Shown: positions 1 to 64,000 of the stretch, in pieces
Layout: every line of letters starts with the position of its first letter
Position numbering within the stretch: position 1 is the first letter of the stretch
Assembly (NCBI GenBank): GCA_963716145.1
Contig: OY970292.1
Span: 965,404 to 1,029,403 of the forward strand
From: Candidatus Levyibacteriota bacterium
Lineage (GTDB): Bacteria; Patescibacteriota; Microgenomatia; Levybacterales; UBA12049
Direction of reading: 5' to 3'
DNA: 64,000 nucleotides
Made by a program: the position numbers and the translations under genes
Notes under the pieces: generated by a model
The model's input: the letters and a program-made list of their open reading frames with translations, nothing else
Databases searched by the model: none
What the model was told of the DNA's origin: nothing

Positions 1-1
1 T

Positions 2-178
2 GCGATTGTAATCGGAGGTTTTTCTGCCCCAGCTATTGGGATTGGCGCTCTTTGGAGTAAATTATTCAAGAAATCTCTCAAAAGAACTGTTTTATCAGTA
101 GTAATTATTCTTTTGGTAATTGGTTTAATTGTTGGAGGTTTTCTTATGATTGAAAACCCAAACAGGCCGATTTTTTAA
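2..178 (+). CDS. 3' fragment of a membrane protein; the window starts inside the gene
   Basis: Open frame from the window edge to TAA at 176-178. The translation (…AIVIGGFSAPAIGIGALWSKLFKK…VIILLVIGLIVGGFLMIENPNRPIF) is hydrophobic and helix-like. Confidence 0.3.
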   Translation, partial: AIVIGGFSAPAIGIGALWSKLFKKSLKRTVLSVVIILLVIGLIVGGFLMIENPNRPIF

Positions 179-1260
179 TCGTGGATATATTCCAGTAGCC
201 CAACTCCTTCTATTGCGCTCCCGTTATTTGTCTGCACAGAGCCTTCGATATTGCCCATGAACCAAGTGTATGATCCATTCGGAGCTTTATTTAGTCCATT
301 GATGCGTGAAATTTTTAGACTCGCGTTAATTGGGTTTGCTATTGAAATAGTGTAGTTTACGGGAGGATTTTTCTGATCTCTCGTAATTGATAGATTAAAA
401 GTTTTTGTAACAGAGCCATTTAAATCCTCCATAACCCCGATTTGATGGGTTTGGTAATTGGGGATTGGTTTTGCAACATCAGTTGAGTCAACATGGTAAA
501 ATCTCCCTTCTTTATCCCAAAACGCAACCCAATCTGTCGTCAGACCCAATGACTGATCGTAATATTGAATATCAGCTGAATTTGAAGAATAAATTCTTGT
601 ATATAAAATATAAACAGGAATATCCTGCCCATCTATTTTAAGAGTTCCGCTTCCCTGGGACATGAATTTGGTATACCCGGGAAGACTTCGCATCCCTATT
701 TCATTTTGTAAAATTCCTGTCGAGAAACTTAAATCCCTGTTGTTGATTATAATTTCTCCTTGAACAGATTCCTTGAGTACTCTGGAAGGATCTAGATCTA
801 TAGTCCAGTTTTTTACTAAATTATTGCTCACGATTGTTGAATCAGGTGTTTCAGAACTATTTATTTCACGAATCCATTTATTCCCGTCATAAAAACTTAC
901 TCTTGTTGTCTGGGAGTAGTTTTTGTCTTGCTCAGCGCGGGTAACCGATGCAACTAGATTTTTTTGAGGTTTGGTTTTGCTAACTATAACTACAGTGTCA
1001 TCGAAGTAGTGCTTTCCGGGTAAAAATTTTGTTGTCGTTTGGGCTACCTGCTGATTGGTTGGTCCAATAATTTGAGGAGTAGGTAAAACTTGAAGATTTT
1101 TTAATTTTGGATTTTTTTCTGATGCAAGCAGAGCAGAGAGAAAATATCCACTCGCAAAAGTTGTTATGAAGCCTAAAATAATAAGAAAAATTACCAGAGA
1201 CTTAGGAAAATTACCGGAAATATTTTTTTCTTCCATGAATTGATTGTAGAGTAAGGACAA
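175..1260 (-). CDS. hypothetical secreted or membrane-anchored protein: N-terminal TM helix, large extracytoplasmic domain
   Basis: 361-aa ORF with an N-terminal hydrophobic segment (LVIFLIILGFITTFASGYFLSALLA). No recognisable catalytic motif. Lies 22 nt downstream of the VanW gene on the same strand. Confidence 0.5.
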   Translation of the reverse strand: MSLLYNQFMEEKNISGNFPKSLVIFLIILGFITTFASGYFLSALLASEKNPKLKNLQVLPTPQIIGPTNQQVAQTTTKFLPGKHYFDDTVVIVSKTKPQKNLVASVTRAEQDKNYSQTTRVSFYDGNKWIREINSSETPDSTIVSNNLVKNWTIDLDPSRVLKESVQGEIIINNRDLSFSTGILQNEIGMRSLPGYTKFMSQGSGTLKIDGQDIPVYILYTRIYSSNSADIQYYDQSLGLTTDWVAFWDKEGRFYHVDSTDVAKPIPNYQTHQIGVMEDLNGSVTKTFNLSITRDQKNPPVNYTISIANPINASLKISRINGLNKAPNGSYTWFMGNIEGSVQTNNGSAIEGVGLLEYIHD

Positions 1261-1282
1261 CTAGAATTCAAACCTTATAGTT

Positions 1283-2743
1283 CTACATTGTCCCTCTTAA
1301 AAAAATTGCTTTCCAGGGGCGGTAGTTGGAGACAAATTTATCATCTGATGTGGTTTTACCATCTTTTTTAACAGTTCTGGTAAAGTAGACGTTCATGCCT
1401 CCTGCCGCAAAATCAATCTGCTTAACTTGTCCTTTTGGAAGATTCGGATCGTCTTGATATTCAGGCTCGGGTGCTGCGGATTGGCTGAGAATTATAGGTG
1501 TATTTATAGTAACTTCGCGGTTATCTTTTGTTCCATAAAGTTGAAAAGACAAGCTGTAGTTGCTCATGTCGGGAAATGCCTGAACGAGAATATGTTTACC
1601 TGTATCGTTTTTGAATTTAAGATCAGTGCCTGGTGAATAAATAGCAGCATCCACTCCAGGTGGGGAATCCTGCTCATAATACCCGACTCTATAAGCATGT
1701 TGATTGCGTTCTACAATTGGTAGTCCTGCTTTGAGGGCTGCCCGGAAAAGAGTAGTTGACACTTGGCAGACTCCGCCTCCATCCCCAAGAATTGTTTTAC
1801 TACCTGAAATTACATATGCCTGCTTGTACCCCGTAAAACTAGTGATATCTCCGACAGCTTTGTTGAATGAAAACACTTCACCCGGTGCAATAAGCACACC
1901 ATTGAGTCTGGAAGACGCAAGATTAATATTAAAAGCTCTATTTTCAATTGAACCTCTGAAAAGCGATGTCCCCTCGGCAATTAATTCCTTGATGCCATAA
2001 TTGTTGATTTTGTCGGTTGAGACTTTTGGCTCCAAAATCTTTATGGGGATTTTTAAAGTAATAGTATGCGGTTTTTCCGATTCAACACTGGTATTCATTG
2101 CTGACACTATTTCGCTTTTTAATTCTTTTACATCAAGTACCTGTCCGTTTTTGGAAAGCTTAAACGCTGAAACACGCCCGCTTTCAAAATTAAAAAGTCC
2201 TTCAACAGGCGGCTTGTCGAGTTTTGCCGATAATGGGGCAATTAATTTATCCAGTTTCTCTTCCTTGTAGTGAGTTGCTGCAGGCAATTGTACTCCGCCA
2301 ATATATGCTTGAAGAACAATGCTCATGTCTGAGAGAAGGTTTTCCGATCTGCCGATAGTATATGCTTGTTGGGCTGAAAGATTTTCATCATAGCCAAAAT
2401 CTATTTGCGCAGCGGAAATAGTAGCAGTTACATCCTGTGAGCTAAGATTAAAAACACTTTTTTGAATGGTTTTGTTTTTTTCGGCAAAATAATTTTTTAC
2501 TTTTTCGCGACTTTCTCCCCCGAAATCAACCCCGTTTACGTAAACCCCTTCATAAACTTTATTTGCGTAACTTGCCCGGTAACTCAGGTAAAGAAAGCTG
2601 ACAAAGAAGAATAAGCCTATGATTGTACCCAAAATAAACCAGAAAGAAACTTTTGCAAAACGCTTAAAGGATTTTTGCTTGTCGATCTCAACAGCTTCTT
2701 TTTTGACAATCAAGTTCTTGGATTTCGCAGAAACACTTTTCAT
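1283..2743 (-). CDS. VanW-family protein (vancomycin-resistance VanW-like) with an N-terminal TM anchor
   Basis: 486 aa. The C-terminal region carries the VanW-like signature …GDGGGVCQVSTTLFRAALKAGLPIVERNQHAYRVGYY… and an N-terminal TM helix. Confidence 0.75.
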   Translation of the reverse strand: MKSVSAKSKNLIVKKEAVEIDKQKSFKRFAKVSFWFILGTIIGLFFFVSFLYLSYRASYANKVYEGVYVNGVDFGGESREKVKNYFAEKNKTIQKSVFNLSSQDVTATISAAQIDFGYDENLSAQQAYTIGRSENLLSDMSIVLQAYIGGVQLPAATHYKEEKLDKLIAPLSAKLDKPPVEGLFNFESGRVSAFKLSKNGQVLDVKELKSEIVSAMNTSVESEKPHTITLKIPIKILEPKVSTDKINNYGIKELIAEGTSLFRGSIENRAFNINLASSRLNGVLIAPGEVFSFNKAVGDITSFTGYKQAYVISGSKTILGDGGGVCQVSTTLFRAALKAGLPIVERNQHAYRVGYYEQDSPPGVDAAIYSPGTDLKFKNDTGKHILVQAFPDMSNYSLSFQLYGTKDNREVTINTPIILSQSAAPEPEYQDDPNLPKGQVKQIDFAAGGMNVYFTRTVKKDGKTTSDDKFVSNYRPWKAIFLRGTM

Positions 2744-2782
2744 ATTTGATGTAAAGGTATTATACTATAAATATCACTTATT

Positions 2783-4345
2783 ATGGACGAGAATGTAGTA
2801 TTTAATCCAAACGAGCCGAACACGCAAAATACAGCTCAAGGCGCGGGTGTGGATCAGCCTGAGACCGTGACTCCTCAAGCGCCTACAGTATCAGAGTCTG
2901 TCACTAGCGTCGATCCGGCTTTGTCATCTACGCCGGATTCGGCTGAGAACGCAGGACAAGTTTCTTCTACAGATTCGTCAGGCTCACTACAGGAAGGCTC
3001 AGAGGAAGCTCAACCAAGCGAACCGCCTCCACCAATCCGCTCAGGTATACTGAGCAGTAGGATTTTTAAAATTATTATAGGCATAGTTATTTTGATTGCT
3101 ATAATTTTTGCTGTTGTCCTTTTTTTGCCGAAAGGAGCGGATAATAAAAAAGCTAAATTGGTTTGGTGGGGATTGTGGGAAGATCAAGCAGTTATGCAAT
3201 CTCTAATTGCTGACTTTCAAAAAGATCATCCGAACATTACTGTCGAGTACGTAAAGCAAGACCCCAAACAATATAGAGAGAAACTTCTTGCCAGGGTAAA
3301 TAATGGAACAGGGCCTGATATTTTCCGCTTTCACAATACCTGGGTTCCTATGCTGTCAAATGTATTGCTGCCTTTCTCCTCAGATGTAATTTCTACAGCT
3401 GAGTTTAAAAAGAATTATTATCCAGTTGTGCAGAGAGATTTGGTTCAAAATGGAGGGATTTACGGAATACCATTGGGCGCTGATTCCTTAGCCCTTTTTG
3501 TTAATACGGATATTTTTAAAGCAGCAGGAAAACAGCCTCCTCAAACTTGGGACGATTTTCTAACTACAGCAGGAGACCTGACAGTAAAAGAGGCGGATAC
3601 AAACAAGATAAAAACTGCGGGCGCAGCATTGGGCACATACGGAAATATTACACACGCTCCTGACATAATTTCTTTGCTTTTTCTTCAACAAGGAGTGGAT
3701 ATGAAAAAATTTCCAACCTCTGCAGATAAAGAAACAGAAGCCATGAATTATTACACTTATTTTGCAAAAGGGGATAAAAACGTATGGGATAATACGCTTG
3801 ATGAGTCAATTCTTTCTTTCTCCCGCGGTAGCCTTGCTATGTATATAGGTTATTCTTGGGACATCTTTAGAATTCAAGCACTAAATAAGGATCTCCCTTT
3901 TAGTACTCATCCCGTACCCCAGCTGGTAGGTCAGCGCGCAAATGTCGCAAGCTATTGGGTAGAGGGCGTTTCCTCAAAAAGTCAAAATCAAAAAGCTGCA
4001 TTACTCTTCATGCAGTATTTAAGCAAAAAAGAGACAGCTCAAAAATTTTACAGCGCAGTTAGCAAAACTCGTGCTTTTGGAGAACCTTATGCTCGAGCCG
4101 ATCTGGCCGGGACTTTGAAGGACAATAAACTTTTATACCCATTTGTAACTCAGCTGGAGAGTGCTTCTTCTTCAATTTTTGCAAGTGATACAAATGATGG
4201 AGAAGGGGGAATCAATTTCCTTAGCAATACTTATCTTAGAGATGCGGTAAACTCAATTATAAACGATGGCAGTTCTGCCCAATCGGCAGTAGAAACGCTC
4301 GATAAAGGAATTGACCAGGTTTTTCAGAAATATGAAATACATTGA
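2783..4345 (+). CDS. extracellular solute-binding protein (ABC transporter SBP, family-1-like), membrane-anchored, with a P/S/T/E-rich N-terminal tail
   Basis: 520 aa: an ~85-aa low-complexity N-terminus, a TM helix (IIIGIVILIAIIFAVVLFL), then an SBP-like domain (KLVWWGLWEDQAVMQSLIADFQKDHPNITVEYV…). No permease or ATPase gene is adjacent. Confidence 0.65.
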   Translation: MDENVVFNPNEPNTQNTAQGAGVDQPETVTPQAPTVSESVTSVDPALSSTPDSAENAGQVSSTDSSGSLQEGSEEAQPSEPPPPIRSGILSSRIFKIIIGIVILIAIIFAVVLFLPKGADNKKAKLVWWGLWEDQAVMQSLIADFQKDHPNITVEYVKQDPKQYREKLLARVNNGTGPDIFRFHNTWVPMLSNVLLPFSSDVISTAEFKKNYYPVVQRDLVQNGGIYGIPLGADSLALFVNTDIFKAAGKQPPQTWDDFLTTAGDLTVKEADTNKIKTAGAALGTYGNITHAPDIISLLFLQQGVDMKKFPTSADKETEAMNYYTYFAKGDKNVWDNTLDESILSFSRGSLAMYIGYSWDIFRIQALNKDLPFSTHPVPQLVGQRANVASYWVEGVSSKSQNQKAALLFMQYLSKKETAQKFYSAVSKTRAFGEPYARADLAGTLKDNKLLYPFVTQLESASSSIFASDTNDGEGGINFLSNTYLRDAVNSIINDGSSAQSAVETLDKGIDQVFQKYEIH

Positions 4346-5258
4346 AAAGATCCGTTTTGACTTGGCAAGAAGAGCAATTATAAAAACACTGACCTACAGT
4401 GATATTTTTGATTTTCCTTTAAGTTTTGAGGAGCTTTGGGAGTATTTAGTATCCGACATAGTGGTGAGTAAAGAGCTCTTTGGGCAAGCTATTGATAAAT
4501 TATTGCAAGAAGGTTATATTAATTATGATAATAAATATTATTGTCTTGAAGGACGAAAAAAAAATATTCAGAAGAGACATGATAATCTTCCGGAAGTTTC
4601 GAAAAAGCTGGAAATAGCTCAAAAAGCCGCGAGTTTACTTTCGTATATTCCGACGATTCAGTTGATTGGAATAAGCGGGGGACTTGCAATGTACGATGCT
4701 GATAAAGACGATGACATCGACTTTTTTGTTATTGCAAAAAATAAAACTCTTTTTATAACCAGAATTTGGATCTTGGGAATTCTTCAAATTTTAAAGCTCA
4801 GAAGAACAAGATTGGATAAAAATCCAGCTAATAAAATTTGTGTCAATTTTATGCTTGACGAAGAAAAGTTAAATTTTCCAAAACACAAACGTGATATTTA
4901 CATAGCTCATGAGATAGCACAAGTGAAACCGCTTTTTGAGCGAGAAGATACATATAGGAAATTTTTAAGAGCTAATTCATGGATAAAGAGGTTTTTTCCA
5001 AACGCTGAGCCTCAAAATAGCAGTGTTTTGCAGAAACAACTTGGGTATGATAGCTTTAAGGCTTTTATTTTTCTGATTAAATTTCATCCCTTGGAAGATT
5101 TATTAAAACGGGCACAGATTAGATATTTACGGCAGCATCAAACAATTGAGAAAGTCTCAGATTACGCAATTGCTTTCCATCCAAATGATTATAGGGTACA
5201 AACCATTAAAAAAATGAACCTAAAACTTCGGCAATTAGGTTTATTGACAAACATCTAA
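4332..5258 (+). CDS. Pol-beta-superfamily nucleotidyltransferase-domain protein
   Basis: Contains the motif GISGGLAMYDADKDDDIDFFVI (G[SG]…DhDh) followed by a further acidic cluster (MLDEE). The start was moved to the MKYIEK Met to avoid overlap with the upstream gene. Confidence 0.4.
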   Translation: MKYIEKIRFDLARRAIIKTLTYSDIFDFPLSFEELWEYLVSDIVVSKELFGQAIDKLLQEGYINYDNKYYCLEGRKKNIQKRHDNLPEVSKKLEIAQKAASLLSYIPTIQLIGISGGLAMYDADKDDDIDFFVIAKNKTLFITRIWILGILQILKLRRTRLDKNPANKICVNFMLDEEKLNFPKHKRDIYIAHEIAQVKPLFEREDTYRKFLRANSWIKRFFPNAEPQNSSVLQKQLGYDSFKAFIFLIKFHPLEDLLKRAQIRYLRQHQTIEKVSDYAIAFHPNDYRVQTIKKMNLKLRQLGLLTNI

Positions 5259-5352
5259 ATATTATTTATACTTTCACAGAATTCGCTTGAATTTCCATGG
5301 CTCCCTCAATTAATTAGTGTTGAGGGATTTGTTTTATAAAGCATTTTATAAT

Positions 5353-5823
5353 ATGAATAGTAAAAAAGTTTACCTAACTCAAAAAGGATTGGACGATCAC
5401 AAGAAAGAATACGATGATCTGGTCAAAACTAGACGGGGCGAAGTGGTTGAGCGACTTTCAGCAGCTCGTGATATGGGAGACCTGTCGGAGAATGCAGAGT
5501 ATACAGCAGCCCGTGAGGAGTTAGCGTTTATTGATGGGAGAATTGAAGAGCTTGAGATGCTTTTAAAACAAGTTGTGCTTATCGAAGACGCGGGACATCA
5601 CAAAAGTAAGACTGTAGACTTAGGATCCAAAGTTACAGTTAAAGTTAAGGGCAAAGAAGAAGTTTTCACTTTGGTAGGAGAATGGGAAGCAGACCCGACT
5701 GAGAAAAAAATTTCCCATGAATCACCGCTAGGCAAAGCTCTGATTGGTAAAATAGTGGGAGATGACATTGAAGTCGAAGCGCCAGTCGGCAAAATGGTCT
5801 ACACAGTCGTTGAGATTAGTTAA
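5353..5823 (+). CDS. greA: transcription elongation factor GreA
   Basis: MNSKKVYLTQKGLDDHKKEYDDL…MGDLSENAEYTAAREELAFIDGRIEELE… is a typical GreA coiled-coil plus FKBP-like C-terminal domain. An internal Met was chosen as the start. Confidence 0.85.
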   Translation: MNSKKVYLTQKGLDDHKKEYDDLVKTRRGEVVERLSAARDMGDLSENAEYTAAREELAFIDGRIEELEMLLKQVVLIEDAGHHKSKTVDLGSKVTVKVKGKEEVFTLVGEWEADPTEKKISHESPLGKALIGKIVGDDIEVEAPVGKMVYTVVEIS

Positions 5824-5865
5824 ATTCAAGATTTTCACGCCCCCCAATCATTTTCGTTTTCAACA

Positions 5866-5894
5866 TTGACCCGTTAACTTTGAACATTTATAAT
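5866..5894 (+). promoter_or_regulatory. sigma70-like promoter (TTGACC-17-TATAAT) upstream of the phosphoketolase gene
   Basis: ttgacc at 5866-5871, a 17-nt spacer, tataat at 5889-5894. The CDS starts at 5911, implying a very short leader. Confidence 0.45.
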
Positions 5895-5910
5895 ACAAGC
5901 ACCAAAACAT

Positions 5911-8685
5911 ATGGACCGCGATATTGAGAAAATAAAAAAATATATCAGGGCCGCAAATTATCTGACAGTCAGTCAGATTTATCTTCAAGACAATTATTTA
6001 CTTGAAAAACCGCTAAAATCAGAGGACATAAAGCCAAGACTTGCAGGCCACTGGGGAACGTGTCCCGGAGTGAGCTTTGTCTACGCTCACCTCAATCATC
6101 TTGTTAAGAAACATAAGCAATCATCAATTTTTGTTCTTGGACCAGGACACGGCATGGGGGGATTACAGGCAAATCTATTTATGGAAGGAACGCTTGAGAA
6201 GTATTACCCGAAAGCAACCAGAGATGCAAAAGGAATTGAATACATTTCCAAAAGGTATACCTGGCCGCGTGGATTTTCAAGCCACGCAAGTCCGGAGTCG
6301 CCTGGTTTAATCCTGGAAGGCGGAGAGTTAGGCTATTCACTAGGGTCAGCTTATGGGGCTATTTTGGATAACCCGGATTTATTGGCAGTATGTTTGATAG
6401 GGGACGGAGAAGCAGAAACAGGTGCGATTGCAGCGGCCTGGCATATTAATAAATTAATTGATCCGGCGACCAATGGCGCGGTGCTCCCCATTCTCCACGT
6501 CAATGGTTATAAAATTTCAGGCCCTACAATTTTTGGCCGGATGAGCAATAAAGAAATGGAAGATTTGTTTAGCGGTTATGGATATGAACCGTTTTTTGTT
6601 GAGGGCGAGAGGCTTGATGAGAAAATGTTAACAACTCTTGAAGCATGCTATCAGCGCATCAAGAAAATTCAGCAAGAAGCAAAAGGAAGCAATCCGCCAT
6701 TTAAACCCCGTTTCCCGATGATCGTAATGCGCACGCCCAAAGGCATGACAACAGTGAAAGAACTTAGGGGACAAAAAATAGAAGGAACGATTCTCTCCCA
6801 CCATGTAGTAATGCCGACAGTTAAAGGGGATGAAGAAGAGCTTAAAGCGCTTGAGGCATGGATGAGGTCGTACAAATTCGATGAGCTGTTTGATAAGGAG
6901 AAAGGTTTTGCACAGGATATATTAGACAATGTTCCGGAGGATGAATTACTAGTTGGTAATAACCATCACGTGTTTGGCAAGACATACAAGCCTCTAATTT
7001 TGCCTGCGAGTAAAAAATTGGAGAAGGCAGTTACAGTTCCGGGCGAAATCCAATCAAACGCTATGCGTATGGCAGGGTTTTTTCTGAAAGAAGTTTTTGA
7101 ATTAAATAAGAAAACCAATAATATCCGCCTTATGTCACCTGATGAGACCTATTCCAACCGGCTTGATAATGTTTTTGAAGTAACAGGACGGGCTTGGGTA
7201 TGGCCGCAGGATCCGGGTGATAAAGACATAGCCAGAGATGGCCGGGTTATGGAAATGCTTTCGGAACACAATATGCAGGGGCTTGCCCAAGGATATGTCC
7301 TGACCGGCAGACATGCTGCGTTTACAACCTATGAAGCATTTGCCCAGATCTTCGCGAGTATGGCCCACATGTATCAAAAGTTTTTAAAGTATGTCCGTAA
7401 AATGCCGTGGAGACAGGATATTCCCTCAATGAATTATTTGATCACCTCAACTGTCTGGCGTCAAGAGCGTAACGGATACTCTCATCAAAACCCCGGTTTT
7501 ATCTCAGGCATGCTTGAGAAGCACAATGATTTTATAAAAGCCTATTTTCCGGTTGATGACAACAGTATGCTGGCGATTCTTGAGGAAACATTTGCCTCAA
7601 AAAATCAGATGAATATTATTACTGCCGGAAAAACACCTGAACCGCGCTGGCTGACTTACCCACAGGCGAAAGAGGCACTAGCGGATGGCATCAGCACGTG
7701 GGAGTTCGCGAGTGATGAAAATCCTCATATTGTGATCGCGGGAGTTGGGGATTATATGACCAAAGAAGCACTTGCAATGATTGAAACAGTAAAAGCAGAT
7801 GCTCCCGAAATACATATCCGGTTTGTAAATATTCTACGTTTACAGGCTGCGTGTTCTTGCGAGGATGAATTCCACCCGCAAATTCCGGACGCGGAAAAAT
7901 ATTTTACTGTTGATAAACCGGTGATTGTTAACTTCCATGGTTATCCTGAAGCGATGCAAAGTATTTTATTTAAGGTCAAAAATCCCCAGCGTTTTTCTGT
8001 GCATGGATATAACGAATGGGGAGGGACAACTACGCCATTTGATCTGCTAGTTCGCAATCAAACAGACCGTTTCCATCTGGCAATTGAGACTGTTGAAATG
8101 ATGAGTAAAAATGGAATAATTACCACGGCGAAAAAAGACAAATTAGTTACAAAATACAAAAAAGCGTTGTCTGATCATTATGCATATATTACAAAAGTAG
8201 GTTGTGATCCTGAAGAGATCGAAAACTGGCAGTGGAAAGGTATTGCGCCTAAAAGCACTGGAGTAGACGATATTGCAAATCTTGATCAATTGAAGAATGC
8301 CCGGACAATTGCGTTTATCGGTCTCTCTGATAATCCCGAGCGCCACAGTAACCGTGTTGCAAAATATTTTCAGAATAAAGGTTATCGGATTATTCCGATA
8401 AACCCAAAAGTTAAAGAAGTTTTGGGCGAGAAGTCTTACCCCGATCTTCTTTCAATTCCTAATGATATTTATATTGATATTGTTGATATTTTTCGTAATC
8501 CGGCTGATGTAATACCTCACATGCAGGAAATTGTTGAGCGAGGTAATATCAAAACTGTCTGGCTTGCCGAAGGAGCAAATAGTCCTGTTGCTGAAGATTT
8601 TGCTGAAGACTACGGTCTTTCAATGGTTACAAATTTTTGTATAATGGACGCATATAAAGATCTGGAAAAACAAAAATCCATATGA
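5911..8685 (+). CDS. xfp: xylulose-5-phosphate/fructose-6-phosphate phosphoketolase fused to a C-terminal CoA-binding (YccU/CoA_binding_2-like) domain
   Basis: N-terminal ~800 aa match phosphoketolase (…GHWGTCPGVSFVYAHLNHLV…, TPP-enzyme architecture). The C-terminal ~130 aa (…TIAFIGLSDNPERHSNRVAKYFQNKGYRIIPINPKVKEVLGEKSYPDL…VWLAEGA…) resemble a Rossmann-like CoA-binding domain. Confidence 0.85.
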   Translation: MDRDIEKIKKYIRAANYLTVSQIYLQDNYLLEKPLKSEDIKPRLAGHWGTCPGVSFVYAHLNHLVKKHKQSSIFVLGPGHGMGGLQANLFMEGTLEKYYPKATRDAKGIEYISKRYTWPRGFSSHASPESPGLILEGGELGYSLGSAYGAILDNPDLLAVCLIGDGEAETGAIAAAWHINKLIDPATNGAVLPILHVNGYKISGPTIFGRMSNKEMEDLFSGYGYEPFFVEGERLDEKMLTTLEACYQRIKKIQQEAKGSNPPFKPRFPMIVMRTPKGMTTVKELRGQKIEGTILSHHVVMPTVKGDEEELKALEAWMRSYKFDELFDKEKGFAQDILDNVPEDELLVGNNHHVFGKTYKPLILPASKKLEKAVTVPGEIQSNAMRMAGFFLKEVFELNKKTNNIRLMSPDETYSNRLDNVFEVTGRAWVWPQDPGDKDIARDGRVMEMLSEHNMQGLAQGYVLTGRHAAFTTYEAFAQIFASMAHMYQKFLKYVRKMPWRQDIPSMNYLITSTVWRQERNGYSHQNPGFISGMLEKHNDFIKAYFPVDDNSMLAILEETFASKNQMNIITAGKTPEPRWLTYPQAKEALADGISTWEFASDENPHIVIAGVGDYMTKEALAMIETVKADAPEIHIRFVNILRLQAACSCEDEFHPQIPDAEKYFTVDKPVIVNFHGYPEAMQSILFKVKNPQRFSVHGYNEWGGTTTPFDLLVRNQTDRFHLAIETVEMMSKNGIITTAKKDKLVTKYKKALSDHYAYITKVGCDPEEIENWQWKGIAPKSTGVDDIANLDQLKNARTIAFIGLSDNPERHSNRVAKYFQNKGYRIIPINPKVKEVLGEKSYPDLLSIPNDIYIDIVDIFRNPADVIPHMQEIVERGNIKTVWLAEGANSPVAEDFAEDYGLSMVTNFCIMDAYKDLEKQKSI

Positions 8686-10436
8686 GCGATAAGGCAAAAA
8701 TTATCCCCAAAGATCTTAGTAAATTTTCCAAAACCCCTAATCTTTTGGATTATGACAAGATTTATAAATCGTTTTCCTGGGACAAAGCCGCTACTGAAGA
8801 AATAGAATTTTTTTCCGACGGGACACTGAATATCGCCTATAACTGCATTGACCGGCACGCGAATGGAAAAAGAAAAGATAAAACAGCATTGCTTTTTGAG
8901 GACGCCAATGGCAAAAAGGAAACATACACATTTTCGGATCTAAAAAAAGAAACAGATAAATTCGCCAATGTTCTTGTTTCTCAAAATATAAAAAAGGGCG
9001 AGCGCGTTTTTATCTTCCTTCCCCCAATTCCTGAACGCTATGTAGCTTTTTTGGGAATTTTGAAAATGGGAGCCATAGCCGGAACAATGTTTTCAGCTTT
9101 TCAGGAAATGGCGCTTTTAGACCGTTTGTCAGACTCGGGTGCGAAAGTTGTTGTCACCAACGCGGTTTTGTATCCCCGGATTGAAAAAATATGGAAAGAT
9201 TTACCCGATTTGGAAAAGGTAATCATTGTTGACCGGGGCTCAGTTGAGATGCCAACCGGTGAAAAAATTATTCACTACAACGAAGAAATGAAAAAAGCAA
9301 AAGCTGAGTTTAATATTGCGCATATGAAAAAAGATGATTATTCCTACATGCTTTATACATCAGGAACTACAGGAAAGCCAAAAGGCGTTATGCACGCTCA
9401 TTACGACATTCTTCAGGCAATTGTAACCACAAAATATGTTCTGGATATTCAGGAGAATGATATCTATTGGTGTACAGCTGACATAGGCTGGGTGACTGGC
9501 GTTGTCTATGCAACTCTTGGGCCTTGGGGTTTGGGAGCAACTCAAGTGCTGTTTGAGGGAAGATTTAGTCCTGAGAGTTGGTACAAAATAATGCAAGATT
9601 ATAAAGTTACTCTTTGGTATACAGCTCCAACCGCGATTCGGATGCTGATGGGATCCCCCGTCCCGCCAAAAGATTATGATCTGTCTTCATTGCGACAAAT
9701 TTTTAGCGTTGGAGAACCGCTGAATCCTGAGGCAATTTGGTGGGGACTTGAGGCATATGGCCTACCGTTTCATGATACTTGGTGGCAGACAGAGCTCGGA
9801 GGAATATCGATTACTAATTATCCTGTTATGGATGTAAGACCCGGTTCAATGGGAAAGCCATTGCCCGGAATAACAGCCGGGATTATTGATGACCAAGGAA
9901 AAGAATTGGCAGATGGAGAAGAAGGGCATTTGGCACTTTTATCATCGACCGTTTCTTCGCTGATGAAAACTATCTGGAACAATGAGGAGAAATTCAAATC
10001 CTATTTTTCAGGCGATTGGTATATTTCAGGAGACAAGGCATTCAGAGACAAAGATGGATATTATTGGTTCATAGGTAGAGCTGATGATGTGATCAAGACA
10101 TCAGGCGAGCGCGTCGGGCCGTTTGAAGTGGAGAGCTCTTTGGTTGAGCATCCGGATATAGTTGAAGCAGGAGTAATTGGAAAGCCGGACGCGGTGCGGG
10201 GTGAGATAATCAAAGCGTTTGTTGTCACCAAGCCCGGAGTTGCCCAGACAGATGAATTGAAAGAGGAGCTAAAACAACACGTTAAAAAGCACCTGGCAGG
10301 GCATGCCTATCCGCGGGAGATTGATTTTATTGATAAACTGCCAAAGACAAGATCAGGCAAAATCATGCGAAGAGTTCTGAAAGCTCAGGAATTAGGCCTA
10401 CCCATTGGCGACACCTCAACACTTGAAGATTATTAA
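8682..10436 (+). CDS. AMP-forming acyl-CoA synthetase (acetyl-CoA synthetase-like)
   Basis: Adenylate-forming signatures are present: YTSGTTGKPKGV, DTWWQTELGG, YISGDKAFRDKDGYYWFIGRADDVIKTSGERVGPFEVE and a C-terminal K (SGKIMRR). Overlaps the xfp stop codon by 4 nt. Confidence 0.8.
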   Translation: MSDKAKIIPKDLSKFSKTPNLLDYDKIYKSFSWDKAATEEIEFFSDGTLNIAYNCIDRHANGKRKDKTALLFEDANGKKETYTFSDLKKETDKFANVLVSQNIKKGERVFIFLPPIPERYVAFLGILKMGAIAGTMFSAFQEMALLDRLSDSGAKVVVTNAVLYPRIEKIWKDLPDLEKVIIVDRGSVEMPTGEKIIHYNEEMKKAKAEFNIAHMKKDDYSYMLYTSGTTGKPKGVMHAHYDILQAIVTTKYVLDIQENDIYWCTADIGWVTGVVYATLGPWGLGATQVLFEGRFSPESWYKIMQDYKVTLWYTAPTAIRMLMGSPVPPKDYDLSSLRQIFSVGEPLNPEAIWWGLEAYGLPFHDTWWQTELGGISITNYPVMDVRPGSMGKPLPGITAGIIDDQGKELADGEEGHLALLSSTVSSLMKTIWNNEEKFKSYFSGDWYISGDKAFRDKDGYYWFIGRADDVIKTSGERVGPFEVESSLVEHPDIVEAGVIGKPDAVRGEIIKAFVVTKPGVAQTDELKEELKQHVKKHLAGHAYPREIDFIDKLPKTRSGKIMRRVLKAQELGLPIGDTSTLEDY

Positions 10437-10442
10437 ATCTTG

Positions 10443-10892
10443 ATGAATTTTATTCACGACAAAAGCAATATCGAAGGCGAAGTTAGTTTAGGTGATAATG
10501 TCAGCGTTTGGTCTTTCGCATCAGTTAGAGGCGATGAAGGACCGATTGTAATCGGGGACAATACCAGCGTTCAGGATAATGTTACAATTCATGGAAAAGT
10601 AAGTATTGGCAAGAACGTAACTATCGGCCACGGCGCTGTAATTCACGGAGCAAAAGTCGGTGATAATGTACTGATTGGCATGAACAGTACGATTCTGGAT
10701 GGAGTGGAAATCGGAGATTGGTGTATTATCGGGGCTGGAAGCTTGCTCTCTCCAAATACAAAGATCGAAACAGAGTCATTGGTAATTGGGTTACCGGGAA
10801 AAGTGATCAGAAAGCTTGAGGAAAAAGACAAAGAGCTTATTGTGTCTTCCTACAAAAACTACCTCGATAAAATAAAAGACAAACAAAAGTAA
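10443..10892 (+). CDS. hexapeptide-repeat (LbH) protein of the gamma-carbonic-anhydrase / YrdA / PaaY family
   Basis: Left-handed beta-helix repeats with conserved His (…DNVTIHGKVSIGKNVTIGHGAVIHGAKVGDNVLIG…). Confidence 0.65.
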   Translation: MNFIHDKSNIEGEVSLGDNVSVWSFASVRGDEGPIVIGDNTSVQDNVTIHGKVSIGKNVTIGHGAVIHGAKVGDNVLIGMNSTILDGVEIGDWCIIGAGSLLSPNTKIETESLVIGLPGKVIRKLEEKDKELIVSSYKNYLDKIKDKQK

Positions 10893-10913
10893 ATGTTGTG
10901 TTAAAATAGCTTC

Positions 10914-11930
10914 ATGACTATTGAGAATGATTTTCCTCTGAAGGACTCTCTCTGGTATAAAATCGGCGGGACAGCCAAGTATTTTATAACTTGCGAGTCC
11001 CCAGAAGATATAAAAGAAGCCTTGGAGTTTATTCAGAAAAATAATATTCAGAAAGTTTTTATTCTTGGCTTAGGGTCAAATCTGATTTTTACCGACGAAT
11101 ACTTTGACGGTGCAGTTATTTGCATCTCTTCGAAACGTCATCCTGAGCAAAGCGAAGGATCTCAATTAGATTCTTCGGTTTCGCCTCAGAATGACAGTAT
11201 AAAAATGACAGAGGATGGCTTGGTTGAAAGTTTTACCGGTGAAGTCTTGGATGACGTCATAAAATTCGCCCTTGATCATAGTTTAATCGGTCTGGAATGG
11301 GCAGGAGGATTGCCGGGAACTGTGGGTGCAGCAGTCCGGGGCAATGTAGGGGCGTTTGGCGGTGAGATAAAAGACAGCCTCACAACAGTCGATGTTTTGG
11401 ATTATTCAGGCGAAGTTCCAGTTTTTAAGACATTAAATAATGAAGAGCTGCAATTTGTTTATCGTGGAAGTATTGTCAAAACACACAAAAAAATGGTTGT
11501 TGTTGGGGCTAGATTTGGTTTAAAAAAGGGAACCAGTGAAGAAGTCGAAAAAGCGTGGGAAGTTTACAACAAAAATAAACAGTTCAGAATAGACCGGCAT
11601 CCGCTTGAATTTGCCAATTGCGGATCAGTATTTAAAAACCTGAGAAACAAAGAAAAAATTGAAAAAGTTTTATCTATTTATCCCGATTTAAAAGACAATG
11701 TTGAAAAAAAATGGTACGGAAAAGTAGCAGTTGCCAGCCTGATTGAAAAATTGGGGTTCAAGGGTTATCGGATAGGAGACGCGCAGGTTTCTGAAAAGCA
11801 CGCATTGTTTATAGTTAACCTGGGTCAGGCCAAAACGAAAGAAGTACTACAGATAATTTCAGACATCCAGCAAAAATTTCAGGAAAAGTTTGGCTTCAGC
11901 CTTGAGGTGGAGGTTGAGATTGTAAATTAA
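10914..11930 (+). CDS. murB: UDP-N-acetylenolpyruvoylglucosamine reductase (MurB)
   Basis: FAD-binding N-terminus (KIGGTAKYFITCESPEDIKEALEFIQKNNIQKVFILGLGSNLIF) and a MurB C-terminal region (…GSVFKN…), with an insertion. Confidence 0.8.
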   Translation: MTIENDFPLKDSLWYKIGGTAKYFITCESPEDIKEALEFIQKNNIQKVFILGLGSNLIFTDEYFDGAVICISSKRHPEQSEGSQLDSSVSPQNDSIKMTEDGLVESFTGEVLDDVIKFALDHSLIGLEWAGGLPGTVGAAVRGNVGAFGGEIKDSLTTVDVLDYSGEVPVFKTLNNEELQFVYRGSIVKTHKKMVVVGARFGLKKGTSEEVEKAWEVYNKNKQFRIDRHPLEFANCGSVFKNLRNKEKIEKVLSIYPDLKDNVEKKWYGKVAVASLIEKLGFKGYRIGDAQVSEKHALFIVNLGQAKTKEVLQIISDIQQKFQEKFGFSLEVEVEIVN

Positions 11931-12059
11931 TTATTGCCAGAATCAAGTTATTCTGATAAAATAGTTATTGTTATGTCCGAAAATTTGTTAATCAACGCAA
12001 AAACAAAGAAGCGCCTGTATTAAGGGTGTTTCTTTGCATGACAAAATCAAAAAGAAATA

Positions 12060-12082
12060 CCCTCTCGTTAGAGGGTTTTTTA
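12060..12082 (+). terminator. intrinsic-terminator-like hairpin (accctct-cgtt-agagggt + TTTTT) ending 10 nt before the dapL ATG; possible leader or attenuator
   Basis: Perfect 7-bp stem followed by a U-tract, 130 nt downstream of the murB stop and directly abutting the dapL start. The AGAGGG in the 3' arm could double as a sequestered Shine-Dalgarno sequence. Confidence 0.4.
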
Positions 12083-12091
12083 ATATAAAAT

Positions 12092-13315
12092 ATGGCAAAA
12101 ATCAATAAAAATTTTCAAAAATTACACGCAGGATATCTTACTGTTCTAATTTCGAATAAAATAAAATCATTTCAGGAAAAATATCCGGGGGCTGAGATAT
12201 ATAAACTCGGTATAGGCAATACCACCGAGCCCCTACCTGAGCATATTATTAAAGGTTTACAAACAGGTGTTAAAAGACTGGCAAACCGTAAAACATATAC
12301 CGGTTACGGGGATGAGATTGGGGACATAAGGCTTAGAAAAGCAATCACCCAATGGTACATGGACAAAGGAGTGCCTTTGGATTTTCAGGAAGTATTTGTA
12401 AGTGACGGCGCAAAGCCGGATACTGCCAATATCCAATCGATCTTTTCTCAAGACAGTATAGTTGCCGTACAGGATCCGGCATATCCGGTGTATGTTGAAA
12501 CAAACGTAATTGCCGGAAGAACAGGTGGATACCTAAATGGTAAATACAAAGGACTTGTCTATCTGCCTTGCACAAAAGAAAATAACTTTGTCCCCCTTCT
12601 GCCAAAAGGCAAAGTTGATCTGATGTATTTGTGCAGTCCCAACAACCCAACTGGTGCGGTAATGAATAAAAAACAATTGAAAAAATTTGTGGATTACGCG
12701 ATTTTGCATAAAGCGGTTATTATTTTTGATACAGCATATGAAGCGTTTATCCGAAGTAATGATTTGCCGCACAGTATTTATGAGATTGAGGGTGCAGAAA
12801 AATGCGCGATAGAAATCGGCAGTTTTTCAAAATCATCAGGCTTTACAGGTGTTCGTCTCGGGTGGACAATCGTACCTATGGTTTTGGTTACAGAAGACGC
12901 AAAAAAAGGAGAAGTAAATGCTTTATGGAGCAGGAGGCAAACCACAATGTTTAACGGAGCATCAAATATCGTACAAGAGGGTGGACTTTCAGTCCTATCG
13001 AAAGAAGGACAAAAAGAAACTCAAAAAATAGTTGATTATTATATGGAAAATGCCCGAATTATAAAAACTTCTTTTTCCAAACTTGGATTTGAAGTTTTTG
13101 GCGGAGAAAACGCTCCCTATATTTGGTTAAAAACGCCGGGAAAACTAACATCATGGGAATTTTTTGATAAATTATTAAGTGAAGCACATGTTGTAGGTAC
13201 ACCCGGGTCTATTTTTGGACCTGAAGGCGAGGGATACTTCAGGCTTTCAGCATTTGGACACAGTGAAGATATCCAAAAAGCTGTAAAAAGTATCCAGGAG
13301 AATTTAAAAATATGA
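12092..13315 (+). CDS. dapL: LL-diaminopimelate aminotransferase (DapL)
   Basis: N-terminus MAKINKNFQKLHAGYL…KLGIGNTTEPLP matches the DapL consensus (MA.IN.NYLKLKAGYLFPEI…). Fold-type-I aminotransferase with a PLP-lysine region (SFSKSSGFTGVRLGW). Confidence 0.8.
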   Translation: MAKINKNFQKLHAGYLTVLISNKIKSFQEKYPGAEIYKLGIGNTTEPLPEHIIKGLQTGVKRLANRKTYTGYGDEIGDIRLRKAITQWYMDKGVPLDFQEVFVSDGAKPDTANIQSIFSQDSIVAVQDPAYPVYVETNVIAGRTGGYLNGKYKGLVYLPCTKENNFVPLLPKGKVDLMYLCSPNNPTGAVMNKKQLKKFVDYAILHKAVIIFDTAYEAFIRSNDLPHSIYEIEGAEKCAIEIGSFSKSSGFTGVRLGWTIVPMVLVTEDAKKGEVNALWSRRQTTMFNGASNIVQEGGLSVLSKEGQKETQKIVDYYMENARIIKTSFSKLGFEVFGGENAPYIWLKTPGKLTSWEFFDKLLSEAHVVGTPGSIFGPEGEGYFRLSAFGHSEDIQKAVKSIQENLKI

Positions 13316-14565
13316 AAAAAACAATACCGTTTACAAAATCAGAAATAGAAAAAATAATAAAAGATCATCCTACGCCATTTCATATCTATGATGAGAAAGC
13401 AATTGTTGAGAATGCGCGAAAGCTTTACAAAGTATTCAATTGGGCGCCTGGTTTTAAAAACTATTTTGCAGTTAAAGCAACGCCAAATCCCTCTATTATT
13501 AAAATTTTTAAAGAGGAAGGAATGGGTGTTGACTGCAGTTCATTGCCGGAGCTTATTTTAGCGGAAAGACTTGGTTTTAGGGGTGAAGAAATTATGTTTT
13601 CATCAAATGATACTGCATATAACGAATTCAAAAAAGCATTCGAAATGGGCGCGATTATTAATCTTGATGATATAACTCATATTGAAGTTTTAGAAAAACA
13701 CGCAGGAATACCTGATGTTATTTGTTTTCGCTATAATCCAGGACGTCTAAGGAAATATAAAGGAAATTTTATTATTGGTAATCCGGAAGACGCAAAATAT
13801 GGATTGATGCGGGACCAATTATTTGAAGCCTACAAAATTATGAAAAACAAAGGAGTTAAAAGATTTGGTTTACATACGATGTTTGCTTCAAATGAGCTCG
13901 ATAAAAATGCTTTTGTTGAGACAGCGGATATTCTTTTTGATAAGGTTGTTGAGATATCAAAAAAACTCGGCATAAGATTTGAGTTCATAAATTTAGGAGG
14001 GGGGATAGGAATTCCATACAAATTAACAGATAAACCGGTTGATCTTGAATACGTTTCAAAAGAAATAAAAAAACTTTATGAACAAAAAATCGTTAAAAAC
14101 AATTTGTCGCCTCTTAAAATAGTAATGGAAAACGGCAGAATGCTGACCGGGCCTTACGGATATTTGGTAACCAGTGTTATACATAAAAAAAATACCTACA
14201 AAAAATATGTTGGCTTAGACGCTTCAATGGCCAATCTTATGCGTCCAGCAATTTACGGAGCCTACCATCACGAAGCAGTAATGGGAAAAGAGAAAAGTCC
14301 GGCAACCGAGACTTACGATGTTGTTGGATCACTTTGCGAGAATAATGATAAGTTCGCAATTGACAGAAAATTACCAAAGATTGACATAGGAGACATAATT
14401 GTTATTCACGATACAGGTGCGCATGGACACGCAATGGGATTTAATTATAACGGTAAATTACGTTCCGCTGAATTATTACTTCGTCCGGATAAATCTGTAA
14501 AGCTGATAAGAAGGACGGAAACAATTGAGGATTATTTCGCAACTCTGGATTTTAATAATTTATAA
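13312..14565 (+). CDS. lysA: diaminopimelate decarboxylase (LysA)
   Basis: Fold-III PLP decarboxylase (PFHIYDEKAIVENARKLYKVF…FAVKATPNP…GGGIGIPY…). Shares an ATGA overlap with dapL. Confidence 0.8.
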   Translation: MKKTIPFTKSEIEKIIKDHPTPFHIYDEKAIVENARKLYKVFNWAPGFKNYFAVKATPNPSIIKIFKEEGMGVDCSSLPELILAERLGFRGEEIMFSSNDTAYNEFKKAFEMGAIINLDDITHIEVLEKHAGIPDVICFRYNPGRLRKYKGNFIIGNPEDAKYGLMRDQLFEAYKIMKNKGVKRFGLHTMFASNELDKNAFVETADILFDKVVEISKKLGIRFEFINLGGGIGIPYKLTDKPVDLEYVSKEIKKLYEQKIVKNNLSPLKIVMENGRMLTGPYGYLVTSVIHKKNTYKKYVGLDASMANLMRPAIYGAYHHEAVMGKEKSPATETYDVVGSLCENNDKFAIDRKLPKIDIGDIIVIHDTGAHGHAMGFNYNGKLRSAELLLRPDKSVKLIRRTETIEDYFATLDFNNL

Positions 14566-14569
14566 AAAT

Positions 14570-15904
14570 ATGATAATTGCAAAATTTGGAGGAAAATCAG
14601 TTGCCTCGAGCAAAAATATTGAAACCATAGCTCGTATAACTAAAGCAGAAATTAAAAAAAATCCTGTGATTGTGGTTTCTGCGGTTAGTCAGGTAACCAA
14701 TATGCTTGTTGCTTTATCTGAAGCAGACTCTGGTAATTTTGACAAGATATTCAACCAAATTAAAGTCGCACATTTTAATTTAACTTCCCAATTATGGGAG
14801 GAAAAAACTCCAGAAGATGTAACTCAATACATAAATAAATGTTTTGACAATATTAAAGCACTCGCCAAAAAAACAAACAAAACCAAAGCTGAAATGGATG
14901 CACTTTTGATGAATGGAGAAATGATGTCCTCGTATATTATAGCTTGCGCACTGTCTATTTCAGGAATAAAAGCTCAGCAAGTAGTCGCAACCGAATTGAT
15001 TGTCACAGATAGGGAGTTCGGGTCAGCAGAATTTATTCCGCAACTAACAGTTAAAAAAACCAAAGACATTATTGACCCATTATTGAAAAATGGAATTGTA
15101 CCTGTGATAACTGGTTTTATCGGCGCGACAGATAAAGGTGAACCGACAACAATCGGACGGGGTGGATCTGATTACACAGCGTCAATAATCGGATTTGCGC
15201 TCAATGCTTCAGAAGTACAGATCTGGTCAGATGTGGACGGAGTATTTACTGCGGATCCCCGGTCTGTTCCTAAAGCGAAGTTAATTAAAAACATCTCTTT
15301 TAAAGAAGCATCGGAGCTCGCATATTTTGGAGCAAAAATACTTCATCCAAGGACTTTGCGTCCTGCCATGAGAGCAGGAATTCCCGTTCGCGTTATGAAC
15401 ACCATGAATCCAAAAAGCCCAGGGACGATTATTCAGCAAGATTCTATTGGAAGAGGTGGAATTAAAGCAATAACTTCAAAAAAACAGACCAGGCTTATCA
15501 ATCTTTATTCAGCAGATATGCTTTTTGGAAAAGGATTTTTAGCACGCATTTTTGCGATTTTCGCAAAATACAATGTTTCAGTTGATTTGGTTAGTGTCTC
15601 AGAAGTTAGTGTTTCTGTTACTTTGGATAATCACGACAATCTAAAACCGGCCCTGAAAGAACTTTCTGAATTTACATCTGTTGCAAATATCTCAGATTTT
15701 GGTATAGTATCGCTAGTTGGGGATGGGATTGTAAAAATTCCGCATGTAATGAAAAAAATATTTACTATTCTGGACACGCATAAAATTGGGGTTGAGATGA
15801 TTTCACTCGGGGCAACAGAGGTAAATATAAGCTTGGTTATAGCTTCTACTGAAATTGAGCGTGCAGTTGAGAGTTTGCATGATGAATTGTTATTAAAATT
15901 ATGA
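14570..15904 (+). CDS. lysC: aspartate kinase (LysC) with C-terminal ACT domains
   Basis: [13 protein letters not shown]… kinase N-terminus, and a …[10 protein letters not shown]… ACT region. An internal Met was chosen to avoid a 40-nt overlap with lysA. Confidence 0.85.
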
Positions 15905-16632
15905 AAATTGCATTAATTGGTTACGGAAAAATGGGTCAAGAAATCGAGCAAGTTGTCGCTGACTCCAAAATACATGAGATTATTTCTGTGAGTTTCCGAA
16001 AAAGCAGTGACAGTCTGGATCTTGCCGGAATTAAGACATCGGACGTGGCGATTGATTTTACGTCACCCGAAATAGTAATGGACAACATAAGAGAGGTTTC
16101 AAATCTTGGGATAAACATGGTTGTCGGGACAACAGGTTGGTACGACCAGATTGAAGAAGTTGAATCTTTGGTGAAAAAATCCGGAACTGGTTTGATTTAT
16201 ACACCCAATTTTGGAATAGGTACCAATATATTTTTTAAGTTGGTAGCGCTCGCTGCAAGACTTACTTCAAAATACGATAATTATGATGTCTATGGATATG
16301 AAGTACATCACAAAGACAAAAAAGACAGCCCATCAGGGACTGCTTTAAAAGCAGCACAAGAGATTATGGATAATTTTCCGAATAAAAAAAGATTGCAAAC
16401 TGGTAGATTGGACCGAAAAATCGAACCAGACGAGCTGCATTTTGCGTCAGTAAGAGGAGGAAGGAATCCGGGAATGCACGAAGTTGTATTTGATAGTGAG
16501 GGCGACTCGATAGATATTTCAGTTCAAAACCACTCACGTAGAGGGTATGCACAGGGAGCTGTTGTAGCAGCAGAGTATATAATAGAAAAAAAAGGATTTT
16601 ATAATTTCAGTGATGTGTTTGAAACAATATGA
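15901..16632 (+). CDS. dapB: 4-hydroxy-tetrahydrodipicolinate reductase (DapB)
   Basis: [13 protein letters not shown] Rossmann N-terminus and a DapB-like C-terminal domain. ATGA overlap with lysC. Confidence 0.85.
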   Translation: MKIALIGYGKMGQEIEQVVADSKIHEIISVSFRKSSDSLDLAGIKTSDVAIDFTSPEIVMDNIREVSNLGINMVVGTTGWYDQIEEVESLVKKSGTGLIYTPNFGIGTNIFFKLVALAARLTSKYDNYDVYGYEVHHKDKKDSPSGTALKAAQEIMDNFPNKKRLQTGRLDRKIEPDELHFASVRGGRNPGMHEVVFDSEGDSIDISVQNHSRRGYAQGAVVAAEYIIEKKGFYNFSDVFETI

Positions 16633-17513
16633 AAAAAATAACCGGCGCGATTACAGCGCTTGTAACACCATTTAAAGAAAACGGAGAAATAGATATTGCG
16701 TCCCTTTCAAATCTGGTTGATTGGCAGATAGAAAACGGCATTAATGGTCTTGTACCATGCGGTTCAACAGGTGAAGCAGCTACTCTGGATGAGGCAGATT
16801 ATAAACTTGTTGTCGAAACTGTAGTTAAAAAAACTGCCAAAAGAGTTCCGGTTATAGCAGGCGCTACAAGTAATGATACAAGAAAAGCAGTTGAGTTTTC
16901 AAGATTAGCAAAAGAGGCAGGAGCTGACGTGCTTCTCCATGCAACTCCGTATTATAATAAGCCAACACTTTCCGGTTTGGTCGCTCATTATAAAGCAATT
17001 GCAGACGCAGTTGATTTACCTATTATTCTTTACAATGTTCCGGGTAGGACTGCTCTAAATCTGACAGCCGCTATGACTTTGGAGATTATTAAAAAAGTTG
17101 ATCAGGTTGTCGGAATCAAAGAAGCATCAGGAAACATCCTGCAAATAATGGAAGTCATTAAAGGCGCGCCTTCATATTTCTCAACACTTTCAGGAGATGA
17201 TGCAATGACACTTCCCGTTATGACGACCGGGGGTCTTGGTATTATTTCTGTTGCATCTAATGAGATTCCGGGTGAGTTTTCGGCATTGGCCAATGCTGCA
17301 CTCGTCGGTGATTATGAAAAAGCAAAAAAAATCCATTATGAGTGGATTGATTTGATGGATGTTAATTTCATAGAATCCAATCCTCAGCCCGTCAAAACTG
17401 CTCTTTTTATGATGGGAAATATAAAGGAAGTTTTTCGTCTGCCACTTGTTAAAATGGAGGAAAAAAATAAATTAATCCTCAAAAAAGTTCTTCAGGAGCA
17501 CAAATTGATATGA
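16629..17513 (+). CDS. dapA: 4-hydroxy-tetrahydrodipicolinate synthase (DapA)
   Basis: TIM-barrel DHDPS signatures (ALVTPF…GINGLVPCGSTGEAATL…, lysine in the …GIKEASG… motif). ATGA overlap with dapB. Confidence 0.85.
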   Translation: MKKITGAITALVTPFKENGEIDIASLSNLVDWQIENGINGLVPCGSTGEAATLDEADYKLVVETVVKKTAKRVPVIAGATSNDTRKAVEFSRLAKEAGADVLLHATPYYNKPTLSGLVAHYKAIADAVDLPIILYNVPGRTALNLTAAMTLEIIKKVDQVVGIKEASGNILQIMEVIKGAPSYFSTLSGDDAMTLPVMTTGGLGIISVASNEIPGEFSALANAALVGDYEKAKKIHYEWIDLMDVNFIESNPQPVKTALFMMGNIKEVFRLPLVKMEEKNKLILKKVLQEHKLI

Positions 17514-18589
17514 AAAAAATACCCGTAGGAATTCTAGGGGCAACCGGTATGGTTGGGCAGAGATTTGTTGAACTTCTCGCTGACCACCCTTGGTTTGAAA
17601 TAGAAGTGCTAGCTGCGTCTCCCCGCTCAAGTGGGAAAACTTACCAACAAGCAGTTTCAGGAAAATGGTTTTCCAAAAAACCAATTCCGCAAAATATTTC
17701 TTCAATGAAAGTTCTTGCAGTTGAGGACGACATGGATACTGTCAGTAAACAAGTCCAACTTGTTTTTTCAGCGCTTGATTTGGACAAAGAAAAAATTAAA
17801 AAAATTGAAGAGAATTATGCATCGAAAGGAAATTTTGTTGTTTCAAATAATTCTGCTCACCGCTGGACACCAGATGTTCCGATGATAATCCCTGAGGTGA
17901 ATCCTGAACATCTGGAAATTATCAAAGCGCAAAGAACAAATAGAGGATGGAAAAATGGAGGAATAATTGTAAAGTCTAATTGCTCAATTCAGTCTTATGT
18001 TCCGGTTCTTCAGGCCTGGGCAGAGTTTGAGCCTGTTGAAATCATTGTCACCTCCGCCCAAGCTATATCAGGTGCCGGAAAAACATTCGAAACATGGCCT
18101 GAGATGATTGATAATGTCATTCCCTATATTGGCGCAGAGGAGGAGAAAAGCGAGCAAGAACCTCTTAAAATTTGGGGGAAAATCAAAAATGGAAAAATTG
18201 AGGCAGCAAAAATGCCTCTCATTTCAGCAACCTGTATTCGGGTTCCGGTTGCGGATGGGCATATGGCATCAGTTAGTGTGAAATTTAAGAAAAAACCAAC
18301 TATTGATCAAATGATCAAAGCTATAAAAAATTATAAAAACCCGGTTGCAGATCTGAATTTGCTATCTAGCCCAAAAGAATTTTTAAAATATTTTGAAGAG
18401 GAGGATAGACCGCAGACCCGCATGGACCGTGACTTGGGAGCGGGAATGACAATCAGCATCGGCAGAATCCGGAAAGATTCAATTCTTGATTATAAATTTG
18501 TTGCTCTATCGCATAACACATTAAGAGGTGCTGCGGGCGGAGCAGTTCTGGCAGCAGAACTATTAAAAGCTAAAGGATACATAAAATAA
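17510..18589 (+). CDS. asd: aspartate-semialdehyde dehydrogenase (Asd)
   Basis: VGILGATGMVGQRF…NCSIQ… (active-site Cys region) …RVPVADGHM…. Confidence 0.9.
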   Translation: MKKIPVGILGATGMVGQRFVELLADHPWFEIEVLAASPRSSGKTYQQAVSGKWFSKKPIPQNISSMKVLAVEDDMDTVSKQVQLVFSALDLDKEKIKKIEENYASKGNFVVSNNSAHRWTPDVPMIIPEVNPEHLEIIKAQRTNRGWKNGGIIVKSNCSIQSYVPVLQAWAEFEPVEIIVTSAQAISGAGKTFETWPEMIDNVIPYIGAEEEKSEQEPLKIWGKIKNGKIEAAKMPLISATCIRVPVADGHMASVSVKFKKKPTIDQMIKAIKNYKNPVADLNLLSSPKEFLKYFEEEDRPQTRMDRDLGAGMTISIGRIRKDSILDYKFVALSHNTLRGAAGGAVLAAELLKAKGYIK

Positions 18590-18591
18590 GC

Positions 18592-19893
18592 ATGAAAAGT
18601 AAAAAGCAAGTTAATATTGGATTAATCGGTTTTGGAAATATCGGGAAAGGTGTTGTAAAGTATTTTCAGGAGGGACGGGGTAAGCCATTTAATATTCATT
18701 TAAAACGTATTGCAGTCCGCGATATAAAAAAATCCCGCGAGATTAAAGTTGATTTAACAGACAAGGTTGATGATATTTTTAACGATCCAGAAATAGATAT
18801 CGTAGTTGAGTTGATTGGAGGATTGGATCCGGCAAAGCAGTATATTATCAAGTCAATAGAAAAAGGAAAAAGTGTTGTTACTGCGAATAAAGCAGTAATG
18901 GCGCGTTTCACAAAAGAACTATTTACAAAATCTCGTGAAAACTCAGTGGATCTTGCTTTTGAGGCAGCTGTCGGTGGTGGAATTCCAATTATCAATACTC
19001 TTAATCGCTACAAGGGAGAAAAGATAGAGAGAGTTCTAGGTGTACTAAATGGAACCACTAATTTTGTTCTTACTCAAATGGAGCAAGGTCTTGATTTTAA
19101 CAGCGCAATAAAAATAGCCCAAGAGAAGGGATTTGCCGAAGCAAATCATATTTTGGATACCGGTGGATTTGACACAAGAGATAAGCTTTCTCTTATTGCT
19201 TCTATCATATTTAACGCGCAAGTGGATCCGGAAAAGATTTCAACGCGTGGCATAACAGATATTACTCCAGTGGATATTGATTTTGCGAATAAATATGGAG
19301 TAGAAGAAGGAGGCCCGGGATACGCGATAAAGCTTCTTGCGGTTGCTGAGAGGATCAATGGATCAGTTGAATTGAGAGTCAATCCAGCGCTTATTCTCAA
19401 AAATCATCCGTTAGCATCAGTGAGGGATGAAGTTAATGCGGTCTACGTTGAGGGTGAACTTGCGGGTCATCAAACATTTTCAGGAAGGGGTGCCGGTACA
19501 AATCCAACATCTAGTGCAGTTGTTTCAGATATTCTTCGTCTTGCAAATAATATACAAAGAGGAGTTGTTGATGATTTGCCTAAACTTGATGCAAAAATGA
19601 ATTATTTATCCGCAGAAAAGTCGGAACAGGAGGGATACCTGAGAGTTAATCTTTTGCACAAACCAGGAAGTATACATAAAGTAACCGGAATTATTGCCCA
19701 TCATGGCTTAAATATTAAAGACTCAGTTCAACGCGTTAAACACGGGTATAAAACAAAAGACGGGACAATAGTGATTCCTGACATAATTACAATAGAGCCA
19801 GCACCGCAAAAAACTATAGAAATGGCTCTCTCCGATCTTTCAAAGTCAGATAGGGTAGACGGAAAGCCCTTCTTCATGAGCATTGAGGAATAG
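18592..19893 (+). CDS. hom: homoserine dehydrogenase (Hom) with a C-terminal ACT domain
   Basis: NIGLIGFGNIGKGVV Rossmann fold, central catalytic domain, C-terminal ACT-like segment. Confidence 0.85.
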   Translation: MKSKKQVNIGLIGFGNIGKGVVKYFQEGRGKPFNIHLKRIAVRDIKKSREIKVDLTDKVDDIFNDPEIDIVVELIGGLDPAKQYIIKSIEKGKSVVTANKAVMARFTKELFTKSRENSVDLAFEAAVGGGIPIINTLNRYKGEKIERVLGVLNGTTNFVLTQMEQGLDFNSAIKIAQEKGFAEANHILDTGGFDTRDKLSLIASIIFNAQVDPEKISTRGITDITPVDIDFANKYGVEEGGPGYAIKLLAVAERINGSVELRVNPALILKNHPLASVRDEVNAVYVEGELAGHQTFSGRGAGTNPTSSAVVSDILRLANNIQRGVVDDLPKLDAKMNYLSAEKSEQEGYLRVNLLHKPGSIHKVTGIIAHHGLNIKDSVQRVKHGYKTKDGTIVIPDIITIEPAPQKTIEMALSDLSKSDRVDGKPFFMSIEE

Positions 19894-19977
19894 ATTACAA
19901 TTCTGAACTCATCAGTTTCTTCAAAATTTTTATAAGCAGACCTTTTTAAAAATAGTAATTTAGAGTAAAATAACAAT

Positions 19978-21468
19978 ATGTTTTGGGCAGATGAATTATT
20001 AAAAAATAGAAATACAAAAGAGTTGATTAATGACTCATGGACTCCATCAGGCATTGTTCATATGGGATCATTAAAAGGTCCTGTTATTCATGATGTCCTA
20101 TACCGTATCCTCAAAGAAAAGAATGCAGACGTAAAATATATTTATGGATTTGATGATGCAGACCCAATTGATGGTCTTTCTCCGGATTTAACTGAGTCTC
20201 ATTCAAAATACTTGGGAGTTCCTATTTCTGTCGCGCCACCGCCTGATGGCAATGGATCATTTAGCGATTACTTCAGCAGTAAAATGAAAAATCTTTTTGA
20301 AGCTTTGGGAATTGATGCTGAGATTTACAAAACAAGCGAACTGTATAAAAACGGAAAATTTAACGAAGCAATAAAGTATGTTTTGGATCATGCAGAAGGG
20401 ATAAGGAAAGTTTATAGTGAAGTTTACCAAAAAGATATCTCCTCTGATTGGTTTCCTCTCCAGATAATTTGTCCCAATTGCGGTAAGTTGGGTACCACGA
20501 AAGTTACGGGGTGGGACGGAAAAGAAGTCAGTTTTGAATGTTCAAAGACTCTTGTAAAATGGGCTATTGGCTGCGGAGAGACAGGAAAAATATCACCATT
20601 TGATGGTAATGGCAAAATGCCTTGGAAAGTAGAATGGGCGGCCAAATGGTGGACATTTGGAGTCACCATTGAAGGTGCGGGTAAAGATCATGCGTCAGCT
20701 GGGGGATCCTATGATGTGGCGATGAAAATTTATAATGATGTATTTAAAAAAGAATTGCCTTTGAAATTTGCATACGAATTTTTCCTTTCAGGCGGAAAAA
20801 AAATGTCTTCCTCAAAAGGGACAGGCTTAACAGGGGAAGATTTATTGGAAGCTTTACCTCCCGAGATTGCAAAATTTCTGATGATACGAACAGAGCCGAA
20901 CCGCGCGGTTGAGTTTACACCAAAAGAAACATTGGTAATTCCTGTTTTATTCGATGAGTATCAAAAAGCCGCTGATGCGTATTTCAATAAAACAGACGAA
21001 GATTTGGCCCGCGTGTTTGAACTATCCCAAATAGACGAAGTTAAAAAACCTCCAGCGGCCCGCTTTTCCGTACTTGCCCAATGGGTGCAAATGCCTAACA
21101 TGGCTGATAAAATAAAAGAAGAAGGTCTTTCCGAATGGGTGGAGTATACAAAAGTTTGGCTTGAGAAATATGCTCCGGAATCGGAAAAGTTTGCAGTAAA
21201 ACAAAGTTTACCTGATTCAGCAAAAAATCTGTCTGAGAAGCAAAAAGATTTATTAAAAAAAATTGCTTCAGAAATTGATAAGGCAAAAGACGCGGAAGAA
21301 TTTCAAACTAAGATTTATGAAATTGGCAAAGAGCTGGGATTAAATGGTAAAGAAGCTTTCGCGGCAATATATTTGTCATTAATCGGAAAAGATCATGGTC
21401 CAAAAGCCGCGTGGTTAATTTTATCTTTGGACAAAGAATTTATAAAAAAAAGATTTCAGGAAGTTTAG
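19978..21468 (+). CDS. lysK: lysine--tRNA ligase, class I (archaeal-type LysRS)
   Basis: Class I fold with a HIGH-like element (SGIVHMGS) and KMSKS-like KMSSSKG. Length of ~500 aa is typical of class I LysRS. Sits directly after the lysine-biosynthesis operon. Confidence 0.85.
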   Translation: MFWADELLKNRNTKELINDSWTPSGIVHMGSLKGPVIHDVLYRILKEKNADVKYIYGFDDADPIDGLSPDLTESHSKYLGVPISVAPPPDGNGSFSDYFSSKMKNLFEALGIDAEIYKTSELYKNGKFNEAIKYVLDHAEGIRKVYSEVYQKDISSDWFPLQIICPNCGKLGTTKVTGWDGKEVSFECSKTLVKWAIGCGETGKISPFDGNGKMPWKVEWAAKWWTFGVTIEGAGKDHASAGGSYDVAMKIYNDVFKKELPLKFAYEFFLSGGKKMSSSKGTGLTGEDLLEALPPEIAKFLMIRTEPNRAVEFTPKETLVIPVLFDEYQKAADAYFNKTDEDLARVFELSQIDEVKKPPAARFSVLAQWVQMPNMADKIKEEGLSEWVEYTKVWLEKYAPESEKFAVKQSLPDSAKNLSEKQKDLLKKIASEIDKAKDAEEFQTKIYEIGKELGLNGKEAFAAIYLSLIGKDHGPKAAWLILSLDKEFIKKRFQEV

Positions 21469-21476
21469 TTTACCTC

Positions 21477-22073
21477 ATGAAAAAGCTACTGATCGCTACT
21501 TTTAACAAGGGAAAACTCGAAGATTATAAATCTTTTCTAAAAGACTTACCGCTTAAATTAATTACCCTTGATAATGTGGGGATTACGAAGGACTTTGAAG
21601 AAGTTCATGAGACATTTGAAGAAAACGCCCGGGCAAAAGCTGAATTTTATGCAAAACTTTCAGGTCTTCCAACTCTTGCAGATGATAGCGGAGTTGAAAT
21701 TGCGTTTTACCAAATGACACCAGGAGTTCATACCAAAAGATGGGATGGAGTTGGAAAAAACGATGAACACTACCAAAAGTTTATCTTAGAAAAAATAAAA
21801 ACTATTCCAAAAGATCAAAGACAAGCTCAGTTGCGTGCTGTATTGGCATTGTCAATTTATAGTAAAACTCATATGAGCGAAGGCATTATTAAAGGAATTT
21901 TGACAGAGAAAATTTATCCTCATTCAGACACTCATGGATATCCCTGGAATCGCGTTTTTATAATACCAAAATTAAACAAGTACTACGAGGAACTTACTGA
22001 TGCGGAAAATTATAAATATAACCACCGCCGAGTAGCTCTGGAAAAACTCAAGCAATCCCTCAGAAAAGTTTAG
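21477..22073 (+). CDS. rdgB: non-canonical purine NTP pyrophosphatase (RdgB/Ham1/ITPase family)
   Basis: MKKLLIATFNKGKLEDY… is a Ham1-family N-terminus. Internal in-frame Met chosen as start. Confidence 0.7.
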   Translation: MKKLLIATFNKGKLEDYKSFLKDLPLKLITLDNVGITKDFEEVHETFEENARAKAEFYAKLSGLPTLADDSGVEIAFYQMTPGVHTKRWDGVGKNDEHYQKFILEKIKTIPKDQRQAQLRAVLALSIYSKTHMSEGIIKGILTEKIYPHSDTHGYPWNRVFIIPKLNKYYEELTDAENYKYNHRRVALEKLKQSLRKV

Positions 22074-22172
22074 CATTTTGTCTATTGCATTAGGCATAGG
22101 TTTATTTGATAATTAGAGTGTATAAAGCCCCGCCTACGCTAGAGTTTCGGCGGGCAAAGGAGGTGATTAATT

Positions 22173-22622
22173 ATGGCAAAAGAATCAAATAATAGTATTA
22201 TCGACACACTGGAGGATTTTTTCAAAAAAGCTCCCGCAATTCCAGCAAATGGACGTGAGGCGATTGTTAATATTACGCCAATTCTCGCAATTATTTTTGG
22301 AATAATTGGTGTTCTGACAGCTCTTTCGGGTTTTGGAATTTTAACTTTTCTTGCACCTTTTGCAGCATTAGGAGGAGCACGGGAATTTGCTTCATACGGA
22401 GGCGTACAGATATCAATGATATTTTATCTGGTTGCATCGGCTATGCTTTTAATGTCTTATCCCGGTGTTAAGGCACGTAAGCTTTCAGGGTGGAATTTAC
22501 TTTTTTGGAGTGAAGTAGTAAATATTGTAAGCTCAGTTATATCAGGTTCAATCTTGAACGGAGTAATAGCAGCGCTTATAGGATTTTATTTATTGTTCCA
22601 GATAAAATCTTACTATAAGTAA
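22173..22622 (+). CDS. small integral membrane protein (about four TM helices), hypothetical
   Basis: 149 aa, highly hydrophobic. Strong Shine-Dalgarno (aaggaggtg) 8 nt upstream. Followed by an intrinsic terminator. Confidence 0.5.
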   Translation: MAKESNNSIIDTLEDFFKKAPAIPANGREAIVNITPILAIIFGIIGVLTALSGFGILTFLAPFAALGGAREFASYGGVQISMIFYLVASAMLLMSYPGVKARKLSGWNLLFWSEVVNIVSSVISGSILNGVIAALIGFYLLFQIKSYYK

Positions 22623-22647
22623 GTCTTATTGAATTTATTTTTGATCA

Positions 22648-22680
22648 AATCCCACCTCGGGACTGGGTGGGATTTTGTTT
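22648..22680 (+). terminator. rho-independent terminator (9-bp stem aatcccacc/ggtgggatt + U-tract)
   Basis: Perfect inverted repeat at 22648-22656 / 22666-22674, followed by ttttgtttg. Confidence 0.65.
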
Positions 22681-22722
22681 GTCAATTTTATAGCTGTTTG
22701 ATAAGATGATATATACCCTTTT

Positions 22723-23571
22723 TTGAAAATGAAAAAAATACTTTTTTTTCTTATTTTGGCAATATTTCTAGGAGTTATTTTTTTTATTCTATTTCAATAT
22801 TTAGTCAGTTCCCGTTCTCAAAAAGGAGCATTGCAAGTAACGTCTAGCCCTGAAAGTAAGGTTTATCTGAACGATAAGTATCTGGGAGACACACCTCTTT
22901 GTAAGTGTGAGTCAGAGGATATGCAAAGGTCAGGCAATTACACAATCCGACTTGTGCCAACCAATAAAAATTTATCGGAGTTTCAGGAAAAAATAAATAT
23001 AACAGATGGAGTATTGACTGTGATTGACCGAAAATTTGGTAAAGGATCTGATTCTTCCGGTAGCGTTATCGCACTGACTCCATTAAATGATAAAAAAGCA
23101 ACCGAGCTTCTTGTTGTGTCAATTCCGTCAAAATCAACAATTTTACTTGATAATAACCCGATTGGGAATACTCCAATACTTTTTAAAAATCCTACGGAAT
23201 CTGACCATGCCCTGCAAATAGTAAAGGAAGGATATGAAGAAAAAACTGTCAGAATAAGAACGCCGCTTGGATACAAGCTTACAGTTACAGTATATTTAAG
23301 TACAAGTAATGCGTTGGATACCGCCACCCAATCAGCGTCTGTTTCTCCATCCGCAACTCCAACTCCTCTGGCAAGTAAAGTTACTATTTTGGATACGCCA
23401 ACAGGATTCTTAAGAGTTCGGGAAAGCGCCTCTATTGGATCAGCAGAGATCGCCAGAGTTGCCTCGCCAGATAGCTATGAAATTTTAAGTGAGCAGCAGG
23501 GATGGTTTGAAATAAAATTGAAAGATGGAAAAATCGGCTGGATCTCAAGCCAATACGCAAGTAAGCAGTAG
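22723..23571 (+). CDS. secreted PEGA-domain protein with a C-terminal bacterial SH3 (SH3b) domain
   Basis: N-terminal TM or signal peptide. Two PEGA-like repeats (ALQVTSSPESKVYLNDKYLGDTP…; LLVVSIPSKSTILLDNNPIGNTP…). C-terminal GFLRVRESASIGSAEIARVASPDSYEILSEQQGWFEIKLKDGKIGWIS is SH3b-like. Confidence 0.6.
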   Translation: MKMKKILFFLILAIFLGVIFFILFQYLVSSRSQKGALQVTSSPESKVYLNDKYLGDTPLCKCESEDMQRSGNYTIRLVPTNKNLSEFQEKINITDGVLTVIDRKFGKGSDSSGSVIALTPLNDKKATELLVVSIPSKSTILLDNNPIGNTPILFKNPTESDHALQIVKEGYEEKTVRIRTPLGYKLTVTVYLSTSNALDTATQSASVSPSATPTPLASKVTILDTPTGFLRVRESASIGSAEIARVASPDSYEILSEQQGWFEIKLKDGKIGWISSQYASKQ

Positions 23572-23621
23572 GCTTAATTTTCTCCTTTAAGAAAACATGC
23601 GTATTTGATATACTACCCGTC

Positions 23622-24152
23622 ATGGGAATTTCTGAAGGCGATCCACAGAGCAGGTTTAGAGGAAGGTTTCGGCGTGGTATTAATCCACTTAAAAAATGGA
23701 GAAAAGACTTTGGTCCTAGACTTGAAGAGCATGAAAGAGAAAAAAGATACGGAATTATGGCTGGAGATTTAACGACAGACGTTTTTATTGGAATAGTTGC
23801 TGTTTACGATAGCGTTGCAGGCACCAACAAAGCAGAATATTACAGAACCCACCCAGCTGAAGTAGAGCTTAAGATAAAACCAGTACTCCAAGGTCTAATA
23901 ATCAGTGGAGACGCAGATTGGAGGTTTAAATCTAGTTTATCAGAAAATTCAAAATTAAGTATAATGCCTGCTGGTCTGACAGAAGGTGGCGATAGGCTAT
24001 TAAAATTTAATTTTGAACCACAAGAAGATACTGAAAACGGGGATAGCGAAGAAGGGAAAGATATGCAGGCAATATTTAGAAGTAGGTTAGAGAAATATCT
24101 TTCTGAGCAGGGACTTGCAGTTGAGTTAAGATATCCCCATACTCTTGGATAG
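23622..24152 (+). CDS. hypothetical protein
   Basis: 176-aa ORF with no recognisable motif; the true start may be the internal Met at ~23757. Confidence 0.3.
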   Translation: MGISEGDPQSRFRGRFRRGINPLKKWRKDFGPRLEEHEREKRYGIMAGDLTTDVFIGIVAVYDSVAGTNKAEYYRTHPAEVELKIKPVLQGLIISGDADWRFKSSLSENSKLSIMPAGLTEGGDRLLKFNFEPQEDTENGDSEEGKDMQAIFRSRLEKYLSEQGLAVELRYPHTLG

Positions 24153-24182
24153 AGATTGCTAAGTGAGTTGAGAATGAATATT

Positions 24183-25133
24183 TCAGGCCTTGATGAAGTA
24201 GATTATAAATACAACCAGCAATGCCCATATGACCACGGCTGTAAGTAGGGCGCGGTCTGAGAATAGGACTCGCTCAGGTGACTCTCCCTCATGTTTTTCA
24301 TAAATCCGCTGCAGATAACGCATAATCCCATATACAACGGGAATTATTGTGATCATCAGCCATTTTCGCTGTAGATAAGTGCCCAAAATATCGGCCGGAA
24401 TTAGATCGGTTGTAAATTGGCGTCCCTTTGGATTCTCAAGAAACGTAAATAACGAATAAAAGACAAAGGCACTCGTTGCAAAAATGGAGAGGTAAACATC
24501 CAAAAGCTTTTCTGTATAATGCGATAGAGTTTTGCGAGTTGTTGAGATTTGTGCTGCGGTAGCTCCGGCAAGAAGCGTTAGCTCTGAACGCCTTTTTCCA
24601 ATAGCCAGAAAAAGCGATAGGGCAATTGTTGTCAAAAGAAGCCATGCTGAGATATGAAAACCGCTTACAGCCTCTCCGGCAAGAACACGCAGAATATAGC
24701 CTCCTGCAAGCGTTAGGATATCTACAATTTCAATTTGTTTGAGAAGCGCCGAATAAGCAACATGCAGCAGGAAGTAAACAACGGTAATTATAAAAAAAGT
24801 AGGAGCAATTAAGAAACTTAAATAAAATGAACTAAGTGTCAATATTAAAGCAATAATTGTAGCTGTTTTTATGGAAATATTTTGATTAGCAAGAGGACGG
24901 AATTTTTTAAATGGATGAAGTCTATCTTTCTTAACATCAAAAATATCATTTATTACATAAATAGCGCTACTCATAGCGCAAAAAACAATAAATCCATAAG
25001 AAACTTCTTGAATCAAGACAGGGTCAAGAAGCTGCCCGCTAAATATTAGTGCTGCAAAAATAGCAAGATTTTTAATCCATTGGCGAGGACGCAAGAGACG
25101 TAAAGTGTCACGAAATTGTTTATTCATTTTCAT
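24183..25133 (-). CDS. UbiA-family prenyltransferase, decaprenyl-phosphate phosphoribosyltransferase (DPPR synthase)-like
   Basis: RPRQWIKNLAIFAALIFSG…NDIFDVKKDRLHPFKKFRPLA matches the NDxxDxxxDRxHPxKxxRP motif of Rv3806c-type enzymes. Multi-TM. Internal Met chosen as start. Confidence 0.7.
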   Translation of the reverse strand: MKMNKQFRDTLRLLRPRQWIKNLAIFAALIFSGQLLDPVLIQEVSYGFIVFCAMSSAIYVINDIFDVKKDRLHPFKKFRPLANQNISIKTATIIALILTLSSFYLSFLIAPTFFIITVVYFLLHVAYSALLKQIEIVDILTLAGGYILRVLAGEAVSGFHISAWLLLTTIALSLFLAIGKRRSELTLLAGATAAQISTTRKTLSHYTEKLLDVYLSIFATSAFVFYSLFTFLENPKGRQFTTDLIPADILGTYLQRKWLMITIIPVVYGIMRYLQRIYEKHEGESPERVLFSDRALLTAVVIWALLVVFIIYFIKA

Positions 25134-26205
25134 TTGGATTTTCAGTAACTTTATGTAAAAAAAACAGTCCTCCTCCAGCAATTACAATTAACATTATCAA
25201 AGCAAAAACTTTACTACGGCTTGTTAAAGTTAATGAAATTAAACCTAATATAGCAGAGACACACCAATAAAACAATGCAACTTGTCTTTGGGAATAACCA
25301 AGCTTCAAAAAAATATGATGCAAATGCTTGTTATCACCTTTAAACGGTGATTTTTTATTAGCAATTCGCCTAATAATCGTAAACACAAAATCGACAAGCG
25401 GTACACCCATAACGAGCACTGCGGTTGCCAATTTGGCACTGGACAAAATTGAAACAATTCCCAAAAGCAGATATATAGTTGTCGCTCCATATCCAGGGAA
25501 AATTTTGGCTGGATAAAAATTGTGGATAAGAAATCCAATTGCTGCGCCTGCAATAATAAAGGATAATTTTACGTCTAAGAATCCAGTCCCGGCACCGGTT
25601 GGATTAAGCCTAAGGCTTAGTAAGCCGATTACAATTGCTGATATCGCAACAATGCCGGGCATTTGTCCGTCAACTCCTTTACTCCAATTTATCATGTTCA
25701 TTACCCAGATAAGCCAGAGAACTGATAATACATCAGAAAGAAGAAAATTAAAGATTGGAAGCCTCATAGCATCAAGATGTAAGATTCCACCCCCAAACGG
25801 ATTGGTGATAAAGTGGATACTTACACCACTCCCGACAACAATGACTGCCGTCGCAATATTTATTAAAAGACGCAGGTATGGTGAAACATCCCGAGATTTA
25901 GAATTTAATTTATCGTCAACCACTCCAATAAGAAGAGCAAGAAAAGAAGCAAAAAAGAGCGCGATTGTAATACTGGTTTTTGGCAGAAAAATAATTCCCG
26001 CAATGAGAATTCCAATAAAAAGTGGAATTCCTCCTCCACGTGGAATGGGTTTGGTGTGTATCATTGCGGGATGTTTATGAAGTTTGGGATCATCAACTAT
26101 CCTAAGTTTTTTAAGAAAAAAAATAGCTATCGGGGTTGCAAGAGCTGTTCCGGTGAGCGCGGTTAAAAAAGGTAAAATAAAGAAATCGTTTGGAAAATTC
26201 ATCAC
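25120..26205 (-). CDS. glycosyltransferase family 4, WecA/MraY-like polyprenyl-phosphate hexose/HexNAc-1-phosphate transferase
   Basis: Polytopic, with a DD motif (VVDDKLNS), NMINWSKGVDGQMPG (≈NxxNxxDGxDGL) and …HNFYPAKIFPGYGATTIYLLG…. Confidence 0.7.
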   Translation of the reverse strand: MMNFPNDFFILPFLTALTGTALATPIAIFFLKKLRIVDDPKLHKHPAMIHTKPIPRGGGIPLFIGILIAGIIFLPKTSITIALFFASFLALLIGVVDDKLNSKSRDVSPYLRLLINIATAVIVVGSGVSIHFITNPFGGGILHLDAMRLPIFNFLLSDVLSVLWLIWVMNMINWSKGVDGQMPGIVAISAIVIGLLSLRLNPTGAGTGFLDVKLSFIIAGAAIGFLIHNFYPAKIFPGYGATTIYLLLGIVSILSSAKLATAVLVMGVPLVDFVFTIIRRIANKKSPFKGDNKHLHHIFLKLGYSQRQVALFYWCVSAILGLISLTLTSRSKVFALIMLIVIAGGGLFFLHKVTENPNENE

Positions 26206-26555
26206 ACTAGCAAATATATAGTTCTTATTATAAAAATAAATGAAAGAATAGACGCCAAAAATGTAGTAATGCTAAGTATACGGGAAAGAAGAGGAGTCTT
26301 TTCATATAAGCGGGTTGATACTAAAAAATTAAAACTTAGAAATACAATTGTGAGAAAAACAGGAAGGAATATTGCGGGTTTAATTCCAAGTCTTTTTTCT
26401 CCCCAAGGCATCTGATTGAAAAGGGGCAATAGAGGGGGAAGAGAAAAGTAGAAAATTCCAATTGATATAATTTCCAGTATTAAAAAAATACCTGAAATAA
26501 TCAAGCACCACCTAGTAATTTTATCTTCAAAAGATAATTTAATAGTTCCGCTCAT
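26202..26555 (-). CDS. small hydrophobic membrane protein, hypothetical
   Basis: ORF in a minus-strand gene string. Start trimmed to an internal Met to limit overlap with the upstream gene. Confidence 0.35.
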   Translation of the reverse strand: MSGTIKLSFEDKITRWCLIISGIFLILEIISIGIFYFSLPPLLPLFNQMPWGEKRLGIKPAIFLPVFLTIVFLSFNFLVSTRLYEKTPLLSRILSITTFLASILSFIFIIRTIYLLV

Positions 26556-28047
26556 AAAAAACAACGTCTTTAAAAACAAATTTAGTACTATACATTGACA
26601 GGTGGAATGGAAAAGGGCGAGATTCCGGTAAGGTAATAACATATTTAGGTTTTGCCAAATTTAGGGCTGTTTGGGTTTGCTCAAGCCCTCCTTTATATTG
26701 TCCTATGTGGTACGAAACAGCATATTTACCGGGAGGAAGCTTTTCAGAAAGCGCATAAATTTGTGCGGTATCGCCCCAGAGGAATACATTGTCTGCGGAG
26801 CTAGTGTGTGTTTTGATGAATGAAGCAATCTCATAGTCCCTAGGGGTTTTTTGGTCAAAAAATGATTGGTAGGAAATTACATCCTTCTTATTCATTAAGA
26901 AAGACAGGGCATTTTCGTAATAACGGAGTGATTTATTTAGGTTAGGTTTAAAAACTGAGCTAAGTAGAATTATTGTACAAACAAGCGTTAGCAAATAAAT
27001 AGATTTATCCCGCTTTTTGTTTGTTGCCGACAGCAGTCCTACCAAAAGGCATAGGCTAGGTACTGTTACAAGGGTATAGTGTGTATAAGGACGTCCTGAG
27101 AAGAAAGTATTGAAAAGGGAAAAAACGAGCCACAGTAGAACAAACATAAAAGCTTTGTTTAGTTGTTTTCTTCTCCAAAAAATAATCAAAACAGCTGTGC
27201 TCAAAAGAGCTAGCTTGAGTATCAAAAGCCCCTGTGGAATAATTAGTTTATTACCATAACCAACATATCCGACGTTTGAGAAAAATACCGCTGTCGTGAA
27301 ATCCGAAAATGCATGATTGAATAGAAAATATAAAAAAGTAATAATAATTGGAAATATAAATCCTAAAAATATTGGGTGGATAGGCTTTATTTCATTTTTT
27401 AAAAATGATTTTAGTTTAGAAAAATTACTTGGTAATTTATCCGGAGCATTAATAATAATTATAAAAATACAAAATGCGGCAAGATCAAATACAGCAACGA
27501 TTTTAAATAAAAATGCAATTCCTAGAAGAAAACCGGCAGCAGGAAGAATTAAGAATTTAGAATTAAGAATTAAGAATTGACGTTTAGAACTTAGAGAATA
27601 TACGAGTAATCCGGCTGTTGTAGTAAGTGGGAGCATAAAGTTCTCAGCGTTTGCAATATTTCCTTCCAGAATTGGAGTAGCAAATAGCAAAACAAAAAAC
27701 AGTGTTGAAATTATACTTGCTTTTAATTGTTTAAAGAGCAGTAGAGTAAGATAGAAAAATGACCATATGGCGAGAACCCCGCTAATTAAGGAAAAAAGCC
27801 TTACCTGAAATTGATCACCGTGAAAAAGGGAATAGACTATGTAAAGAAGTGGTGGTTTATTATCCCAAATTTGAACATACAGTAAACGGCCTTTATTTAT
27901 GGCAATCCCCAAAACCTGATAGATTCCTTCATCGCCATACCAGTTAGGTTCTATAAGGGAGGGAAGTCGAAGGAGGAAGAATATAAATGATAGCCCCAAT
28001 ATATACCAGAATGTTTTGTTTCTTTCTAATTTGGCAAGTATTTTCAT
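26539..28047 (-). CDS. GT39/GT83-like (ArnT/PMT-type) polyprenyl-phosphate-sugar-dependent membrane glycosyltransferase
   Basis: 502 aa with ≥10 TM helices and an N-terminal periplasmic-loop acidic motif (NWYGDEGIYQVLG) typical of GT-C enzymes. Contains the heptanucleotide microsatellite. Confidence 0.55.
   Translation of the reverse strand: MKILAKLERNKTFWYILGLSFIFFLLRLPSLIEPNWYGDEGIYQVLGIAINKGRLLYVQIWDNKPPLLYIVYSLFHGDQFQVRLFSLISGVLAIWSFFYLTLLLFKQLKASIISTLFFVLLFATPILEGNIANAENFMLPLTTTAGLLVYSLSSKRQFLILNSKFLILPAAGFLLGIAFLFKIVAVFDLAAFCIFIIIINAPDKLPSNFSKLKSFLKNEIKPIHPIFLGFIFPIIITFLYFLFNHAFSDFTTAVFFSNVGYVGYGNKLIIPQGLLILKLALLSTAVLIIFWRRKQLNKAFMFVLLWLVFSLFNTFFSGRPYTHYTLVTVPSLCLLVGLLSATNKKRDKSIYLLTLVCTIILLSSVFKPNLNKSLRYYENALSFLMNKKDVISYQSFFDQKTPRDYEIASFIKTHTSSADNVFLWGDTAQIYALSEKLPPGKYAVSYHIGQYKGGLEQTQTALNLAKPKYVITLPESRPFPFHLSMYSTKFVFKDVVFYERNY
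27544..27578. repeat. heptanucleotide microsatellite (AAGAATT)x5, one TAGAATT variant, inside the GT39-like coding sequence
   Basis: Units at 27544-50, 27551-57, 27558-64 (variant), 27565-71 and 27572-78. On the coding strand they encode …LILNSKFLILNSKFLIL…. Confidence 0.85.
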
Positions 28048-28048
28048 T

Positions 28049-29542
28049 TCAGACTTTTTCTGTCACTTTATATTCTAGTCTTTTATTGAACATTAGTTGA
28101 GTATGAGAAATAAGAGCAGGCAAAGAGGATAGGAAAAATCCGACTAAAGGCATAAGAAGAAATTCAAACGGGAAGAGCAATTTTTTGTAGAGTGGTAAAT
28201 TTTCTCCCTCAGGCCTATTCTTGTATTCGAGATACATCATGGCAATAAGTGCAATTAGACAAAAGTTTAGAATGAAACCGGCCATACGGGGAAGACTAAA
28301 ACCTAAAGCAGTACGTGAATACACGGGATTGACAATCGCCATAACATTCGCCGCGATGGTAATTATAAACCAATTGGTGGGCCAAAGAATGTGGTCCAGC
28401 AATACATGGTAAACTATCCCTGTTTTTCGCATAAATGGCATATCCGGTACAGTAAACCACCATTTGATAAAAAGCGGGTTATCAGAAACTCCCCATGACC
28501 AGCGTCTTTCCTGAATATATTTATTTTTGAGACTTTTGATATAGCTTGTTGATTGGGCTGCATCCATAGAAGTTTTCAGAAATATCGGCTCAACCCAAAT
28601 CTGTCCTTTCTTCATGAAAAATGATTTGAAGAATATTCGGTAGTCCTCAGGAATAACATCAGTATCCCAATAACCGACTTCTTTTAGGAGTTTAAACGAA
28701 AGGGAATATGTTGACTGGGTAATAAGTCTATCTCCCTGAACCAGAAGTGCAATACGCCAAAGGCTTCCAAAAAATGAAAGTATACGCGTGGGAGCAGGTA
28801 CCTGCCAAGTATTGGTGTGAAATACAACTGCCGACTGCCAAAATTTGTTATAGCGCTTTTTGTCTCCAAGAAATTTATAAGTGAGATAGGAAAAATATTC
28901 CTTATGGAAAAGCGAATCCGCATCAACTGATGATATAGTCGCGTAGTCAATGTCTAAATTACTTTTTCTAAATAGTTTGTCATAAGCAAGCCGCCCTGCA
29001 TATGCTTCGTTGGATGATTTACCTTTTATTTCTCCCGGAACATCAGGGTGATAGGTCGCAAATATACTCCCAAATATAGGGCTGAATTCCCTGATCAATA
29101 TTGCGGCACGTATTTTGGCTTCCGGCTCTCTTTCTTCCATGGCAAGTACAATATGCAAATTTTTTCTAGGAAAAGATTGTTTTGCCAGTACATTGAGAGT
29201 TATTCTAACTTTTTCCACCTTTTCTTTGTAGTTGGGGATTATAAGTATATGATTTACCTTTGATACATTTTTTAATTTTTTTGATTTGGCAAGCCAATTT
29301 TCTTTTTCAGCAATCTTAATTTTTTTGGATGCCAGATAAGCAGTTCTTACTAAAGAAAATGATTTATAAAACCAATAAACATCAAAAAATAAAATAAAAT
29401 ATGCAAGAAGAGTTGGGATAAAAAAAGATCCCCAAATGGGGAAAAGGATTATTGTCCAAGCCATAAATCCCGGGAAAAGCTCAAGCAATCTTCTTGTCTT
29501 AATTGGGTAACGGCTGAAGACTTTGTTAAAGAAGTTGGTCAT
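28049..29542 (-). CDS. membrane-embedded glycosyltransferase family 2-like protein
   Basis: N-terminal TM helices, central GT-A-like region with acidic motifs (…ISSVDADSLF…), C-terminal TM helices. Confidence 0.5.
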   Translation of the reverse strand: MTNFFNKVFSRYPIKTRRLLELFPGFMAWTIILFPIWGSFFIPTLLAYFILFFDVYWFYKSFSLVRTAYLASKKIKIAEKENWLAKSKKLKNVSKVNHILIIPNYKEKVEKVRITLNVLAKQSFPRKNLHIVLAMEEREPEAKIRAAILIREFSPIFGSIFATYHPDVPGEIKGKSSNEAYAGRLAYDKLFRKSNLDIDYATISSVDADSLFHKEYFSYLTYKFLGDKKRYNKFWQSAVVFHTNTWQVPAPTRILSFFGSLWRIALLVQGDRLITQSTYSLSFKLLKEVGYWDTDVIPEDYRIFFKSFFMKKGQIWVEPIFLKTSMDAAQSTSYIKSLKNKYIQERRWSWGVSDNPLFIKWWFTVPDMPFMRKTGIVYHVLLDHILWPTNWFIITIAANVMAIVNPVYSRTALGFSLPRMAGFILNFCLIALIAMMYLEYKNRPEGENLPLYKKLLFPFEFLLMPLVGFFLSSLPALISHTQLMFNKRLEYKVTEKV

Positions 29543-29556
29543 AGTTTTAAATAAAT

Positions 29557-30366
29557 TTACTTTTCTAATTTAATAAATAATTTATATACATTATCATCCG
29601 TTTGCTGCGCCAATTTTTCCAGTGTTACACCTTTTAATTTAGCTATAAATTCTGCTGTAATTATAGCATGTTTGGGTTCATTTCGCTTGCCTCTGAAAGG
29701 AATGGGAGTTAAATAAGGGCTATCTGTTTCAATTACAATCCGCTCGAGCGGTGTGAGCTGGGCAAGCTCCGTGAGAGTAACTGTTTCACCGGGGGCTAAG
29801 CCTTTGTAAGTAATATTCCCGTCAAACCCGATATAGAAACCCATCTGCAGAGCAGACTTCAGAGTTTCTGTATTGCCTGCGAAACAATGGAACATGCCTG
29901 GGGTGTTTAGCAGCAGATGTTTATGCTCTTTCAAAATTTTTAAAATGTCCGCTCCTGCATGGCGGTTATGAATTTGAAGAGGAAGTTTCAATTTATGTGC
30001 GAGTTCTATTTGCTCAATGAATATCTTTTTTTGAAGGGTAGGATCTACTATACCGTTTGATTGATATGAATAGTAATCCAATCCTATTTCGCCAATTGCA
30101 AGAACTTTTTTATTTACAGCGAGTTTTTCAAGTTGCTCAATCCAATCCGATTTGAGGTCATGCTTGTCGGCATGATGTGGATGAACACCTATAATTGCAA
30201 ATATTTTGTCATATTTTTCCGCAAGTTCTACTGCTTTTTGGCTTGATTCAATTCTGGTCCCGACGTTTATAATTTTGGTTAAACCAGAGGAAAACGCGTC
30301 CTTGATGACTGAATCATAATCACTTTCAAAAGCTTGAAATTGTAAATGGCAATGGACATCTATCAT
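29557..30366 (-). CDS. tatD: TatD-family metal-dependent hydrolase/DNase
   Basis: MIDVHCHLQFQAF… and …GVHPHHA…IGEIGLDY… histidine motifs. Confidence 0.8.
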   Translation of the reverse strand: MIDVHCHLQFQAFESDYDSVIKDAFSSGLTKIINVGTRIESSQKAVELAEKYDKIFAIIGVHPHHADKHDLKSDWIEQLEKLAVNKKVLAIGEIGLDYYSYQSNGIVDPTLQKKIFIEQIELAHKLKLPLQIHNRHAGADILKILKEHKHLLLNTPGMFHCFAGNTETLKSALQMGFYIGFDGNITYKGLAPGETVTLTELAQLTPLERIVIETDSPYLTPIPFRGKRNEPKHAIITAEFIAKLKGVTLEKLAQQTDDNVYKLFIKLEK

Positions 30367-30470
30367 AAATAATTTTCAATTTTCAATTTTCAATTTGAAA
30401 TAAAATCTAAATTTTAAAAATTACGTCATTGAAAATTCAATGAAAATTTCAAATTTCGAATTAAAAATTA
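30367..30470. repeat. AT-rich intergenic motif family member (TTTTCAA x3 … TTGAAAATTCAATGAAAATT)
   Basis: aattttcaattttcaattttcaatttgaaa…cattgaaaattcaatgaaaatttcaaatttcgaattaaaaatt. Shares a 20-mer with 57231-57250. Confidence 0.7.
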
Positions 30471-30499
30471 TAATCGTGGAAACAAAGATTTCTGTGAAA

Positions 30500-31906
30500 C
30501 TATTTTTGGCCCTTAAACTGCTTTGTTATTTTGTTTGAAGTTGCGGGCATGAACGGCTGGAGAAGAATTGCCATTTCCTGTATTTGATCCACGCAATGGG
30601 CAAGAACACTTTTACATCGTCCAGGATCAGTTTTTAGCAATTCCCAAGGCTTCTCCTCATTAATAAATTGATCAACCTTTGTAATTTTCCTCCAAATAAA
30701 AGCCAGCGCGTCATTGAATTTGTATTCAGAAAGTGCCTTGGCGTACGTTTCATCAGTTAAAACGTGTTCTGCAGTTCCGGTTTTTGATCCCATTTCTGTA
30801 AAATCGGTTGTTTCACACAATTTGGCAACTCTGGCAACAAGATTCCCCAAGCCATTGGCAAGATCAGCATTATAAACTTCTTTAAACCTGCTGATTGAAA
30901 AATCTCCGTCATCAAACGGCGGAATTTCTCGGAGTAGATAATATCTGAGAGCATCGGTTCCATATTCTTTAACAAGATCAAAAGGATTTACAACATTTCC
31001 CAGACTTTTACTCATCTTTTGTCCCTCGCTTTGTATGAATCCATGGATCAAAATTTGTCTTGAGGGTTCAACTCCGGCTGACATCAGCATAGCCTGCCAC
31101 ATTGCTGATTGCTGTCTAAGATTGTCTTTTCCTGCCAATTGAATAACAGGCCAGTATGATTTGAACTTTTGCAAATCTTTTGGCCAGCCTATTGCCGAAA
31201 TATAATTTACCAACGCGTCAAACCAAACATACATCACATGGTCGTCATCAGATGGGACTTGTACACCCCAAGGCATTTTGTTTTTAAGACGGGATATGCT
31301 GAAGTCCTCAAGTCCGTTTTTCACAAATGATTTTATTTCATTAAAGCGGAAATCAGGAAGTACAAAGCTTGGTCTTTGTTTGTAGAGATCCAATAGTGGC
31401 TGTTGATATTTTGAAAAGCGGAAAAAGTAATTTTCCTCATCAATAATCTCTACATCAAGATTGGGGTGGACCGGACATTTGCCGTCCGTAAGTTCCGAAT
31501 CGGTTTTCTCAAGCTCGCAACCTACACAGTATTTTATTTTATACGCTTTTTTGTAAATATCTCCGTTTGCTTCGCACCTTTTCCAGAATTCCTGCGCCGC
31601 TTCTTTATGAGCAGGATTTGTGGTTCTGATAAAATTTATGTCATCGACTAGACCCAATACTTCTTTGAGGTCTTTAAATTTTTCCGCGTACTCATCAACA
31701 TATTTTTGCGTATCTTTTTTACTTTCCTGAGCTTTTCTGTGGATTTTCAATCCATGCTCATCTGTGCCCGTGTTGAAAAAAACGTCATGACCCTGAGCTC
31801 TCAAATTACGCACGATAGTATCTGCCTGAACTATTTCAAGAGCAAAACCGATGTGAGGATCAGCGTTAACATAAGGAAGAGTGGTGGTGATATAAAATTT
31901 GGCCAT
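30500..31906 (-). CDS. metG: methionine--tRNA ligase (MetRS), short form without a C-terminal tRNA-binding domain
   Basis: …TTTLPYVNADPHIGFALEIVQADTIVR… (HIGH), Zn-knuckle cysteines (CVGCE…C), KMSKSLGN. Confidence 0.9.
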   Translation of the reverse strand: MAKFYITTTLPYVNADPHIGFALEIVQADTIVRNLRAQGHDVFFNTGTDEHGLKIHRKAQESKKDTQKYVDEYAEKFKDLKEVLGLVDDINFIRTTNPAHKEAAQEFWKRCEANGDIYKKAYKIKYCVGCELEKTDSELTDGKCPVHPNLDVEIIDEENYFFRFSKYQQPLLDLYKQRPSFVLPDFRFNEIKSFVKNGLEDFSISRLKNKMPWGVQVPSDDDHVMYVWFDALVNYISAIGWPKDLQKFKSYWPVIQLAGKDNLRQQSAMWQAMLMSAGVEPSRQILIHGFIQSEGQKMSKSLGNVVNPFDLVKEYGTDALRYYLLREIPPFDDGDFSISRFKEVYNADLANGLGNLVARVAKLCETTDFTEMGSKTGTAEHVLTDETYAKALSEYKFNDALAFIWRKITKVDQFINEEKPWELLKTDPGRCKSVLAHCVDQIQEMAILLQPFMPATSNKITKQFKGQK

Positions 31907-32004
31907 ACTAGCTAGAAAATTGTACCAGAGGCAGGGGACTTAGACAAGGAGTTAAGCATGAGGAGGTTTTTTCTTCAAAAACGAACCATAAGACAAATTT
32001 AAAT

Positions 32005-32175
32005 TCATCTATATTGTCTTGCACTGCGCAATCTCTGTTCCAAATTTTTTCTACGATCAAATAATTCAGTAGGAACAGCTTGCCCCGTCCTTTCAAGATG
32101 TTTTATTCTTCTCAAGACGTTTCTAGCTTCTGCTAGTGCTTGTTTGCTTCTAATTCCTTCTCTAGTATTATTCAT
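32005..32175 (-). CDS. small basic protein (56 aa), possibly ribosomal protein bS21-like
   Basis: Not on the ORF track, which lists a wrong-frame ORF here. Translation: MNNTREGIRSKQALAEARNVLRRIKHLERTGQAVPTELFDRRKNLEQRLRSARQYR, Arg/Lys-rich with an …LRR(I/F)K… core reminiscent of bS21. Lies upstream of and co-oriented with metG. Confidence 0.3.
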   Translation of the reverse strand: MNNTREGIRSKQALAEARNVLRRIKHLERTGQAVPTELFDRRKNLEQRLRSARQYR

Positions 32176-32249
32176 TTATTTACTAATTTAATTCTTCAAT
32201 TAACTTAGGATATATTCTCAAAATTGTTGATTTTGAAATTTTCTAGATA

Positions 32250-32275
32250 CAAAAAAACCTCCCAAGGGAGGTTAG
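32250..32275 (-). terminator. rho-independent terminator on the minus strand (cctccc-aag-ggagg + U7)
   Basis: Minus-strand reading: …aacctcccttgggaggttttttt…. Confidence 0.5.
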
Positions 32276-32453
32276 AAACAAAAAAATTGTTTTCCTTTGA
32301 TTTCTCTCAGGACTAATCCTTCCCGTATGGGTTGGGTTGAGCACCGTTCCAAATTTTAGTCGGTTGCTGGATGGGTCACTGAGCCAAAACTCTCGCCATC
32401 ACTCTTGATTAATTTAATCTTAACATGGGATTAAATTTTCTGCAAGGGTTAAT

Positions 32454-32789
32454 TTATTTTTTATACGCAAAAAGAAGCTCCAGTACCAGGAATAATGCCG
32501 CAAGAAGAAGTATAAAAAATGGATGAGTTAAGTTATTCAAGCAGAAAGAAAGAAAAATAACCGTAAAAACCCCAAGCAATAATCCATGTATGACACTTTT
32601 GGAAAAATATGTCGTTAATGAAAATAAAAAAAGAAAAGTCAGCAGAAAAAACAAACTGACAACAGGTAGCTGATAACCTATCAATGAAAAATTATGACTA
32701 GGAGAGAAGTAATAAATTAAAGCTGAAAGAGATATTAGACTTATTACGCCAATAAATAAAAACTTTAGCTGTCTTTTTCTTTTGTGCAT
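32454..32789 (-). CDS. small polytopic membrane protein (four TM helices), hypothetical
   Basis: 111 aa, hydrophobic. Starts 4 nt after the stop of the Cys-rich pilin-like gene, so is likely co-transcribed. Confidence 0.5.
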   Translation of the reverse strand: MHKRKRQLKFLFIGVISLISLSALIYYFSPSHNFSLIGYQLPVVSLFFLLTFLFLFSLTTYFSKSVIHGLLLGVFTVIFLSFCLNNLTHPFFILLLAALFLVLELLFAYKK

Positions 32790-32792
32790 ACA

Positions 32793-33509
32793 TTATGGGT
32801 TAATTAATGGGATTCGCAGTATGCTAACTCCAATTAGCTCAAGGAAAACGAAAGCGAAGATCAAGAACAGCAGTCCGACAATCGCAGCAATCAACTGGTC
32901 CCGTCCCTCTTTTACCGCTTCAGGTTTGCCTTCTGATGTCATTATCTTAAAACCGGCCCTCATCAATAGGAGTAGCGCTACTGCCCCTGAGCCGGCGAGA
33001 ATTATAGCAAAGACCGATGCAATAAATTCTCCGGGGTTAGTTCTTAGCCCCCCGACTCCAGTATAAAATTGTGGACATTTTCCATCCTTCAAGTCTTGGG
33101 CGCATGGTGGTTTAGGGGGAGGAGGCTGAGGAATGTCTTCATCACCAGGATAAACGCAAATTTTTCCCAGTAATTTTATTTCTTTACATTCAAGTCTCGT
33201 CTTATCCGGGTCCTCACCGCAGTCCGCACCATTGTCACAAGCGTCTCCAGGATTGCCGAGCGGAAGACAGGCATGTTTGTCGAAACCTCGTTTTATTTCT
33301 CTGCAAGAAACTTTGGGATACTTAGAATCTGGAACACAGACTTCGTCTTTGTCGCATCCATCTCCTACTTTTGCAGCGTAGCTTTTGGGTAAATCTATAG
33401 AAGAGAAGAGGAGCAGAGCAATAAAAAAGATAATACCTGTAAAAAAATTCTTTTTCATCTTTTTAGCATTGCAAATTGCAAGAAAAATTGCAATAGGGCT
33501 TGACAACAT
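32793..33509 (-). CDS. secreted Cys-rich ectodomain fused to a C-terminal two-TM 'pilin-like' module (paralog of 37837..38136)
   Basis: Signal peptide, a ~150-aa domain with ≥14 Cys plus a Pro-rich linker (PQPPPPKPP), then a C-terminus (…GAVALLLLMRAGFKIMTSEGKPEAVKEGRDQLIAAIVGLLFLIFAFVFLELIGVSILRIP) clearly alignable with the 99-aa protein. Confidence 0.6.
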   Translation of the reverse strand: MLSSPIAIFLAICNAKKMKKNFFTGIIFFIALLLFSSIDLPKSYAAKVGDGCDKDEVCVPDSKYPKVSCREIKRGFDKHACLPLGNPGDACDNGADCGEDPDKTRLECKEIKLLGKICVYPGDEDIPQPPPPKPPCAQDLKDGKCPQFYTGVGGLRTNPGEFIASVFAIILAGSGAVALLLLMRAGFKIMTSEGKPEAVKEGRDQLIAAIVGLLFLIFAFVFLELIGVSILRIPLINP

Positions 33510-33536
33510 TTGGCACTCGTGCTATATTATTGCTAA
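33500..33536 (+). promoter_or_regulatory. sigma70-like promoter (TTGACA-17-TATATT) overlapped by a degenerate CIRCE-like inverted repeat
   Basis: ttgaca at 33500-05, tatatt at 33524-29. ttggcactc-N9-tattgctaa (33510-33536) versus the CIRCE consensus TTAGCACTC-N9-GAGTGCTAA. The ATG of hrcA lies 12 nt after the -10 element. Confidence 0.45.
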
Positions 33537-33541
33537 TTCAC

Positions 33542-34273
33542 ATGCATAATTTAACCCAAAGACAGATAGAGATACTACGTAGCATTATTGAAGAGTATAT
33601 TGAAACAGCAGAGGCGGTTGGATCTGAAACTATTGAAAAAAAGCACAATTTAAGCGCAAGTCCAGCAACGATCCGTAATGAAATGGTTAAGTTGGCAGAA
33701 TACGGATATATAAAAAAAACTCACTCTTCGGCAGGGCGTGTCCCTACAGGCTCAGGTCTTAAATTTTATGTACGTGAGCTGATGAAGGAAAAAGAACTAT
33801 CAACAGTTGAGGAAGTTGCTCTTAAAGAAAAAGTTTGGGATTATCGTGAGAAAATGCAGCGTTTTTTAAAAGAAACAACCAAGTCGCTTGCTACTAAAAC
33901 CAATGCTCTTGCCATAGCCACAACCAATGATGGAGATATCTTTTGTTCAGGGTACGCAAATATTTTGGAAATGCCGGAATTTTTTGATATTGATGTAACC
34001 AAGAATTTATTGGAAGCACTTGATGAATATGACTGTTTTGAAAATATTTTTGCAAATACTCAGGGCGGATCGGAAATTCATGTTTTGATAGAAGATGAAC
34101 TTGGCGAAAGCCTGCGTGGTCCTTATGGATTTATCTTCACAGAATATGCAACACCTTTGAATATTCATGGGAGAATTGGTGTATTGGGACCAGCACGCCT
34201 TGCTTATACATCAATAATTCCAACTGTCCGTTATTTTGGAGAAATGATAAGGGAAAGCGCGAAGGGATGGTAA
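33542..34273 (+). CDS. hrcA: heat-inducible transcription repressor HrcA (short, ~243 aa)
   Basis: N-terminal wHTH (LTQRQIEILRSIIEEYIETAEAVGSETI…SPATIRNEMVKLAEYGYIKKTHSSAGRVPT). Start moved to MHNLTQ to fit the promoter. Confidence 0.75.
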   Translation: MHNLTQRQIEILRSIIEEYIETAEAVGSETIEKKHNLSASPATIRNEMVKLAEYGYIKKTHSSAGRVPTGSGLKFYVRELMKEKELSTVEEVALKEKVWDYREKMQRFLKETTKSLATKTNALAIATTNDGDIFCSGYANILEMPEFFDIDVTKNLLEALDEYDCFENIFANTQGGSEIHVLIEDELGESLRGPYGFIFTEYATPLNIHGRIGVLGPARLAYTSIIPTVRYFGEMIRESAKGW

Positions 34274-34274
34274 A

Positions 34275-34325
34275 CGAAGTTCAAAATTCAAATTGCAAAA
34301 TTCAAAATTACAATTAAAAATTAAA
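34275..34325. repeat. AT-rich intergenic motif family member (CAAAATTCAAA / AATTAAAAATT)
   Basis: gttcaaaattcaaattgcaaaattcaaaattacaattaaaaattaaaaatg immediately upstream of grpE. Confidence 0.6.
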
Positions 34326-34326
34326 A

Positions 34327-34827
34327 ATGACTAAAAAAGACATAAAAAATGAAGAAGAGAAGCTTGATGAAACAGAAGAAATTGAGGAAAACACAGAAGA
34401 CAGTGAACTTGAACAATTAAAAGTAAAGCTGGAATCAGCAGATGACAGCTACAAAAGAGCGCTTGCTGATTATCAAAATTTGCAGAAAAGAGTAAGTGAT
34501 GAAAGACGAGATCTGATATTGGCGGCCAATAGAGATTTGCTCTTGCGAATTCTTTCTGTTTTGGATACACTGGTTCTTGCAAACAAGCATGACGAGAGCG
34601 AAGGTTTGAAAGTCGCTATTAAGCAATTTGAAGATATACTAAAGTCAGAAGGTGTTACAAAAGTAGAAACTAAAGGATTAGAGTTTGATCCTCAATTTAT
34701 GGAAGCTGTAGCAATTGATTCTGGGGAGGAAAATAAAGTTTTAGAAGAAATGCGTTCAGGATTTATGTTAAACGATAAAGTTCTGAGACCGGCGCAAGTG
34801 AAAGTAGGTTCTGCAAAGCAGAATTAG
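34327..34827 (+). CDS. grpE: nucleotide exchange factor GrpE
   Basis: Acidic N-terminus, coiled coil (…DSYKRALADYQNLQKR…) and a C-terminal beta domain. Confidence 0.85.
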   Translation: MTKKDIKNEEEKLDETEEIEENTEDSELEQLKVKLESADDSYKRALADYQNLQKRVSDERRDLILAANRDLLLRILSVLDTLVLANKHDESEGLKVAIKQFEDILKSEGVTKVETKGLEFDPQFMEAVAIDSGEENKVLEEMRSGFMLNDKVLRPAQVKVGSAKQN

Positions 34828-34839
34828 GAGGAATAAATT

Positions 34840-36759
34840 ATGGGAAAAATAATAGGAATAGATTTAGGAACAACAAATTCAGCAATGGCTGTGATGGAAG
34901 GTGGGTCACCTAAGGTTATCCATTCGGCCGAGGGACGAAACACTGTACCATCTGTTGTTGACCCGATCGCGCATATTGTTGGCGATGTGGCAAAGCGTCA
35001 AATGGCTCTTAAGCCAAAACGCACAATTTTTTCAATAAAAAGATTAATCGGGCGTAAATTTAGCGATAAGACCGTACAGGGGGATATAAAATGGCTTCCG
35101 TATACTGTTAAGGCAGGACGCGACGATATGGCCGTTGTTGAGGTTGAGGGAAAGACTTTTACTCCTCAGGAAATTTCAGCTCAAATTCTGCAGAAGATTA
35201 AAGCGGATGCTGAGGCATATCTTGGGGAAAAGGTAACCCAAGCAGTTATCACAGTTCCTGCATATTTTGATGACAGTGAGCGTCAGGCAACCAAGCAGGC
35301 TGGGGAAATCGCTGGACTTGAAGTTTTGCGTATCATTAATGAGCCAACAGCTGCAGCCCTCGCGTATGGTTTGGATAAAAAGAATGCGCACACCATCGCG
35401 GTTTACGACTTGGGTGGAGGAACTTTTGATATCTCAATTCTTGAATTAGGGGATGGTGTCTATCAAGTTAAATCCACAAACGGTGATACGCATCTTGGCG
35501 GAGACGATTTTGACCAGAAGATTATAAATTACTTGGCAGATGAATTCCAGAAAGAAAACGGAATTGATCTAAGAAAAGACCCTCAAGCCCTACAAAGACT
35601 TAAGGAGTCTGCCGAAAAAGCAAAGATTGAGCTTTCAAGTAGTCAGGAGGCATCCATTAACCAGCCCTTTATAACTCAGGGAAAAGACGGCCCTTTACAT
35701 CTGACTATGAGTTTGTCCAGATCCAAACTTGAGCAAATTGTTGATGACCTGATCCAAAAAACACTAACGCCTCTTGAAAAAGCAATAAAAGACGCAGGGG
35801 TAAAAGTTGCGGATGTTAATGAGGTAATTATGGTAGGCGGTATGACCCGTATGCCAAAGATAGTTGAGGTTGTTGAGAAATTCTTTGGGAAAGAAGCTAA
35901 TCGGTCAGTAAATCCAGATGAAGTTGTGGCAATCGGTGCTGCCGTTCAGGCCGGAGTTTTGGGTGGTGAGGTGAAAGACGTTTTGCTTTTGGACGTCACG
36001 CCATTGACGCTTGGGATTGAAACTCTCGGAAGTGTCTCAACACCATTGATCGAGCGGAACACAACTATCCCAACCAGTAAATCTCAAGTTTTCTCAACAG
36101 CCGCAGATAACCAAACGCAAGTTGAAATTAACGTTCTTCAGGGTGAGCGCCCAATGGCAGCTGACAACAAGTCGCTTGGACGGTTTATCTTAGAGGGAAT
36201 TCCACCCGCCCCAAGAGGTGTACCACAGGTTGAGGTAACATTTGATATTGATGCAAATGGTATTTTAAATGTCTCGGCAAAAGACAAGGCAACCGGTAAA
36301 GAAAACAAAATCCAAATTACAGGAAGCACCGGTCTTTCCAAGGAAGAAGTTGAAAAAATGACCAAAGATGCGGAAATGAACGCAAAAGAAGATGAAGAGA
36401 AGAAAGAAAAGATTGAGGCTCGAAATCACGCTGATTCACTCATATTTACCGCTGAAAAATCTTTGAAGGATGCAGGAGACAAAGTCGCACCTGAAATAAA
36501 AACAGAAGTTGAAGAAAAGATAAAAGCATTGAAAGATATTTTGGATAGCGGATCAAAAGAAGAGCTTGAAGCAAAAACCAATGAACTTTCAGAATCTCTT
36601 CAGAAAATAGGCCAAGCCGCATATCAACAAGGGCAGCAAGCGCAAACTCAGGAGGAAATTGAGAAAGAAGAGAAAGAGGGAAAAACTGACGACGCAACAG
36701 ATTCAGATAAGGACAAGAAAGATAAGGAAGAACCGGTTGAGGGAGAGGTTGTAGAATAA
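34840..36759 (+). CDS. dnaK: molecular chaperone DnaK (Hsp70)
   Basis: GIDLGTTNS…, [16 protein letters not shown], …EVEKM…, acidic C-terminal tail. Confidence 0.95.
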
Positions 36760-36764
36760 ATTTC

Positions 36765-36850
36765 CAATAATTACCAATTTCAAATATCCAATTCCCAAGA
36801 CGTTTATTTGATATTTGCAATTTGAAATTAGAAATTTGTAATTCAAAAGA
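36765..36850. repeat. AT-rich intergenic motif family member (CAATTTCAAAT / GCAATTTGAAATTAGAAATTTG)
   Basis: Low-complexity A/T run with CAA/TTG periodicity between dnaK and dnaJ. Confidence 0.5.
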
Positions 36851-36852
36851 GC

Positions 36853-36876
36853 GCTAAAGGCGCTTTTTTAGTATAA
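36853..36876 (+). terminator. short hairpin + U-tract (agcgc-taaag-gcgct-tttttt) between dnaK and dnaJ
   Basis: 5-bp GC stem followed by six T's, 8 nt before the dnaJ start; a weak or partial terminator. Confidence 0.35.
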
Positions 36877-36883
36877 TTAACCT

Positions 36884-37762
36884 ATGGCAGACAAAAATTA
36901 CTACACAGTTTTAGGCGTTTCCAAAACTGCTTCAGCGGACGAGATTAAAAAAGCTTACCGTAAGCTTGCTTTGGAATTTCATCCAGACCGCAACAAATCA
37001 AAAGAGGCAGATGCTAAGTTTAAAGAAGTCACCAAAGCATATGAAGTGCTATCAGATGAAGGGAAAAGAAAAACTTATGATCAGGTAGGCCACGCGGGAT
37101 TTGAGCAGGGAGGATTCGGCGGAGCCGGAGGTGGGCCATTTGGCGGCGGCCAGGGTGGGCAGCAAGGCGGACAATACGGACCATTCAGTTATACCTATTC
37201 ACAAGGGGGAAATGGGGCAAATTTTGATTTTGGAGGATTCTCCGACCCATTTGAGATATTTGAACAGTTTTTTGGCGGTGCGTCTCCTTTTGGCCAACGT
37301 CAGCGCCGTCCTGCGTATTCAGTAAAAATTAGTTTTGATGAAGCAGTGCATGGAGTTGAAAAACAGGTAAGTATAGACGGAAAATCACAGAAAATAAAAA
37401 TTCCTCCGGGTGTGGACCGCGGACAACGGATGCGTTTTGGGGATTATGATGCGGTGATAGATGTTACACCTGACAAGCGTTTTGCCAGGGAGGGCTATGA
37501 CATTATAACTGAGAAGGAAATTTCATTCCCCCAAGCAGCACTTGGAGGAGAAATATCGGTTGACACAGTTGATGGCGATGTGAAAATTCGTATTCCTGCC
37601 GGGACACAGCCTGAGACATTGATCCGGCTCGCCGGGCGGGGAATAAAACACCTGCAGTCAAATGGACATGGTGATCACTACCTAAAAATAAAAGTTACAG
37701 TCCCTAAAAAATTGAACAAACAACAAAAAGAGCTGCTCGAACAGCTTGAAAACGCTAAATAA
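36884..37762 (+). CDS. dnaJ: DnaJ-family co-chaperone (J domain + G/F-rich region + C-terminal substrate domains; no CxxCxGxG zinc finger)
   Basis: J domain with HPD (…[13 protein letters not shown]…), a G/F-rich linker, and no cysteine repeats, giving type II/CbpA-like architecture. Confidence 0.8.
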
Positions 37763-37783
37763 GAATATCTCCTTATCTTCAAA

Positions 37784-37822
37784 ACCTAAGATTGTTTCTC
37801 CTTGTTTTAGGTATTGTTTTTT
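37784..37822 (+). terminator. terminator-like hairpin (acctaa…ttaggt, 17-nt loop) + T-run downstream of dnaJ
   Basis: Inverted repeat at 37784-89 / 37807-12 followed by attgtttttt. Confidence 0.3.
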
Positions 37823-37836
37823 GCTACTGTTAGATT

Positions 37837-38136
37837 ATGGCATTTTGTCCCAATATTAATGATATAAATACGGATTTTGGGTGCTTTCCCAATGATCCTA
37901 TTGGTTTTGTTTTAGCGTTTTACCGTATTGGGCTTCCGTTTGTGGGAGGTGTTGCTTTAATTATTTTAATGATTGGAGGTTATACGCTCATGACTTCGCA
38001 AGGTGATCCGCAGCGCGTACGTTCTGGAAAAGCGTGGATTTACTACGCGATCGGGGGACTTTTGCTTGCAGTTTTCGGGTACGTCATTATTCAGACAATT
38101 GCCGGAGACATATTGAAGATACCAGGCTTTAGTTAA
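37837..38136 (+). CDS. small two-TM 'pilin-like' membrane protein (VirB2/TrbC-like topology), paralog of the C-terminus of 32793..33509
   Basis: 99 aa: two hydrophobic helices flanking a polar loop (…GGVALIILMIGGYTLMTSQGDPQRVRSGKAWIYYAIGGLLLAVFGYVIIQTIAGDILKIP). Position-by-position similarity to the C-terminus of the Cys-rich protein. Confidence 0.55.
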   Translation: MAFCPNINDINTDFGCFPNDPIGFVLAFYRIGLPFVGGVALIILMIGGYTLMTSQGDPQRVRSGKAWIYYAIGGLLLAVFGYVIIQTIAGDILKIPGFS

Positions 38137-38138
38137 GT

Positions 38139-41100
38139 ATGAAAAAATTTCTGCCCATATTTATAATTGTTTTCTTCGTTGGATTGTTTTTTACAAAAAC
38201 CCCGGTATTTGCTGCTGACCCTCCAGCTCAGCAGATGCAACAGGGAGCAACGGCACCCGATGGATCCTGGGTTTTGGATTCTGAAGTAACCTTTATAGGT
38301 AAAAATGCCGCAAGGTCCGGTAATCTGCTCGATTTTATATTAACAAATTATAATTGGGTTTGTGTTAAGCAGGCAGCAACTGGACAGTGCGACAACAGCG
38401 ATAATCCATTAAGAGGGGTATGGTTGACCACCGCTACATTTATAGTAGCCCCATTGCTCTTGATTGTCATACTTGCTGCCGCAATAGTAATAATGGTTAC
38501 GAGAGGCCGAAGTCTTACGATTACGCGTTTTCTTCCTCGGTTTATAATAGTGATTCTCTTAATTTTCATATCTTTTCCTATATTGCAGTATTTTTACCAA
38601 TTTATAGATAGCATTCAAGGGTTTTTCTTGAGACGGGAAATTATCCTTTTTGGTACGCCGTTTGGAGGCAACCCATGTCCACCTCAGTGTATTTCTCAAA
38701 AAGATCTGCTTTTTGTGGGCTGGGATTATGATAAATTTATTGGGCTTAGGCGAGTAGGCGATCTTTACTCAGAATCTGCATTCATCTCTCTTTTGCTCAC
38801 AAAATTAACAGCGCTTACTTATTATGTAATGGTTGGGATACTAATTCTTCGAAAAATTATTCTCTGGCTTTTTATAATTGTTTCTCCTATTTTTCCGCTT
38901 CTTTTGATGTTTTATCCAGTTCGCAATACCGGGAAGATTTGGATTGGGGAATTTTTTCGTTGGCTCTTGTACGGTCCGCTTTTCGCTATTTTTCTGAATG
39001 GGTTGGTGGCTTTATGGAGGAAGCAGATTCCCTTATCGTTTACCCCATTAGATCCCGCAGTTAAGGTAAACGAAACCATTCTTTATCCAACTGCTATAAA
39101 CATACTATTGGGAGGGCCCAGGCAATTCGTAACGCAGACTAACAGTGTCAACCTTACGGAAACATTTGCTTTATACGTAGTCTCATTACTCATGTTATGG
39201 GGGGTTATCATACTGCCATGGATACTTTTGCAGATATTTCTTGATTATGCTTCCAACTTAGGAGTTAGTGACAGTGCGGTTATGAAAAATCTGGTAAATA
39301 TGGTAAATAGGCAAAATTCTCCATCTCCCACGGGACATCCGCCTGCGACATCGGGATCTGCTCTTAGCTTGCCTTTTGCCAAAAAGTTCAGCATGCCTCT
39401 TCCTGCGGCTCCCGCTGGTATGGCAAAAGAGATACCTATTTCAACAGCAAAGATATCGCAAGCTACTTTTATGCCATCAGCTCAAGTTAAGGCACAGGTA
39501 TTAAGTCTGGCTAGTGTGCCTCTGCCTACAATGCGGGATATTGCCAAATACGATACATCTTTAATTTCAAATGATAATTCTACTCGAAATCAAGTCCAGG
39601 CACTTCAGAAGCATTTACAACAAATTGGAAATCCCGCATCTTCTACTTCAACTACAGAACGTGAAAGGTATACAGAAATACACGAAAAACTTAGTCAAGA
39701 GAGTAAAACTGGAAATACTCTGGCAACATCAATTCTGAATGCAGCGAGTACGGCTTCCAAACGGAGCAGTCAAGTAAGTAGCGCGCAAGTAAAAAATATT
39801 TTAACCCAAATTGCCAACCCTACAACCGCTTCAAGCTCAGTTGTAAACCGAGAGAAACTCTCTAAGATGAATCAGTCGCTTACAAAAGCGAAACAGGAGG
39901 GCAATACTCTTGCAACGGCGATTTTGTCTGTAAATGCAAAGACTCCGGAGTCGGAAGTTGTAAAACTGCAGGAAAAAATAAGAGAAGCCAGAGAAAAAGG
40001 CGAACCTGTTGGAGTTCAGCTGGCTCAACTTACTGAGAAAAAAGAAACAATCCCACTTGTTAATCGTGTTCAGACGGTAAGTAAGGAAGATTATGAAGCC
40101 GTAAAGCAAATGTGGAAAGAAAATTATAAAAATCTCGAAGTGCCGGAAGGTATGGCCGGAACCCGTGAAGAATGGGTTAAGGACGATGTCGCTAAAATAG
40201 ATAACATCATCGTTCAACTGGGCTCACACGACGAAGAACAGATGAATAAAGGCATGGAGGAGGTATCAAGCATTCTACCCTTCCTTTTAGTTGGAGGCTT
40301 TTCACAAACAGAAATTATATCTTATCTAAAAGCTAAGCAAGATGCAGCAAAAGAAGTAACTGCAGAATTGGCCCAGGAAGAGGATGATAAAGTTTCTGTA
40401 ACCGTAAAGAAGACTGCTACGGCTCAGCAAACAATGTCAGCTTCTGTTTCGGAAGATTCAGATGAGGAGTCAGATCTAACCAACTTATCCTCAAGACCAG
40501 CAAATATTATTAATCCCCAAGTGTCAAATGAAATCCTAGAGATGGTTAATCTTAAGCTTCCTAATATGCGTGATATTGCAAAATACGAAACAATGACGTT
40601 ATCAAAAGATAAATCTAAATCGTTAGAAGTCGAGAAAGTACAGGAGGTTCTCCGAAATATTGCTAACCCAACAGGTATAACTAATGCTTCTGATAAGGAG
40701 CGTTATGAAAAACTTAAAGAAAAAATGATTGAGGCAAGTCAACAAGGTAATGTTACCGCAGAGATCATTTTGGCGGCAGCAAATGGGGCAATACCTGTTA
40801 GTAGCACAGTAACTTCCGCTCAGACTAAGACAGTTCTTTCACAAATTGCCAATCCGTCTCTTGCCGCTTCATCAAAAGACAAGCAGCGATTTACTTCACT
40901 TCACGATCAGCTGACAAAAGCAAGTCAACAGGGAAATACTCTGGCAACGTCTCTTCTTTCCGTTAAAGAAACAGCAACCAAAGAGGAAGTGGAAAAGCTT
41001 AATGCTCAATTGGGAGAAGCAAAGGCAAAAGGTGAAAGTCTTGCTAGCTCAGTATTATCAAACATTGCACCTCCTATCTCTCTTCCTGTAACCAATCGTA

Positions 41101-42815
41101 TCCAAACGGTAAGCCAGGAGGATTATCAAGCGGTAAAAGAGATGTGGAAAGAAAATTACCAGAATCTTGAAATCCCCGCTGGTCTGGCAAGCACAAGACC
41201 TGAGTGGATTAACAACGATATTTCAAAGATTGATAGTATCATTACTCAATTGTCATCAACTGATCAGGAACAGGTAGCAAAAGGCATGGAGGAGGTATCA
41301 AGCATTCTACCCTTCCTTTTAGTTGGAGGCTTTTCACAAACAGAAATCACCGCTTATCTAAAAGCAAAACAAGACGCAGCAAGGGAAATACTTACAGTAA
41401 TCTCACAGGAAGAAGATACAAAGATAACGGTTGATAGAAGGCAAACAAACATCAAGCAAACAATGAGAGCAGCTATTCCCCAAGCAGCAGACGAGGAGGC
41501 TATGAGTTTAGCCGGTCCAACAAAAAATATAGTTATTCCGCAAATTTCAGAAAAGACATTAACAATGGCCAATCTTCAGCTTCCCAAGTTGACAGATATT
41601 GTCAAATATGAAGTAAGGAGTTTGACAAAAGACAAAAAAGAGTCAGAACGTATCGAGAAAATGCAATCAGTGCTTGTAAAGATTGGTAATCCGGCAAGTA
41701 TTACAACTCCGCAGGAGCGTGCGCAATATGAAAATCTCCGCCAAAAACTTGGGGAAGAAAGCTTAAAAGGTAATACTACAGCAGATATGATTCTGTCAGC
41801 AGTTTCTAACTTAGAAGGAGCTGTTTCTGAAATTAATGCAACACTGGTAGACATAAGTACAGTACTTCAGCAAATCGCAAATCCCCAGAGCGTTGCATAT
41901 GCAGATGACCGTGATTATTACACACGTTTGCATCAATATCTAGAAAAAGAAAGTAAAGAGAAAAATAACGTACTCGCTGAAAAGATTTTGAGCGTCAATA
42001 AGACAACCAAGACCTCAGACATACAGGATATTAAACAACAATTAATACTTACGAAAGATGGGACAGTATCTCTTCTTCCGCAATTGACGACAGTTATAAA
42101 TGACTTTTCTACTACTAAAAAGTTGAGATCAGTAATAAATCAAATCTTATCACCTGAACCTGTGGGGGGTAAGCCTGCTAGCGCTACAGTTATAAAAATT
42201 CGAAAGTCAATAGATGAGGCAAATAAAAAAGGTGACATTCTTGCAGCATCAATATTGTCGGTTAATGATAAAACATCCGATACAGCCATAAAGCAAATTC
42301 ACGAAAAGCTTACTGAAGCAGGCAAAAAGGGCGATCCCGCTGCACAGGCAATTATTTCGCAAGTCTCTGGACCCTTTGCTTCGTCAAGCGCAAACCGTAT
42401 ACAAGAGGTTACACCGGAAGAGTACGAAGAAGCAAAGGAATTATGGAAAAAAGCCTACCTACAGTATTTTGTCCCTCCTGGTTTTACAGAGGATATTAAG
42501 GGAAGAATTGATTGGATAAGCAAAGACAGTAAGGATATTGAAGAGACAATTGGTCTTTTGCAGTCAACTGACGAGGAAAAGAAAGATACAGGAATCAAAA
42601 AAGTTTCAAGCATTTTGCCATTTTTGCTTCTGGGAGGTTTTTCCTATGATGAGATGATTGAGTATCTTCAAACTAAGCTGGAAGCAGGAAAAGAAGCGTT
42701 AGCTAGTATTAATGATGAAGAGGATAAATCAATTGAAATAAATGTTAAAAAGGAGGAAAAACCTCAAGAAATGCAAGCAAGCGAAGAGATAGAAGGTACA
42801 GATAAGAAAAATTAA
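38139..42815 (+). CDS. giant (1558 aa) polytopic membrane protein: signal peptide, ≥6-TM N-terminal domain, then three ~344-aa super-repeats built from a ~90-aa 'IANP…ASQQGNTLA…ILSV…AKxKG(D/E)' module
   Basis: Signal peptide and TM helices within aa 1-380. Repeated blocks include LPxMRDIAKYE…IGNPA…, …ILTQIANP…LTKA(K/S)QQGNTLATxxLSV… and GMEEVSSILPFLLVGGFSQTEIxxYLKAKQDAA, with 65 nt identical at 40251-40315 versus 41283-41347. Starts 2 nt after the pilin-like gene. Confidence 0.7.
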   Translation: MKKFLPIFIIVFFVGLFFTKTPVFAADPPAQQMQQGATAPDGSWVLDSEVTFIGKNAARSGNLLDFILTNYNWVCVKQAATGQCDNSDNPLRGVWLTTATFIVAPLLLIVILAAAIVIMVTRGRSLTITRFLPRFIIVILLIFISFPILQYFYQFIDSIQGFFLRREIILFGTPFGGNPCPPQCISQKDLLFVGWDYDKFIGLRRVGDLYSESAFISLLLTKLTALTYYVMVGILILRKIILWLFIIVSPIFPLLLMFYPVRNTGKIWIGEFFRWLLYGPLFAIFLNGLVALWRKQIPLSFTPLDPAVKVNETILYPTAINILLGGPRQFVTQTNSVNLTETFALYVVSLLMLWGVIILPWILLQIFLDYASNLGVSDSAVMKNLVNMVNRQNSPSPTGHPPATSGSALSLPFAKKFSMPLPAAPAGMAKEIPISTAKISQATFMPSAQVKAQVLSLASVPLPTMRDIAKYDTSLISNDNSTRNQVQALQKHLQQIGNPASSTSTTERERYTEIHEKLSQESKTGNTLATSILNAASTASKRSSQVSSAQVKNILTQIANPTTASSSVVNREKLSKMNQSLTKAKQEGNTLATAILSVNAKTPESEVVKLQEKIREAREKGEPVGVQLAQLTEKKETIPLVNRVQTVSKEDYEAVKQMWKENYKNLEVPEGMAGTREEWVKDDVAKIDNIIVQLGSHDEEQMNKGMEEVSSILPFLLVGGFSQTEIISYLKAKQDAAKEVTAELAQEEDDKVSVTVKKTATAQQTMSASVSEDSDEESDLTNLSSRPANIINPQVSNEILEMVNLKLPNMRDIAKYETMTLSKDKSKSLEVEKVQEVLRNIANPTGITNASDKERYEKLKEKMIEASQQGNVTAEIILAAANGAIPVSSTVTSAQTKTVLSQIANPSLAASSKDKQRFTSLHDQLTKASQQGNTLATSLLSVKETATKEEVEKLNAQLGEAKAKGESLASSVLSNIAPPISLPVTNRIQTVSQEDYQAVKEMWKENYQNLEIPAGLASTRPEWINNDISKIDSIITQLSSTDQEQVAKGMEEVSSILPFLLVGGFSQTEITAYLKAKQDAAREILTVISQEEDTKITVDRRQTNIKQTMRAAIPQAADEEAMSLAGPTKNIVIPQISEKTLTMANLQLPKLTDIVKYEVRSLTKDKKESERIEKMQSVLVKIGNPASITTPQERAQYENLRQKLGEESLKGNTTADMILSAVSNLEGAVSEINATLVDISTVLQQIANPQSVAYADDRDYYTRLHQYLEKESKEKNNVLAEKILSVNKTTKTSDIQDIKQQLILTKDGTVSLLPQLTTVINDFSTTKKLRSVINQILSPEPVGGKPASATVIKIRKSIDEANKKGDILAASILSVNDKTSDTAIKQIHEKLTEAGKKGDPAAQAIISQVSGPFASSSANRIQEVTPEEYEEAKELWKKAYLQYFVPPGFTEDIKGRIDWISKDSKDIEETIGLLQSTDEEKKDTGIKKVSSILPFLLLGGFSYDEMIEYLQTKLEAGKEALASINDEEDKSIEINVKKEEKPQEMQASEEIEGTDKKN
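39550..42760 (+). repeat. in-frame tandem super-repeat array (period ~1032 nt, three copies) inside the giant membrane protein gene
   Basis: Protein-level three-fold repetition. The 65-nt identical DNA block between copies 1 and 2 indicates recent duplication or gene conversion. Confidence 0.8.
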
Positions 42816-42869
42816 ATTACTTGTTATTTTACGGTAATTAGTATTTAATATAATAGAAGAAAGGATACT

Positions 42870-45800
42870 ATGTTTGGAACATTTTTTAATCAAAAAAAAC
42901 CTGGGGATACTGATTCTAATCAGCAGAATCCTCAAAATACACCTGACCAAACCAATCAATCTTTAGCTCCAAGTAGTCAAACTCCCTCGGGGCAAATTCA
43001 GCAAGCGCAAGATCCGGTAGCGCCTGGACCTATCAGCCCAAACATCTCACAGGATACGTCTTCTCAAGATGTTCAGCAGCAGCCAAATATAAATACTCCT
43101 ATTAAAGATCCAACCGGCAATTTATCACAAAGAGCTGATACTCAAGCATTATCGCACCTTGATCCAAGAGCTGGGCAAGTCCTCACTCACGCGCAAGAAG
43201 AAACAAGACGTATAAAGCAGCAATTTATAGAACCCGCTCAAATCCTTTTTGGCCTATTGTATGATGAGCAGATTTACAAATTATTGGAGGAGTCTCAAGT
43301 TGATGGCGGTGCGTTATCCAAAGAAATTCAGTCAAAAGAAATAATGGGTGTTTTTAGAGGTCAACCAGCTTTAAGTAAGAATGCGCAGGCAGTATTTGAC
43401 CAGGCGTATAAAGACTCAAAAATGCGCGCATCCAACTTTATCTCCGCTGAAGACTTATTGATTGCTTTATTTACTCCTGACTTTGGGGTTTCACAGTCTT
43501 TGGAATCACGAGGGCTTAAAAAAGAGGCCTTAATTGAAAGAATTGCCAAAAATCCTAATTCAAACTACAGCAAAAAAACAATTCTTGAAAGCTACGGAAT
43601 TGATCTCAACGAAGAAGCCAGATCCGGAAAACTTGATCCCATTGCGGGTCGGGATTTGGAAATTGACAGGATGGTTCACATTCTTCTCCGAAGGACTAAA
43701 AACAATCCGATTATTATCGGTGAAACAGGAGTTGGGAAAACAGCAATAGTTGAGGGATTGGCACAGAAAATTGTTGCAGGACAAGTGCCCAAAGATTTAC
43801 AGGACAAAAGAGTTTTTCAGCTTGATGTTGCTTCGCTGGTTGCGGGTGCATCGCACAGGGGAGAATTTGAGGAGCGTCTCCGGGGAGTAATTAATGAAGT
43901 TTTGGGATCAGGAAACAAAATAATTCTTTTTATTGATGAGATTCACGCGCTTTTGGGGACAGGAGACGGAGAAGGGATGAATGCTGCAAATATCATAAAA
44001 CCCCACTTGGCCCGTGGCCATTTGCAGCTGATTGGTGCTACAACCACTATTGAATACAGAAAGAATTTTGAAAAAGATAAAGCATTTGAGAGGCGCTTTC
44101 AGCCTGTAACTGCTGAAGAGCCTTCGGAGGAAAATGCTTTTGAAATGCTCAAAGTCATCCGCCCAAAATATGAGAAGTTCCATAGAGTTACTATTTCTGA
44201 CGACACTCTTATGGAATGTGTCAAACTCTCCAAAAAATATATAGGAGAGCGTTATCTACCTGACAAGGCAGTTGATTTATTGGATGAGGCAGGATCAGAA
44301 GTAAAATTACAAGCGGACGAAGGCAAAAGAGCTGATGCTCAAGTTAAAAAGGCTGATATTGAAAACGTAGTAAGTGGATGGACTGGAATACCTATTACTA
44401 AATTGACAGAGGATGAGTCCGAAAAGCTCTTAAAGCTTGAAGACAGGATCCATCACAGGCTTATTGACCAGATGGAGGCAGTAGTTGCTGTTTCTGAAGC
44501 GGTAAGGCGGGGAAGGATCGGTTTGGCCGCTGCCAATAGGCCGATTGCTTCGTTTGTATTCTTAGGTCCAACAGGAGTTGGAAAAACGGAACTTGCCAAA
44601 ACACTTGCCGAGCTTTTGTTTGGCCGTGATGACGCCATGGCAAGACTTGATATGTCAGAGTATATGGAGAAGCACGAAGTTGCAAAGCTTATAGGTGCAC
44701 CTCCGGGCTATGTTGGTTATGAAGAAGGTGGTCAATTGACAGAAGCAGTTCGAAAGAAACCTTATTCAATTGTACTTCTGGATGAAATAGAAAAAGCACA
44801 CCCTGACGTATTTAACATTCTGCTTCAATTACTTGAAGATGGAAGATTGACTGACAATAAGGGAAATACAATTTCATTCAAAAACACTATTGTAATTTGT
44901 ACATCCAATATCGGAAGTTCTCTCATTCAGGAAAAATTGGCAGAAGATGACCCGCAGCACAAAAAAACACCTGATGAGCAGGCAAAAACATTCAAAGAAC
45001 TGACAGAGGTTGTTAAAGGAGAGCTTATTAAATTTTTTAGGCCAGAACTTCTTAACCGTTTTGATGAGGTTGTAGTATTCAAGCCGCTCGCTCAGGAACA
45101 TATGGCAGGAATTGCAAGATTGGGAATCAAAAAGACAGCAGGCCTTCTTAAAGAGCAGGGCTTTACACTTCAAATTACAGAAAAAGCTATCGCAAAGTTG
45201 GCAAAAGACGGATATGACCCGGTTTATGGCGCAAGGCCTCTACGTCGTTTAATTCAAACAGCGATTGAAAATCCAATAGCCCTTGAGATAATTTCCAAAA
45301 AATTTGAAGCAGGAGATACGATCGTTGTTGATTATAATGATGCAAGTAATGAGTTTACATTCACCAAAGGCCAAAGTGATGTAAATACAGCAGATAGCTT
45401 GAAAAAAATACTGCTTGATATAAATAATGCATCAGGCCTTACTGATCCAGCAAAAAAAGATCAATACACTAGGCTCCACGACAGCATCACTCAGGCTAGT
45501 GCTCAGGGAAATGTGTGGGCTGGTGCAATACTTGTTGTAAATAAGGATAGTAAGAATGAAGAAATTGAAAAAATTGCAAAAGAGTTAAAAGCAGCTCGGG
45601 ACAAAGGTGATCAGCTTGCTCAGGATATAGTGGCACTCTTAAATACAGAAACAGTTAAGGAGGCTGAAATGGAACATGAGAAAGAGCCGGTAACCCAGTT
45701 TAAAAAAATGCTTCAACAAATAATTAATCCTTTGTATTCGGCAACACCAGGTAACAAGGATAGATTTAGTCAATTGTATGAAAAACTTACAGCGGCAAGT

Positions 45801-46553
45801 CAACAAAACAACTCAATTGCCGCCTCAATTCTTGCAATTACAGAACAAGCCCCAGATTCAGATATTCAGCAGTTAAAAACTCAACTTGAAACTGCTAAGG
45901 GTCAAGGTGATCAGTTGGCAATTGATATTCTTTCAACAATAGAAGCTGGTACCAAAACCGAAGCAGTAGCAAGGCTTAAAGAAGTATTGCTTTCCATAGT
46001 TAATCCTATTACTGTTCAGATTCCACTTGAAAAAGAAAAATATGTGGCACTTGCCAAGAAAATTTCCGAAGCGTCTCAAGCTGGGAATGCTTTAGCAAAT
46101 TCGATACTTTCTGTAAACGATGCGACTACTGATGACTCACTTATACAGCTTAAGACTCAATTAGAAACTGCAAAGGATAGTCATGATGAGGTGGCTAGTG
46201 CAGTTTGGGAGATGGTATCCGGGACGGGACTGATTGCAAGCGCTGAACAGCAAGTCTCAGAGCAAAATCCCGCTAAAACATACCCATTTGGTATGGGGCA
46301 GCAGCCTGTTAATAACCCATTGACCCCAGATCCATCTCAGGGAGCGGTCTTGCAGCAGGGGGCGGTTCTTCAAGCACCAATTGCCCAACCAGCTTTTGGT
46401 CAATCAAGTGGCGGGCCGACTACTTTCCAGCCCCCTACAGCTGATCCCCAAAGCGGCATGAGTCCGGGAATGAGTACGTTAAATGAAATTTTGGAAAAAG
46501 ATACAGATTTGGTAAGTAATCCTGTTGAATCAGACGGTCAGGATATAACTTAA
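42870..46553 (+). CDS. ClpC/ClpA-like double-AAA+ unfoldase: N-terminal Q/P/S-rich tail, Clp_N domain, D1 and D2 but no M-domain and no ClpP-docking loop, plus a C-terminal ~380-aa extension carrying the same repeat module as 38139..42815
   Basis: Clp_N (…[34 protein letters not shown]…). D1 Walker [19 protein letters not shown]; D2 Walker [21 protein letters not shown], Walker [11 protein letters not shown], sensor [12 protein letters not shown]. The C-terminus shows three repeats (…[44 protein letters not shown]…[17 protein letters not shown]…; …[43 protein letters not shown]…[14 protein letters not shown]…; …[11 protein letters not shown]…[19 protein letters not shown]…[12 protein letters not shown]), then a Q/P/G-rich tail. 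Confidence 0.85.
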
Positions 46554-46555
46554 GA

Positions 46556-47287
46556 ATGAAATTAGGATTGTTTACCCAACTTATTCTTGCATTCATAATT
46601 CTCCTTCTAATCTCTTTCTTGTTACCAGTAGTACACATAGCAAATATTGAGGCACTTCTTGCGTCATCAACATTTTTATTTGGGGTTCTTTATGGTTTTG
46701 AAATATCAATAGTTCTGGATAATTTTTCTAAACTCAAGGCACTCCTGGCGGTAGAAAATGCAGGTGTATTGTCCATTTATCATTTAAGTAAAATTATCGG
46801 TGGTAGTTTTTCTGAAGATATAGAAAAAAGAATAGAGGTATATCTTAAAAAAGCTATAGATATTCCTCTAGATAGGCATTTGCAGGAAACAAATAAAGAA
46901 TTCTTTGCAATATTTGAACCACTACAGAACGCAAAAGTAAATGGAGATGAAAAAATATCCGCATTAGGCTGTATTAATCAAGGATTATATTATATTCCGC
47001 AGTCAAGAGCCCAAATTGCCCAGGTTGCTCCGAGAGACGTTGATCGGCCCGAATGGTCGATGCTTCTAATGCTCGCATTTATTATTATAGGAACCTTGCT
47101 CCTATCTAGGGAAGCAAGTATAATTTCCCAAGTAGCATCAGCAATTTTCGGTACCACTTTAATAGGGGCATTATTATTGCTTGAAGAGGCTGATAGCAAT
47201 CATTTGCAGGAAGCACGTCTCGAGTATGAAGTCTTCAACGAGACTTTAGAGGCAATGGGTAAACCCCGATATTATCCAAAAATGTGA
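46556..47287 (+). CDS. polytopic membrane protein, hypothetical
   Basis: 243 aa with ≥4 hydrophobic helices. Starts 3 nt after the Clp-like gene, so is probably co-transcribed. Confidence 0.5.
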   Translation: MKLGLFTQLILAFIILLLISFLLPVVHIANIEALLASSTFLFGVLYGFEISIVLDNFSKLKALLAVENAGVLSIYHLSKIIGGSFSEDIEKRIEVYLKKAIDIPLDRHLQETNKEFFAIFEPLQNAKVNGDEKISALGCINQGLYYIPQSRAQIAQVAPRDVDRPEWSMLLMLAFIIIGTLLLSREASIISQVASAIFGTTLIGALLLLEEADSNHLQEARLEYEVFNETLEAMGKPRYYPKM

Positions 47288-47331
47288 TTTAAGTCTGAGG
47301 ATTAGATTGTAAGCCCAATACTTTTTCTATC

Positions 47332-47360
47332 TTGAAAAGCTCTATAAAAGCCTTTATACT
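47332..47360 (+). promoter_or_regulatory. sigma70-like promoter (TTGAAA-17-TATACT)
   Basis: ttgaaa at 47332-37, a 17-nt spacer, tatact at 47355-60. ~95-nt leader with a strong SD (ggaaaggaggtga) before the ATG at 47458. Confidence 0.4.
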
Positions 47361-47457
47361 GTGCAAGAATTGGATTCTTAATAAACCTATGCTATTCTTT
47401 TTAGAAATACAGTATTTGGGTTTAGTCCAAGTAAACCTTGGGGAAAGGAGGTGACAT

Positions 47458-47919
47458 ATGAACAGAAATATTTTAATAGCAATTGTAGTAATTTTGGTTA
47501 TTGGTGGTGTTGTTATGGTTCAAAATAGTTCTAAAACACAAACAACCAATCCCGGTGCTCAGACTCAAACTCCGTCTGAAAAAGATGATTCAAAAATGGA
47601 TAAATCAGAAACAGAGCCATCCGCTAGTGCGATGGAGGATGATGAGAAGAACGCAAATGAGATTACATTGACAAGTAGTGGATTTTCACCAGCAACTATC
47701 ACCATTAAAGCAGGAGAGAAAGTTGTATGGAAGAATGAAAGCGGAGGTCCAGCCACTGTTGATTCTGCACAGCATCCCACTCATCTGGTTTATCCAAAGT
47801 TAAATTTGGGTAGATTTGAAGATGGAGAAGAGCTAAGTTTGGTTTTTGATGAACCTGGCAAATATAACTATCACGACCACCTTAATGCATCAAGATTTGG
47901 AACAGTGGTTGTTGAGTAA
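47458..47919 (+). CDS. membrane-anchored or secreted cupredoxin-like beta-sandwich protein (no Cys copper ligand)
   Basis: N-terminal TM, then …ITLTSSGFSPATITIKAGEKVVWKNESGGPATVDSAQHP…YNYHDHLNASRFGTVVVE, a plastocyanin/EfeO-like pattern lacking a cysteine. Confidence 0.4.
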   Translation: MNRNILIAIVVILVIGGVVMVQNSSKTQTTNPGAQTQTPSEKDDSKMDKSETEPSASAMEDDEKNANEITLTSSGFSPATITIKAGEKVVWKNESGGPATVDSAQHPTHLVYPKLNLGRFEDGEELSLVFDEPGKYNYHDHLNASRFGTVVVE

Positions 47920-47940
47920 AAAGCGTGCTAAAATATCTGC

Positions 47941-50892
47941 ATGGCAGACCTGAAAAATCTGAATGCCGAACAACTTCAGGCGGTAACGCACGGAGAGGGC
48001 CCTCTTCTCATTATTGCTGGAGCGGGAACCGGTAAAACAACCGTTGTCACAACCCGCATTCAGAATCTAATACTTGAGAGAAAAATTCCACCGGGCAATA
48101 TTTTGGCGTTGACTTTTACCGAAAAGGCGGCCTCCGAGATGGAGACAAGAATTGATGAAATAATGCCTTTTGGCTACACGCAGATGTGGATTGAGACTTT
48201 TCATGCATTTGCTGATCGGATTTTGCGAGCGGAAGCAATTCATATTGGTCTTAATCCCGGTTTTGATTTATTGACTGAAGCAGAGTCCTTACTCTTTTTA
48301 AGAAAACATTTATTTGAGTTTAATCTTGAATACTTCAGACCTCTTGGAAATCCCATGAAATTTCTTCAAGGAATGCTAAATCATTTCGCGAGACTTAAGG
48401 ACGATGATATATCACCTGATAATTATCTGGAATATGCAAAAAAAGCTAAAGGTGAGGCTGATGAGATCAAAAAGACTTTGGAACTTGTAAATGCATTTAA
48501 AAAATATGAAGAACTTAAGGCAAAAAAAGGCGTTATGGATTTTTCAGATTTGATCAGTAACACGCTGAAGCTTTTTAGAACCCGCAAGAATATATTGGCA
48601 GAGTATCAAAAATTGTTCCAATATGTTTTGGTTGACGAATTTCAGGATACCAATTACGCACAAAATGAACTTGCAATTCTTTTAAGCGGTAATAAAAAAA
48701 ATATCACAGTTGTAGGTGATGATGACCAAAGTATTTATAGATGGCGGGGGGCTGCAATCTCCAATATGATTCAATTCAGGTCACATTTTCCAAAAGCCAA
48801 AATTGTAGCACTTACCAAAAATTATCGCTCAACCCAAAATATATTGGACGCGTCTTATAAATTAATTCAAAACAATAATCCCGACAGACTTGAGGTTAAG
48901 GAAAAAATTGACAAGAAACTTGTCTCAAAGCGTGAAATTAAAGGAAGCGAGCCTGAGTTTATCTACACGAATAAAGCAGAGGATGAAGCAGAAGAAGTCG
49001 CAAAAAAAATTCTAGAAATCTCCAAAAAATCAAACCTAAAATATAATGATTTTGCATTACTTGTGCGGGCAAATGATCATGCACTGCCTTTTCAAAAAGC
49101 GTTTGAGCGGAAAAGAATACCTTATCAATTTTTGGGCCCCGGACATCTTTTTCAACAGTCGGAAATTAAAGATTTAATCGCGTATCTTCATTCGCTGGCA
49201 AATTTTGAAGATACGGCAGCACTTTACAGAGTAATTACTCTGCCAATTTTTGATATTGAAGCCCGTGATGTTGCAGCTATTCTTAATTTTGCCAAAAAAA
49301 ATAACTACTCACTTTTTGAGGCAATGGAACAAGCAGAAAGTTCGAGTTTGACTCCAAGCGGAAAAGAAAAAATAAATCGGATAATTAAAATGATGAAACG
49401 GCATCTTGCAAGAATTCCGGCGGATTCTGCAGGACAAATTCTTTATTATTTTTTCGAAGACTCAGGTTTACTCGGTCATTATTTAGATCCTAAATCTCAG
49501 AGAACTGAAAAAGAAGCACAAAATGTCGCCAAATTTTTTGAAAAACTTCAGAATTTTGCGGCCAACCGCGAGGATGCTTCAGTTTTTGCTGTTGTTGATT
49601 GGATTGATCTATCAATGGAGCTTGGGGAAAGCCCGCTTGCTGCCGATATCGACTGGACTCAGAATAACGCAGTAAATATATTGACAGTTCACTCAAGCAA
49701 AGGACTTGAGTTTCCGATTGTTTTTGTTGTGAATCTGGTAACACAACGGTTCCCAAGTAGAGACAGAAAAGAGCAAATTCCGGTTCCGGAAAAATTGATT
49801 AAAGAAGTGCTGCCAACGGGAGATGAGTCGCTTCAGGAGGAGAGGCGGCTTTTTTATGTTGCGATGACGCGTGCAAAGGATAATTTATTTCTGACAGCTA
49901 GTAAATTTTATGGAGAAGGAAAAAGAGAAAGGAAACTGTCGCCATTTTTGGCAGAGAGTTTGGGGGAGGAATACATAAAAAGTGTTGTAAAAAAACAATC
50001 AACAGAGCCGCTTGATCAACAGCTCTCGCTCCTTGATATCGCAAATTCTCAAGCCCAAAACTCAAAAGAAGAAAAGTCTGTACCGCTTAATAGGCAGATT
50101 ATTACTCCAATTAACTACATCTCCTACTCTCAAATTGCAACTTTTTTAACATGTCCGCTTCACTACAAACTCCGTTATATTCTCAATTTCCCCTCGATAG
50201 CGGCACCTGCTCTAAGTTACGGAATTAGTGTTCATGCAACGCTTCGCGATATTCTACTTGTCGATAAATCAGCAGGCAAAATTGGGGAAGCGGAAATAAA
50301 AAATATTCTTAAAAAGAATTGGCTGCATGATGGATATAGCAGTAAAATTCATGAACAGCAGTCATATACCCAAGCCGAAAATATGCTGTCTGATTTTTGG
50401 AAAAACTACAAACAGGAAAAACCAAAAACAATTGGTATTGAGACGCCTTTTAGTTTTTGGCTCACCCATTCGGGACATTCGGCTGAGCTCAGTCGAAGCC
50501 CAGGCTCAGGGCAGGATAAATTAAAGATTGCAGGAAGAATTGATAGAGTTGATAAGTTGCCTGATGACAAAATCGAAATAATTGACTATAAAACAGGAAA
50601 AAATATGATTGATGAGAAGAAAGCAAAAGATGATTTGCAGTTGTCATTTTACGCTCTTGCAGCGACGGAAGTGAAGGATGATATTTTTAACAAAACTCCT
50701 GACGATATTGTTTTAACGCTTTATTACTTGGAAGCAAATCAAAAAATCTCAACAACCCGCTCAAAAGAAGAGCTGGAAAGTGCCAAAGAGAGAATATTAA
50801 AAATAGTTTCAGAGATTGAAACCAGTGATTTTAAATGCAGCGGAGGGATGCAGTGCAAAAATTGCGAATACAAAATGCTCTGCCACTCTTAA
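47941..50892 (+). CDS. UvrD/PcrA-type SF1 helicase fused to a C-terminal PD-(D/E)XK nuclease domain with an Fe-S Cys cluster (AddA/AddB-like single-chain helicase-nuclease)
   Basis: LNAEQLQAVTHGEGPLLIIAGAGTGKTTV (motifs Q/I), VDEFQDTN (II), …VGDDDQSIYRWRGA… (III), and the later TVHSSKGLEF… (V/VI). C-terminus: …RIDRVDKL…IEIIDYKTGK (RecB nuclease motif) and …C…CSGGMQCKNCEYKMLC. Confidence 0.8.
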   Translation: MADLKNLNAEQLQAVTHGEGPLLIIAGAGTGKTTVVTTRIQNLILERKIPPGNILALTFTEKAASEMETRIDEIMPFGYTQMWIETFHAFADRILRAEAIHIGLNPGFDLLTEAESLLFLRKHLFEFNLEYFRPLGNPMKFLQGMLNHFARLKDDDISPDNYLEYAKKAKGEADEIKKTLELVNAFKKYEELKAKKGVMDFSDLISNTLKLFRTRKNILAEYQKLFQYVLVDEFQDTNYAQNELAILLSGNKKNITVVGDDDQSIYRWRGAAISNMIQFRSHFPKAKIVALTKNYRSTQNILDASYKLIQNNNPDRLEVKEKIDKKLVSKREIKGSEPEFIYTNKAEDEAEEVAKKILEISKKSNLKYNDFALLVRANDHALPFQKAFERKRIPYQFLGPGHLFQQSEIKDLIAYLHSLANFEDTAALYRVITLPIFDIEARDVAAILNFAKKNNYSLFEAMEQAESSSLTPSGKEKINRIIKMMKRHLARIPADSAGQILYYFFEDSGLLGHYLDPKSQRTEKEAQNVAKFFEKLQNFAANREDASVFAVVDWIDLSMELGESPLAADIDWTQNNAVNILTVHSSKGLEFPIVFVVNLVTQRFPSRDRKEQIPVPEKLIKEVLPTGDESLQEERRLFYVAMTRAKDNLFLTASKFYGEGKRERKLSPFLAESLGEEYIKSVVKKQSTEPLDQQLSLLDIANSQAQNSKEEKSVPLNRQIITPINYISYSQIATFLTCPLHYKLRYILNFPSIAAPALSYGISVHATLRDILLVDKSAGKIGEAEIKNILKKNWLHDGYSSKIHEQQSYTQAENMLSDFWKNYKQEKPKTIGIETPFSFWLTHSGHSAELSRSPGSGQDKLKIAGRIDRVDKLPDDKIEIIDYKTGKNMIDEKKAKDDLQLSFYALAATEVKDDIFNKTPDDIVLTLYYLEANQKISTTRSKEELESAKERILKIVSEIETSDFKCSGGMQCKNCEYKMLCHS

Positions 50893-50932
50893 AACATGCA
50901 ATAAAAATGAAAAGCTGCTTTTAGAGGATAAT

Positions 50933-51466
50933 TCAAGAAGAGCCGCAGTGTATGTCATCAATTAACCATTTTCCGCCAATTTGCGCCATTCTGAATACAT
51001 CATATTGAGCTCTTCCTCCAACATTTCCTGCGCTAATTTTTACCAATGGCTGCCCGATTTCATTATAAGTTACATCCCCCACCATTGACCCGCTACCTGA
51101 ATCATCTGAGCAAAAAACAGGATCATTTCCATTTTTGTAAGACTCCCTAAGAAGATCTTTAAAATCGTTACTCAGGTACATATTGTTACTAAAGCCTCCA
51201 TTTGCCAGTGGATTTGCCGGGCGTGAAAAATACCAGGCGTAAAATTCTTTAGCTACCCCATCAGGAGAAATTGAGGTTGGGCCTTGGGAAGGTTGTCCAA
51301 CGTTTGAAGAATTATCAAAAGGTTTTTCTGAATTCCCAGACGATTGTTGTAGCTCTTTACTTTCTTTATTATTGATAGAACTTTGCATAAAAAGGAGAAT
51401 GCCAAATATCACCAAAAGAAGACCGCCGGTAGCCGCAAGAAGCGTATACTGTTTTTTGATATCCAT
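50933..51466 (-). CDS. hypothetical secreted protein with an N-terminal TM anchor
   Basis: 177 aa: N-terminal hydrophobic helix, S/N/G-rich linker, globular C-terminus with two Cys. Confidence 0.45.
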   Translation of the reverse strand: MDIKKQYTLLAATGGLLLVIFGILLFMQSSINNKESKELQQSSGNSEKPFDNSSNVGQPSQGPTSISPDGVAKEFYAWYFSRPANPLANGGFSNNMYLSNDFKDLLRESYKNGNDPVFCSDDSGSGSMVGDVTYNEIGQPLVKISAGNVGGRAQYDVFRMAQIGGKWLIDDIHCGSS

Positions 51467-51563
51467 AGCTATATATACTATAAAAGATTACATTGACTCG
51501 TGTCAATTGATCTATATAAAACTTGACAAGTTTTTTGAAAAATCTCTATACTGGGATAGATAA

Positions 51564-52439
51564 ATGAAAATCAGTAAGAAAAGCAGGGGAAGCATAGGAG
51601 GGGGAACATTATATGTAGTTCTTATTATGTTAATCCTTGGCGTATTATCGTTTGAGCTGATGGGCGGAAAGTTGCCTTCATCCCAAAGCAACCCCAGCGG
51701 ACAAGAAGTAATAGTTGATCCTTTCGTACCGGATCCTACTAAGGGAAATCTTCAACTATACACGTTTTTAGGGCACACTCCTGTGCCAACGCCCCCGATA
51801 ACGTCTGAACTTTGTAGTAACAGCGGAGGACAGAACGAATTCGGTTCTCTGGTTGGATTTTCTCCTACTCCCGATGGTAGGGTGGTGGATGGAAAGCTGA
51901 GAATTTGGGTAATCGATGAAAAGCCTCCGTTGCTGGCTCCGGGACAAACACTTGATCCCAACGGTGTTCCTCAAGGCGGAGATCTTACTCAAAAAAGGGG
52001 TATTTTCCCTTTGGGTCCAACACTCTATATTTTCCCAAATACAGTTGAAAGGGGCGGTACACCTTATACCCCCAATTTTGTTAAAGGCACTGTAAATAAC
52101 GGGCGCGATCTTAGGGGCCCTACAATCGATTCGGACTATAAGCAGTTTCAGAATGGACCTGATTTTGTAGGTAATCCTTCCCCAATTGACCTACCCAAAC
52201 CTGGTAGAAATGTATTCTTTGGAAAGAGGTACGAAACAGAATATATTGCTGAATTTACCTGGAACATAAGCTCTCTAGGGCTTGGCCCGGTACTCATCAA
52301 GTACAATTTGCGGCATATGATGGTGATGGTGACCGGGCAGCGGGTTGTACCTCTTTTACCATTTAATAAATATCCAGCTCCTTATTTAACCCACCAATCT
52401 ATATTCATTTGTAATTTTAAAATAGACCACATATACTAA
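51564..52439 (+). CDS. hypothetical membrane-anchored extracytoplasmic protein
   Basis: 291 aa: N-terminal TM (LYVVLIMLILGVLSF), a P/G/T-rich region, no recognisable motif. Confidence 0.45.
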   Translation: MKISKKSRGSIGGGTLYVVLIMLILGVLSFELMGGKLPSSQSNPSGQEVIVDPFVPDPTKGNLQLYTFLGHTPVPTPPITSELCSNSGGQNEFGSLVGFSPTPDGRVVDGKLRIWVIDEKPPLLAPGQTLDPNGVPQGGDLTQKRGIFPLGPTLYIFPNTVERGGTPYTPNFVKGTVNNGRDLRGPTIDSDYKQFQNGPDFVGNPSPIDLPKPGRNVFFGKRYETEYIAEFTWNISSLGLGPVLIKYNLRHMMVMVTGQRVVPLLPFNKYPAPYLTHQSIFICNFKIDHIY

Positions 52440-52446
52440 AATAAGC

Positions 52447-52776
52447 ATGAAAAGCTATTTATTTTTACCTTTTGCTTTATTAAAATTCTGGTATATTGAA
52501 AGCCCTAGGGAAATTGTCGGCTTTTTTGGCTCACTGAATAAGTCATTTTTCCAAATATTTGCACTTCCTCTTTTTCTTAGGACATTTTTCAAACCTTTAA
52601 AAAACGAGTACAGGCAAGGTTTAGTTGGTTTCTCAAGAGCTATGGGAATGTTCATCAAATCATTTTTCATCATAGCCGATCTTATCTTATTAATTCCTCT
52701 TTTAGTGGTTGAATTGCTCGTAATAATTTTATTTCTGGGTTTTCCGATTATGACAGTGATGTTATTATTTTTATGA
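52447..52776 (+). CDS. small membrane protein, hypothetical
   Basis: 109 aa, two or three TM helices. Its stop overlaps the start of the next Clp-like gene. Confidence 0.4.
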   Translation: MKSYLFLPFALLKFWYIESPREIVGFFGSLNKSFFQIFALPLFLRTFFKPLKNEYRQGLVGFSRAMGMFIKSFFIIADLILLIPLLVVELLVIILFLGFPIMTVMLLFL

Positions 52777-55181
52777 TTAAATACGCAAAAATATATCATT
52801 TTTACCGCAGCGCTTTGATGCGAAGTTTAAGGCTTGGGGTTGCTGCTATTTTACTTTTTATTATTGTTAATCAATTTTCTCATGGAATAACTTCCAAAGT
52901 TCCGTTATTTCTTTTTAATCTATTTGTAATTTTTGAGGTATTTTTCCATCATCATGTAAGCAAAATTACACCTAAGCTAATTGTTTCAAAGAACCCTGGA
53001 AAAGACGTATATCAATCTTTCACTATGCAGGCTCTTTTACCATTTGTTACTGAGCAAAAGACAAGCGGGATAATTAAAAAATTAATTAAATATTCGTCTG
53101 TTAAACTTTTTATGCAAAAAGCCAATATAGCCAAACAGGACTTGGCATATGTGGATTTGGATAAAGATTTGCTTGCAAAAAGTGCGTTTGACGCGGCAGT
53201 CACCTTCAAAGGTAAGCTTGTAACCACCGTTGACGTACTTGTTGCTTACCTTTTTCTTATTGAGCAGGATAAAAAATTGCTTTTTGCAAAGCAACTGAAA
53301 TCAGAAGATTTATATAATATTTCTTATTGGATAAGGCTGGAAGCTCCACAGGAAGAAAATCCCAAAAAAGTTCGCGTCCATTTTGACGGATCAGGAATAG
53401 GAGAGAGTCTGGTTTCGGGCTGGACTCCTGAAACAAAAAAATACACGTCTCTATTTACATCTACCGCTCTTAAATATACCCCGCTGATACGGGGAAGAGA
53501 AAATGAGTTCAAAACAATGCTTGAAGCTCTGATAAAAGTGGAAAATAACAACGTGCTTCTGGTTGGAGATATTGGGGAGGGTAAGGAGAATCTGGTTAGG
53601 GCGCTTGCCTACTTTAGTTTTGAGGGAGAATTGGGGGGATATCTTAACTACAAACGCGTTTTGGAACTTTTGGTGGGCGCATTGACAGCTGGTGCAACAA
53701 ATAGATCAGATTTAGAGGGAAGGCTTCAGGAAATAATTGCTGAGATTTCTCATGCACAAGACGTTTTAATATATGTTCCGGATTTTCAAAACATACTCGG
53801 AGCATCTTCCTATGGTCTTGATCTTTCAGGAGCACTTCTTCCTTTCCTTAAGACAGGGAATCTGCCTCTTATCGCGACGATGACAACTGGTAGTTACAAG
53901 ACTTACATGGAGAAAAATCCATTAAAAGAAGCATTTACAATCATTATATTAAAAGAACCGGATAAAAATACTGCTATACAGATGATATTGGGGGATTCCT
54001 CAACAATTGAAAAAAAATATAATGTGATTTTAAGCTACAGAAGTATTTCAAGTGCGGTTGAGCTAGCTGATCGTTTTGTTCAGGATCAAGCATTGCCGGG
54101 AGCAGCCATAGCACTTCTTGAGACAGTTGCCAACAAAATTGCTCTCGCGAAAGATGTTCCACGTTTTGAAGGATCGCACCGCAAAATCGTGCTGGAAGAA
54201 CACGTAGTTAAGCAGGTTGAACAGGAGGCTCATGTCGCGATAGGAATGCCCTCAGGCGAGGAAATTAACTTGCTTCTTCACCTGGAAGAAAAGCTCCATG
54301 AGCGGGTAATTGAGCAAAACGAGGCAGTAACCGCGATTTCCGAGGCAATGAGAAGAGTCAGGTCAGGTATGATGACATCTGAAAAGCCTGTGTCTTTTCT
54401 TTTCTTGGGACCCACAGGAGTCGGAAAGACAGAAACAGCCAAAACGCTTGCCGATTTTTATTATGGAGGTGAGAAAAACATGATCAGGCTTGATATGAGT
54501 GAATATACAGGGGAGGACGGGCTTAAGCGGTTGCTGGGAGCCTCTCCCGGGCAGGGGGAGGAGCGGGGGGAATTGACGGATAAGGTTCACGATAATCCGG
54601 CAAGCCTTATTCTTCTTGATGAGTTTGAGAAAGCAAATCCGGCTATTCATAATTTATTCCTACAAGTTTTGGATGACGGGCGGTTAACCGATAACAAAGG
54701 CGTAACTGTTAGTTTTCGTAATGCCATAATTATTGCGACTTCAAACGCAGGTTCTGAATATATTCGCGAAGAAGGAGGGAAAGGAACAAAAATGGACAAG
54801 CAATTTCAGCAAAAATTATTGGATTATTTACAGACCAAAAATCTTTTTAAGCCGGAACTATTGAACCGTTTTGATGGTGTAATTACATTTAAACCTCTTG
54901 GAACAGCGCAGGTTACACAAGTCGTAAATTTACTCTTGAAAAGTCTGACGAAATCACTTGAGGATCAGGATATAAAGCTTGTTTTTGAGCCTGCGGTTAT
55001 AGAAAAGATTTCAAACGAAGGCTTTGATCCGGAATTTGGCGCCAGACCTCTGAAGCGTTACATTCAAGACAATATTGAAGATATGATCGCGCAGAAAAAG
55101 CTGACTAAGGAATTGGATCGGGGTAAAACAGCTACTTTCTCAATCGACGGCACAGGAGCACTCAATCTTACGGTTTCCTAA
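52773..55181 (+). CDS. membrane-anchored Clp-like double-AAA+ protein with a degenerate D1 and an intact D2
   Basis: N-terminal TM helices (LGVAAILLFIIVNQF…, LFLFNLFVIFEVFF) and a Clp_N-like region. D1 Walker A GDIGEGKENLVRALA (Thr→Glu), Walker B region VLIYVPDFQN (no DE). D2 [28 protein letters not shown] and sensor …ATSNAGSEY… are intact. No IGF/LGF loop. Confidence 0.75.
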   Translation: MIKYAKIYHFYRSALMRSLRLGVAAILLFIIVNQFSHGITSKVPLFLFNLFVIFEVFFHHHVSKITPKLIVSKNPGKDVYQSFTMQALLPFVTEQKTSGIIKKLIKYSSVKLFMQKANIAKQDLAYVDLDKDLLAKSAFDAAVTFKGKLVTTVDVLVAYLFLIEQDKKLLFAKQLKSEDLYNISYWIRLEAPQEENPKKVRVHFDGSGIGESLVSGWTPETKKYTSLFTSTALKYTPLIRGRENEFKTMLEALIKVENNNVLLVGDIGEGKENLVRALAYFSFEGELGGYLNYKRVLELLVGALTAGATNRSDLEGRLQEIIAEISHAQDVLIYVPDFQNILGASSYGLDLSGALLPFLKTGNLPLIATMTTGSYKTYMEKNPLKEAFTIIILKEPDKNTAIQMILGDSSTIEKKYNVILSYRSISSAVELADRFVQDQALPGAAIALLETVANKIALAKDVPRFEGSHRKIVLEEHVVKQVEQEAHVAIGMPSGEEINLLLHLEEKLHERVIEQNEAVTAISEAMRRVRSGMMTSEKPVSFLFLGPTGVGKTETAKTLADFYYGGEKNMIRLDMSEYTGEDGLKRLLGASPGQGEERGELTDKVHDNPASLILLDEFEKANPAIHNLFLQVLDDGRLTDNKGVTVSFRNAIIIATSNAGSEYIREEGGKGTKMDKQFQQKLLDYLQTKNLFKPELLNRFDGVITFKPLGTAQVTQVVNLLLKSLTKSLEDQDIKLVFEPAVIEKISNEGFDPEFGARPLKRYIQDNIEDMIAQKKLTKELDRGKTATFSIDGTGALNLTVS

Positions 55182-55473
55182 AGTCTATCTTTCTCAACTC
55201 ACCCTTGACATTATGATTTGGGGCTGCTGATCTAACTGCCAGAACGGTTCGATTTAAGGCAGCTTCGTCTAAACCAAAACTAACCACAGTAACACCGTTT
55301 GGTGATACGTGCAATGCTCCCCTATCTCTTTCGGGACCATTTATGCCCATTAATCTCATATCTCTCACTAAGTCATCAGGACCACGGCCCATACCGGAAA
55401 CAAATAAATCACCTCCGCTTCGGACATAAGGAGCGGATGGTATTCCCACGCATTCTGGACCAAATCTAGGCAT
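55168..55473 (-). CDS. hypothetical small protein; GC-richer than its surroundings; paralogous to 55555..55938
   Basis: 101-aa ORF. Shares a GP…(D)xxFV(S/G)SGxG… core with the neighbouring ORF. No plus-strand ORF of ≥60 aa overlaps it. Confidence 0.3.
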   Translation of the reverse strand: MPRFGPECVGIPSAPYVRSGGDLFVSGMGRGPDDLVRDMRLMGINGPERDRGALHVSPNGVTVVSFGLDEAALNRTVLAVRSAAPNHNVKGELRKIDFRKP

Positions 55474-55554
55474 ATAATTGCATTATATAAATTTAAAATT
55501 TAAAGTCAAGGAGAGATAATGTTAGATTTTTTGACGTAACTAACAATATATAAT

Positions 55555-55938
55555 TTAGCGTCTCATGCCTGCGGGGGTTGGGCGTCTCTCTCCAATTGGG
55601 GTGGGGGGTCTTTCGCCTATTATGCTATAACTGGGTCCTGCTAATTCTCCTATGTGTGCGATAGTCTCTGGTCTTATAATAGATCTGGGTGATCCATCTG
55701 GTGAAGGAACTGGTTCCACAGAAAAAACATCACCACGTCTACTACTCAGAAATCCTTCTTGAATACCTTCATTCCCTATCTCCACGCCGTCTCTCCGCAT
55801 CGCCGCAATTAGGGCAGCATGAGTAGTGTCCTTTGCAATCCCAGCATAAAAAGTAGTACCTGACCCCACAAATATTCTATCTAATCCGTCTTGTTGCGCT
55901 TCTGCAAAGATGCGCGGTCCAAGTGTTGATTTTGCCAT
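55555..55938 (-). CDS. hypothetical small protein with a Pro/Arg-rich C-terminal tail; GC-rich; paralog of 55168..55473
   Basis: MAKSTLGPRIFAEAQQDGLDRIFVGSGTTFYAGIAKDTTHAALIAAMRRDGVEIG…, then a C-terminal GERPPTPIGERRPTPAGMRR repeat. Confidence 0.3.
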   Translation of the reverse strand: MAKSTLGPRIFAEAQQDGLDRIFVGSGTTFYAGIAKDTTHAALIAAMRRDGVEIGNEGIQEGFLSSRRGDVFSVEPVPSPDGSPRSIIRPETIAHIGELAGPSYSIIGERPPTPIGERRPTPAGMRR

Positions 55939-56016
55939 ATATTTTGTATTATATAAATTTTCAGTCAAAAGTCAAGGTTGTGGGATCGAGCTTATTTTGC
56001 TATACTAGGCTTTAAT

Positions 56017-57144
56017 ATGCCGGCAGTACAGAGATCAGAATTTTCACTAGCACTTAATCAAGTCGCCTCAGAAAGAGGAGTCGACGTTGATGTCGTGTTG
56101 GACACAGTCAAGAACGCGATTCTCGCGGCATACCGCAAAGACCACGCGGGAGTTGAGGTTGAAGAATATAGGGCAGAGCTAAACCCCAATACAGGAGAAG
56201 CGAAGATTTTCCATAATGACAAAGACGTAACGCCTCCGGGATTTGGCAGGATTGCAGCCCAGACAGCAAAGCAGGTTATACTTCAGAAAATCCGTGAAAA
56301 AGAAAAAGAGGCGATATTTACAGATTACAGAGTAAAAATCGGGACTGTAATAAATGGCATGGTTTTGCGATTCGCGGGAGTGAATATAATCGTTGATATT
56401 GGAAAAGCTGAGGCTATTATGCCTCTTTCTGAGCAGGTGCCCAATGAAAAATACCATCTCAACCAGCGCCTTGGGTTTTATATGGTTGATATCCGTGAGG
56501 GTATGAAGGGAGACGAGATTATTGTATCCCGCGCGGCAAGCGGATTGGTTGAAGGCTTATTCAAGCGTGAAGTTCCAGAGATTGCATCAGGAAGCGTTGA
56601 GATAAAAGCCATAGTGCGCGAGCCTGGAAATCGTTCAAAAGTAGCGGTTTTTTCTTCACAACCAGGTATTGATCCGGTAGGATCATGTGTCGGACAAAAA
56701 GGGGTGCGGGTTCAATCAATAATTCAGGAATTGGGCGGACTTGAAAAAGTTGATATTATTCAATGGGCTGAGGAGCCAAAGACATATATTGCCCAAGCTC
56801 TGTCTCCTGCCAAAAATGTGCGTGTTGAGATAAATGAGGAAGATAAAGTTGCCCGCGTTTTTGTGCCTACAGAGGAACTATCTCTGGCAATTGGTAAAGA
56901 GGGTCAAAATGTCCGGCTTGCCCATAAGCTTACAGGCTACAGAATCGAAATAGAAGGAAAAGAAGAAGCTCCGGCAGAAGGCGAAGAAGCCTCAGCCGCT
57001 GGCAGTGAAGAGAAGGTCATCGTTGAACCAGGTGAGTCGAAGGAAAAGGGTGTAAAAGCGGCAAAACCAAAAGCAACTGCGAAAAAGACCCTTCGGCAGG
57101 CTCAGGGTAAAGCAAAGGCAACTAAAAAATCAGAAGAGAAATAA
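56017..57144 (+). CDS. nusA: transcription termination/antitermination factor NusA (no C-terminal AR domains) with a Lys/Ala/Glu-rich tail
   Basis: N-terminal domain, S1 (…GTVINGMVLRFAGVNIIVDIGKAEAIMPLSEQVPNEKY…), two KH domains (…GIDPVGSCVGQKGVRVQSIIQELGG…; …LAIGKEGQNVRLAHKLTGYRIEI…). Confidence 0.85.
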   Translation: MPAVQRSEFSLALNQVASERGVDVDVVLDTVKNAILAAYRKDHAGVEVEEYRAELNPNTGEAKIFHNDKDVTPPGFGRIAAQTAKQVILQKIREKEKEAIFTDYRVKIGTVINGMVLRFAGVNIIVDIGKAEAIMPLSEQVPNEKYHLNQRLGFYMVDIREGMKGDEIIVSRAASGLVEGLFKREVPEIASGSVEIKAIVREPGNRSKVAVFSSQPGIDPVGSCVGQKGVRVQSIIQELGGLEKVDIIQWAEEPKTYIAQALSPAKNVRVEINEEDKVARVFVPTEELSLAIGKEGQNVRLAHKLTGYRIEIEGKEEAPAEGEEASAAGSEEKVIVEPGESKEKGVKAAKPKATAKKTLRQAQGKAKATKKSEEK

Positions 57145-57281
57145 TAGAATTTTCAATTTGGAATTTTCAGTTTTCAATGAAACCTGCCTGCCGGCAGGCA
57201 GGTATAAATTTTAAATGTTTAAAAATTAATTTTTGAAAATTCAATGAAAATTAAAAATTGTAAATTAAAAATTAATAGCTT
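57145..57281. repeat. AT-rich intergenic motif family member flanking the palindrome (…TTTTCAATTTGGAATTTTCAGTTTTCAATGAAA[palindrome]…TTGAAAATTCAATGAAAATTAAAAATTGTAAATTAAAAATT)
   Basis: Contains the 20-mer ttgaaaattcaatgaaaatt that also occurs at 30447-30466. Confidence 0.7.
57182..57203. repeat. copy 1 of a 21-nt GC-rich motif containing the 20-nt perfect palindrome cctgcctgccggcaggcagg (acctgcctgccggcaggcaggt)
   Basis: Exact 20-nt self-complementary sequence in an AT-rich spacer; a second copy lies at 60739-60759. Confidence 0.9.
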
Positions 57282-58769
57282 ATGGCAAAAACAAATACAA
57301 AGGCAAGTGCAACTTCTGATAACCATTTCCCCCCAGTAGTCGCCGTATTGGGACACGTAGATCATGGCAAAACCACACTTCTTGATGCAATCCGCAGGAC
57401 TTCAATTGCAGAGGGGGAAAAGGGCGGAATTACACAAAAGATAGGCGCCTCAAGCGTTGAAATTGTCCATGATGGACAGAAAAGAAAAATTACATTTATT
57501 GACACTCCGGGACACGAAGCATTTGGACATATGCGTGGACGCGGCGCTCAAGCTGCTGATTTAGGTTTACTAATAGTATCCCTGGCTGACAGTGTCAAAC
57601 CTCAGACAAAAGAAAGCATTGCTATCCTTCAGGAGTCAAAAACTCCATTTATTGTTGTTCTGACGAAGTCAGACCTTCCTGATCTTATTCCTGAAAAAAG
57701 CAAAAAAGATCTCGCAAAAGAAGGTATTTTGCTTGAGGGATATGGGGGAGATGTGCCTGTTATGGAAGTCTCAGCCAAAACAGGTAGCAATATCAAAGAA
57801 CTTTTGGATTTGATTCTTCTGATGTTTGATTTACATAAAAAGCCGGAATACGCGAAAGAAATTTCAGCTAGCGCTGCCCTTCAGGCCATAGTTATTGAAG
57901 CCAAAATGGATCCAAGAGCGGGTTCAAAAGCAACGGTTATTGTAAAAAATGGAAGCGTTCAGGCGCGGGACATGCTCAAAGTTGACGGGCAGATCTTTAA
58001 AGTCAGGATGCTTATGACCGATCTGGGTAAACCGGTTGAGAAAGCAACAGTTGGAGATGCAGTTGAAGTGTTTGGATTTGCAAAAGTTCCACAGGTTGGA
58101 AGCATTATTGCTCATGAGTCCGCGTCAAACGCGACTGCGGCCGAGCAAGCCTCAGTTCCGGAACAGTTAAGCCGTGAAGTTGTATACAAGAGAGAAGAAG
58201 AGCACGCGGGGCTTTCAGTAATTCTGGTAGCTGATACCCAAGGCTCACTCGAGGCTATTGCCAATTCACTACCTGAGGGAATAAGGACCATGACCAAAAA
58301 AACCGGTGAGGTGACTGATGCTGATATTTTGCTTGCGAAGTCAACCAGCAGCATTATTTTGAGTTTTAATACTAAGCTCAAGCCTGAGATTATAACATTG
58401 GCAATGAGTGAAAAAGTGCTCCTTCGCAACTATGAAGTTATTTATGAGCTGCTGGATGAGATAAAAGATGCTCAGGAAGGTAAGCTGCTTTCCCAGATGG
58501 AGCAGATTTATGGAACCGCAAAAATTTTGGCCAAATTCCCTTTTGAAAAAACATTTGCGTTTGGAGTCTCGGTTAGTGACGGACGGGTGGCCAAAGGAGA
58601 TAAGGTACGGATTACACGCGGAAGCGATACAATCGTTGAAACCACAATTAACTCTCTTCGGATAGGTAAAAACCCAACTTCAAAGGTAGAGAAAGGAAAT
58701 GAGGCAGGATTGGTTTTAACAAACCCCCTTGACATTTTGGTAGGAGATGTGATACTATCCCATAGTTAA
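57282..58769 (+). CDS. infB: translation initiation factor IF-2, short form (G domain + domain II + C-terminal domains; no N-terminal extension)
   Basis: VVAVLGHVDHGKTTLLDAIR (G1), DTPGHEAF (G3), …VVLTKSDL… (G4). Confidence 0.85.
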   Translation: MAKTNTKASATSDNHFPPVVAVLGHVDHGKTTLLDAIRRTSIAEGEKGGITQKIGASSVEIVHDGQKRKITFIDTPGHEAFGHMRGRGAQAADLGLLIVSLADSVKPQTKESIAILQESKTPFIVVLTKSDLPDLIPEKSKKDLAKEGILLEGYGGDVPVMEVSAKTGSNIKELLDLILLMFDLHKKPEYAKEISASAALQAIVIEAKMDPRAGSKATVIVKNGSVQARDMLKVDGQIFKVRMLMTDLGKPVEKATVGDAVEVFGFAKVPQVGSIIAHESASNATAAEQASVPEQLSREVVYKREEEHAGLSVILVADTQGSLEAIANSLPEGIRTMTKKTGEVTDADILLAKSTSSIILSFNTKLKPEIITLAMSEKVLLRNYEVIYELLDEIKDAQEGKLLSQMEQIYGTAKILAKFPFEKTFAFGVSVSDGRVAKGDKVRITRGSDTIVETTINSLRIGKNPTSKVEKGNEAGLVLTNPLDILVGDVILSHS

Positions 58770-58801
58770 TCTTTTCTGTGAGGCAGAATGAAGTTTAAGA
58801 T

Positions 58802-59917
58802 ATGGATAATAATGTAGTTCAACAGATAAAAGATGCTATCGCGCAAAGCCAAAGTATTGGTGTAGTAGCCCCAAAGAATCCTTCAATGGATGAGATGGCA
58901 GCTGCGCTTTCTCTCTATCTTTTACTCAAAAGCACCAACAAAAACGTGTCTATAGCGTCCCCTAGTGACCCCATAGTCGAGATTTCATCCCTGGTTGGAA
59001 TTGACAAAGTCGAAAAAGCCTTAAAAGGATCAGGCGGAGTAGGAGATTTAACAGTGTCATTTCCTTACACTGAAGGTGAGATAGAAAAAGTTTCCTACAC
59101 GCTTGAGGAAGGATACCTTAATATAATCGTTAAAGCTGCTGAGCAGGGGTTAACCTTCGATGAGAAAGACGTAGAATACACACGAGGCGGTGGCAATCTT
59201 GATCTTGTTTTTACCGTGGGTGCGCCAAATCTCGCTGATTTGGATCCTGTTTTTGATACTCAAAATCTTGATATAAAAATAGTTAATATAGACAACAAAG
59301 AGGAAAATGAGCAATTTGGTGATATCGTCTTAATTTCCCAAAAATTGTCTTCACTTAGTGAGGGAGTTGCGGATCTCGCGCTTTCACTGGGACTTCATAT
59401 AGATGAAGATAGCGCTCAGAATTTACTAAATGGTATATCCAGTGAAACAGGTAACTTTCAAGATTCCAAAACAAGCTCACTTGCTTTTGAAATGGCAGCA
59501 CTTTTAATGAAAAAAGGTGCAACCCGCGTGAGTTCAGCAAGCGCAAGGCGCGGAATAAGTATTGATCAGGATCAACAGCGCGGTGTCCGTCCACAAGTTT
59601 CGGCACAACAATCTGCTGGCCAAAGACGTGCCCCCTCCGCCGCTGAGGCTTCCACCGACGCTAAAGCTTTGGCGGACAGGTCGGTAGGCAAGCAGGACAA
59701 GCGGGAGCAAGATAGACAAAAATTTGAAGAAAACTTGCAAAAAAGAGTCCAGGAAGAAAAAGCCAGAGAAGCTTCAGGTCAGCCAAGAAACACCCAGCCA
59801 GTGCGCAATCAGCAAATAGAAAACAAAAACCAACCCACCGATGAAGCAGCAGATGCTGATGAGACTCCGACAGATTGGCTCGCCCCAAAAGTCTACAAAG
59901 GCTCAAGTGAAGTTTAA
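58802..59917 (+). CDS. DHH/DHHA1 (NrnA-like) fold protein with degenerate catalytic motifs and a C-terminal Q/R/A/E-rich low-complexity tail
   Basis: The N-terminus aligns with NrnA (…IKDAIAQSQSIGVVAPKNPSMDEMAAALSLYLLLK… versus …I.IHRH.RPDPDA.GS.LGL…). The DHH motif is replaced (…VNIDNKEEN…) and GGGH is degenerate. Occupies the position usually held by rbfA/truB between infB and rpsO. Confidence 0.35.
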   Translation: MDNNVVQQIKDAIAQSQSIGVVAPKNPSMDEMAAALSLYLLLKSTNKNVSIASPSDPIVEISSLVGIDKVEKALKGSGGVGDLTVSFPYTEGEIEKVSYTLEEGYLNIIVKAAEQGLTFDEKDVEYTRGGGNLDLVFTVGAPNLADLDPVFDTQNLDIKIVNIDNKEENEQFGDIVLISQKLSSLSEGVADLALSLGLHIDEDSAQNLLNGISSETGNFQDSKTSSLAFEMAALLMKKGATRVSSASARRGISIDQDQQRGVRPQVSAQQSAGQRRAPSAAEASTDAKALADRSVGKQDKREQDRQKFEENLQKRVQEEKAREASGQPRNTQPVRNQQIENKNQPTDEAADADETPTDWLAPKVYKGSSEV

Positions 59918-59920
59918 TAT

Positions 59921-60343
59921 ATGACTGAAAGAACACCAAGCAATGAAATCGCTACTGCCTTACATGGGTCTGCTATGAATATTTCAGATGAAGCAGATGC
60001 TGCAATGAGAAGAAAAGATTCAGGGGTAGCAAGGAAGCTTTACTCGACCGCTGCCGTTATTGAAGAAGAAGCTTTTGAACGGGCATCAGCACAAGGACCA
60101 TTAAGCGTTGATGATCCTCAAGGGACTGTCAGTAAAGCAGTTTTGGGTAGAAGCGCTGCATCGCTTTATGAAAATGCTGGTAAACATCGATCTGCTGTGA
60201 GAGTCGCTCAGAGAACTTTGGACAAAATTGCTGGAATGCCAGTTTATAAGGAGTTAGTGGGTGAGCTAGCAGAAGTAGTTACCGAAGCCCGGAGCCACAT
60301 GGGAGTTAATCGAGTAAGGGAATTGGTTAGACGAAAAAAGTAA
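59921..60343 (+). CDS. hypothetical protein (140 aa)
   Basis: ORF with elevated GC content and no recognisable motif. Confidence 0.3.
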   Translation: MTERTPSNEIATALHGSAMNISDEADAAMRRKDSGVARKLYSTAAVIEEEAFERASAQGPLSVDDPQGTVSKAVLGRSAASLYENAGKHRSAVRVAQRTLDKIAGMPVYKELVGELAEVVTEARSHMGVNRVRELVRRKK

Positions 60344-60428
60344 TAAGGCTTCAAATTTTAACAGACCCCTTGTAGTAAATCTTCAAACCTGCTATAATGC
60401 AGACAATAAGAATTAAGAAAGCAAATTT

Positions 60429-60697
60429 ATGCCGCTTAGTACTACACAGAAGCAAGACATTATAAATGAATTTCAGACAGGAAAAGGAGATACCGGATCG
60501 CCTGAGGTGCAAATCGCGCTTCTGACCAAAAGGATCACCAGACTTGCTGAACACCTCAAAGATCACGCGCATGACGTTCATTCCCGCAGGGCCTTCTCTC
60601 AATGATTGCAAAAAGACGAAGACTTATCAACTTTCTTAAAAAAGTTGATGAAGTACGGGTTGGAGACATTCTGAAGAAAATCGGAATGAAAGATTGA
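60429..60697 (+). CDS. rpsO: 30S ribosomal protein S15 (rpsO), interrupted by a -1 frameshift at a GGG run (~60589-60591); probable homopolymer sequencing error
   Basis: Frame 0: [54 protein letters not shown] then AFSQ*. The -1 frame from 60590 reads [35 protein letters not shown]. Joined, these give a canonical 89-aa S15. Confidence 0.8.
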
Positions 60698-60738
60698 CAC
60701 CGACTTCAAAAACTGTCATGCTGGATAAACTTCAGCAT

Positions 60739-60759
60739 CCCTGCCTGCCGGCAGGCAGG
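60739..60759. repeat. copy 2 of the shared 21-nt motif (20-nt palindrome cctgcctgccggcaggcagg + t) in the rpsO-pnp intergenic region
   Basis: Same 21-nt motif cctgcctgccggcaggcaggt as in 57183-57203. Confidence 0.9.
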
Positions 60760-60819
60760 TCCAGACCTCTAACCAGATCAGGATGACAACGAAAGAAGGA
60801 CGAAAGATCAAGAATATAA

Positions 60820-63223
60820 ATGAAAGACAATAAGACCTCAGTTAGTTTTGATTTTGCAGGAAAACAAATGACCTTTGAAACCGGCCAACTTGCCGTACAG
60901 GCAACTGCTGCTGTTTTGGCCAGACTTGGCGATACAGTGGTTCTTGCAACTGTTGTTGGAGGCGGAAAAAGACCTGATATTGATTATTTCCCACTAAGCG
61001 TTGATTACGTTGAAAGACTTTACGCTGGTGGAAAAATAAAAGGCAGTCGTTGGGTAAAAAGAGAAGGACGTCCATCGGACGAAGCAATTCTCGCAGGTAG
61101 ACTTATCGACCGTTCCATTCGACCACTATTCTCAAAGTCATTCAAAAATGAAGTTCAGGTAATTGTTACGGTCCTTTCAGTTGATTCTGAAAACGAAGCT
61201 GATATTCTAGCTCTTAACGCTGTAAGCGCAGCTCTTGCGATGTCAAAAATTCCATGGAATGGTCCTATTGCTGCTGTCAGGATGGGATATATCGAGGAGA
61301 AAGACGGTACTCAGGCTGCATATCTCCCAAACCCTACAACAACAGAAGCAGAGCACTCAATTCTTGATGTAGTTGTCTCACAAAGCCGCGAAAAAACAGT
61401 CATGATTGAGTCTGGAGCGCTTCAAGTTCCTGAAGATGTAGTAGATGAAGCAATTGTGCAAGCCCACACAGAGACAAGAAAAGTTCTGAAGGGAATTGAG
61501 GAACTTGTCAAAAAAGTAGGACAGGAAAAAATAGTGATTGAAGAAGACACCACACTCAATGATGCGGTTGCCCTCTTTGAAAAATCTTACAAGAAAGAAG
61601 TAGATGGTTTGATCAAGTCTCGTGTAAGCAAAGAAGGAGCAGGCGATGAAACAGGAGAGCTTATTAACCGCGTTGCTGATGAGATTAAAGCCAAAGACTC
61701 CAAAGCAGAGGTAGACAAAAAACTTCTCGCCAAAGCGCTTGAATACGTTATGTTCAAAACAATCCGCTCAGAAACAGTCAATAAGAAAAAGCGGGTTGAT
61801 GGAAGAGCACTTGATGAACTGCGTGAAATAAAGGCAAATGTGGGAATCTTGCCAAGAACCCATGGGTCTGCTTTGTTTGAAAGAGGAATTACTCAAGCTC
61901 TTAGTATTGTTACCCTTGGTTCACCAAGACTTGAACAGCTTATTGAATCAGCAGAGGGTGAAGAAATAAAGCGCTATATCCATCATTACTCAGGTCTTCC
62001 ATATTCTTTTGGGCAGGCGGGCAGAATGGGATTCACTTCAAGGCGTGAAATCGGACACGGTGCACTCGCAGAGCGCGCGCTTAAAGCAGTTATCCCTTCA
62101 CAAAAAGATTTTCCATACACCATCAGAGTTGTTTCAGAAGTTCTCTCGCAAAACGGATCATCCTCTATGGCATCAACTTGCGGCTCAACACTTGCTCTTA
62201 TGGACGCGGGAGTTCCAATTACAGCACCTGTTGCCGGAATTTCAATCGGAATGATGTCAGAGGGAGACAAATATGTCTTGTTGACAGATATTATCGGACT
62301 TGAAGATTTTTCAGGCGATATGGATTTTAAGGTCGCGGGAACAGAAAAAGGCATCACTGCAATCCAGCTTGATGTAAAAATAGACGGTTTAACAGACGCG
62401 CAAGTTGTTGAGATATTGGCTCGTGCCCGCACAGCCCGCATGCAGATTCTTGAAAAAATGCTTGCTTCACTTCCTGAGTCACGTAAGGAAGTTTCAGAAT
62501 ACGCTCCAAAGATCGAACAGATTCAAGGTACCAGTTGATAAGATTGGTGAAATAATCGGGCCGGGGGGCAAAAATATTAAAGCAATTATTGCACAAACAG
62601 GAGCAGACGTTGATGTTGATGACGACGGAATTGTGAGTGTTTCTGGGATTTCCGAAGAAGCAGTCAAAAAAGCAGTTGATTGGATAAGCGGTATGACACG
62701 GGATGTTACTGTGGGCGAGGAATTTGAGGGAGAAGTTAAAAGAATTCTTCCATTCGGAGCTTTCGTTGAATATCTACCTGGCCGTGAAGGAATGGTACAT
62801 GTGTCCAAAATGAAAAGAGGAGCTTTTGTAAAGGATCCCTCAGAAGTTGTAAAAATTGGGCAAAAAGTAAAGGTAAAAGTAGAGGAACGCGATCAGCAGG
62901 GTCGAATAAATCTGACAATGCTTCTTGATGGAGATGACAATGGTGCACCTCCCGGGCAGGGATTTGATAGGCCGGCTCAACCTAGAGATGAGGGTCAAAG
63001 CGGACAAGGTGGTTTTCAATCAGGCCCAAGACGTCCTTCTTTCAACCGCGACGCTGCGCCTTTCGGCAATGCCAAACCTAGATCAGGTAGGTCTTTTAAC
63101 CCTGATTCAGGGCCCAAATCAGATCATCCGCTGTCACAGGCATTACGACGCGAAAGTGCTCAGGCCCGCAATCCCCGCGGTGCCGGCAAATTCGGCGGCC
63201 CCAAAAAACGCTTCAGCAGATAA
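60820..63223 (+). CDS. pnp: polynucleotide phosphorylase (PNPase), interrupted by a +1 frameshift (extra G at ~62527) between the second RNase PH domain and KH/S1; C-terminal RG-rich tail
   Basis: ORF 60820..62538 holds the two RNase PH domains and ends …EYAPKIEQIQGTS*. ORF 62405..63223 in the next frame reads …VPVDKIGEIIGPGGKNIKAII… (KH) and …GEEFEGEVKRILPFGAFVEYLPGREGMVHVSKM… (S1). Deleting one G from caaGGtacc restores APKIEQIQVPVDKIGEIIG, which is colinear with E. coli PNPase. Confidence 0.85.
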
Positions 63224-63228
63224 AATCA

Positions 63229-63981
63229 TTATCCGTTTGGTAGCTGTAAATGTTTAGATATTTCTTCACCCATTCTTCTTCCAATTTTTTTCATATCTCT
63301 AACCAATTCCTTGCTATCTTTTGTAGAATTAATTTTAAGGCGTCTATATGGTGTTCCTGATTTTCCAATAGATTTTCTATCCCTTCTAAGGACGGGCCAA
63401 GTCTCGTCTCCCAAAGTATTTGAGCGTGCATATCCCCAAGTCCCATACATAAAATTTATATCTGAAAAACCAACTTGTTCCAATAATTCTTCTACCTGGA
63501 TAATTGTTTGTCCAGAATAAGTAAACTCATCAAAAACGGCTGCATCTTCAAAGGCTTGATACTTATGTCCAATCTGGTTTAGTCTTTCTCTCTCAGCAGC
63601 TTCTATTACTTCTACATCTTCACCATATAATTTATTTAGAGACTCTCTTGTGTATCCATATACTTGGTCGTTTACATCCACAAAAAATATTTTTGGAGGT
63701 TTTTCTTGCGGATATGCGGTCTTCCAGCATTCTTTTATTGCAAAAGTATAGGGAATGGCTGATAGCGCGGTGGCAAATAGAACCTTAGGTGATCTTCCTG
63801 TATCCGGGAGAGGATTGCCGTCTGTATCAATTCTTCCCACCCCATCGTGTAGCTTCATTACGGCATGGGCAAGAGAATCTTCCCAATTTTCTGTTTCTTG
63901 ACCCGCTAGCTTAGCATCAGCAATTTTTGGCCCATAGAAGTTATTTATAAATGTAGATTCGTATTGAGGAGATTCACTCAT
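63229..63981 (-). CDS. hypothetical protein with a phosphoribosyltransferase-like motif
   Basis: 250 aa. …AAVFDEFTYSGQTII… resembles the PRTase PRPP-binding loop (hydrophobic-DD-hydrophobic-TTG-T). Confidence 0.3.
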   Translation of the reverse strand: MSESPQYESTFINNFYGPKIADAKLAGQETENWEDSLAHAVMKLHDGVGRIDTDGNPLPDTGRSPKVLFATALSAIPYTFAIKECWKTAYPQEKPPKIFFVDVNDQVYGYTRESLNKLYGEDVEVIEAAERERLNQIGHKYQAFEDAAVFDEFTYSGQTIIQVEELLEQVGFSDINFMYGTWGYARSNTLGDETWPVLRRDRKSIGKSGTPYRRLKINSTKDSKELVRDMKKIGRRMGEEISKHLQLPNG

Positions 63982-64000
63982 AAAGTAAGTATATCAAATC

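Follow-up and report, generated by a model that had tools for sequence, protein, structure and literature searches.

Hsp100/Clp proteins are the textbook example of soluble threading motors. A pore-loop tyrosine is one of their hallmarks; the other is a ClpP loop or, alternatively, an M domain that binds Hsp70. In all characterised Hsp100s, the N-domain/D1 face is the face at which substrate enters. Aromatic pore-loop residues are crucial for threading, the pore loop of AAA2 is essential, and so is the M domain for coupling to Hsp70 (PMC8129007). M domain and pore-loop tyrosine are both required for ClpB function (PMC8129007; PMC4023160). We focused on an Hsp100 relative, Clp802, and a small membrane protein, small109, encoded in a 64,000-nucleotide stretch from a Candidatus Levyibacteriota bacterium (the window).

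Clp802 is a membrane-anchored ATPase of 802 amino acids. Its ORF is present as originally predicted, at positions 52773–55181 (stop codon included), and lies, with all features described for it below, on the forward strand. Pfam identified AAA_lid_9 (1.2e-08), AAA_2 (7.3e-48) and ClpB_D2-small (7.5e-22). This is the class I Hsp100/Clp arrangement: tandem AAA+ modules, the first (D1) trailed by AAA_lid_9 and the second (D2, of AAA_2 type) by ClpB_D2-small. Pfam found no Peptidase_M41 domain in this two-module Clp architecture, so Clp802 is not an FtsH. The best PDB sequence matches were ClpC (4.6e-105), to which we also aligned the protein, and ClpB (5e-104). All AF2 models were of monomers. 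That of Clp802 (pLDDT 86) matched ClpC, ClpB and ClpA in Foldseek with E-values of 1e-49 to 1e-40, and the TM-score of the D1–D2 core against ClpC/ClpB was ~0.8. Clp802 is an Hsp100-fold protein, and the original prediction holds in this respect. In order, it consists of a TM hairpin, a very diverged Clp_N-like domain, D1, D2 and the D2-small domain.

The hairpin was delineated by Kyte–Doolittle hydropathy, which gave two TM-grade segments at about residues 14–36 (52812–52880) and 42–62 (52896–52958). The second carries a conserved FLFNLFVMFEVFFHY consensus in the alignment. In the averaged hydropathy profile of 211 homologs these two segments are the only ones of TM grade. Counts of K+R in the same family are 3.6 in the N-tail, 0.8 in the loop and 4.0 after TM2, a pattern consistent with N-in/C-in topology. 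Both segments are helices in the AF2 model (pLDDT >90). Hydropathy, charge pattern and model agree on the N-terminal TM helices that had been predicted. We rejected a mis-called start as the source of this region, since residues 1–62 are conserved at the protein level across the family. Such helices had been called rare for Clp/Hsp100 proteins. This holds for the members that have been characterised, whereas in Patescibacteria it does not: TM-grade segments occur at the N-terminus of 138 of the 141 full-length representatives in our wider-family set, which comprises sequences scoring above the soluble paralog Clp1227 (see below).

Residues 79–190 (53007–53342) form an eight-helix domain in the AF2 model. 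The prediction of a Clp_N-like region stands for the fold, though not for sequence-level detection in Clp802. All of the best 50 Foldseek matches to this domain were Clp/Hsp100 N-domains, yet they were weak (E 0.15–1.3, TM 0.4–0.59). Pfam detected Clp_N in one relative fused to its partner, P0509 (23.7 bits against a cutoff of 20.7), and neither in Clp802 nor in 30 family N-domains; there was no PDB profile match either. Between this strongly diverged domain and D1, alignment identified a conserved, family-specific linker motif, EE.P...G.GIGE..V.GWT.ETKKY (residues 194–224, 53352–53444). Residues E195, G208, W217 and E220 are invariant, and model confidence is low (pLDDT about 60). The motif is a candidate interaction site.

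The D1 module (residues 237–470, 53481–54182) aligns to D1 of B. subtilis ClpC at 103 bits, and we read its motifs off that alignment; the Pfam AAA model stayed below threshold in this region. Walker A is GDIGEGKEN (53565–53591) where ClpC has GEPGVGKTA. The lysine is kept, in 207/211 homologs, and the following threonine is replaced by glutamate, in 193/211. In Walker B (LIYVPDFQN, 53766–53792), YVPDFQ replaces FIDELH, with proline in place of the aspartate in 209 of the 211. The Arg-finger pair RR of ClpC is EA in Clp802 (LKEAFT, 53922–53939); none of the 211 homologs has an arginine there, and the pair is kept in 0/141 wider-family representatives. The pore loop (AGATNRSD, 53688–53711) contains no tyrosine and reads TNR against KYR in ClpC. 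D1 thus departs at each element of a competent site, namely GK[TS], hhhhDE and the Arg fingers, and the prediction of a pseudo-ATPase D1 with degenerate Walker motifs survives alignment.

The degenerate motifs are common to more than 240 Levybacteria homologs. They proved conserved first in 92 and then in 211 homologs, the most distant at 43% identity, and D1 as a whole has a mean pairwise identity of 0.54. Against the closest relative (L004), dN/dS was 0.07 overall and 0.05 in both D1 and D2; these values are approximate because dS, at ~1.7–2.0, is near saturation. Together with the intact D2 in 211/211 homologs, motif conservation, D1 identity and D1 dN/dS indicate that the degenerate state is selected rather than a product of decay.

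D2 and the D2-small domain occupy residues 536–802 (54378–55178). D2 is the most conserved domain, with 73% mean pairwise identity. Walker A (54408–54434), Walker B (LILLDEFEKA, 54606–54635, DE invariant), sensor 1, the Arg finger (PELLNRFD, 54852–54875, R699 invariant) and sensor 2 are all canonical and invariant in 211/211 homologs. Hence, D2 had rightly been called canonical for its ATPase motifs, but not for its pore loop. This loop (GASPGQGEERGE, 54537–54572) is acidic, has no aromatic residue and carries a 2-residue deletion relative to GYVGY. It aligns as GASPGQ-GEERGE; at the tyrosine position, every one of the 211 homologs has E, Q or A. No homolog of the 211 has tyrosine at the pore-loop position of either ring. 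Wider-family members differ greatly in their D2 pore loop or have it deleted. KYR or GYVG loops occur in 0/141 full-length representatives, and tyrosine is retained at the D2 position in about six. The aromatic D1 KYR and D2 GYVG of threading enzymes are TNR and PGQ-G in Clp802.

The ClpP loop, sought as [LIVM]G[FLM] between D2 sensor 1 and the Arg finger, is absent in 208/211 homologs; the matches in the other three are located in a helix and look like chance. In the alignment, EEGGKGTKM of Clp802 sits opposite KYVGFNV of ClpC. The claim that Clp802 and its paralog have both lost this loop is confirmed by alignment. The NCBIfam ClpA equivalog scored 394 bits against a cutoff of 993, and that for ClpB 441 against 1232. 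An M domain is also missing: the AF2 model is free of long coiled coils, 93–102 residues separate D1 sensor 2 from D2 Walker A, and ClpA aligns as one stretch where ClpB and ClpC need two.

Immediately upstream, and overlapping the Clp802 start by 4 nt (ATGA), lies the gene for small109 (52447–52776, forward strand), a membrane protein of 109 amino acids identified by ORF, hydropathy, synteny and homologs. A FWY..P..FFKPLKNEYRxGLVGFS motif is conserved in this protein, and its C-terminal half (residues 64–109) is very hydrophobic. We found 255 homologs of about 109 amino acids each. The small protein matched nothing in Pfam, NCBIfam or PADLOC, even when 26 members were searched with a permissive E-value. 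Public records list it as "hypothetical", and one of the sampled loci has no gene call for it. The gene directly precedes the ATPase in all 36 Levybacteria loci with upstream DNA, with a gap of −4 to +48 nt. The partner module is present in 7/7 wider-family loci, as a separate upstream ORF in L041, L042, L045 and L047 and fused to the ATPase N-terminus in L043, L044 and L046. Fusions account for 25 of 149 representatives. Fused relatives have about 50–70 hydrophobic residues, and a simple 2+2 TM model does not fit them cleanly. Co-transcription of the overlapping genes, as predicted, is supported by this 36/36 adjacency and by the fusions in other Patescibacteria, more strongly than had been claimed. 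Judged by gene arrangement, small109 is the putative obligate partner of the ATPase or its split-off N-terminal module.

The pair belongs to a conserved gene order, hrcA-grpE-dnaK-dnaJ-small-Clp-nusA-infB. In the window, the hrcA-grpE-dnaK-dnaJ cluster (33500–37762, forward strand; Pfam, synteny) is parted from small109-Clp802 by an inserted block; in L023 and L045, about 140–150 nt lie between dnaJ and the pair downstream of it. Adjacency to dnaK could be mere conserved gene order, since adjacency to nusA-infB is equally conserved. A CIRCE-like element is present at hrcA (33510–33536). Such elements were found only at hrcA, and none precedes small109 in the window or in 40 loci. Hence, direct control of the pair by HrcA is not supported. 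Outside Levybacteria, the neighbourhoods have nothing in common except the partner module. Rfam and tRNA scans of the window detected nothing near the locus. Ending 7 nt before small109 is the gene for p291 (51564–52439, forward strand), a 291-amino acid protein with an N-terminal TM or signal-anchor segment by hydropathy and no Pfam or NCBIfam match. Its ORF is conserved in synteny only in L004, so p291 is probably outside the core module. A promoter-like TTGACA-18-TATACT, a consensus match only, lies ahead of p291 (51523–51552, forward strand); in this genome, p291, small109 and Clp802 may be transcribed from it as one unit.

Source labels of the family include Levybacteria, Berkelbacteria and "Patescibacteria group". 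As far as sequence can tell, the machine is conserved throughout Levybacteria and what appear to be variant forms, including single-gene fusions, extend across Patescibacteria. Public labels read only "ClpA/ClpC", "AAA family ATPase" or "hypothetical". In the literature searched, coverage of which was incomplete and which included a preprint on a novel CPR pilus, we came across no account of an Hsp100 anchored in the membrane of CPR bacteria. PADLOC gave only generic D2 matches for Clp802 (DolB/PDC-M37B, residues about 500–666, 130 bits). Membership of these anti-phage defence candidates was rejected because the match is confined to D2, the soluble paralog matches likewise and the context is housekeeping (the dnaK operon and nusA-infB).

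From anatomy and analogy, we infer a function for the pair. Tentatively, small109 and Clp802 would constitute one membrane-embedded machine of Hsp100/Clp fold, a D2-powered, non-threading remodeller at the cytoplasmic membrane face. Clp802 would form a ring, since the trans-acting D2 Arg finger is invariant. The N-domain/D1 face would be pressed against the membrane from the cytoplasm, where TM helices of Clp802 and its partner would surround it as a collar. D1 may be a non-hydrolysing structural ring, possibly one that binds nucleotide, with D2 as the only motor. The ATP cycle would probably run without processive polypeptide threading, which is improbable because the aromatic paddles are missing. 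More likely, the machine would remodel, release or gate either its own partner module or a client that is embedded in the membrane or close to it. Its role would then be membrane-proximal proteostasis or assembly, independent of ClpP and without ClpB-style Hsp70 coupling. The original prediction of a membrane-proximal translocase or unfoldase stands as to membrane tethering. Translocation or unfolding is doubtful given the absence of aromatic pore loops and the D1 entry face at the membrane, although non-aromatic pore loops do not strictly exclude translocation. A broader version of this reading is unlikely, though not negligible: an undescribed machine found lineage-wide in Patescibacteria, in which a D2-only Hsp100-derived double ring beneath at least two dozen TM helices, supplied by its hairpin and by the small module, split or fused, moves, releases or gates membrane-embedded cargo without threading, in the manner of Bcs1 or torsin. 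If true, the membrane machine could be core, and possibly essential, in envelope maintenance or remodelling of these reduced, host-dependent cells.

Several other readings share part of this evidence. Missing aromatic pore loops, a D2 loop that varies or is lost in the wider family and an obligate small membrane partner would also suit a torsin-like ATP switch. Here, Clp802 would be a membrane scaffold rather than a client motor, and the D2 cycle would set the conformation or assembly of small109 or another membrane complex. Dependence on transmembrane partners is known from the torsins, AAA+ proteins that resemble ClpB D2 (PMC4358337). However, D2 of Clp802 keeps its own Arg finger and every catalytic motif, small109 is far too small for an AAA-like activator and the Clp_N-like domain, being conserved, points to binding of a client or adaptor. 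We regard the switch as doubtful but deserving of some weight. The position of the gene directly after hrcA-grpE-dnaK-dnaJ in many loci, the Hsp100 fold and the intact D2 motor could instead point to the lineage's ClpB/ClpC-type threading disaggregase or unfoldase, membrane-tethered and working with the neighbouring DnaK system. This is decidedly unlikely. There is no M domain and no pore-loop tyrosine in either ring (211/211), both of which ClpB needs (PMC8129007; PMC4023160). Both NCBIfam equivalog scores fall far under cutoff (ClpB 441 against 1232, ClpA 394 against 993), and no CIRCE element precedes the pair.

A partnership with the soluble paralog Clp1227 (42870–46553) had been proposed, with Clp802 as the "second" ATPase; it would form hetero-oligomers with the paralog or pass substrates to it. 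In the window and in about 18 related loci, the two genes lie no more than about 6 kb apart, and neither protein has a ClpP loop. However, Clp1227 belongs to an optional block, with a T4SS-pilin-like protein and a 1558-amino acid protein, that stands between dnaJ and the small gene in those roughly 18 loci and is missing from that position in 11 others and in the more distant L045. The membrane protein is the constant element, its family reaches far past the lineages with that arrangement, and the two ATPases share only about 35–39% identity. Such a partnership is very unlikely. Still less probable is a PTEX-like translocase that pushes proteins out through a pore of TM helices. A hexamer with its partner would supply about 24 or more such helices, and PTEX is a precedent for coupling an Hsp100 to a membrane pore. 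Against this, the N-terminal anchor places the entry face (D1) at the membrane and the exit face (D2) away from it, which argues against export given the established D1-to-D2 direction of translocation; aromatic pore loops are lacking and SecA is present in related genomes. Finally, the 4-nt overlap and the fused versions elsewhere might suggest that small109 and Clp802 are one frameshifted ORF, or that D1 is eroding neutrally. This is effectively refuted: the split is kept in 36 loci whose junctions range from −4 to +48 nt, dN/dS amounts to 0.05 in D1 and 0.07 over the whole protein, and the "degenerate" residues are nearly invariant.

The non-threading remodeller that we favour can be set beside known systems. 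Clp802 resembles the class I proteins ClpC, ClpA and ClpB in the order of N-domain, D1, D2 and D2-small and in all D2 ATPase motifs; as in ClpA, the D1–D2 spacing is short of an M domain. It differs in its N-terminal TM hairpin and apparently obligate membrane partner, in the loss of D1 catalytic residues, Arg fingers and aromatic pore loops, and in an N-domain unrecognisable by sequence. ClpA and ClpC own an IGF/VGF ClpP loop, and ClpB and ClpC an M domain; Clp802 has neither. Like Clp802, HSP101 of PTEX (with EXP2) and ClpV of the T6SS are Hsp100s diverted from work with ClpP and DnaK and coupled to a membrane-associated apparatus. Unlike it, they keep the pore-loop tyrosine, thread substrates and are not membrane proteins themselves.

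Conserved non-hydrolysing rings are familiar from another AAA+ clade. D2 of NSF, D1 of PEX1/PEX6 and D1 of p97 have kept the P-loop lysine, lost hydrolysis residues and serve as structural or assembly rings. Clp802 D1 is probably similar, but those proteins are soluble and have aromatic pore loops in the active ring. Torsins are not known to have aromatic pore-loop residues. Torsin with LAP1/LULL1 is, like Clp802, an AAA+ protein of ClpB-D2 type, working at a membrane together with a partner that spans it (PMC4358337). However, torsin is a lumenal single module that borrows an Arg finger from an AAA-like partner. Clp802 has two modules, so is not itself a torsin, and an invariant Arg finger of its own in D2, and small109, at about 109 amino acids, shows no AAA-like fold or similarity. 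In FtsH and Msp1/ATAD1, as in Clp802, an N-terminal TM anchor sets the entry face of the ring at the cytoplasmic side of the membrane (PMC7949044 for the geometry of FtsH, PMC7018516 for Msp1). Both are single AAA rings with aromatic pore loops that draw substrates out of membranes, and FtsH adds a protease; Clp802 would be a double ring and has neither aromatic pore loops nor a protease domain.

Clp802 represents a large subfamily, under strong purifying selection, that sits in the membrane with a small module and dispenses with pore-loop tyrosine, ClpP loop and M domain. Automated "Clp protease ATP-binding subunit" labels are misleading for it because the ClpP-docking loop is absent. Without these parts, the family probably does a different job at the membrane from that of Clp/Hsp100 unfolding motors. 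If so, the known repertoire of the Hsp100 scaffold widens, and the family offers a conserved, experimentally tractable target in Patescibacteria, where few machines have been characterised.

Clp802, the 802-aa membrane-anchored ATPase, is encoded by an ATG-initiated ORF at 52773..55181 (+). The gene directly upstream, small109 (109 aa, 52447..52776, +), encodes a small membrane protein and its stop codon overlaps the Clp802 start as ATGA. Hence, the predicted ORF and overlap are correct. Pfam places AAA_lid_9 at residues 398-463, AAA_2 at 539-701 (7e-48) and ClpB_D2-small at 709-788. The generic AAA model was below threshold on the first AAA+ module (D1). The top PDB sequence matches were B. 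subtilis ClpC (4.6e-105), then ClpB. An AlphaFold2 model from a 64-sequence alignment (pLDDT 86, pTM 0.71) comprises, from N- to C-terminus, helices at 14-36 and 42-62, an eight-helix N-domain and two AAA+ modules. Foldseek matched this model to ClpC, ClpB and ClpA (E 1e-49 to 1e-40, TM ~0.8 on the core). Clp802 is a member of the Hsp100 fold family. Its scores were far under the cutoff of every NCBIfam equivalog considered (ClpB, ClpA, ClpK, ClpG and ClpV). ClpA aligns in one unbroken stretch, whereas the ClpB and ClpC alignments break at their M domain. Hence, Clp802 lacks an M domain.

By hydropathy, Clp802 has two TM-grade segments, both helices in the model; the family-average profile shows no others. 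N-terminal TM helices had been proposed originally, and the flanking charges fit an N-in/C-in hairpin. The proposed Clp_N-like region survives only at the level of fold. Sequence methods gave no signal for the family N-domain, and Pfam Clp_N had no match in Clp802. Residues 64-236 were modelled separately with AlphaFold2 (pLDDT 85). The top 50 Foldseek matches were all Clp/Hsp100 N-domains, but weak (E 0.15-1.3, TM 0.4-0.59, 10-14% identity). In a fused relative, P0509, Pfam Clp_N matched above threshold. We read the Clp802 N-domain as a probable, strongly diverged Clp_N fold.

Motifs were compared by aligning Clp802 with B. subtilis ClpC. In D1, Walker A is GDIGEGKEN (GEPGVGKTA in ClpC), Walker B is YVPDFQ (FIDELH), the arginine fingers lie in LKEAF (LERRF) and the pore loop is AGATNRSD (AGTKYRGE). 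The degenerate Walker motifs noted originally are thus real. The second module (D2) was predicted to be canonical. This holds for Walker A and B, sensor 1, the arginine finger and sensor 2, but not for the pore loop, which has no tyrosine (GASPGQ-G-EERGE vs GSPPGYVGYDEGG in ClpC). The predicted loss of the ClpP loop also stands; EEGGKGTKM lies opposite KYVGFNV, and the tripeptide is missing from 208 of 211 full-length homologs.

From two homology searches we obtained over 240 close homologs (~790-805 aa, 43-85% identity), which carry no annotation beyond 'ClpA/ClpC' and come mostly from records labelled Levybacteria or Patescibacteria. Motifs were counted in the 211 full-length members. The D1 Walker A lysine is present in 207 and followed by glutamate in 193; the Walker B aspartate position is proline in 209. 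The D1 arginine-finger positions hold E/D then A/N/V/S. Pore-loop tyrosine positions are N/T/S/D in D1 and E/Q/A in D2, and more distant members have a D2 loop shorter by a further 4-8 residues. D2 residues K552, T553, D616, E617, N658, R699 and R758 are each found in 211/211. The large domain of D2 had a mean pairwise identity of 0.73 and that of D1 0.54, both above the N-domain (0.43). Against the closest locus, with dS near saturation, dN/dS was 0.07 overall and 0.05 in both D1 and D2. Judged by sequence, the degenerate D1 state is conserved rather than a product of decay.

Searching 1.84 billion representatives with a Clp802-family profile gave at least 150 matches at ≥549 bits; Clp1227, the soluble Clp-like paralog, scores 512 bits with this profile. 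Named sources include Berkelbacteria and 'Patescibacteria group'. Among the matches listed, 141 were full-length, and 138 of these carry TM-grade segments within their N-terminal 200 residues. D1 KYR and D2 GYVG are absent from all 141, as is the D1 arginine-finger pair, and about six keep tyrosine at the D2 pore-loop position. Walker A GK[TS] is kept in 47/141 and Walker B DE in 23/141. In fused members, including P0420, P0449, P0476, P0505 and P0509, Pfam recognises D1 as AAA. Hence, erosion of D1 is graded across the family, with the Levybacteria form in an advanced state.

We screened 38 species-representative and two metagenome loci for small109. A homolog lies directly upstream of the ATPase gene in 36/36 loci having upstream DNA, with a gap of -4 to +48 nt (mostly ≤8 nt). 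The 255 homologs (~109 aa) are all labelled 'hypothetical' and match no Pfam family. A motif in small109, F-W-..P..F.S.N..F..L..T..P.KNEYR.GL..FS..G..K, is almost invariant and precedes a hydrophobic C-terminal half. A small109 HMM was used to probe wider-family loci. In L041 it matched a plus-strand ORF (E 7e-29) that gene calling had missed, immediately next to the gene for a distant family member. Here, on a public 846-kb metagenome contig, the caller had placed a 66-aa minus-strand ORF over the small109 homolog (L041:5622..6000). Annotation of this public record, at least, has missed the partner gene. In L042, L045 and L047 the HMM matched the gene upstream of the ATPase, and in L043, L044 and L046 it matched the N-terminus of the ATPase itself. 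With one round of iteration, the module was found fused to the ATPase in 25/149 representatives. These fusions indicate that small109 and Clp802 probably form one functional unit. In L047, a small109-like 124-aa gene precedes P0372 (1191 aa) despite an apparently duplicated D2 unit in the latter, where Pfam AAA_2 and ClpB_D2-small each occur twice.

Across Levybacteria the gene order is hrcA-grpE-dnaK-dnaJ-[optional block]-small109-Clp802-nusA-infB; the hrcA-dnaJ cluster occupies 33500..37762 here. The optional block, present in ~18 loci and absent from 11, comprises genes for a T4SS-pilin-like protein, a 1558-aa membrane protein and Clp1227 (42870..46553), with or without cupredoxin and UvrD/PD-(D/E)XK helicase genes. 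In L023 and L045, the small109-Clp802 pair follows dnaJ by ~140-150 nt. Outside the clade, other genes flank the family (recA-secA...prfB-ftsEX, rarA, ribosomal proteins), so a functional link to the dnaK cluster is suggestive at most. A diverged CIRCE-like inverted repeat (TTGGCACTC-N9-...TGCTAA, 33510..33536, 3-4 mismatches to consensus) heads hrcA, as in seven related loci (L001, L023, L031, L032, L035, L036 and L038). None was found away from hrcA in the window and related-locus regions examined.

Several further features were observed. The three core block genes (37837..46553) travel together, inserted after dnaJ. The 99-aa pilin-like gene scores 25.8 bits, below the 26.6 cutoff. The Walker motifs of Clp1227 are canonical and its D2 carries GYVGY; its D1 pore loop (SHR) has no tyrosine, and the protein has neither ClpP loop nor M domain. 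Its ~400-aa C-terminal tail contains helical repeats that cross-match (25-45% identity) those filling the preceding 1558-aa protein (38139..42815). A 177-aa protein with a weak DUF3828 match (50933..51466, -) and p291 (291 aa, 51564..52439; N-terminal TM segment, Pro/Gly-rich, no family match) lie upstream of the pair. Only L004, the closest relative, shares them; hence, this interval is variable. The end of p291 lies 7 nt from small109, and there is a promoter-like site ahead of p291. Two minus-strand ORFs within 55168..55975, of 101 aa (55168..55473) and 137 aa (55555..55968), occupy the ~830-nt Clp802-nusA gap; they show no Pfam match and no mutual similarity, and 40 related loci hold no homolog of either. 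The same strong promoter-like sequence, TTGACT-16-TATAAT, lies ahead of both, ending ~9 nt before an ATG, an apparently leaderless arrangement. GC is 0.43 over this 2-kb stretch, compared with 0.37 in the preceding 2 kb, and stays at ~0.43 onward through the window. A SAM riboswitch (RF00162, 32311..32414, -, 51 bits, above gathering score) is the sole Rfam match in the window, which contains no tRNA genes.

Our tentative preference is that Clp802 remodels clients near the membrane, driven by D2 and without threading. Clp802 would form a ring, because the trans-acting D2 arginine finger is invariant. D2 would be the sole motor, and D1 a non-hydrolysing structural ring that possibly binds nucleotide. 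In characterised Hsp100s, substrate enters at the N/D1 face and exits at D2. The anchor and a ~17-residue linker would press the entry face of Clp802 against the membrane on its cytoplasmic side. With this placement, clients embedded in or close to the membrane would be favoured; it speaks against outward export, so an export translocase is most improbable. Hsp100s depend crucially on aromatic pore-loop residues for threading, the AAA2 loop being essential (PMC8129007). The family-wide absence of these residues, with the variable loop, argues for a non-threading action, which may be remodelling, release or gating. Clp802 would also act without ClpP docking and without M-domain-mediated Hsp70 coupling.

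The closest rival is a torsin-like ATP switch regulating the partner module, which we consider rather unlikely. Less probable again is a canonical DnaK-linked disaggregase. The original prediction paired Clp802 with Clp1227. Since the Clp1227 block is missing from 11 loci, Clp802 is the constant element and Clp1227 the variable one; this partnership is unsupported and now seems very doubtful. That Clp802 is a pseudogene is barely conceivable, given dN/dS of 0.05 in D1 and degenerate residues conserved across 211 homologs.

We found no description of such a membrane-anchored Hsp100 family in the literature, of which our coverage is incomplete, so an earlier description is possible. Clp802 differs from ClpB in lacking its defining M domain and pore tyrosine, and from ClpA/ClpC in lacking their defining ClpP loop and active D1. 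NSF D2 and PEX1/6 D1 are non-hydrolysing structural rings, as proposed for Clp802 D1. The proposed orientation also has parallels in FtsH and Msp1, whose entry face likewise lies toward the cytoplasmic side of the membrane.

Follow-up and report, generated by a model that had tools for sequence, protein, structure and literature searches.

In the window, by which we mean the whole 64-kb stretch of DNA analysed here, nusA, infB, a DHH gene, rpsO and pnp follow one another, and the 20-mer CCTGCCTGCCGGCAGGCAGG occurs exactly twice, once between nusA and infB and once between rpsO and pnp. An earlier note on this DNA had reported a motif present twice with a self-complementary 20-mer in it, and the exact match at both sites bears this out; its 21-nt form is correctly placed at 57183-57203, but the second lies at 60740-60760, where it ends in T, and not at 60739-60759. 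Nowhere else in the 64 kb is there a third site with three or fewer mismatches. The suspicion that chance could hardly account for the motif was also sound, as 100 dinucleotide-preserving shuffles of the window gave no match to the 20-mer and the chance expectation for the window is no copy. The features are as follows.

57183..57202, no strand assigned: solo copy 1 of the 20-nt palindrome, by exact match
60740..60759, no strand assigned: solo copy 2 of the 20-nt palindrome, between a C and a T
57145..57281, + strand: AT-rich nusA-infB spacer hosting copy 1, from its repeats, its fold and inverted repeat I1
60714..60788, + strand: REP-like compound hairpin hosting copy 2 in the rpsO-pnp spacer, from comparison with locus L122 and from folds
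30362..30490, + strand: an 'empty' paralogue of the copy-1 spacer in the same genome, from alignment A1

Copy 1 is separated by 38 nt from the nusA stop upstream (57144) and by 79 nt from the infB start downstream (57282); for copy 2 the distances are 42 nt from where the rpsO reading frame ends (60697) and 60 nt to the pnp start (60820). Both copies lie in transcribed spacers between co-oriented genes. Together with its flanking A and T, copy 1 makes a 22-nt perfect palindrome (57182-57203) that folds into a 9-bp stem with a CCGG loop (-16.6 kcal/mol, z = -4.2), and copy 2 folds into an 8-bp stem with a CCGG loop within the folded rpsO-pnp spacer. Both copies are present in a separate public contig (L121, from the Logan assembly of run ERR11593400), which shows 2 mismatches to the window across 7710 nt. 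We regard the two as solo copies, and not as parts of the tRNA cassettes described below, because the 64 kb contain no tRNA gene and no GIY-YIG gene or ORF; for this genome the tie to the nuclease is accordingly indirect.

The nusA-infB spacer is AT-rich, as had been claimed for both sites, and its inverted arrays of 7-nt repeats of the ATTTTCA / AAAATTA type (tandem repeats at 57147-57173, 57214-57246 and 57247-57275) form one long imperfect hairpin (-37 kcal/mol, z = -5.65), in whose apical loop copy 1 adjoins the 5' arm. Around copy 2 the base composition is ordinary. The host hairpin of this copy has an outer stem GTCAT...ATGAC, with the palindrome at the position of the apical loop of L122: the spacer of that relative, which has no palindrome, reads gtcatgctgaa..ttcagcatc TTCAAA gatcctgaa..ttcaggatgac, and its counterpart in the window reads cagcatc, then the 20-mer, then tccagacc...atcaggatgac. 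The paralogue at 30362..30490 is identical to the copy-1 spacer at 89 of 117 aligned positions in alignment A1 and shares the AT-rich heptamer arms without the GC palindrome, the gap in the alignment being the palindrome plus one repeat unit of the copy-1 spacer. We infer that each window copy inserted as a solo element at the apex of a spacer hairpin that already existed.

The order nusA-infB-DHH-rpsO-pnp is kept in the closest relatives, and flanking synteny extends across both window sites, yet these relatives lack the 20-mer. Among 49 related loci of the same synteny it is absent from 48, the closest included: L161, 82% identical at the nucleotide level in the nusA region, has an empty spacer, and L122 likewise lacks the 20-mer. 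None of the related rpsO-pnp spacers examined contains it, nor do they share a common hairpin. A more distant relative, L164, does carry the site-1 copy in its nusA-infB spacer, which is 88% identical to that of the window against 72-77% for the neighbouring genes; this difference could reflect selection on the spacer or the transfer of a larger unit.

Beyond these relatives, the exact 20-mer was found in at least 120 genome stretches from many phyla, including Patescibacteria, Bacteroidota, Omnitrophota, Planctomycetota, Verrucomicrobiota, Elusimicrobia, Thermodesulfovibrionales and Chloroflexi, against a chance expectation of about 0.5 for one 20-mer in 596 Gb (our own estimate), so that it is clearly neither private to these two sites nor an adapter, the outcomes that the earlier note had named as refuting it. 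Viral stretches account for a further aspect of this range, with 35 containing the 20-mer and none containing the arm-swapped control GGCAGGCAGGCCTGCCTGCC. When the loop was left free (CCTGCCTGNNNNCAGGCAGG), CCGG was recovered at 42 sites, a one-base variant of it at 9 and other loops at 5, and we therefore consider the copies a single sequence family and not a general class of hairpins. Their flanks are unrelated from locus to locus, the only signals being an A at -1 (42%) and a T at +1, with no conserved tetranucleotide. The settings comprise intergenic hairpin loops, 7-nt tandem repeats, the element's own copies, tRNA D-loops and genes, in which eight copies are in frame and one reading frame is favoured (seven of the eight read LPAGRQ). 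Decayed copies occur, as do point-mutated ones, the latter also at orthologous sites (L187 vs L216/L217; window vs L164). Among the matches listed, a second copy was present in 5 of 120 8-kb blocks, and the window has 2 per 64 kb. A literature search found no published description of the 20-nt element.

Copies in tRNA genes add exactly 20 nt with no target duplication, whether they interrupt canonical D-arms or, as in a viral tRNA-Met that is otherwise intact, the variable loop. Copies nested in other copies (L018, L042, L021) always follow nt 11, equivalent to nt 9 on the other strand, and again add exactly 20 nt; in L221 the 20-mer is itself split by other palindromes. We compared 162 sites with random junctions within the same loci. 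A host stem of at least 7 bp spans 10.5% of sites and 3.9% of controls (p = 3e-4), and the site abuts one arm of the host stem in 14 of 27 cases (162 of 697 controls, p = 0.002). Direct repeats of at least 7 nt lie across 15% of sites and 5% of controls (p = 6e-7), and a period-7 tandem repeat is in the flank of 6.8% of sites and 0.3% of controls (p = 1e-10), no other repeat period in the flanks being enriched in this way. Existing hairpin loops and 7-nt tandem repeats are thus favoured targets. A coding copy in gatB is not a clean 20-nt insertion: compared with an allele encoding a 94% identical protein, about 9 nt are replaced for a net gain of 12 nt. Part of the spread may be due to recombination or repair and not to transposition of the palindrome itself, because several copies are located at rearrangement junctions.

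About 5-7% of the sampled sites are next to a mobile cassette of constant layout, in which a partial copy of the 5' part of a tRNA gene (26-46 nt) with the palindrome in its D-loop is followed by a 13-44 nt spacer, an ORF of about 80 aa encoding a GIY-YIG nuclease and the intact tRNA. The 20-mer ends 13-44 nt upstream of the ORF start in L037, L203, L106, L118 and L099; in L060, about 40 nt separate it from the GIY-YIG domain downstream. Starting from the protein side, 8 of 8 sampled loci of nuclease relatives had this layout, with the 20-mer exact in L223, L225, L231, L237 and L238 and as derivatives in L221, L224, L234 and L239. The nuclease gene adjoins the palindrome in at least 14 loci, with the palindrome on one side only and at a constant position within cassettes. 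The protein matches the Pfam GIY-YIG family, its nearest solved structures by sequence are UPF0213 proteins and the structure-specific endonuclease SLX1, and it consists of the bare catalytic domain with no recognisable DNA-binding module; a profile search retrieved 7555 cluster representatives at E <= 1e-8. One relative, at L093, is inside a 23S rRNA insertion. Other loci have parts of the arrangement, L030 a tRNA duplicate and the 20-mer without the ORF, L010 and L039 GIY-YIG fragments 100-160 nt from a 20-mer. The interrupted tRNA copies were missed by ARAGORN.

By analogy, the behaviour of the element resembles that of cyanobacterial small dispersed repeat (SDR) elements and of the REP/RAYT system. 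Elhai and colleagues reportedly described SDRs in 2008 as repeats of about 20-27 nt in Nostocaceae that insert precisely, nest in themselves and are often embedded in tandem heptamer repeats. The 20-mer is likewise short (20-22 nt), encodes no protein, inserts precisely into tRNA genes and into its own copies, and is enriched at period-7 repeats, with window site 1 within heptamer arrays. To our knowledge, no protein partner has been reported for SDRs, unlike the 20-mer, which is tied to the GIY-YIG/tRNA cassette. The 20-mer is also a perfect GC palindrome, set apart from SDR1-8 by its hosts, and it is identical across many phyla and phages, whereas SDRs are reported only from one cyanobacterial family; no cyanobacterial genome is among the 120 matches listed. 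Two papers that cite this work confirm the precise insertion of SDR5 into HIP1 and the confinement of SDRs to Nostocaceae (PMC4390886, PMC5861425).

The cassettes themselves recall free-standing GIY-YIG homing endonuclease genes, such as the T4 seg genes in tRNA clusters and I-TevI, in that the ORF lies at conserved RNA genes that are not inactivated (the 23S rRNA insertion included) and in that their taxonomic presence is patchy. They differ in the size of the ORF, its lack of a DNA-binding domain and its closeness to UPF0213/SLX1, and in the duplicated tRNA 5' part, always with the GC palindrome. In fungal mitochondria, GC clusters, double-hairpin elements and palindromic microsatellites, all of them short palindromes rich in GC, spread through AT-rich spacers and at times into genes, and the genomes that have them are also rich in GIY-YIG homing endonuclease genes; their sequences are different, their hosts organellar, and no fixed cassette with a tRNA duplicate is known for them. 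REP and REPIN sequences, too, are short GC-rich palindromes that lie for the most part outside genes, on their downstream side, and occasionally within them in frame, and the REP/REPIN-RAYT systems (REPtrons) similarly have many solo copies of which few are linked to a nuclease gene (PMC3733652, PMC3116915). However, REPs are imperfect palindromes with an unpaired GTAG/CGTC tag, found in a narrow clade at tens to hundreds per genome, whereas the 20-mer is perfect, has no GTAG or CGTC tag and occurs in many phyla at low local density. Its partner is a UPF0213/SLX1-type GIY-YIG nuclease instead of an IS200/IS605-like Y1 (HUH) transposase, with the palindrome on one side of the gene, whereas RAYT genes are flanked by REPs. 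Rickettsia palindromic elements (RPEs) are also palindromic repeats that lie in frame in protein genes and in RNA genes (PMC3733652), but RPEs are 100-150 bp long, restricted to a single genus and CGTC-tagged. MITEs enclose 50-500 bp between terminal inverted repeats and duplicate their target site, unlike a 20-nt unit without duplication at tRNA and nested sites.

We consider it probable that both window sites are solo copies of a 20-22-nt GC-rich palindromic insertion element and not regulators of nusA-infB or rpsO-pnp; of the four roles proposed earlier, a small repeated REP/MITE-like element is the only one that fits the evidence. Since tRNA genes are near-universal targets, the cassettes would be the reservoir from which the palindrome passes from one lineage to another. 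From the cassettes the palindrome would be copied into other single-stranded loop/stem junctions, probably after the structure-specific nuclease nicks the point where the loop meets the 3' arm. At the two window sites it would have landed in the apex of pre-existing spacer hairpins, with no dedicated role in either gene pair. The transcripts would gain a stable 8-9-bp hairpin that might, as a by-product, attenuate read-through at site 1 or shield RNA ends, and any effect as terminator or RNA stabiliser is probably incidental. More tentatively, and as a possibility that we would not favour over its negation, the 20-mer could be the non-autonomous partner of an undescribed mobile class, in which a minimal SLX1/UPF0213-type GIY-YIG nuclease that rides on tRNA genes in many phyla nicks hairpins at the loop/3'-stem junction and so drives insertion. 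Rather unlikely, in our view, is that the palindrome never moves autonomously and is a passenger of double-strand-break repair or gene conversion started by cassettes, or of recombination at break-prone palindromes, solo copies being leftovers of such events or of decayed cassettes. In its favour, L104 site 2 falls precisely where a replaced gatB 3' end meets a remnant of the old one, and the replacement at the gatB coding copy, the direct repeats across sites, the ORF-less duplicate in L030 and the nuclease fragments in L010 and L039 point the same way. However, most solo sites (the window sites, heptamer arrays, unrelated loops and nested copies) have no homology to tRNA genes or cassettes, and nested copies gain exactly 20 nt at one fixed position.

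A selected cis-regulatory RNA, acting as terminator or attenuator after nusA and, in the pnp leader, as a stability or RNase III site of the kind found in E. coli rpsO-pnp, is very unlikely, despite the transcribed, co-oriented setting of both copies, the great stability of the hairpin and the retention of the site-1 copy by L164 in a well-conserved spacer. Site 1 does match the terminator consensus on the + strand (a 9-bp stem, then ATAAATTTTA), in a scan that gave 10 terminator-like sites in this region against 10.2 in shuffled sequence; copy 2 has no consensus match and no T tract, and any termination would be a side effect that does not account for the motif's presence. The RNase III/pnp hairpin and the conserved factor-binding site proposed earlier both run against the motif's absence from syntenic relatives and its identical presence in coding regions and tRNA genes of other phyla and in phage contigs, and no Rfam family matches the window sites. 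A stem of 8-9 bp is short for RNase III substrates, and a leader hairpin of the E. coli type would be long and conserved among relatives with rpsO-pnp, unlike the 8-bp stem at site 2, whose 20-mer the related spacers examined lack. We see only a slim chance that a dimeric DNA-binding protein uses the palindrome as its operator, for instance in autoregulation of the GIY-YIG gene, with solo copies as further binding sites. Its perfect dyad symmetry and its fixed place before the GIY-YIG start codon would suit such a role, and I-TevI represses its own promoter, but self-nested, coding-region, unrelated-loop and decayed in-cassette copies are left unexplained, and the nuclease is the bare domain noted above. 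Adapter or linker sequence, or an assembly chimera, has a negligible probability and is effectively refuted: head-to-head ligation of adapters would yield a perfect palindrome and most matches are from metagenome-assembled genomes, but six named cultured isolates carry the 20-mer (Winogradskyella echinorum, Flagellimonas yonaguniensis, Longitalea luteola, Aquiflexum lacus, Agriterribacter humi and Aestuariivivens sediminis), the data come from many laboratories, assemblers and sequencing platforms, and the syntenic flanks at both window sites, mutated orthologous copies, reading-frame bias and constant position within cassettes are also against it.

A practical consequence for annotators is that, in an AT-rich genome, a GC hairpin downstream of a gene is not necessarily a terminator or a regulatory site, and some broken tRNA predictions are explained by the interrupted copies that ARAGORN missed. 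The 20-mer is also a simple marker of horizontal transfer among Candidate Phyla Radiation bacteria, Bacteroidota and their phages. If the insertion-element reading is true, this 20-letter sequence would rank with the smallest known mobile elements and would be unusual in having passed from phylum to phylum without change, with duplicates of tRNA genes identified as its carriers. It would also provide a candidate for the enzyme of very small mobile repeats, missing since the description of SDRs in 2008, and a role for the very common 'GIY-YIG nuclease family protein', whose function is unnamed in the annotations shown. If the nuclease is indeed the partner, the pair would be a GIY-YIG counterpart of the REP-RAYT pair, and could explain why tiny repeats are linked to heptamer arrays, and also SDR elements and further 'universal' palindromes, TCCGCCAGCTGGCGGA for example.

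The palindrome CCTGCCTGCCGGCAGGCAGG is present in the window as two exact copies, one in the nusA-infB spacer and one in the rpsO-pnp spacer, the second of which the earlier note had placed off by one base. The features around them are as follows.

32311-32414, minus strand, SAM riboswitch (RF00162, 51 bits)
55978-57144, NusA, gene call
57183-57202, 20-mer copy 1, exact match
57282-58769, IF2, gene call, followed in gene calls by a DHH-family protein, an unassigned 140-aa ORF, S15 and, from 60820, PNPase
60740-60759, 20-mer copy 2, exact match

The gene calls around both copies agree with the assignments made from the sequence, and the claim that such a palindrome is rare by chance is borne out by shuffled window sequence, which yields no match to the 20-mer. 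Both spacers had been described as AT-rich, which holds for copy 1 but not for copy 2. A window-wide search found no site within three mismatches of the 20-mer in the rest of the 64 kb; copy 1 extends to a 22-nt palindrome (A...T). Both copies recur in a separately assembled public contig (L121), and we know of no sequencing adapter or linker that matches the 20-mer. An Rfam search gave no match at either palindrome, the SAM riboswitch being the sole window match that reaches the Rfam gathering score.

Comparison with related loci indicates how the two copies came to be there. A metagenome scan with IF2 as query returned 50 related loci, and the order nusA-infB-DHH-(variable)-rpsO-pnp is kept in those long enough to show it. 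The conservation check proposed in the earlier note came out negative, since the 20-mer (up to four substitutions) is missing from all scanned IF2-related loci but one, L164, which has CCTGCCTGCCGGCAGGCAAGG in a nusA-infB spacer 88% identical to that of the window. The same spacer is empty in L161 and L159, although both are nearer to the window than L164 (nusA-region nucleotide identity of 82% and 79%, against 77%). The rpsO-pnp spacer of another relative, L122, holds a long REP-like hairpin (gtcatgctgaa...ttcagcatc TTCAAA gatcctgaa...ttcaggatgac), and copy 2 occupies exactly the position of its apical loop. The nusA-infB spacer is made of inverted 7-nt repeat arrays and folds as a single long AT-rich hairpin (z = -5.65), with copy 1 in the apical loop, adjoining one arm; an "empty" paralogue of this spacer element lies elsewhere in the window.

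30362-30490, "empty" paralogue of the nusA-infB spacer element
27544-27578, 30371-30396, 34280-34328, 36806-36843 and 57147-57275, AT-rich 7-nt tandem arrays

Because of the empty relatives, the L122 hairpin, the spacer fold and the empty paralogue, we interpret both window copies as insertions at the apex of pre-existing hairpins. As judged from the sequences compared, the window 20-mers are not a conserved feature of the nusA-infB-rpsO-pnp operon and are not a conserved terminator, and an RNase III-processed leader, one of the roles first suggested for the palindrome, is not supported. The arrays themselves (units AAGAATT, AATTTTC, TTCAAAA, ATTTGAA and AAAATTA) are mostly intergenic, resemble cyanobacterial STRR heptamers, and in some cases build long inverted-repeat hairpins (e.g. 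36768-36830).

Beyond these relatives the 20-mer is widespread. A scan of one genome per species found the exact sequence at 120 loci or more, and hosts among the matches listed include many Patescibacteria lineages, Omnitrophota, Bacteroidota, Ignavibacteria, Planctomycetota, Verrucomicrobia, Elusimicrobia, Thermodesulfovibrionales, Thermodesulfobacteriota and Chloroflexi; cultured Bacteroidota carriers include Winogradskyella, Flagellimonas, Longitalea, Flavivirga, Aquiflexum, Agriterribacter and Aestuariivivens. In IMG/VR it is found in 35 stretches, versus none for an arm-swapped control palindrome. When the loop was left free in the search, CCGG was found at 42 sites, a one-base variant at 9 and another loop at 5. 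Flanks are unrelated from locus to locus, their sole signal being an excess of A...T (34/125) and G...G / C...C (33/125). By its sequence, then, the 20-mer is one discrete, slowly decaying family, and it appears to be undescribed; literature searches on the 20-mer, its halves and its sister palindromes found no relevant description. Some "uncultured Gammaproteobacteria" labels among the hosts cannot be taken at face value: the GatB of L104 has its nearest named relatives in Shapirobacteria, which makes L104 Shapirobacteria-like, and in other TPA "binchicken" records this label can probably hide Patescibacteria too. The taxon labels of such TPA metagenome-assembled genomes are not to be trusted.

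Many solo copies are precise insertions biased towards hairpin loops. Compared with random junctions from the same loci, 20-mer sites are more often spanned by a host stem (10.5% vs 3.9%), adjoin one arm of a host stem (52% vs 23%), are bracketed by a direct repeat (15% vs 5%) or have a period-7 tandem repeat in the flank (6.8% vs 0.3%, p = 1e-10). About 87% of sites fall outside long reading frames. The 20-mer is stop-free in every frame, and eight copies lie in frame within genes, among them FtsK (L013), GatB (L104) and S6 (L047), seven of the eight being read as LPAGRQ. Relative to the L219 allele, whose protein is 94% identical, the L104 gatB copy replaced about 9 nt with a net gain of 12 nt, turning the peptide DDGQTV into DDLPAGRQVV. 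The 3' end of L104 gatB has been swapped for a diverged copy (L104 2740-2900 vs L219 4500-4640), and what is left of the original final 14 codons directly follows a second 20-mer, which thus marks a recombination junction. Copies nested within another 20-mer (L018, L042, L021) add exactly 20 nt, every time after nt 11. A transposase was sought in L192, the viral contig richest in 20-mers, which gave only a phage adaptor-like ORF.

Several insertions are in tRNA genes. In five stretches (L085, L203, L015, L037, L099) the canonical D-arm is parted by exactly 20 nt, and a viral tRNA-Met is intact but for the 20-mer in its variable loop. Most interrupted tRNAs are partial 5' duplicates (the first 26-46 nt) just upstream of the intact same tRNA, and the small ORF between them encodes a GIY-YIG nuclease (Pfam PF01541, 7/7). 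In L037, L203, L106, L118, L099 and L060, 13-44 nt separate the end of the 20-mer from the ORF or its GIY-YIG domain. The ORF runs up to the intact tRNA, its stop codon touching or overlapping the tRNA 5' end; the tRNAs seen in this position are Arg, Leu, Asn, Lys, Gly, Met and Val. The layout persists in L077 with the 20-mer decayed, and L030 keeps the duplicate and the 20-mer and has lost the ORF. A profile built from the cassette ORFs matched 7555 proteins (E ≤ 1e-8); the listed ones have lengths of 77-154 aa, mostly about 80, with named hosts mainly in Bacteroidota, Omnitrophota and Patescibacteria. Eight of these nuclease relatives were sampled solely by long contig or named host, and the genomic context of all eight has the same layout of partial tRNA with D-loop palindrome, short spacer, ORF and intact tRNA.

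Cassettes before tRNA genes in the sampled nuclease relatives (others: L037, L106, L118)
L223 640-1020, Dokdonia, Arg-TCG, palindrome exact
L225, metagenome, Leu-GAG, palindrome exact
L231, Omnitrophica, Asn, palindrome exact
L237 and L238, one genome, Arg-ACG, palindrome exact
L239, Arg-ACG, palindrome mutated (21 nt)
L224, Ekhidna, Leu-TAA, two decayed palindrome copies
L234, Polaribacter, Arg-TCG, three decayed palindrome copies
L221, Muricauda, Met, palindrome split by nested palindromes

The 20-mer is thus a constant part of a tRNA-linked GIY-YIG cassette. The nearest solved structures to the nuclease by sequence are UPF0213 proteins (E = 1e-13) and SLX1 (E = 1e-5), a structure-specific endonuclease, and no NCBIfam model reaches its cut-off on it. 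Viral contigs scanned with the GIY-YIG profile gave no contig beyond the one already known, and we found no paper on a GIY-YIG/tRNA/palindrome arrangement. In L039 (1040-1500), D-loop A21|G22 of a partial tRNA-Val copy holds a GC palindrome other than the 20-mer, the 33-nt CCCGCCCGTACCGAACGGGTACGTTCGGGCGGG.

Several other arrangements were observed. Further downstream in L039, a GC-rich insert containing the 20-mer interrupts the T-loop of a duplicated tRNA 3' part. In L060 (3861-4145), the 20-mer and GIY-YIG domain lie in frame in a 714-aa ORF with flanks like HsdS (type I restriction specificity), which may be an in-frame cassette insertion. A same-family GIY-YIG ORF lies within a 23S rRNA gene insertion of a Saccharibacteria genome (L093 4797-5015). 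Downstream of the L203 cassette (800-1400), an intron-like sequence encoding an HNH endonuclease-like ORF (907-1392) interrupts a tRNA copy after the anticodon-loop CT.

We propose that cassettes carry the palindrome from lineage to lineage, tRNA genes being conserved targets. The nuclease, which resembles SLX1, would nick extruded or single-stranded hairpins where the loop meets the 3' stem; D-loop A21|G22 is such a junction, as is the place in the loop of the 20-mer where nested copies lie. The palindrome would enter at this nick by copying or joining. The two tRNA copies of a cassette form a direct repeat through which the cassette would otherwise be lost, and the palindrome may serve to interrupt that repeat; other possibilities are that it destroys a cleavage site or stabilises the mRNA 5' end.

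Among known systems, cyanobacterial SDR elements match the 20-mer in behaviour: they are reportedly also tiny, precisely inserted, self-nesting and located in heptamer arrays. To our knowledge, no protein partner of SDRs has been reported. Two papers report them in Nostocaceae only (PMC4390886, PMC5861425). Of the roles suggested earlier, that of a small repeated REP/MITE-like element fits the evidence; the 20-mer is not a MITE, and the defining REP features fail. Its many solo copies and few nuclease-linked ones recall REP/RAYT, from which it differs in having no tag, a perfect palindrome, no lineage specificity and, as its partner gene, a GIY-YIG nuclease and not a RAYT. A DDE transposon footprint of joined terminal inverted repeats was rejected for the lack of target duplication, and a Helitron/IS91-like insertion at an AT target on account of the tRNA and nested sites, which are not AT. 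A double BspMI-type IIS site (ACCTGC...GCAGGT) was rejected as well, being confined to the A...T class, 27% of copies. A replicated hairpin-telomere junction (protelomerase/ResT target site) and a recombinase core site were also considered and rejected.

Other GC palindromes recur as well, judged by raw occurrence. The 16-mer sister TCCGCCAGCTGGCGGA behaves similarly in low-GC contigs and may be enriched there. A second palindrome, (T)CCGCCAGCTGGCGG(A), is found in unrelated genomes and viral contigs (L016, L011, L242, L268, L271, L251, L286 and others), often right in the middle of a host hairpin, and TCCCGATAGCTATCGGGA and GGGACAGGTCGCGACCTGTCCC are likewise recurrent. With CCGCCAGCTGGCGG, TCCCGATAGCTATCGGGA and GGGACAGGTCGCGACCTGTCCC all recurring, there may be a broader family of such "universal" small palindromes.

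Both genes flanking copy 2 are frameshifted.

60429-60697, rpsO frameshift, shift at the G run 60588-60591
60820-63223, pnp frameshift, extra G at 62527/62528

The rpsO ORF is only 58 aa long, with its stop at 60605, and the S15 C-terminus runs on in another frame to 60697; S15 is intact (89 aa) in relatives, the window CGCAGGGCCTT is one G short, and the break is common to the window and L121. PNPase, one ORF of 776-800 aa in relatives, falls into two pieces here: 60820-62538 holds two RNase PH domains, and 62405-63223 the KH and S1 domains, the window reading caaGGtaccagttga where the in-frame version would be ...caaGtaccagttgat... These frameshifts may be sequencing errors, pseudogenes or recoding.

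In the nusA-infB and rpsO-pnp transcripts, the 20-mers each contribute a hairpin with a folding energy near -16 kcal/mol, and copy 1 could cause partial transcription termination; we regard the transcript effects of both hairpins as incidental. The window copies are ordinary solo members of the palindrome family, which we place among the very small mobile palindromic repeats, as a variant whose partner gene is of a new kind.
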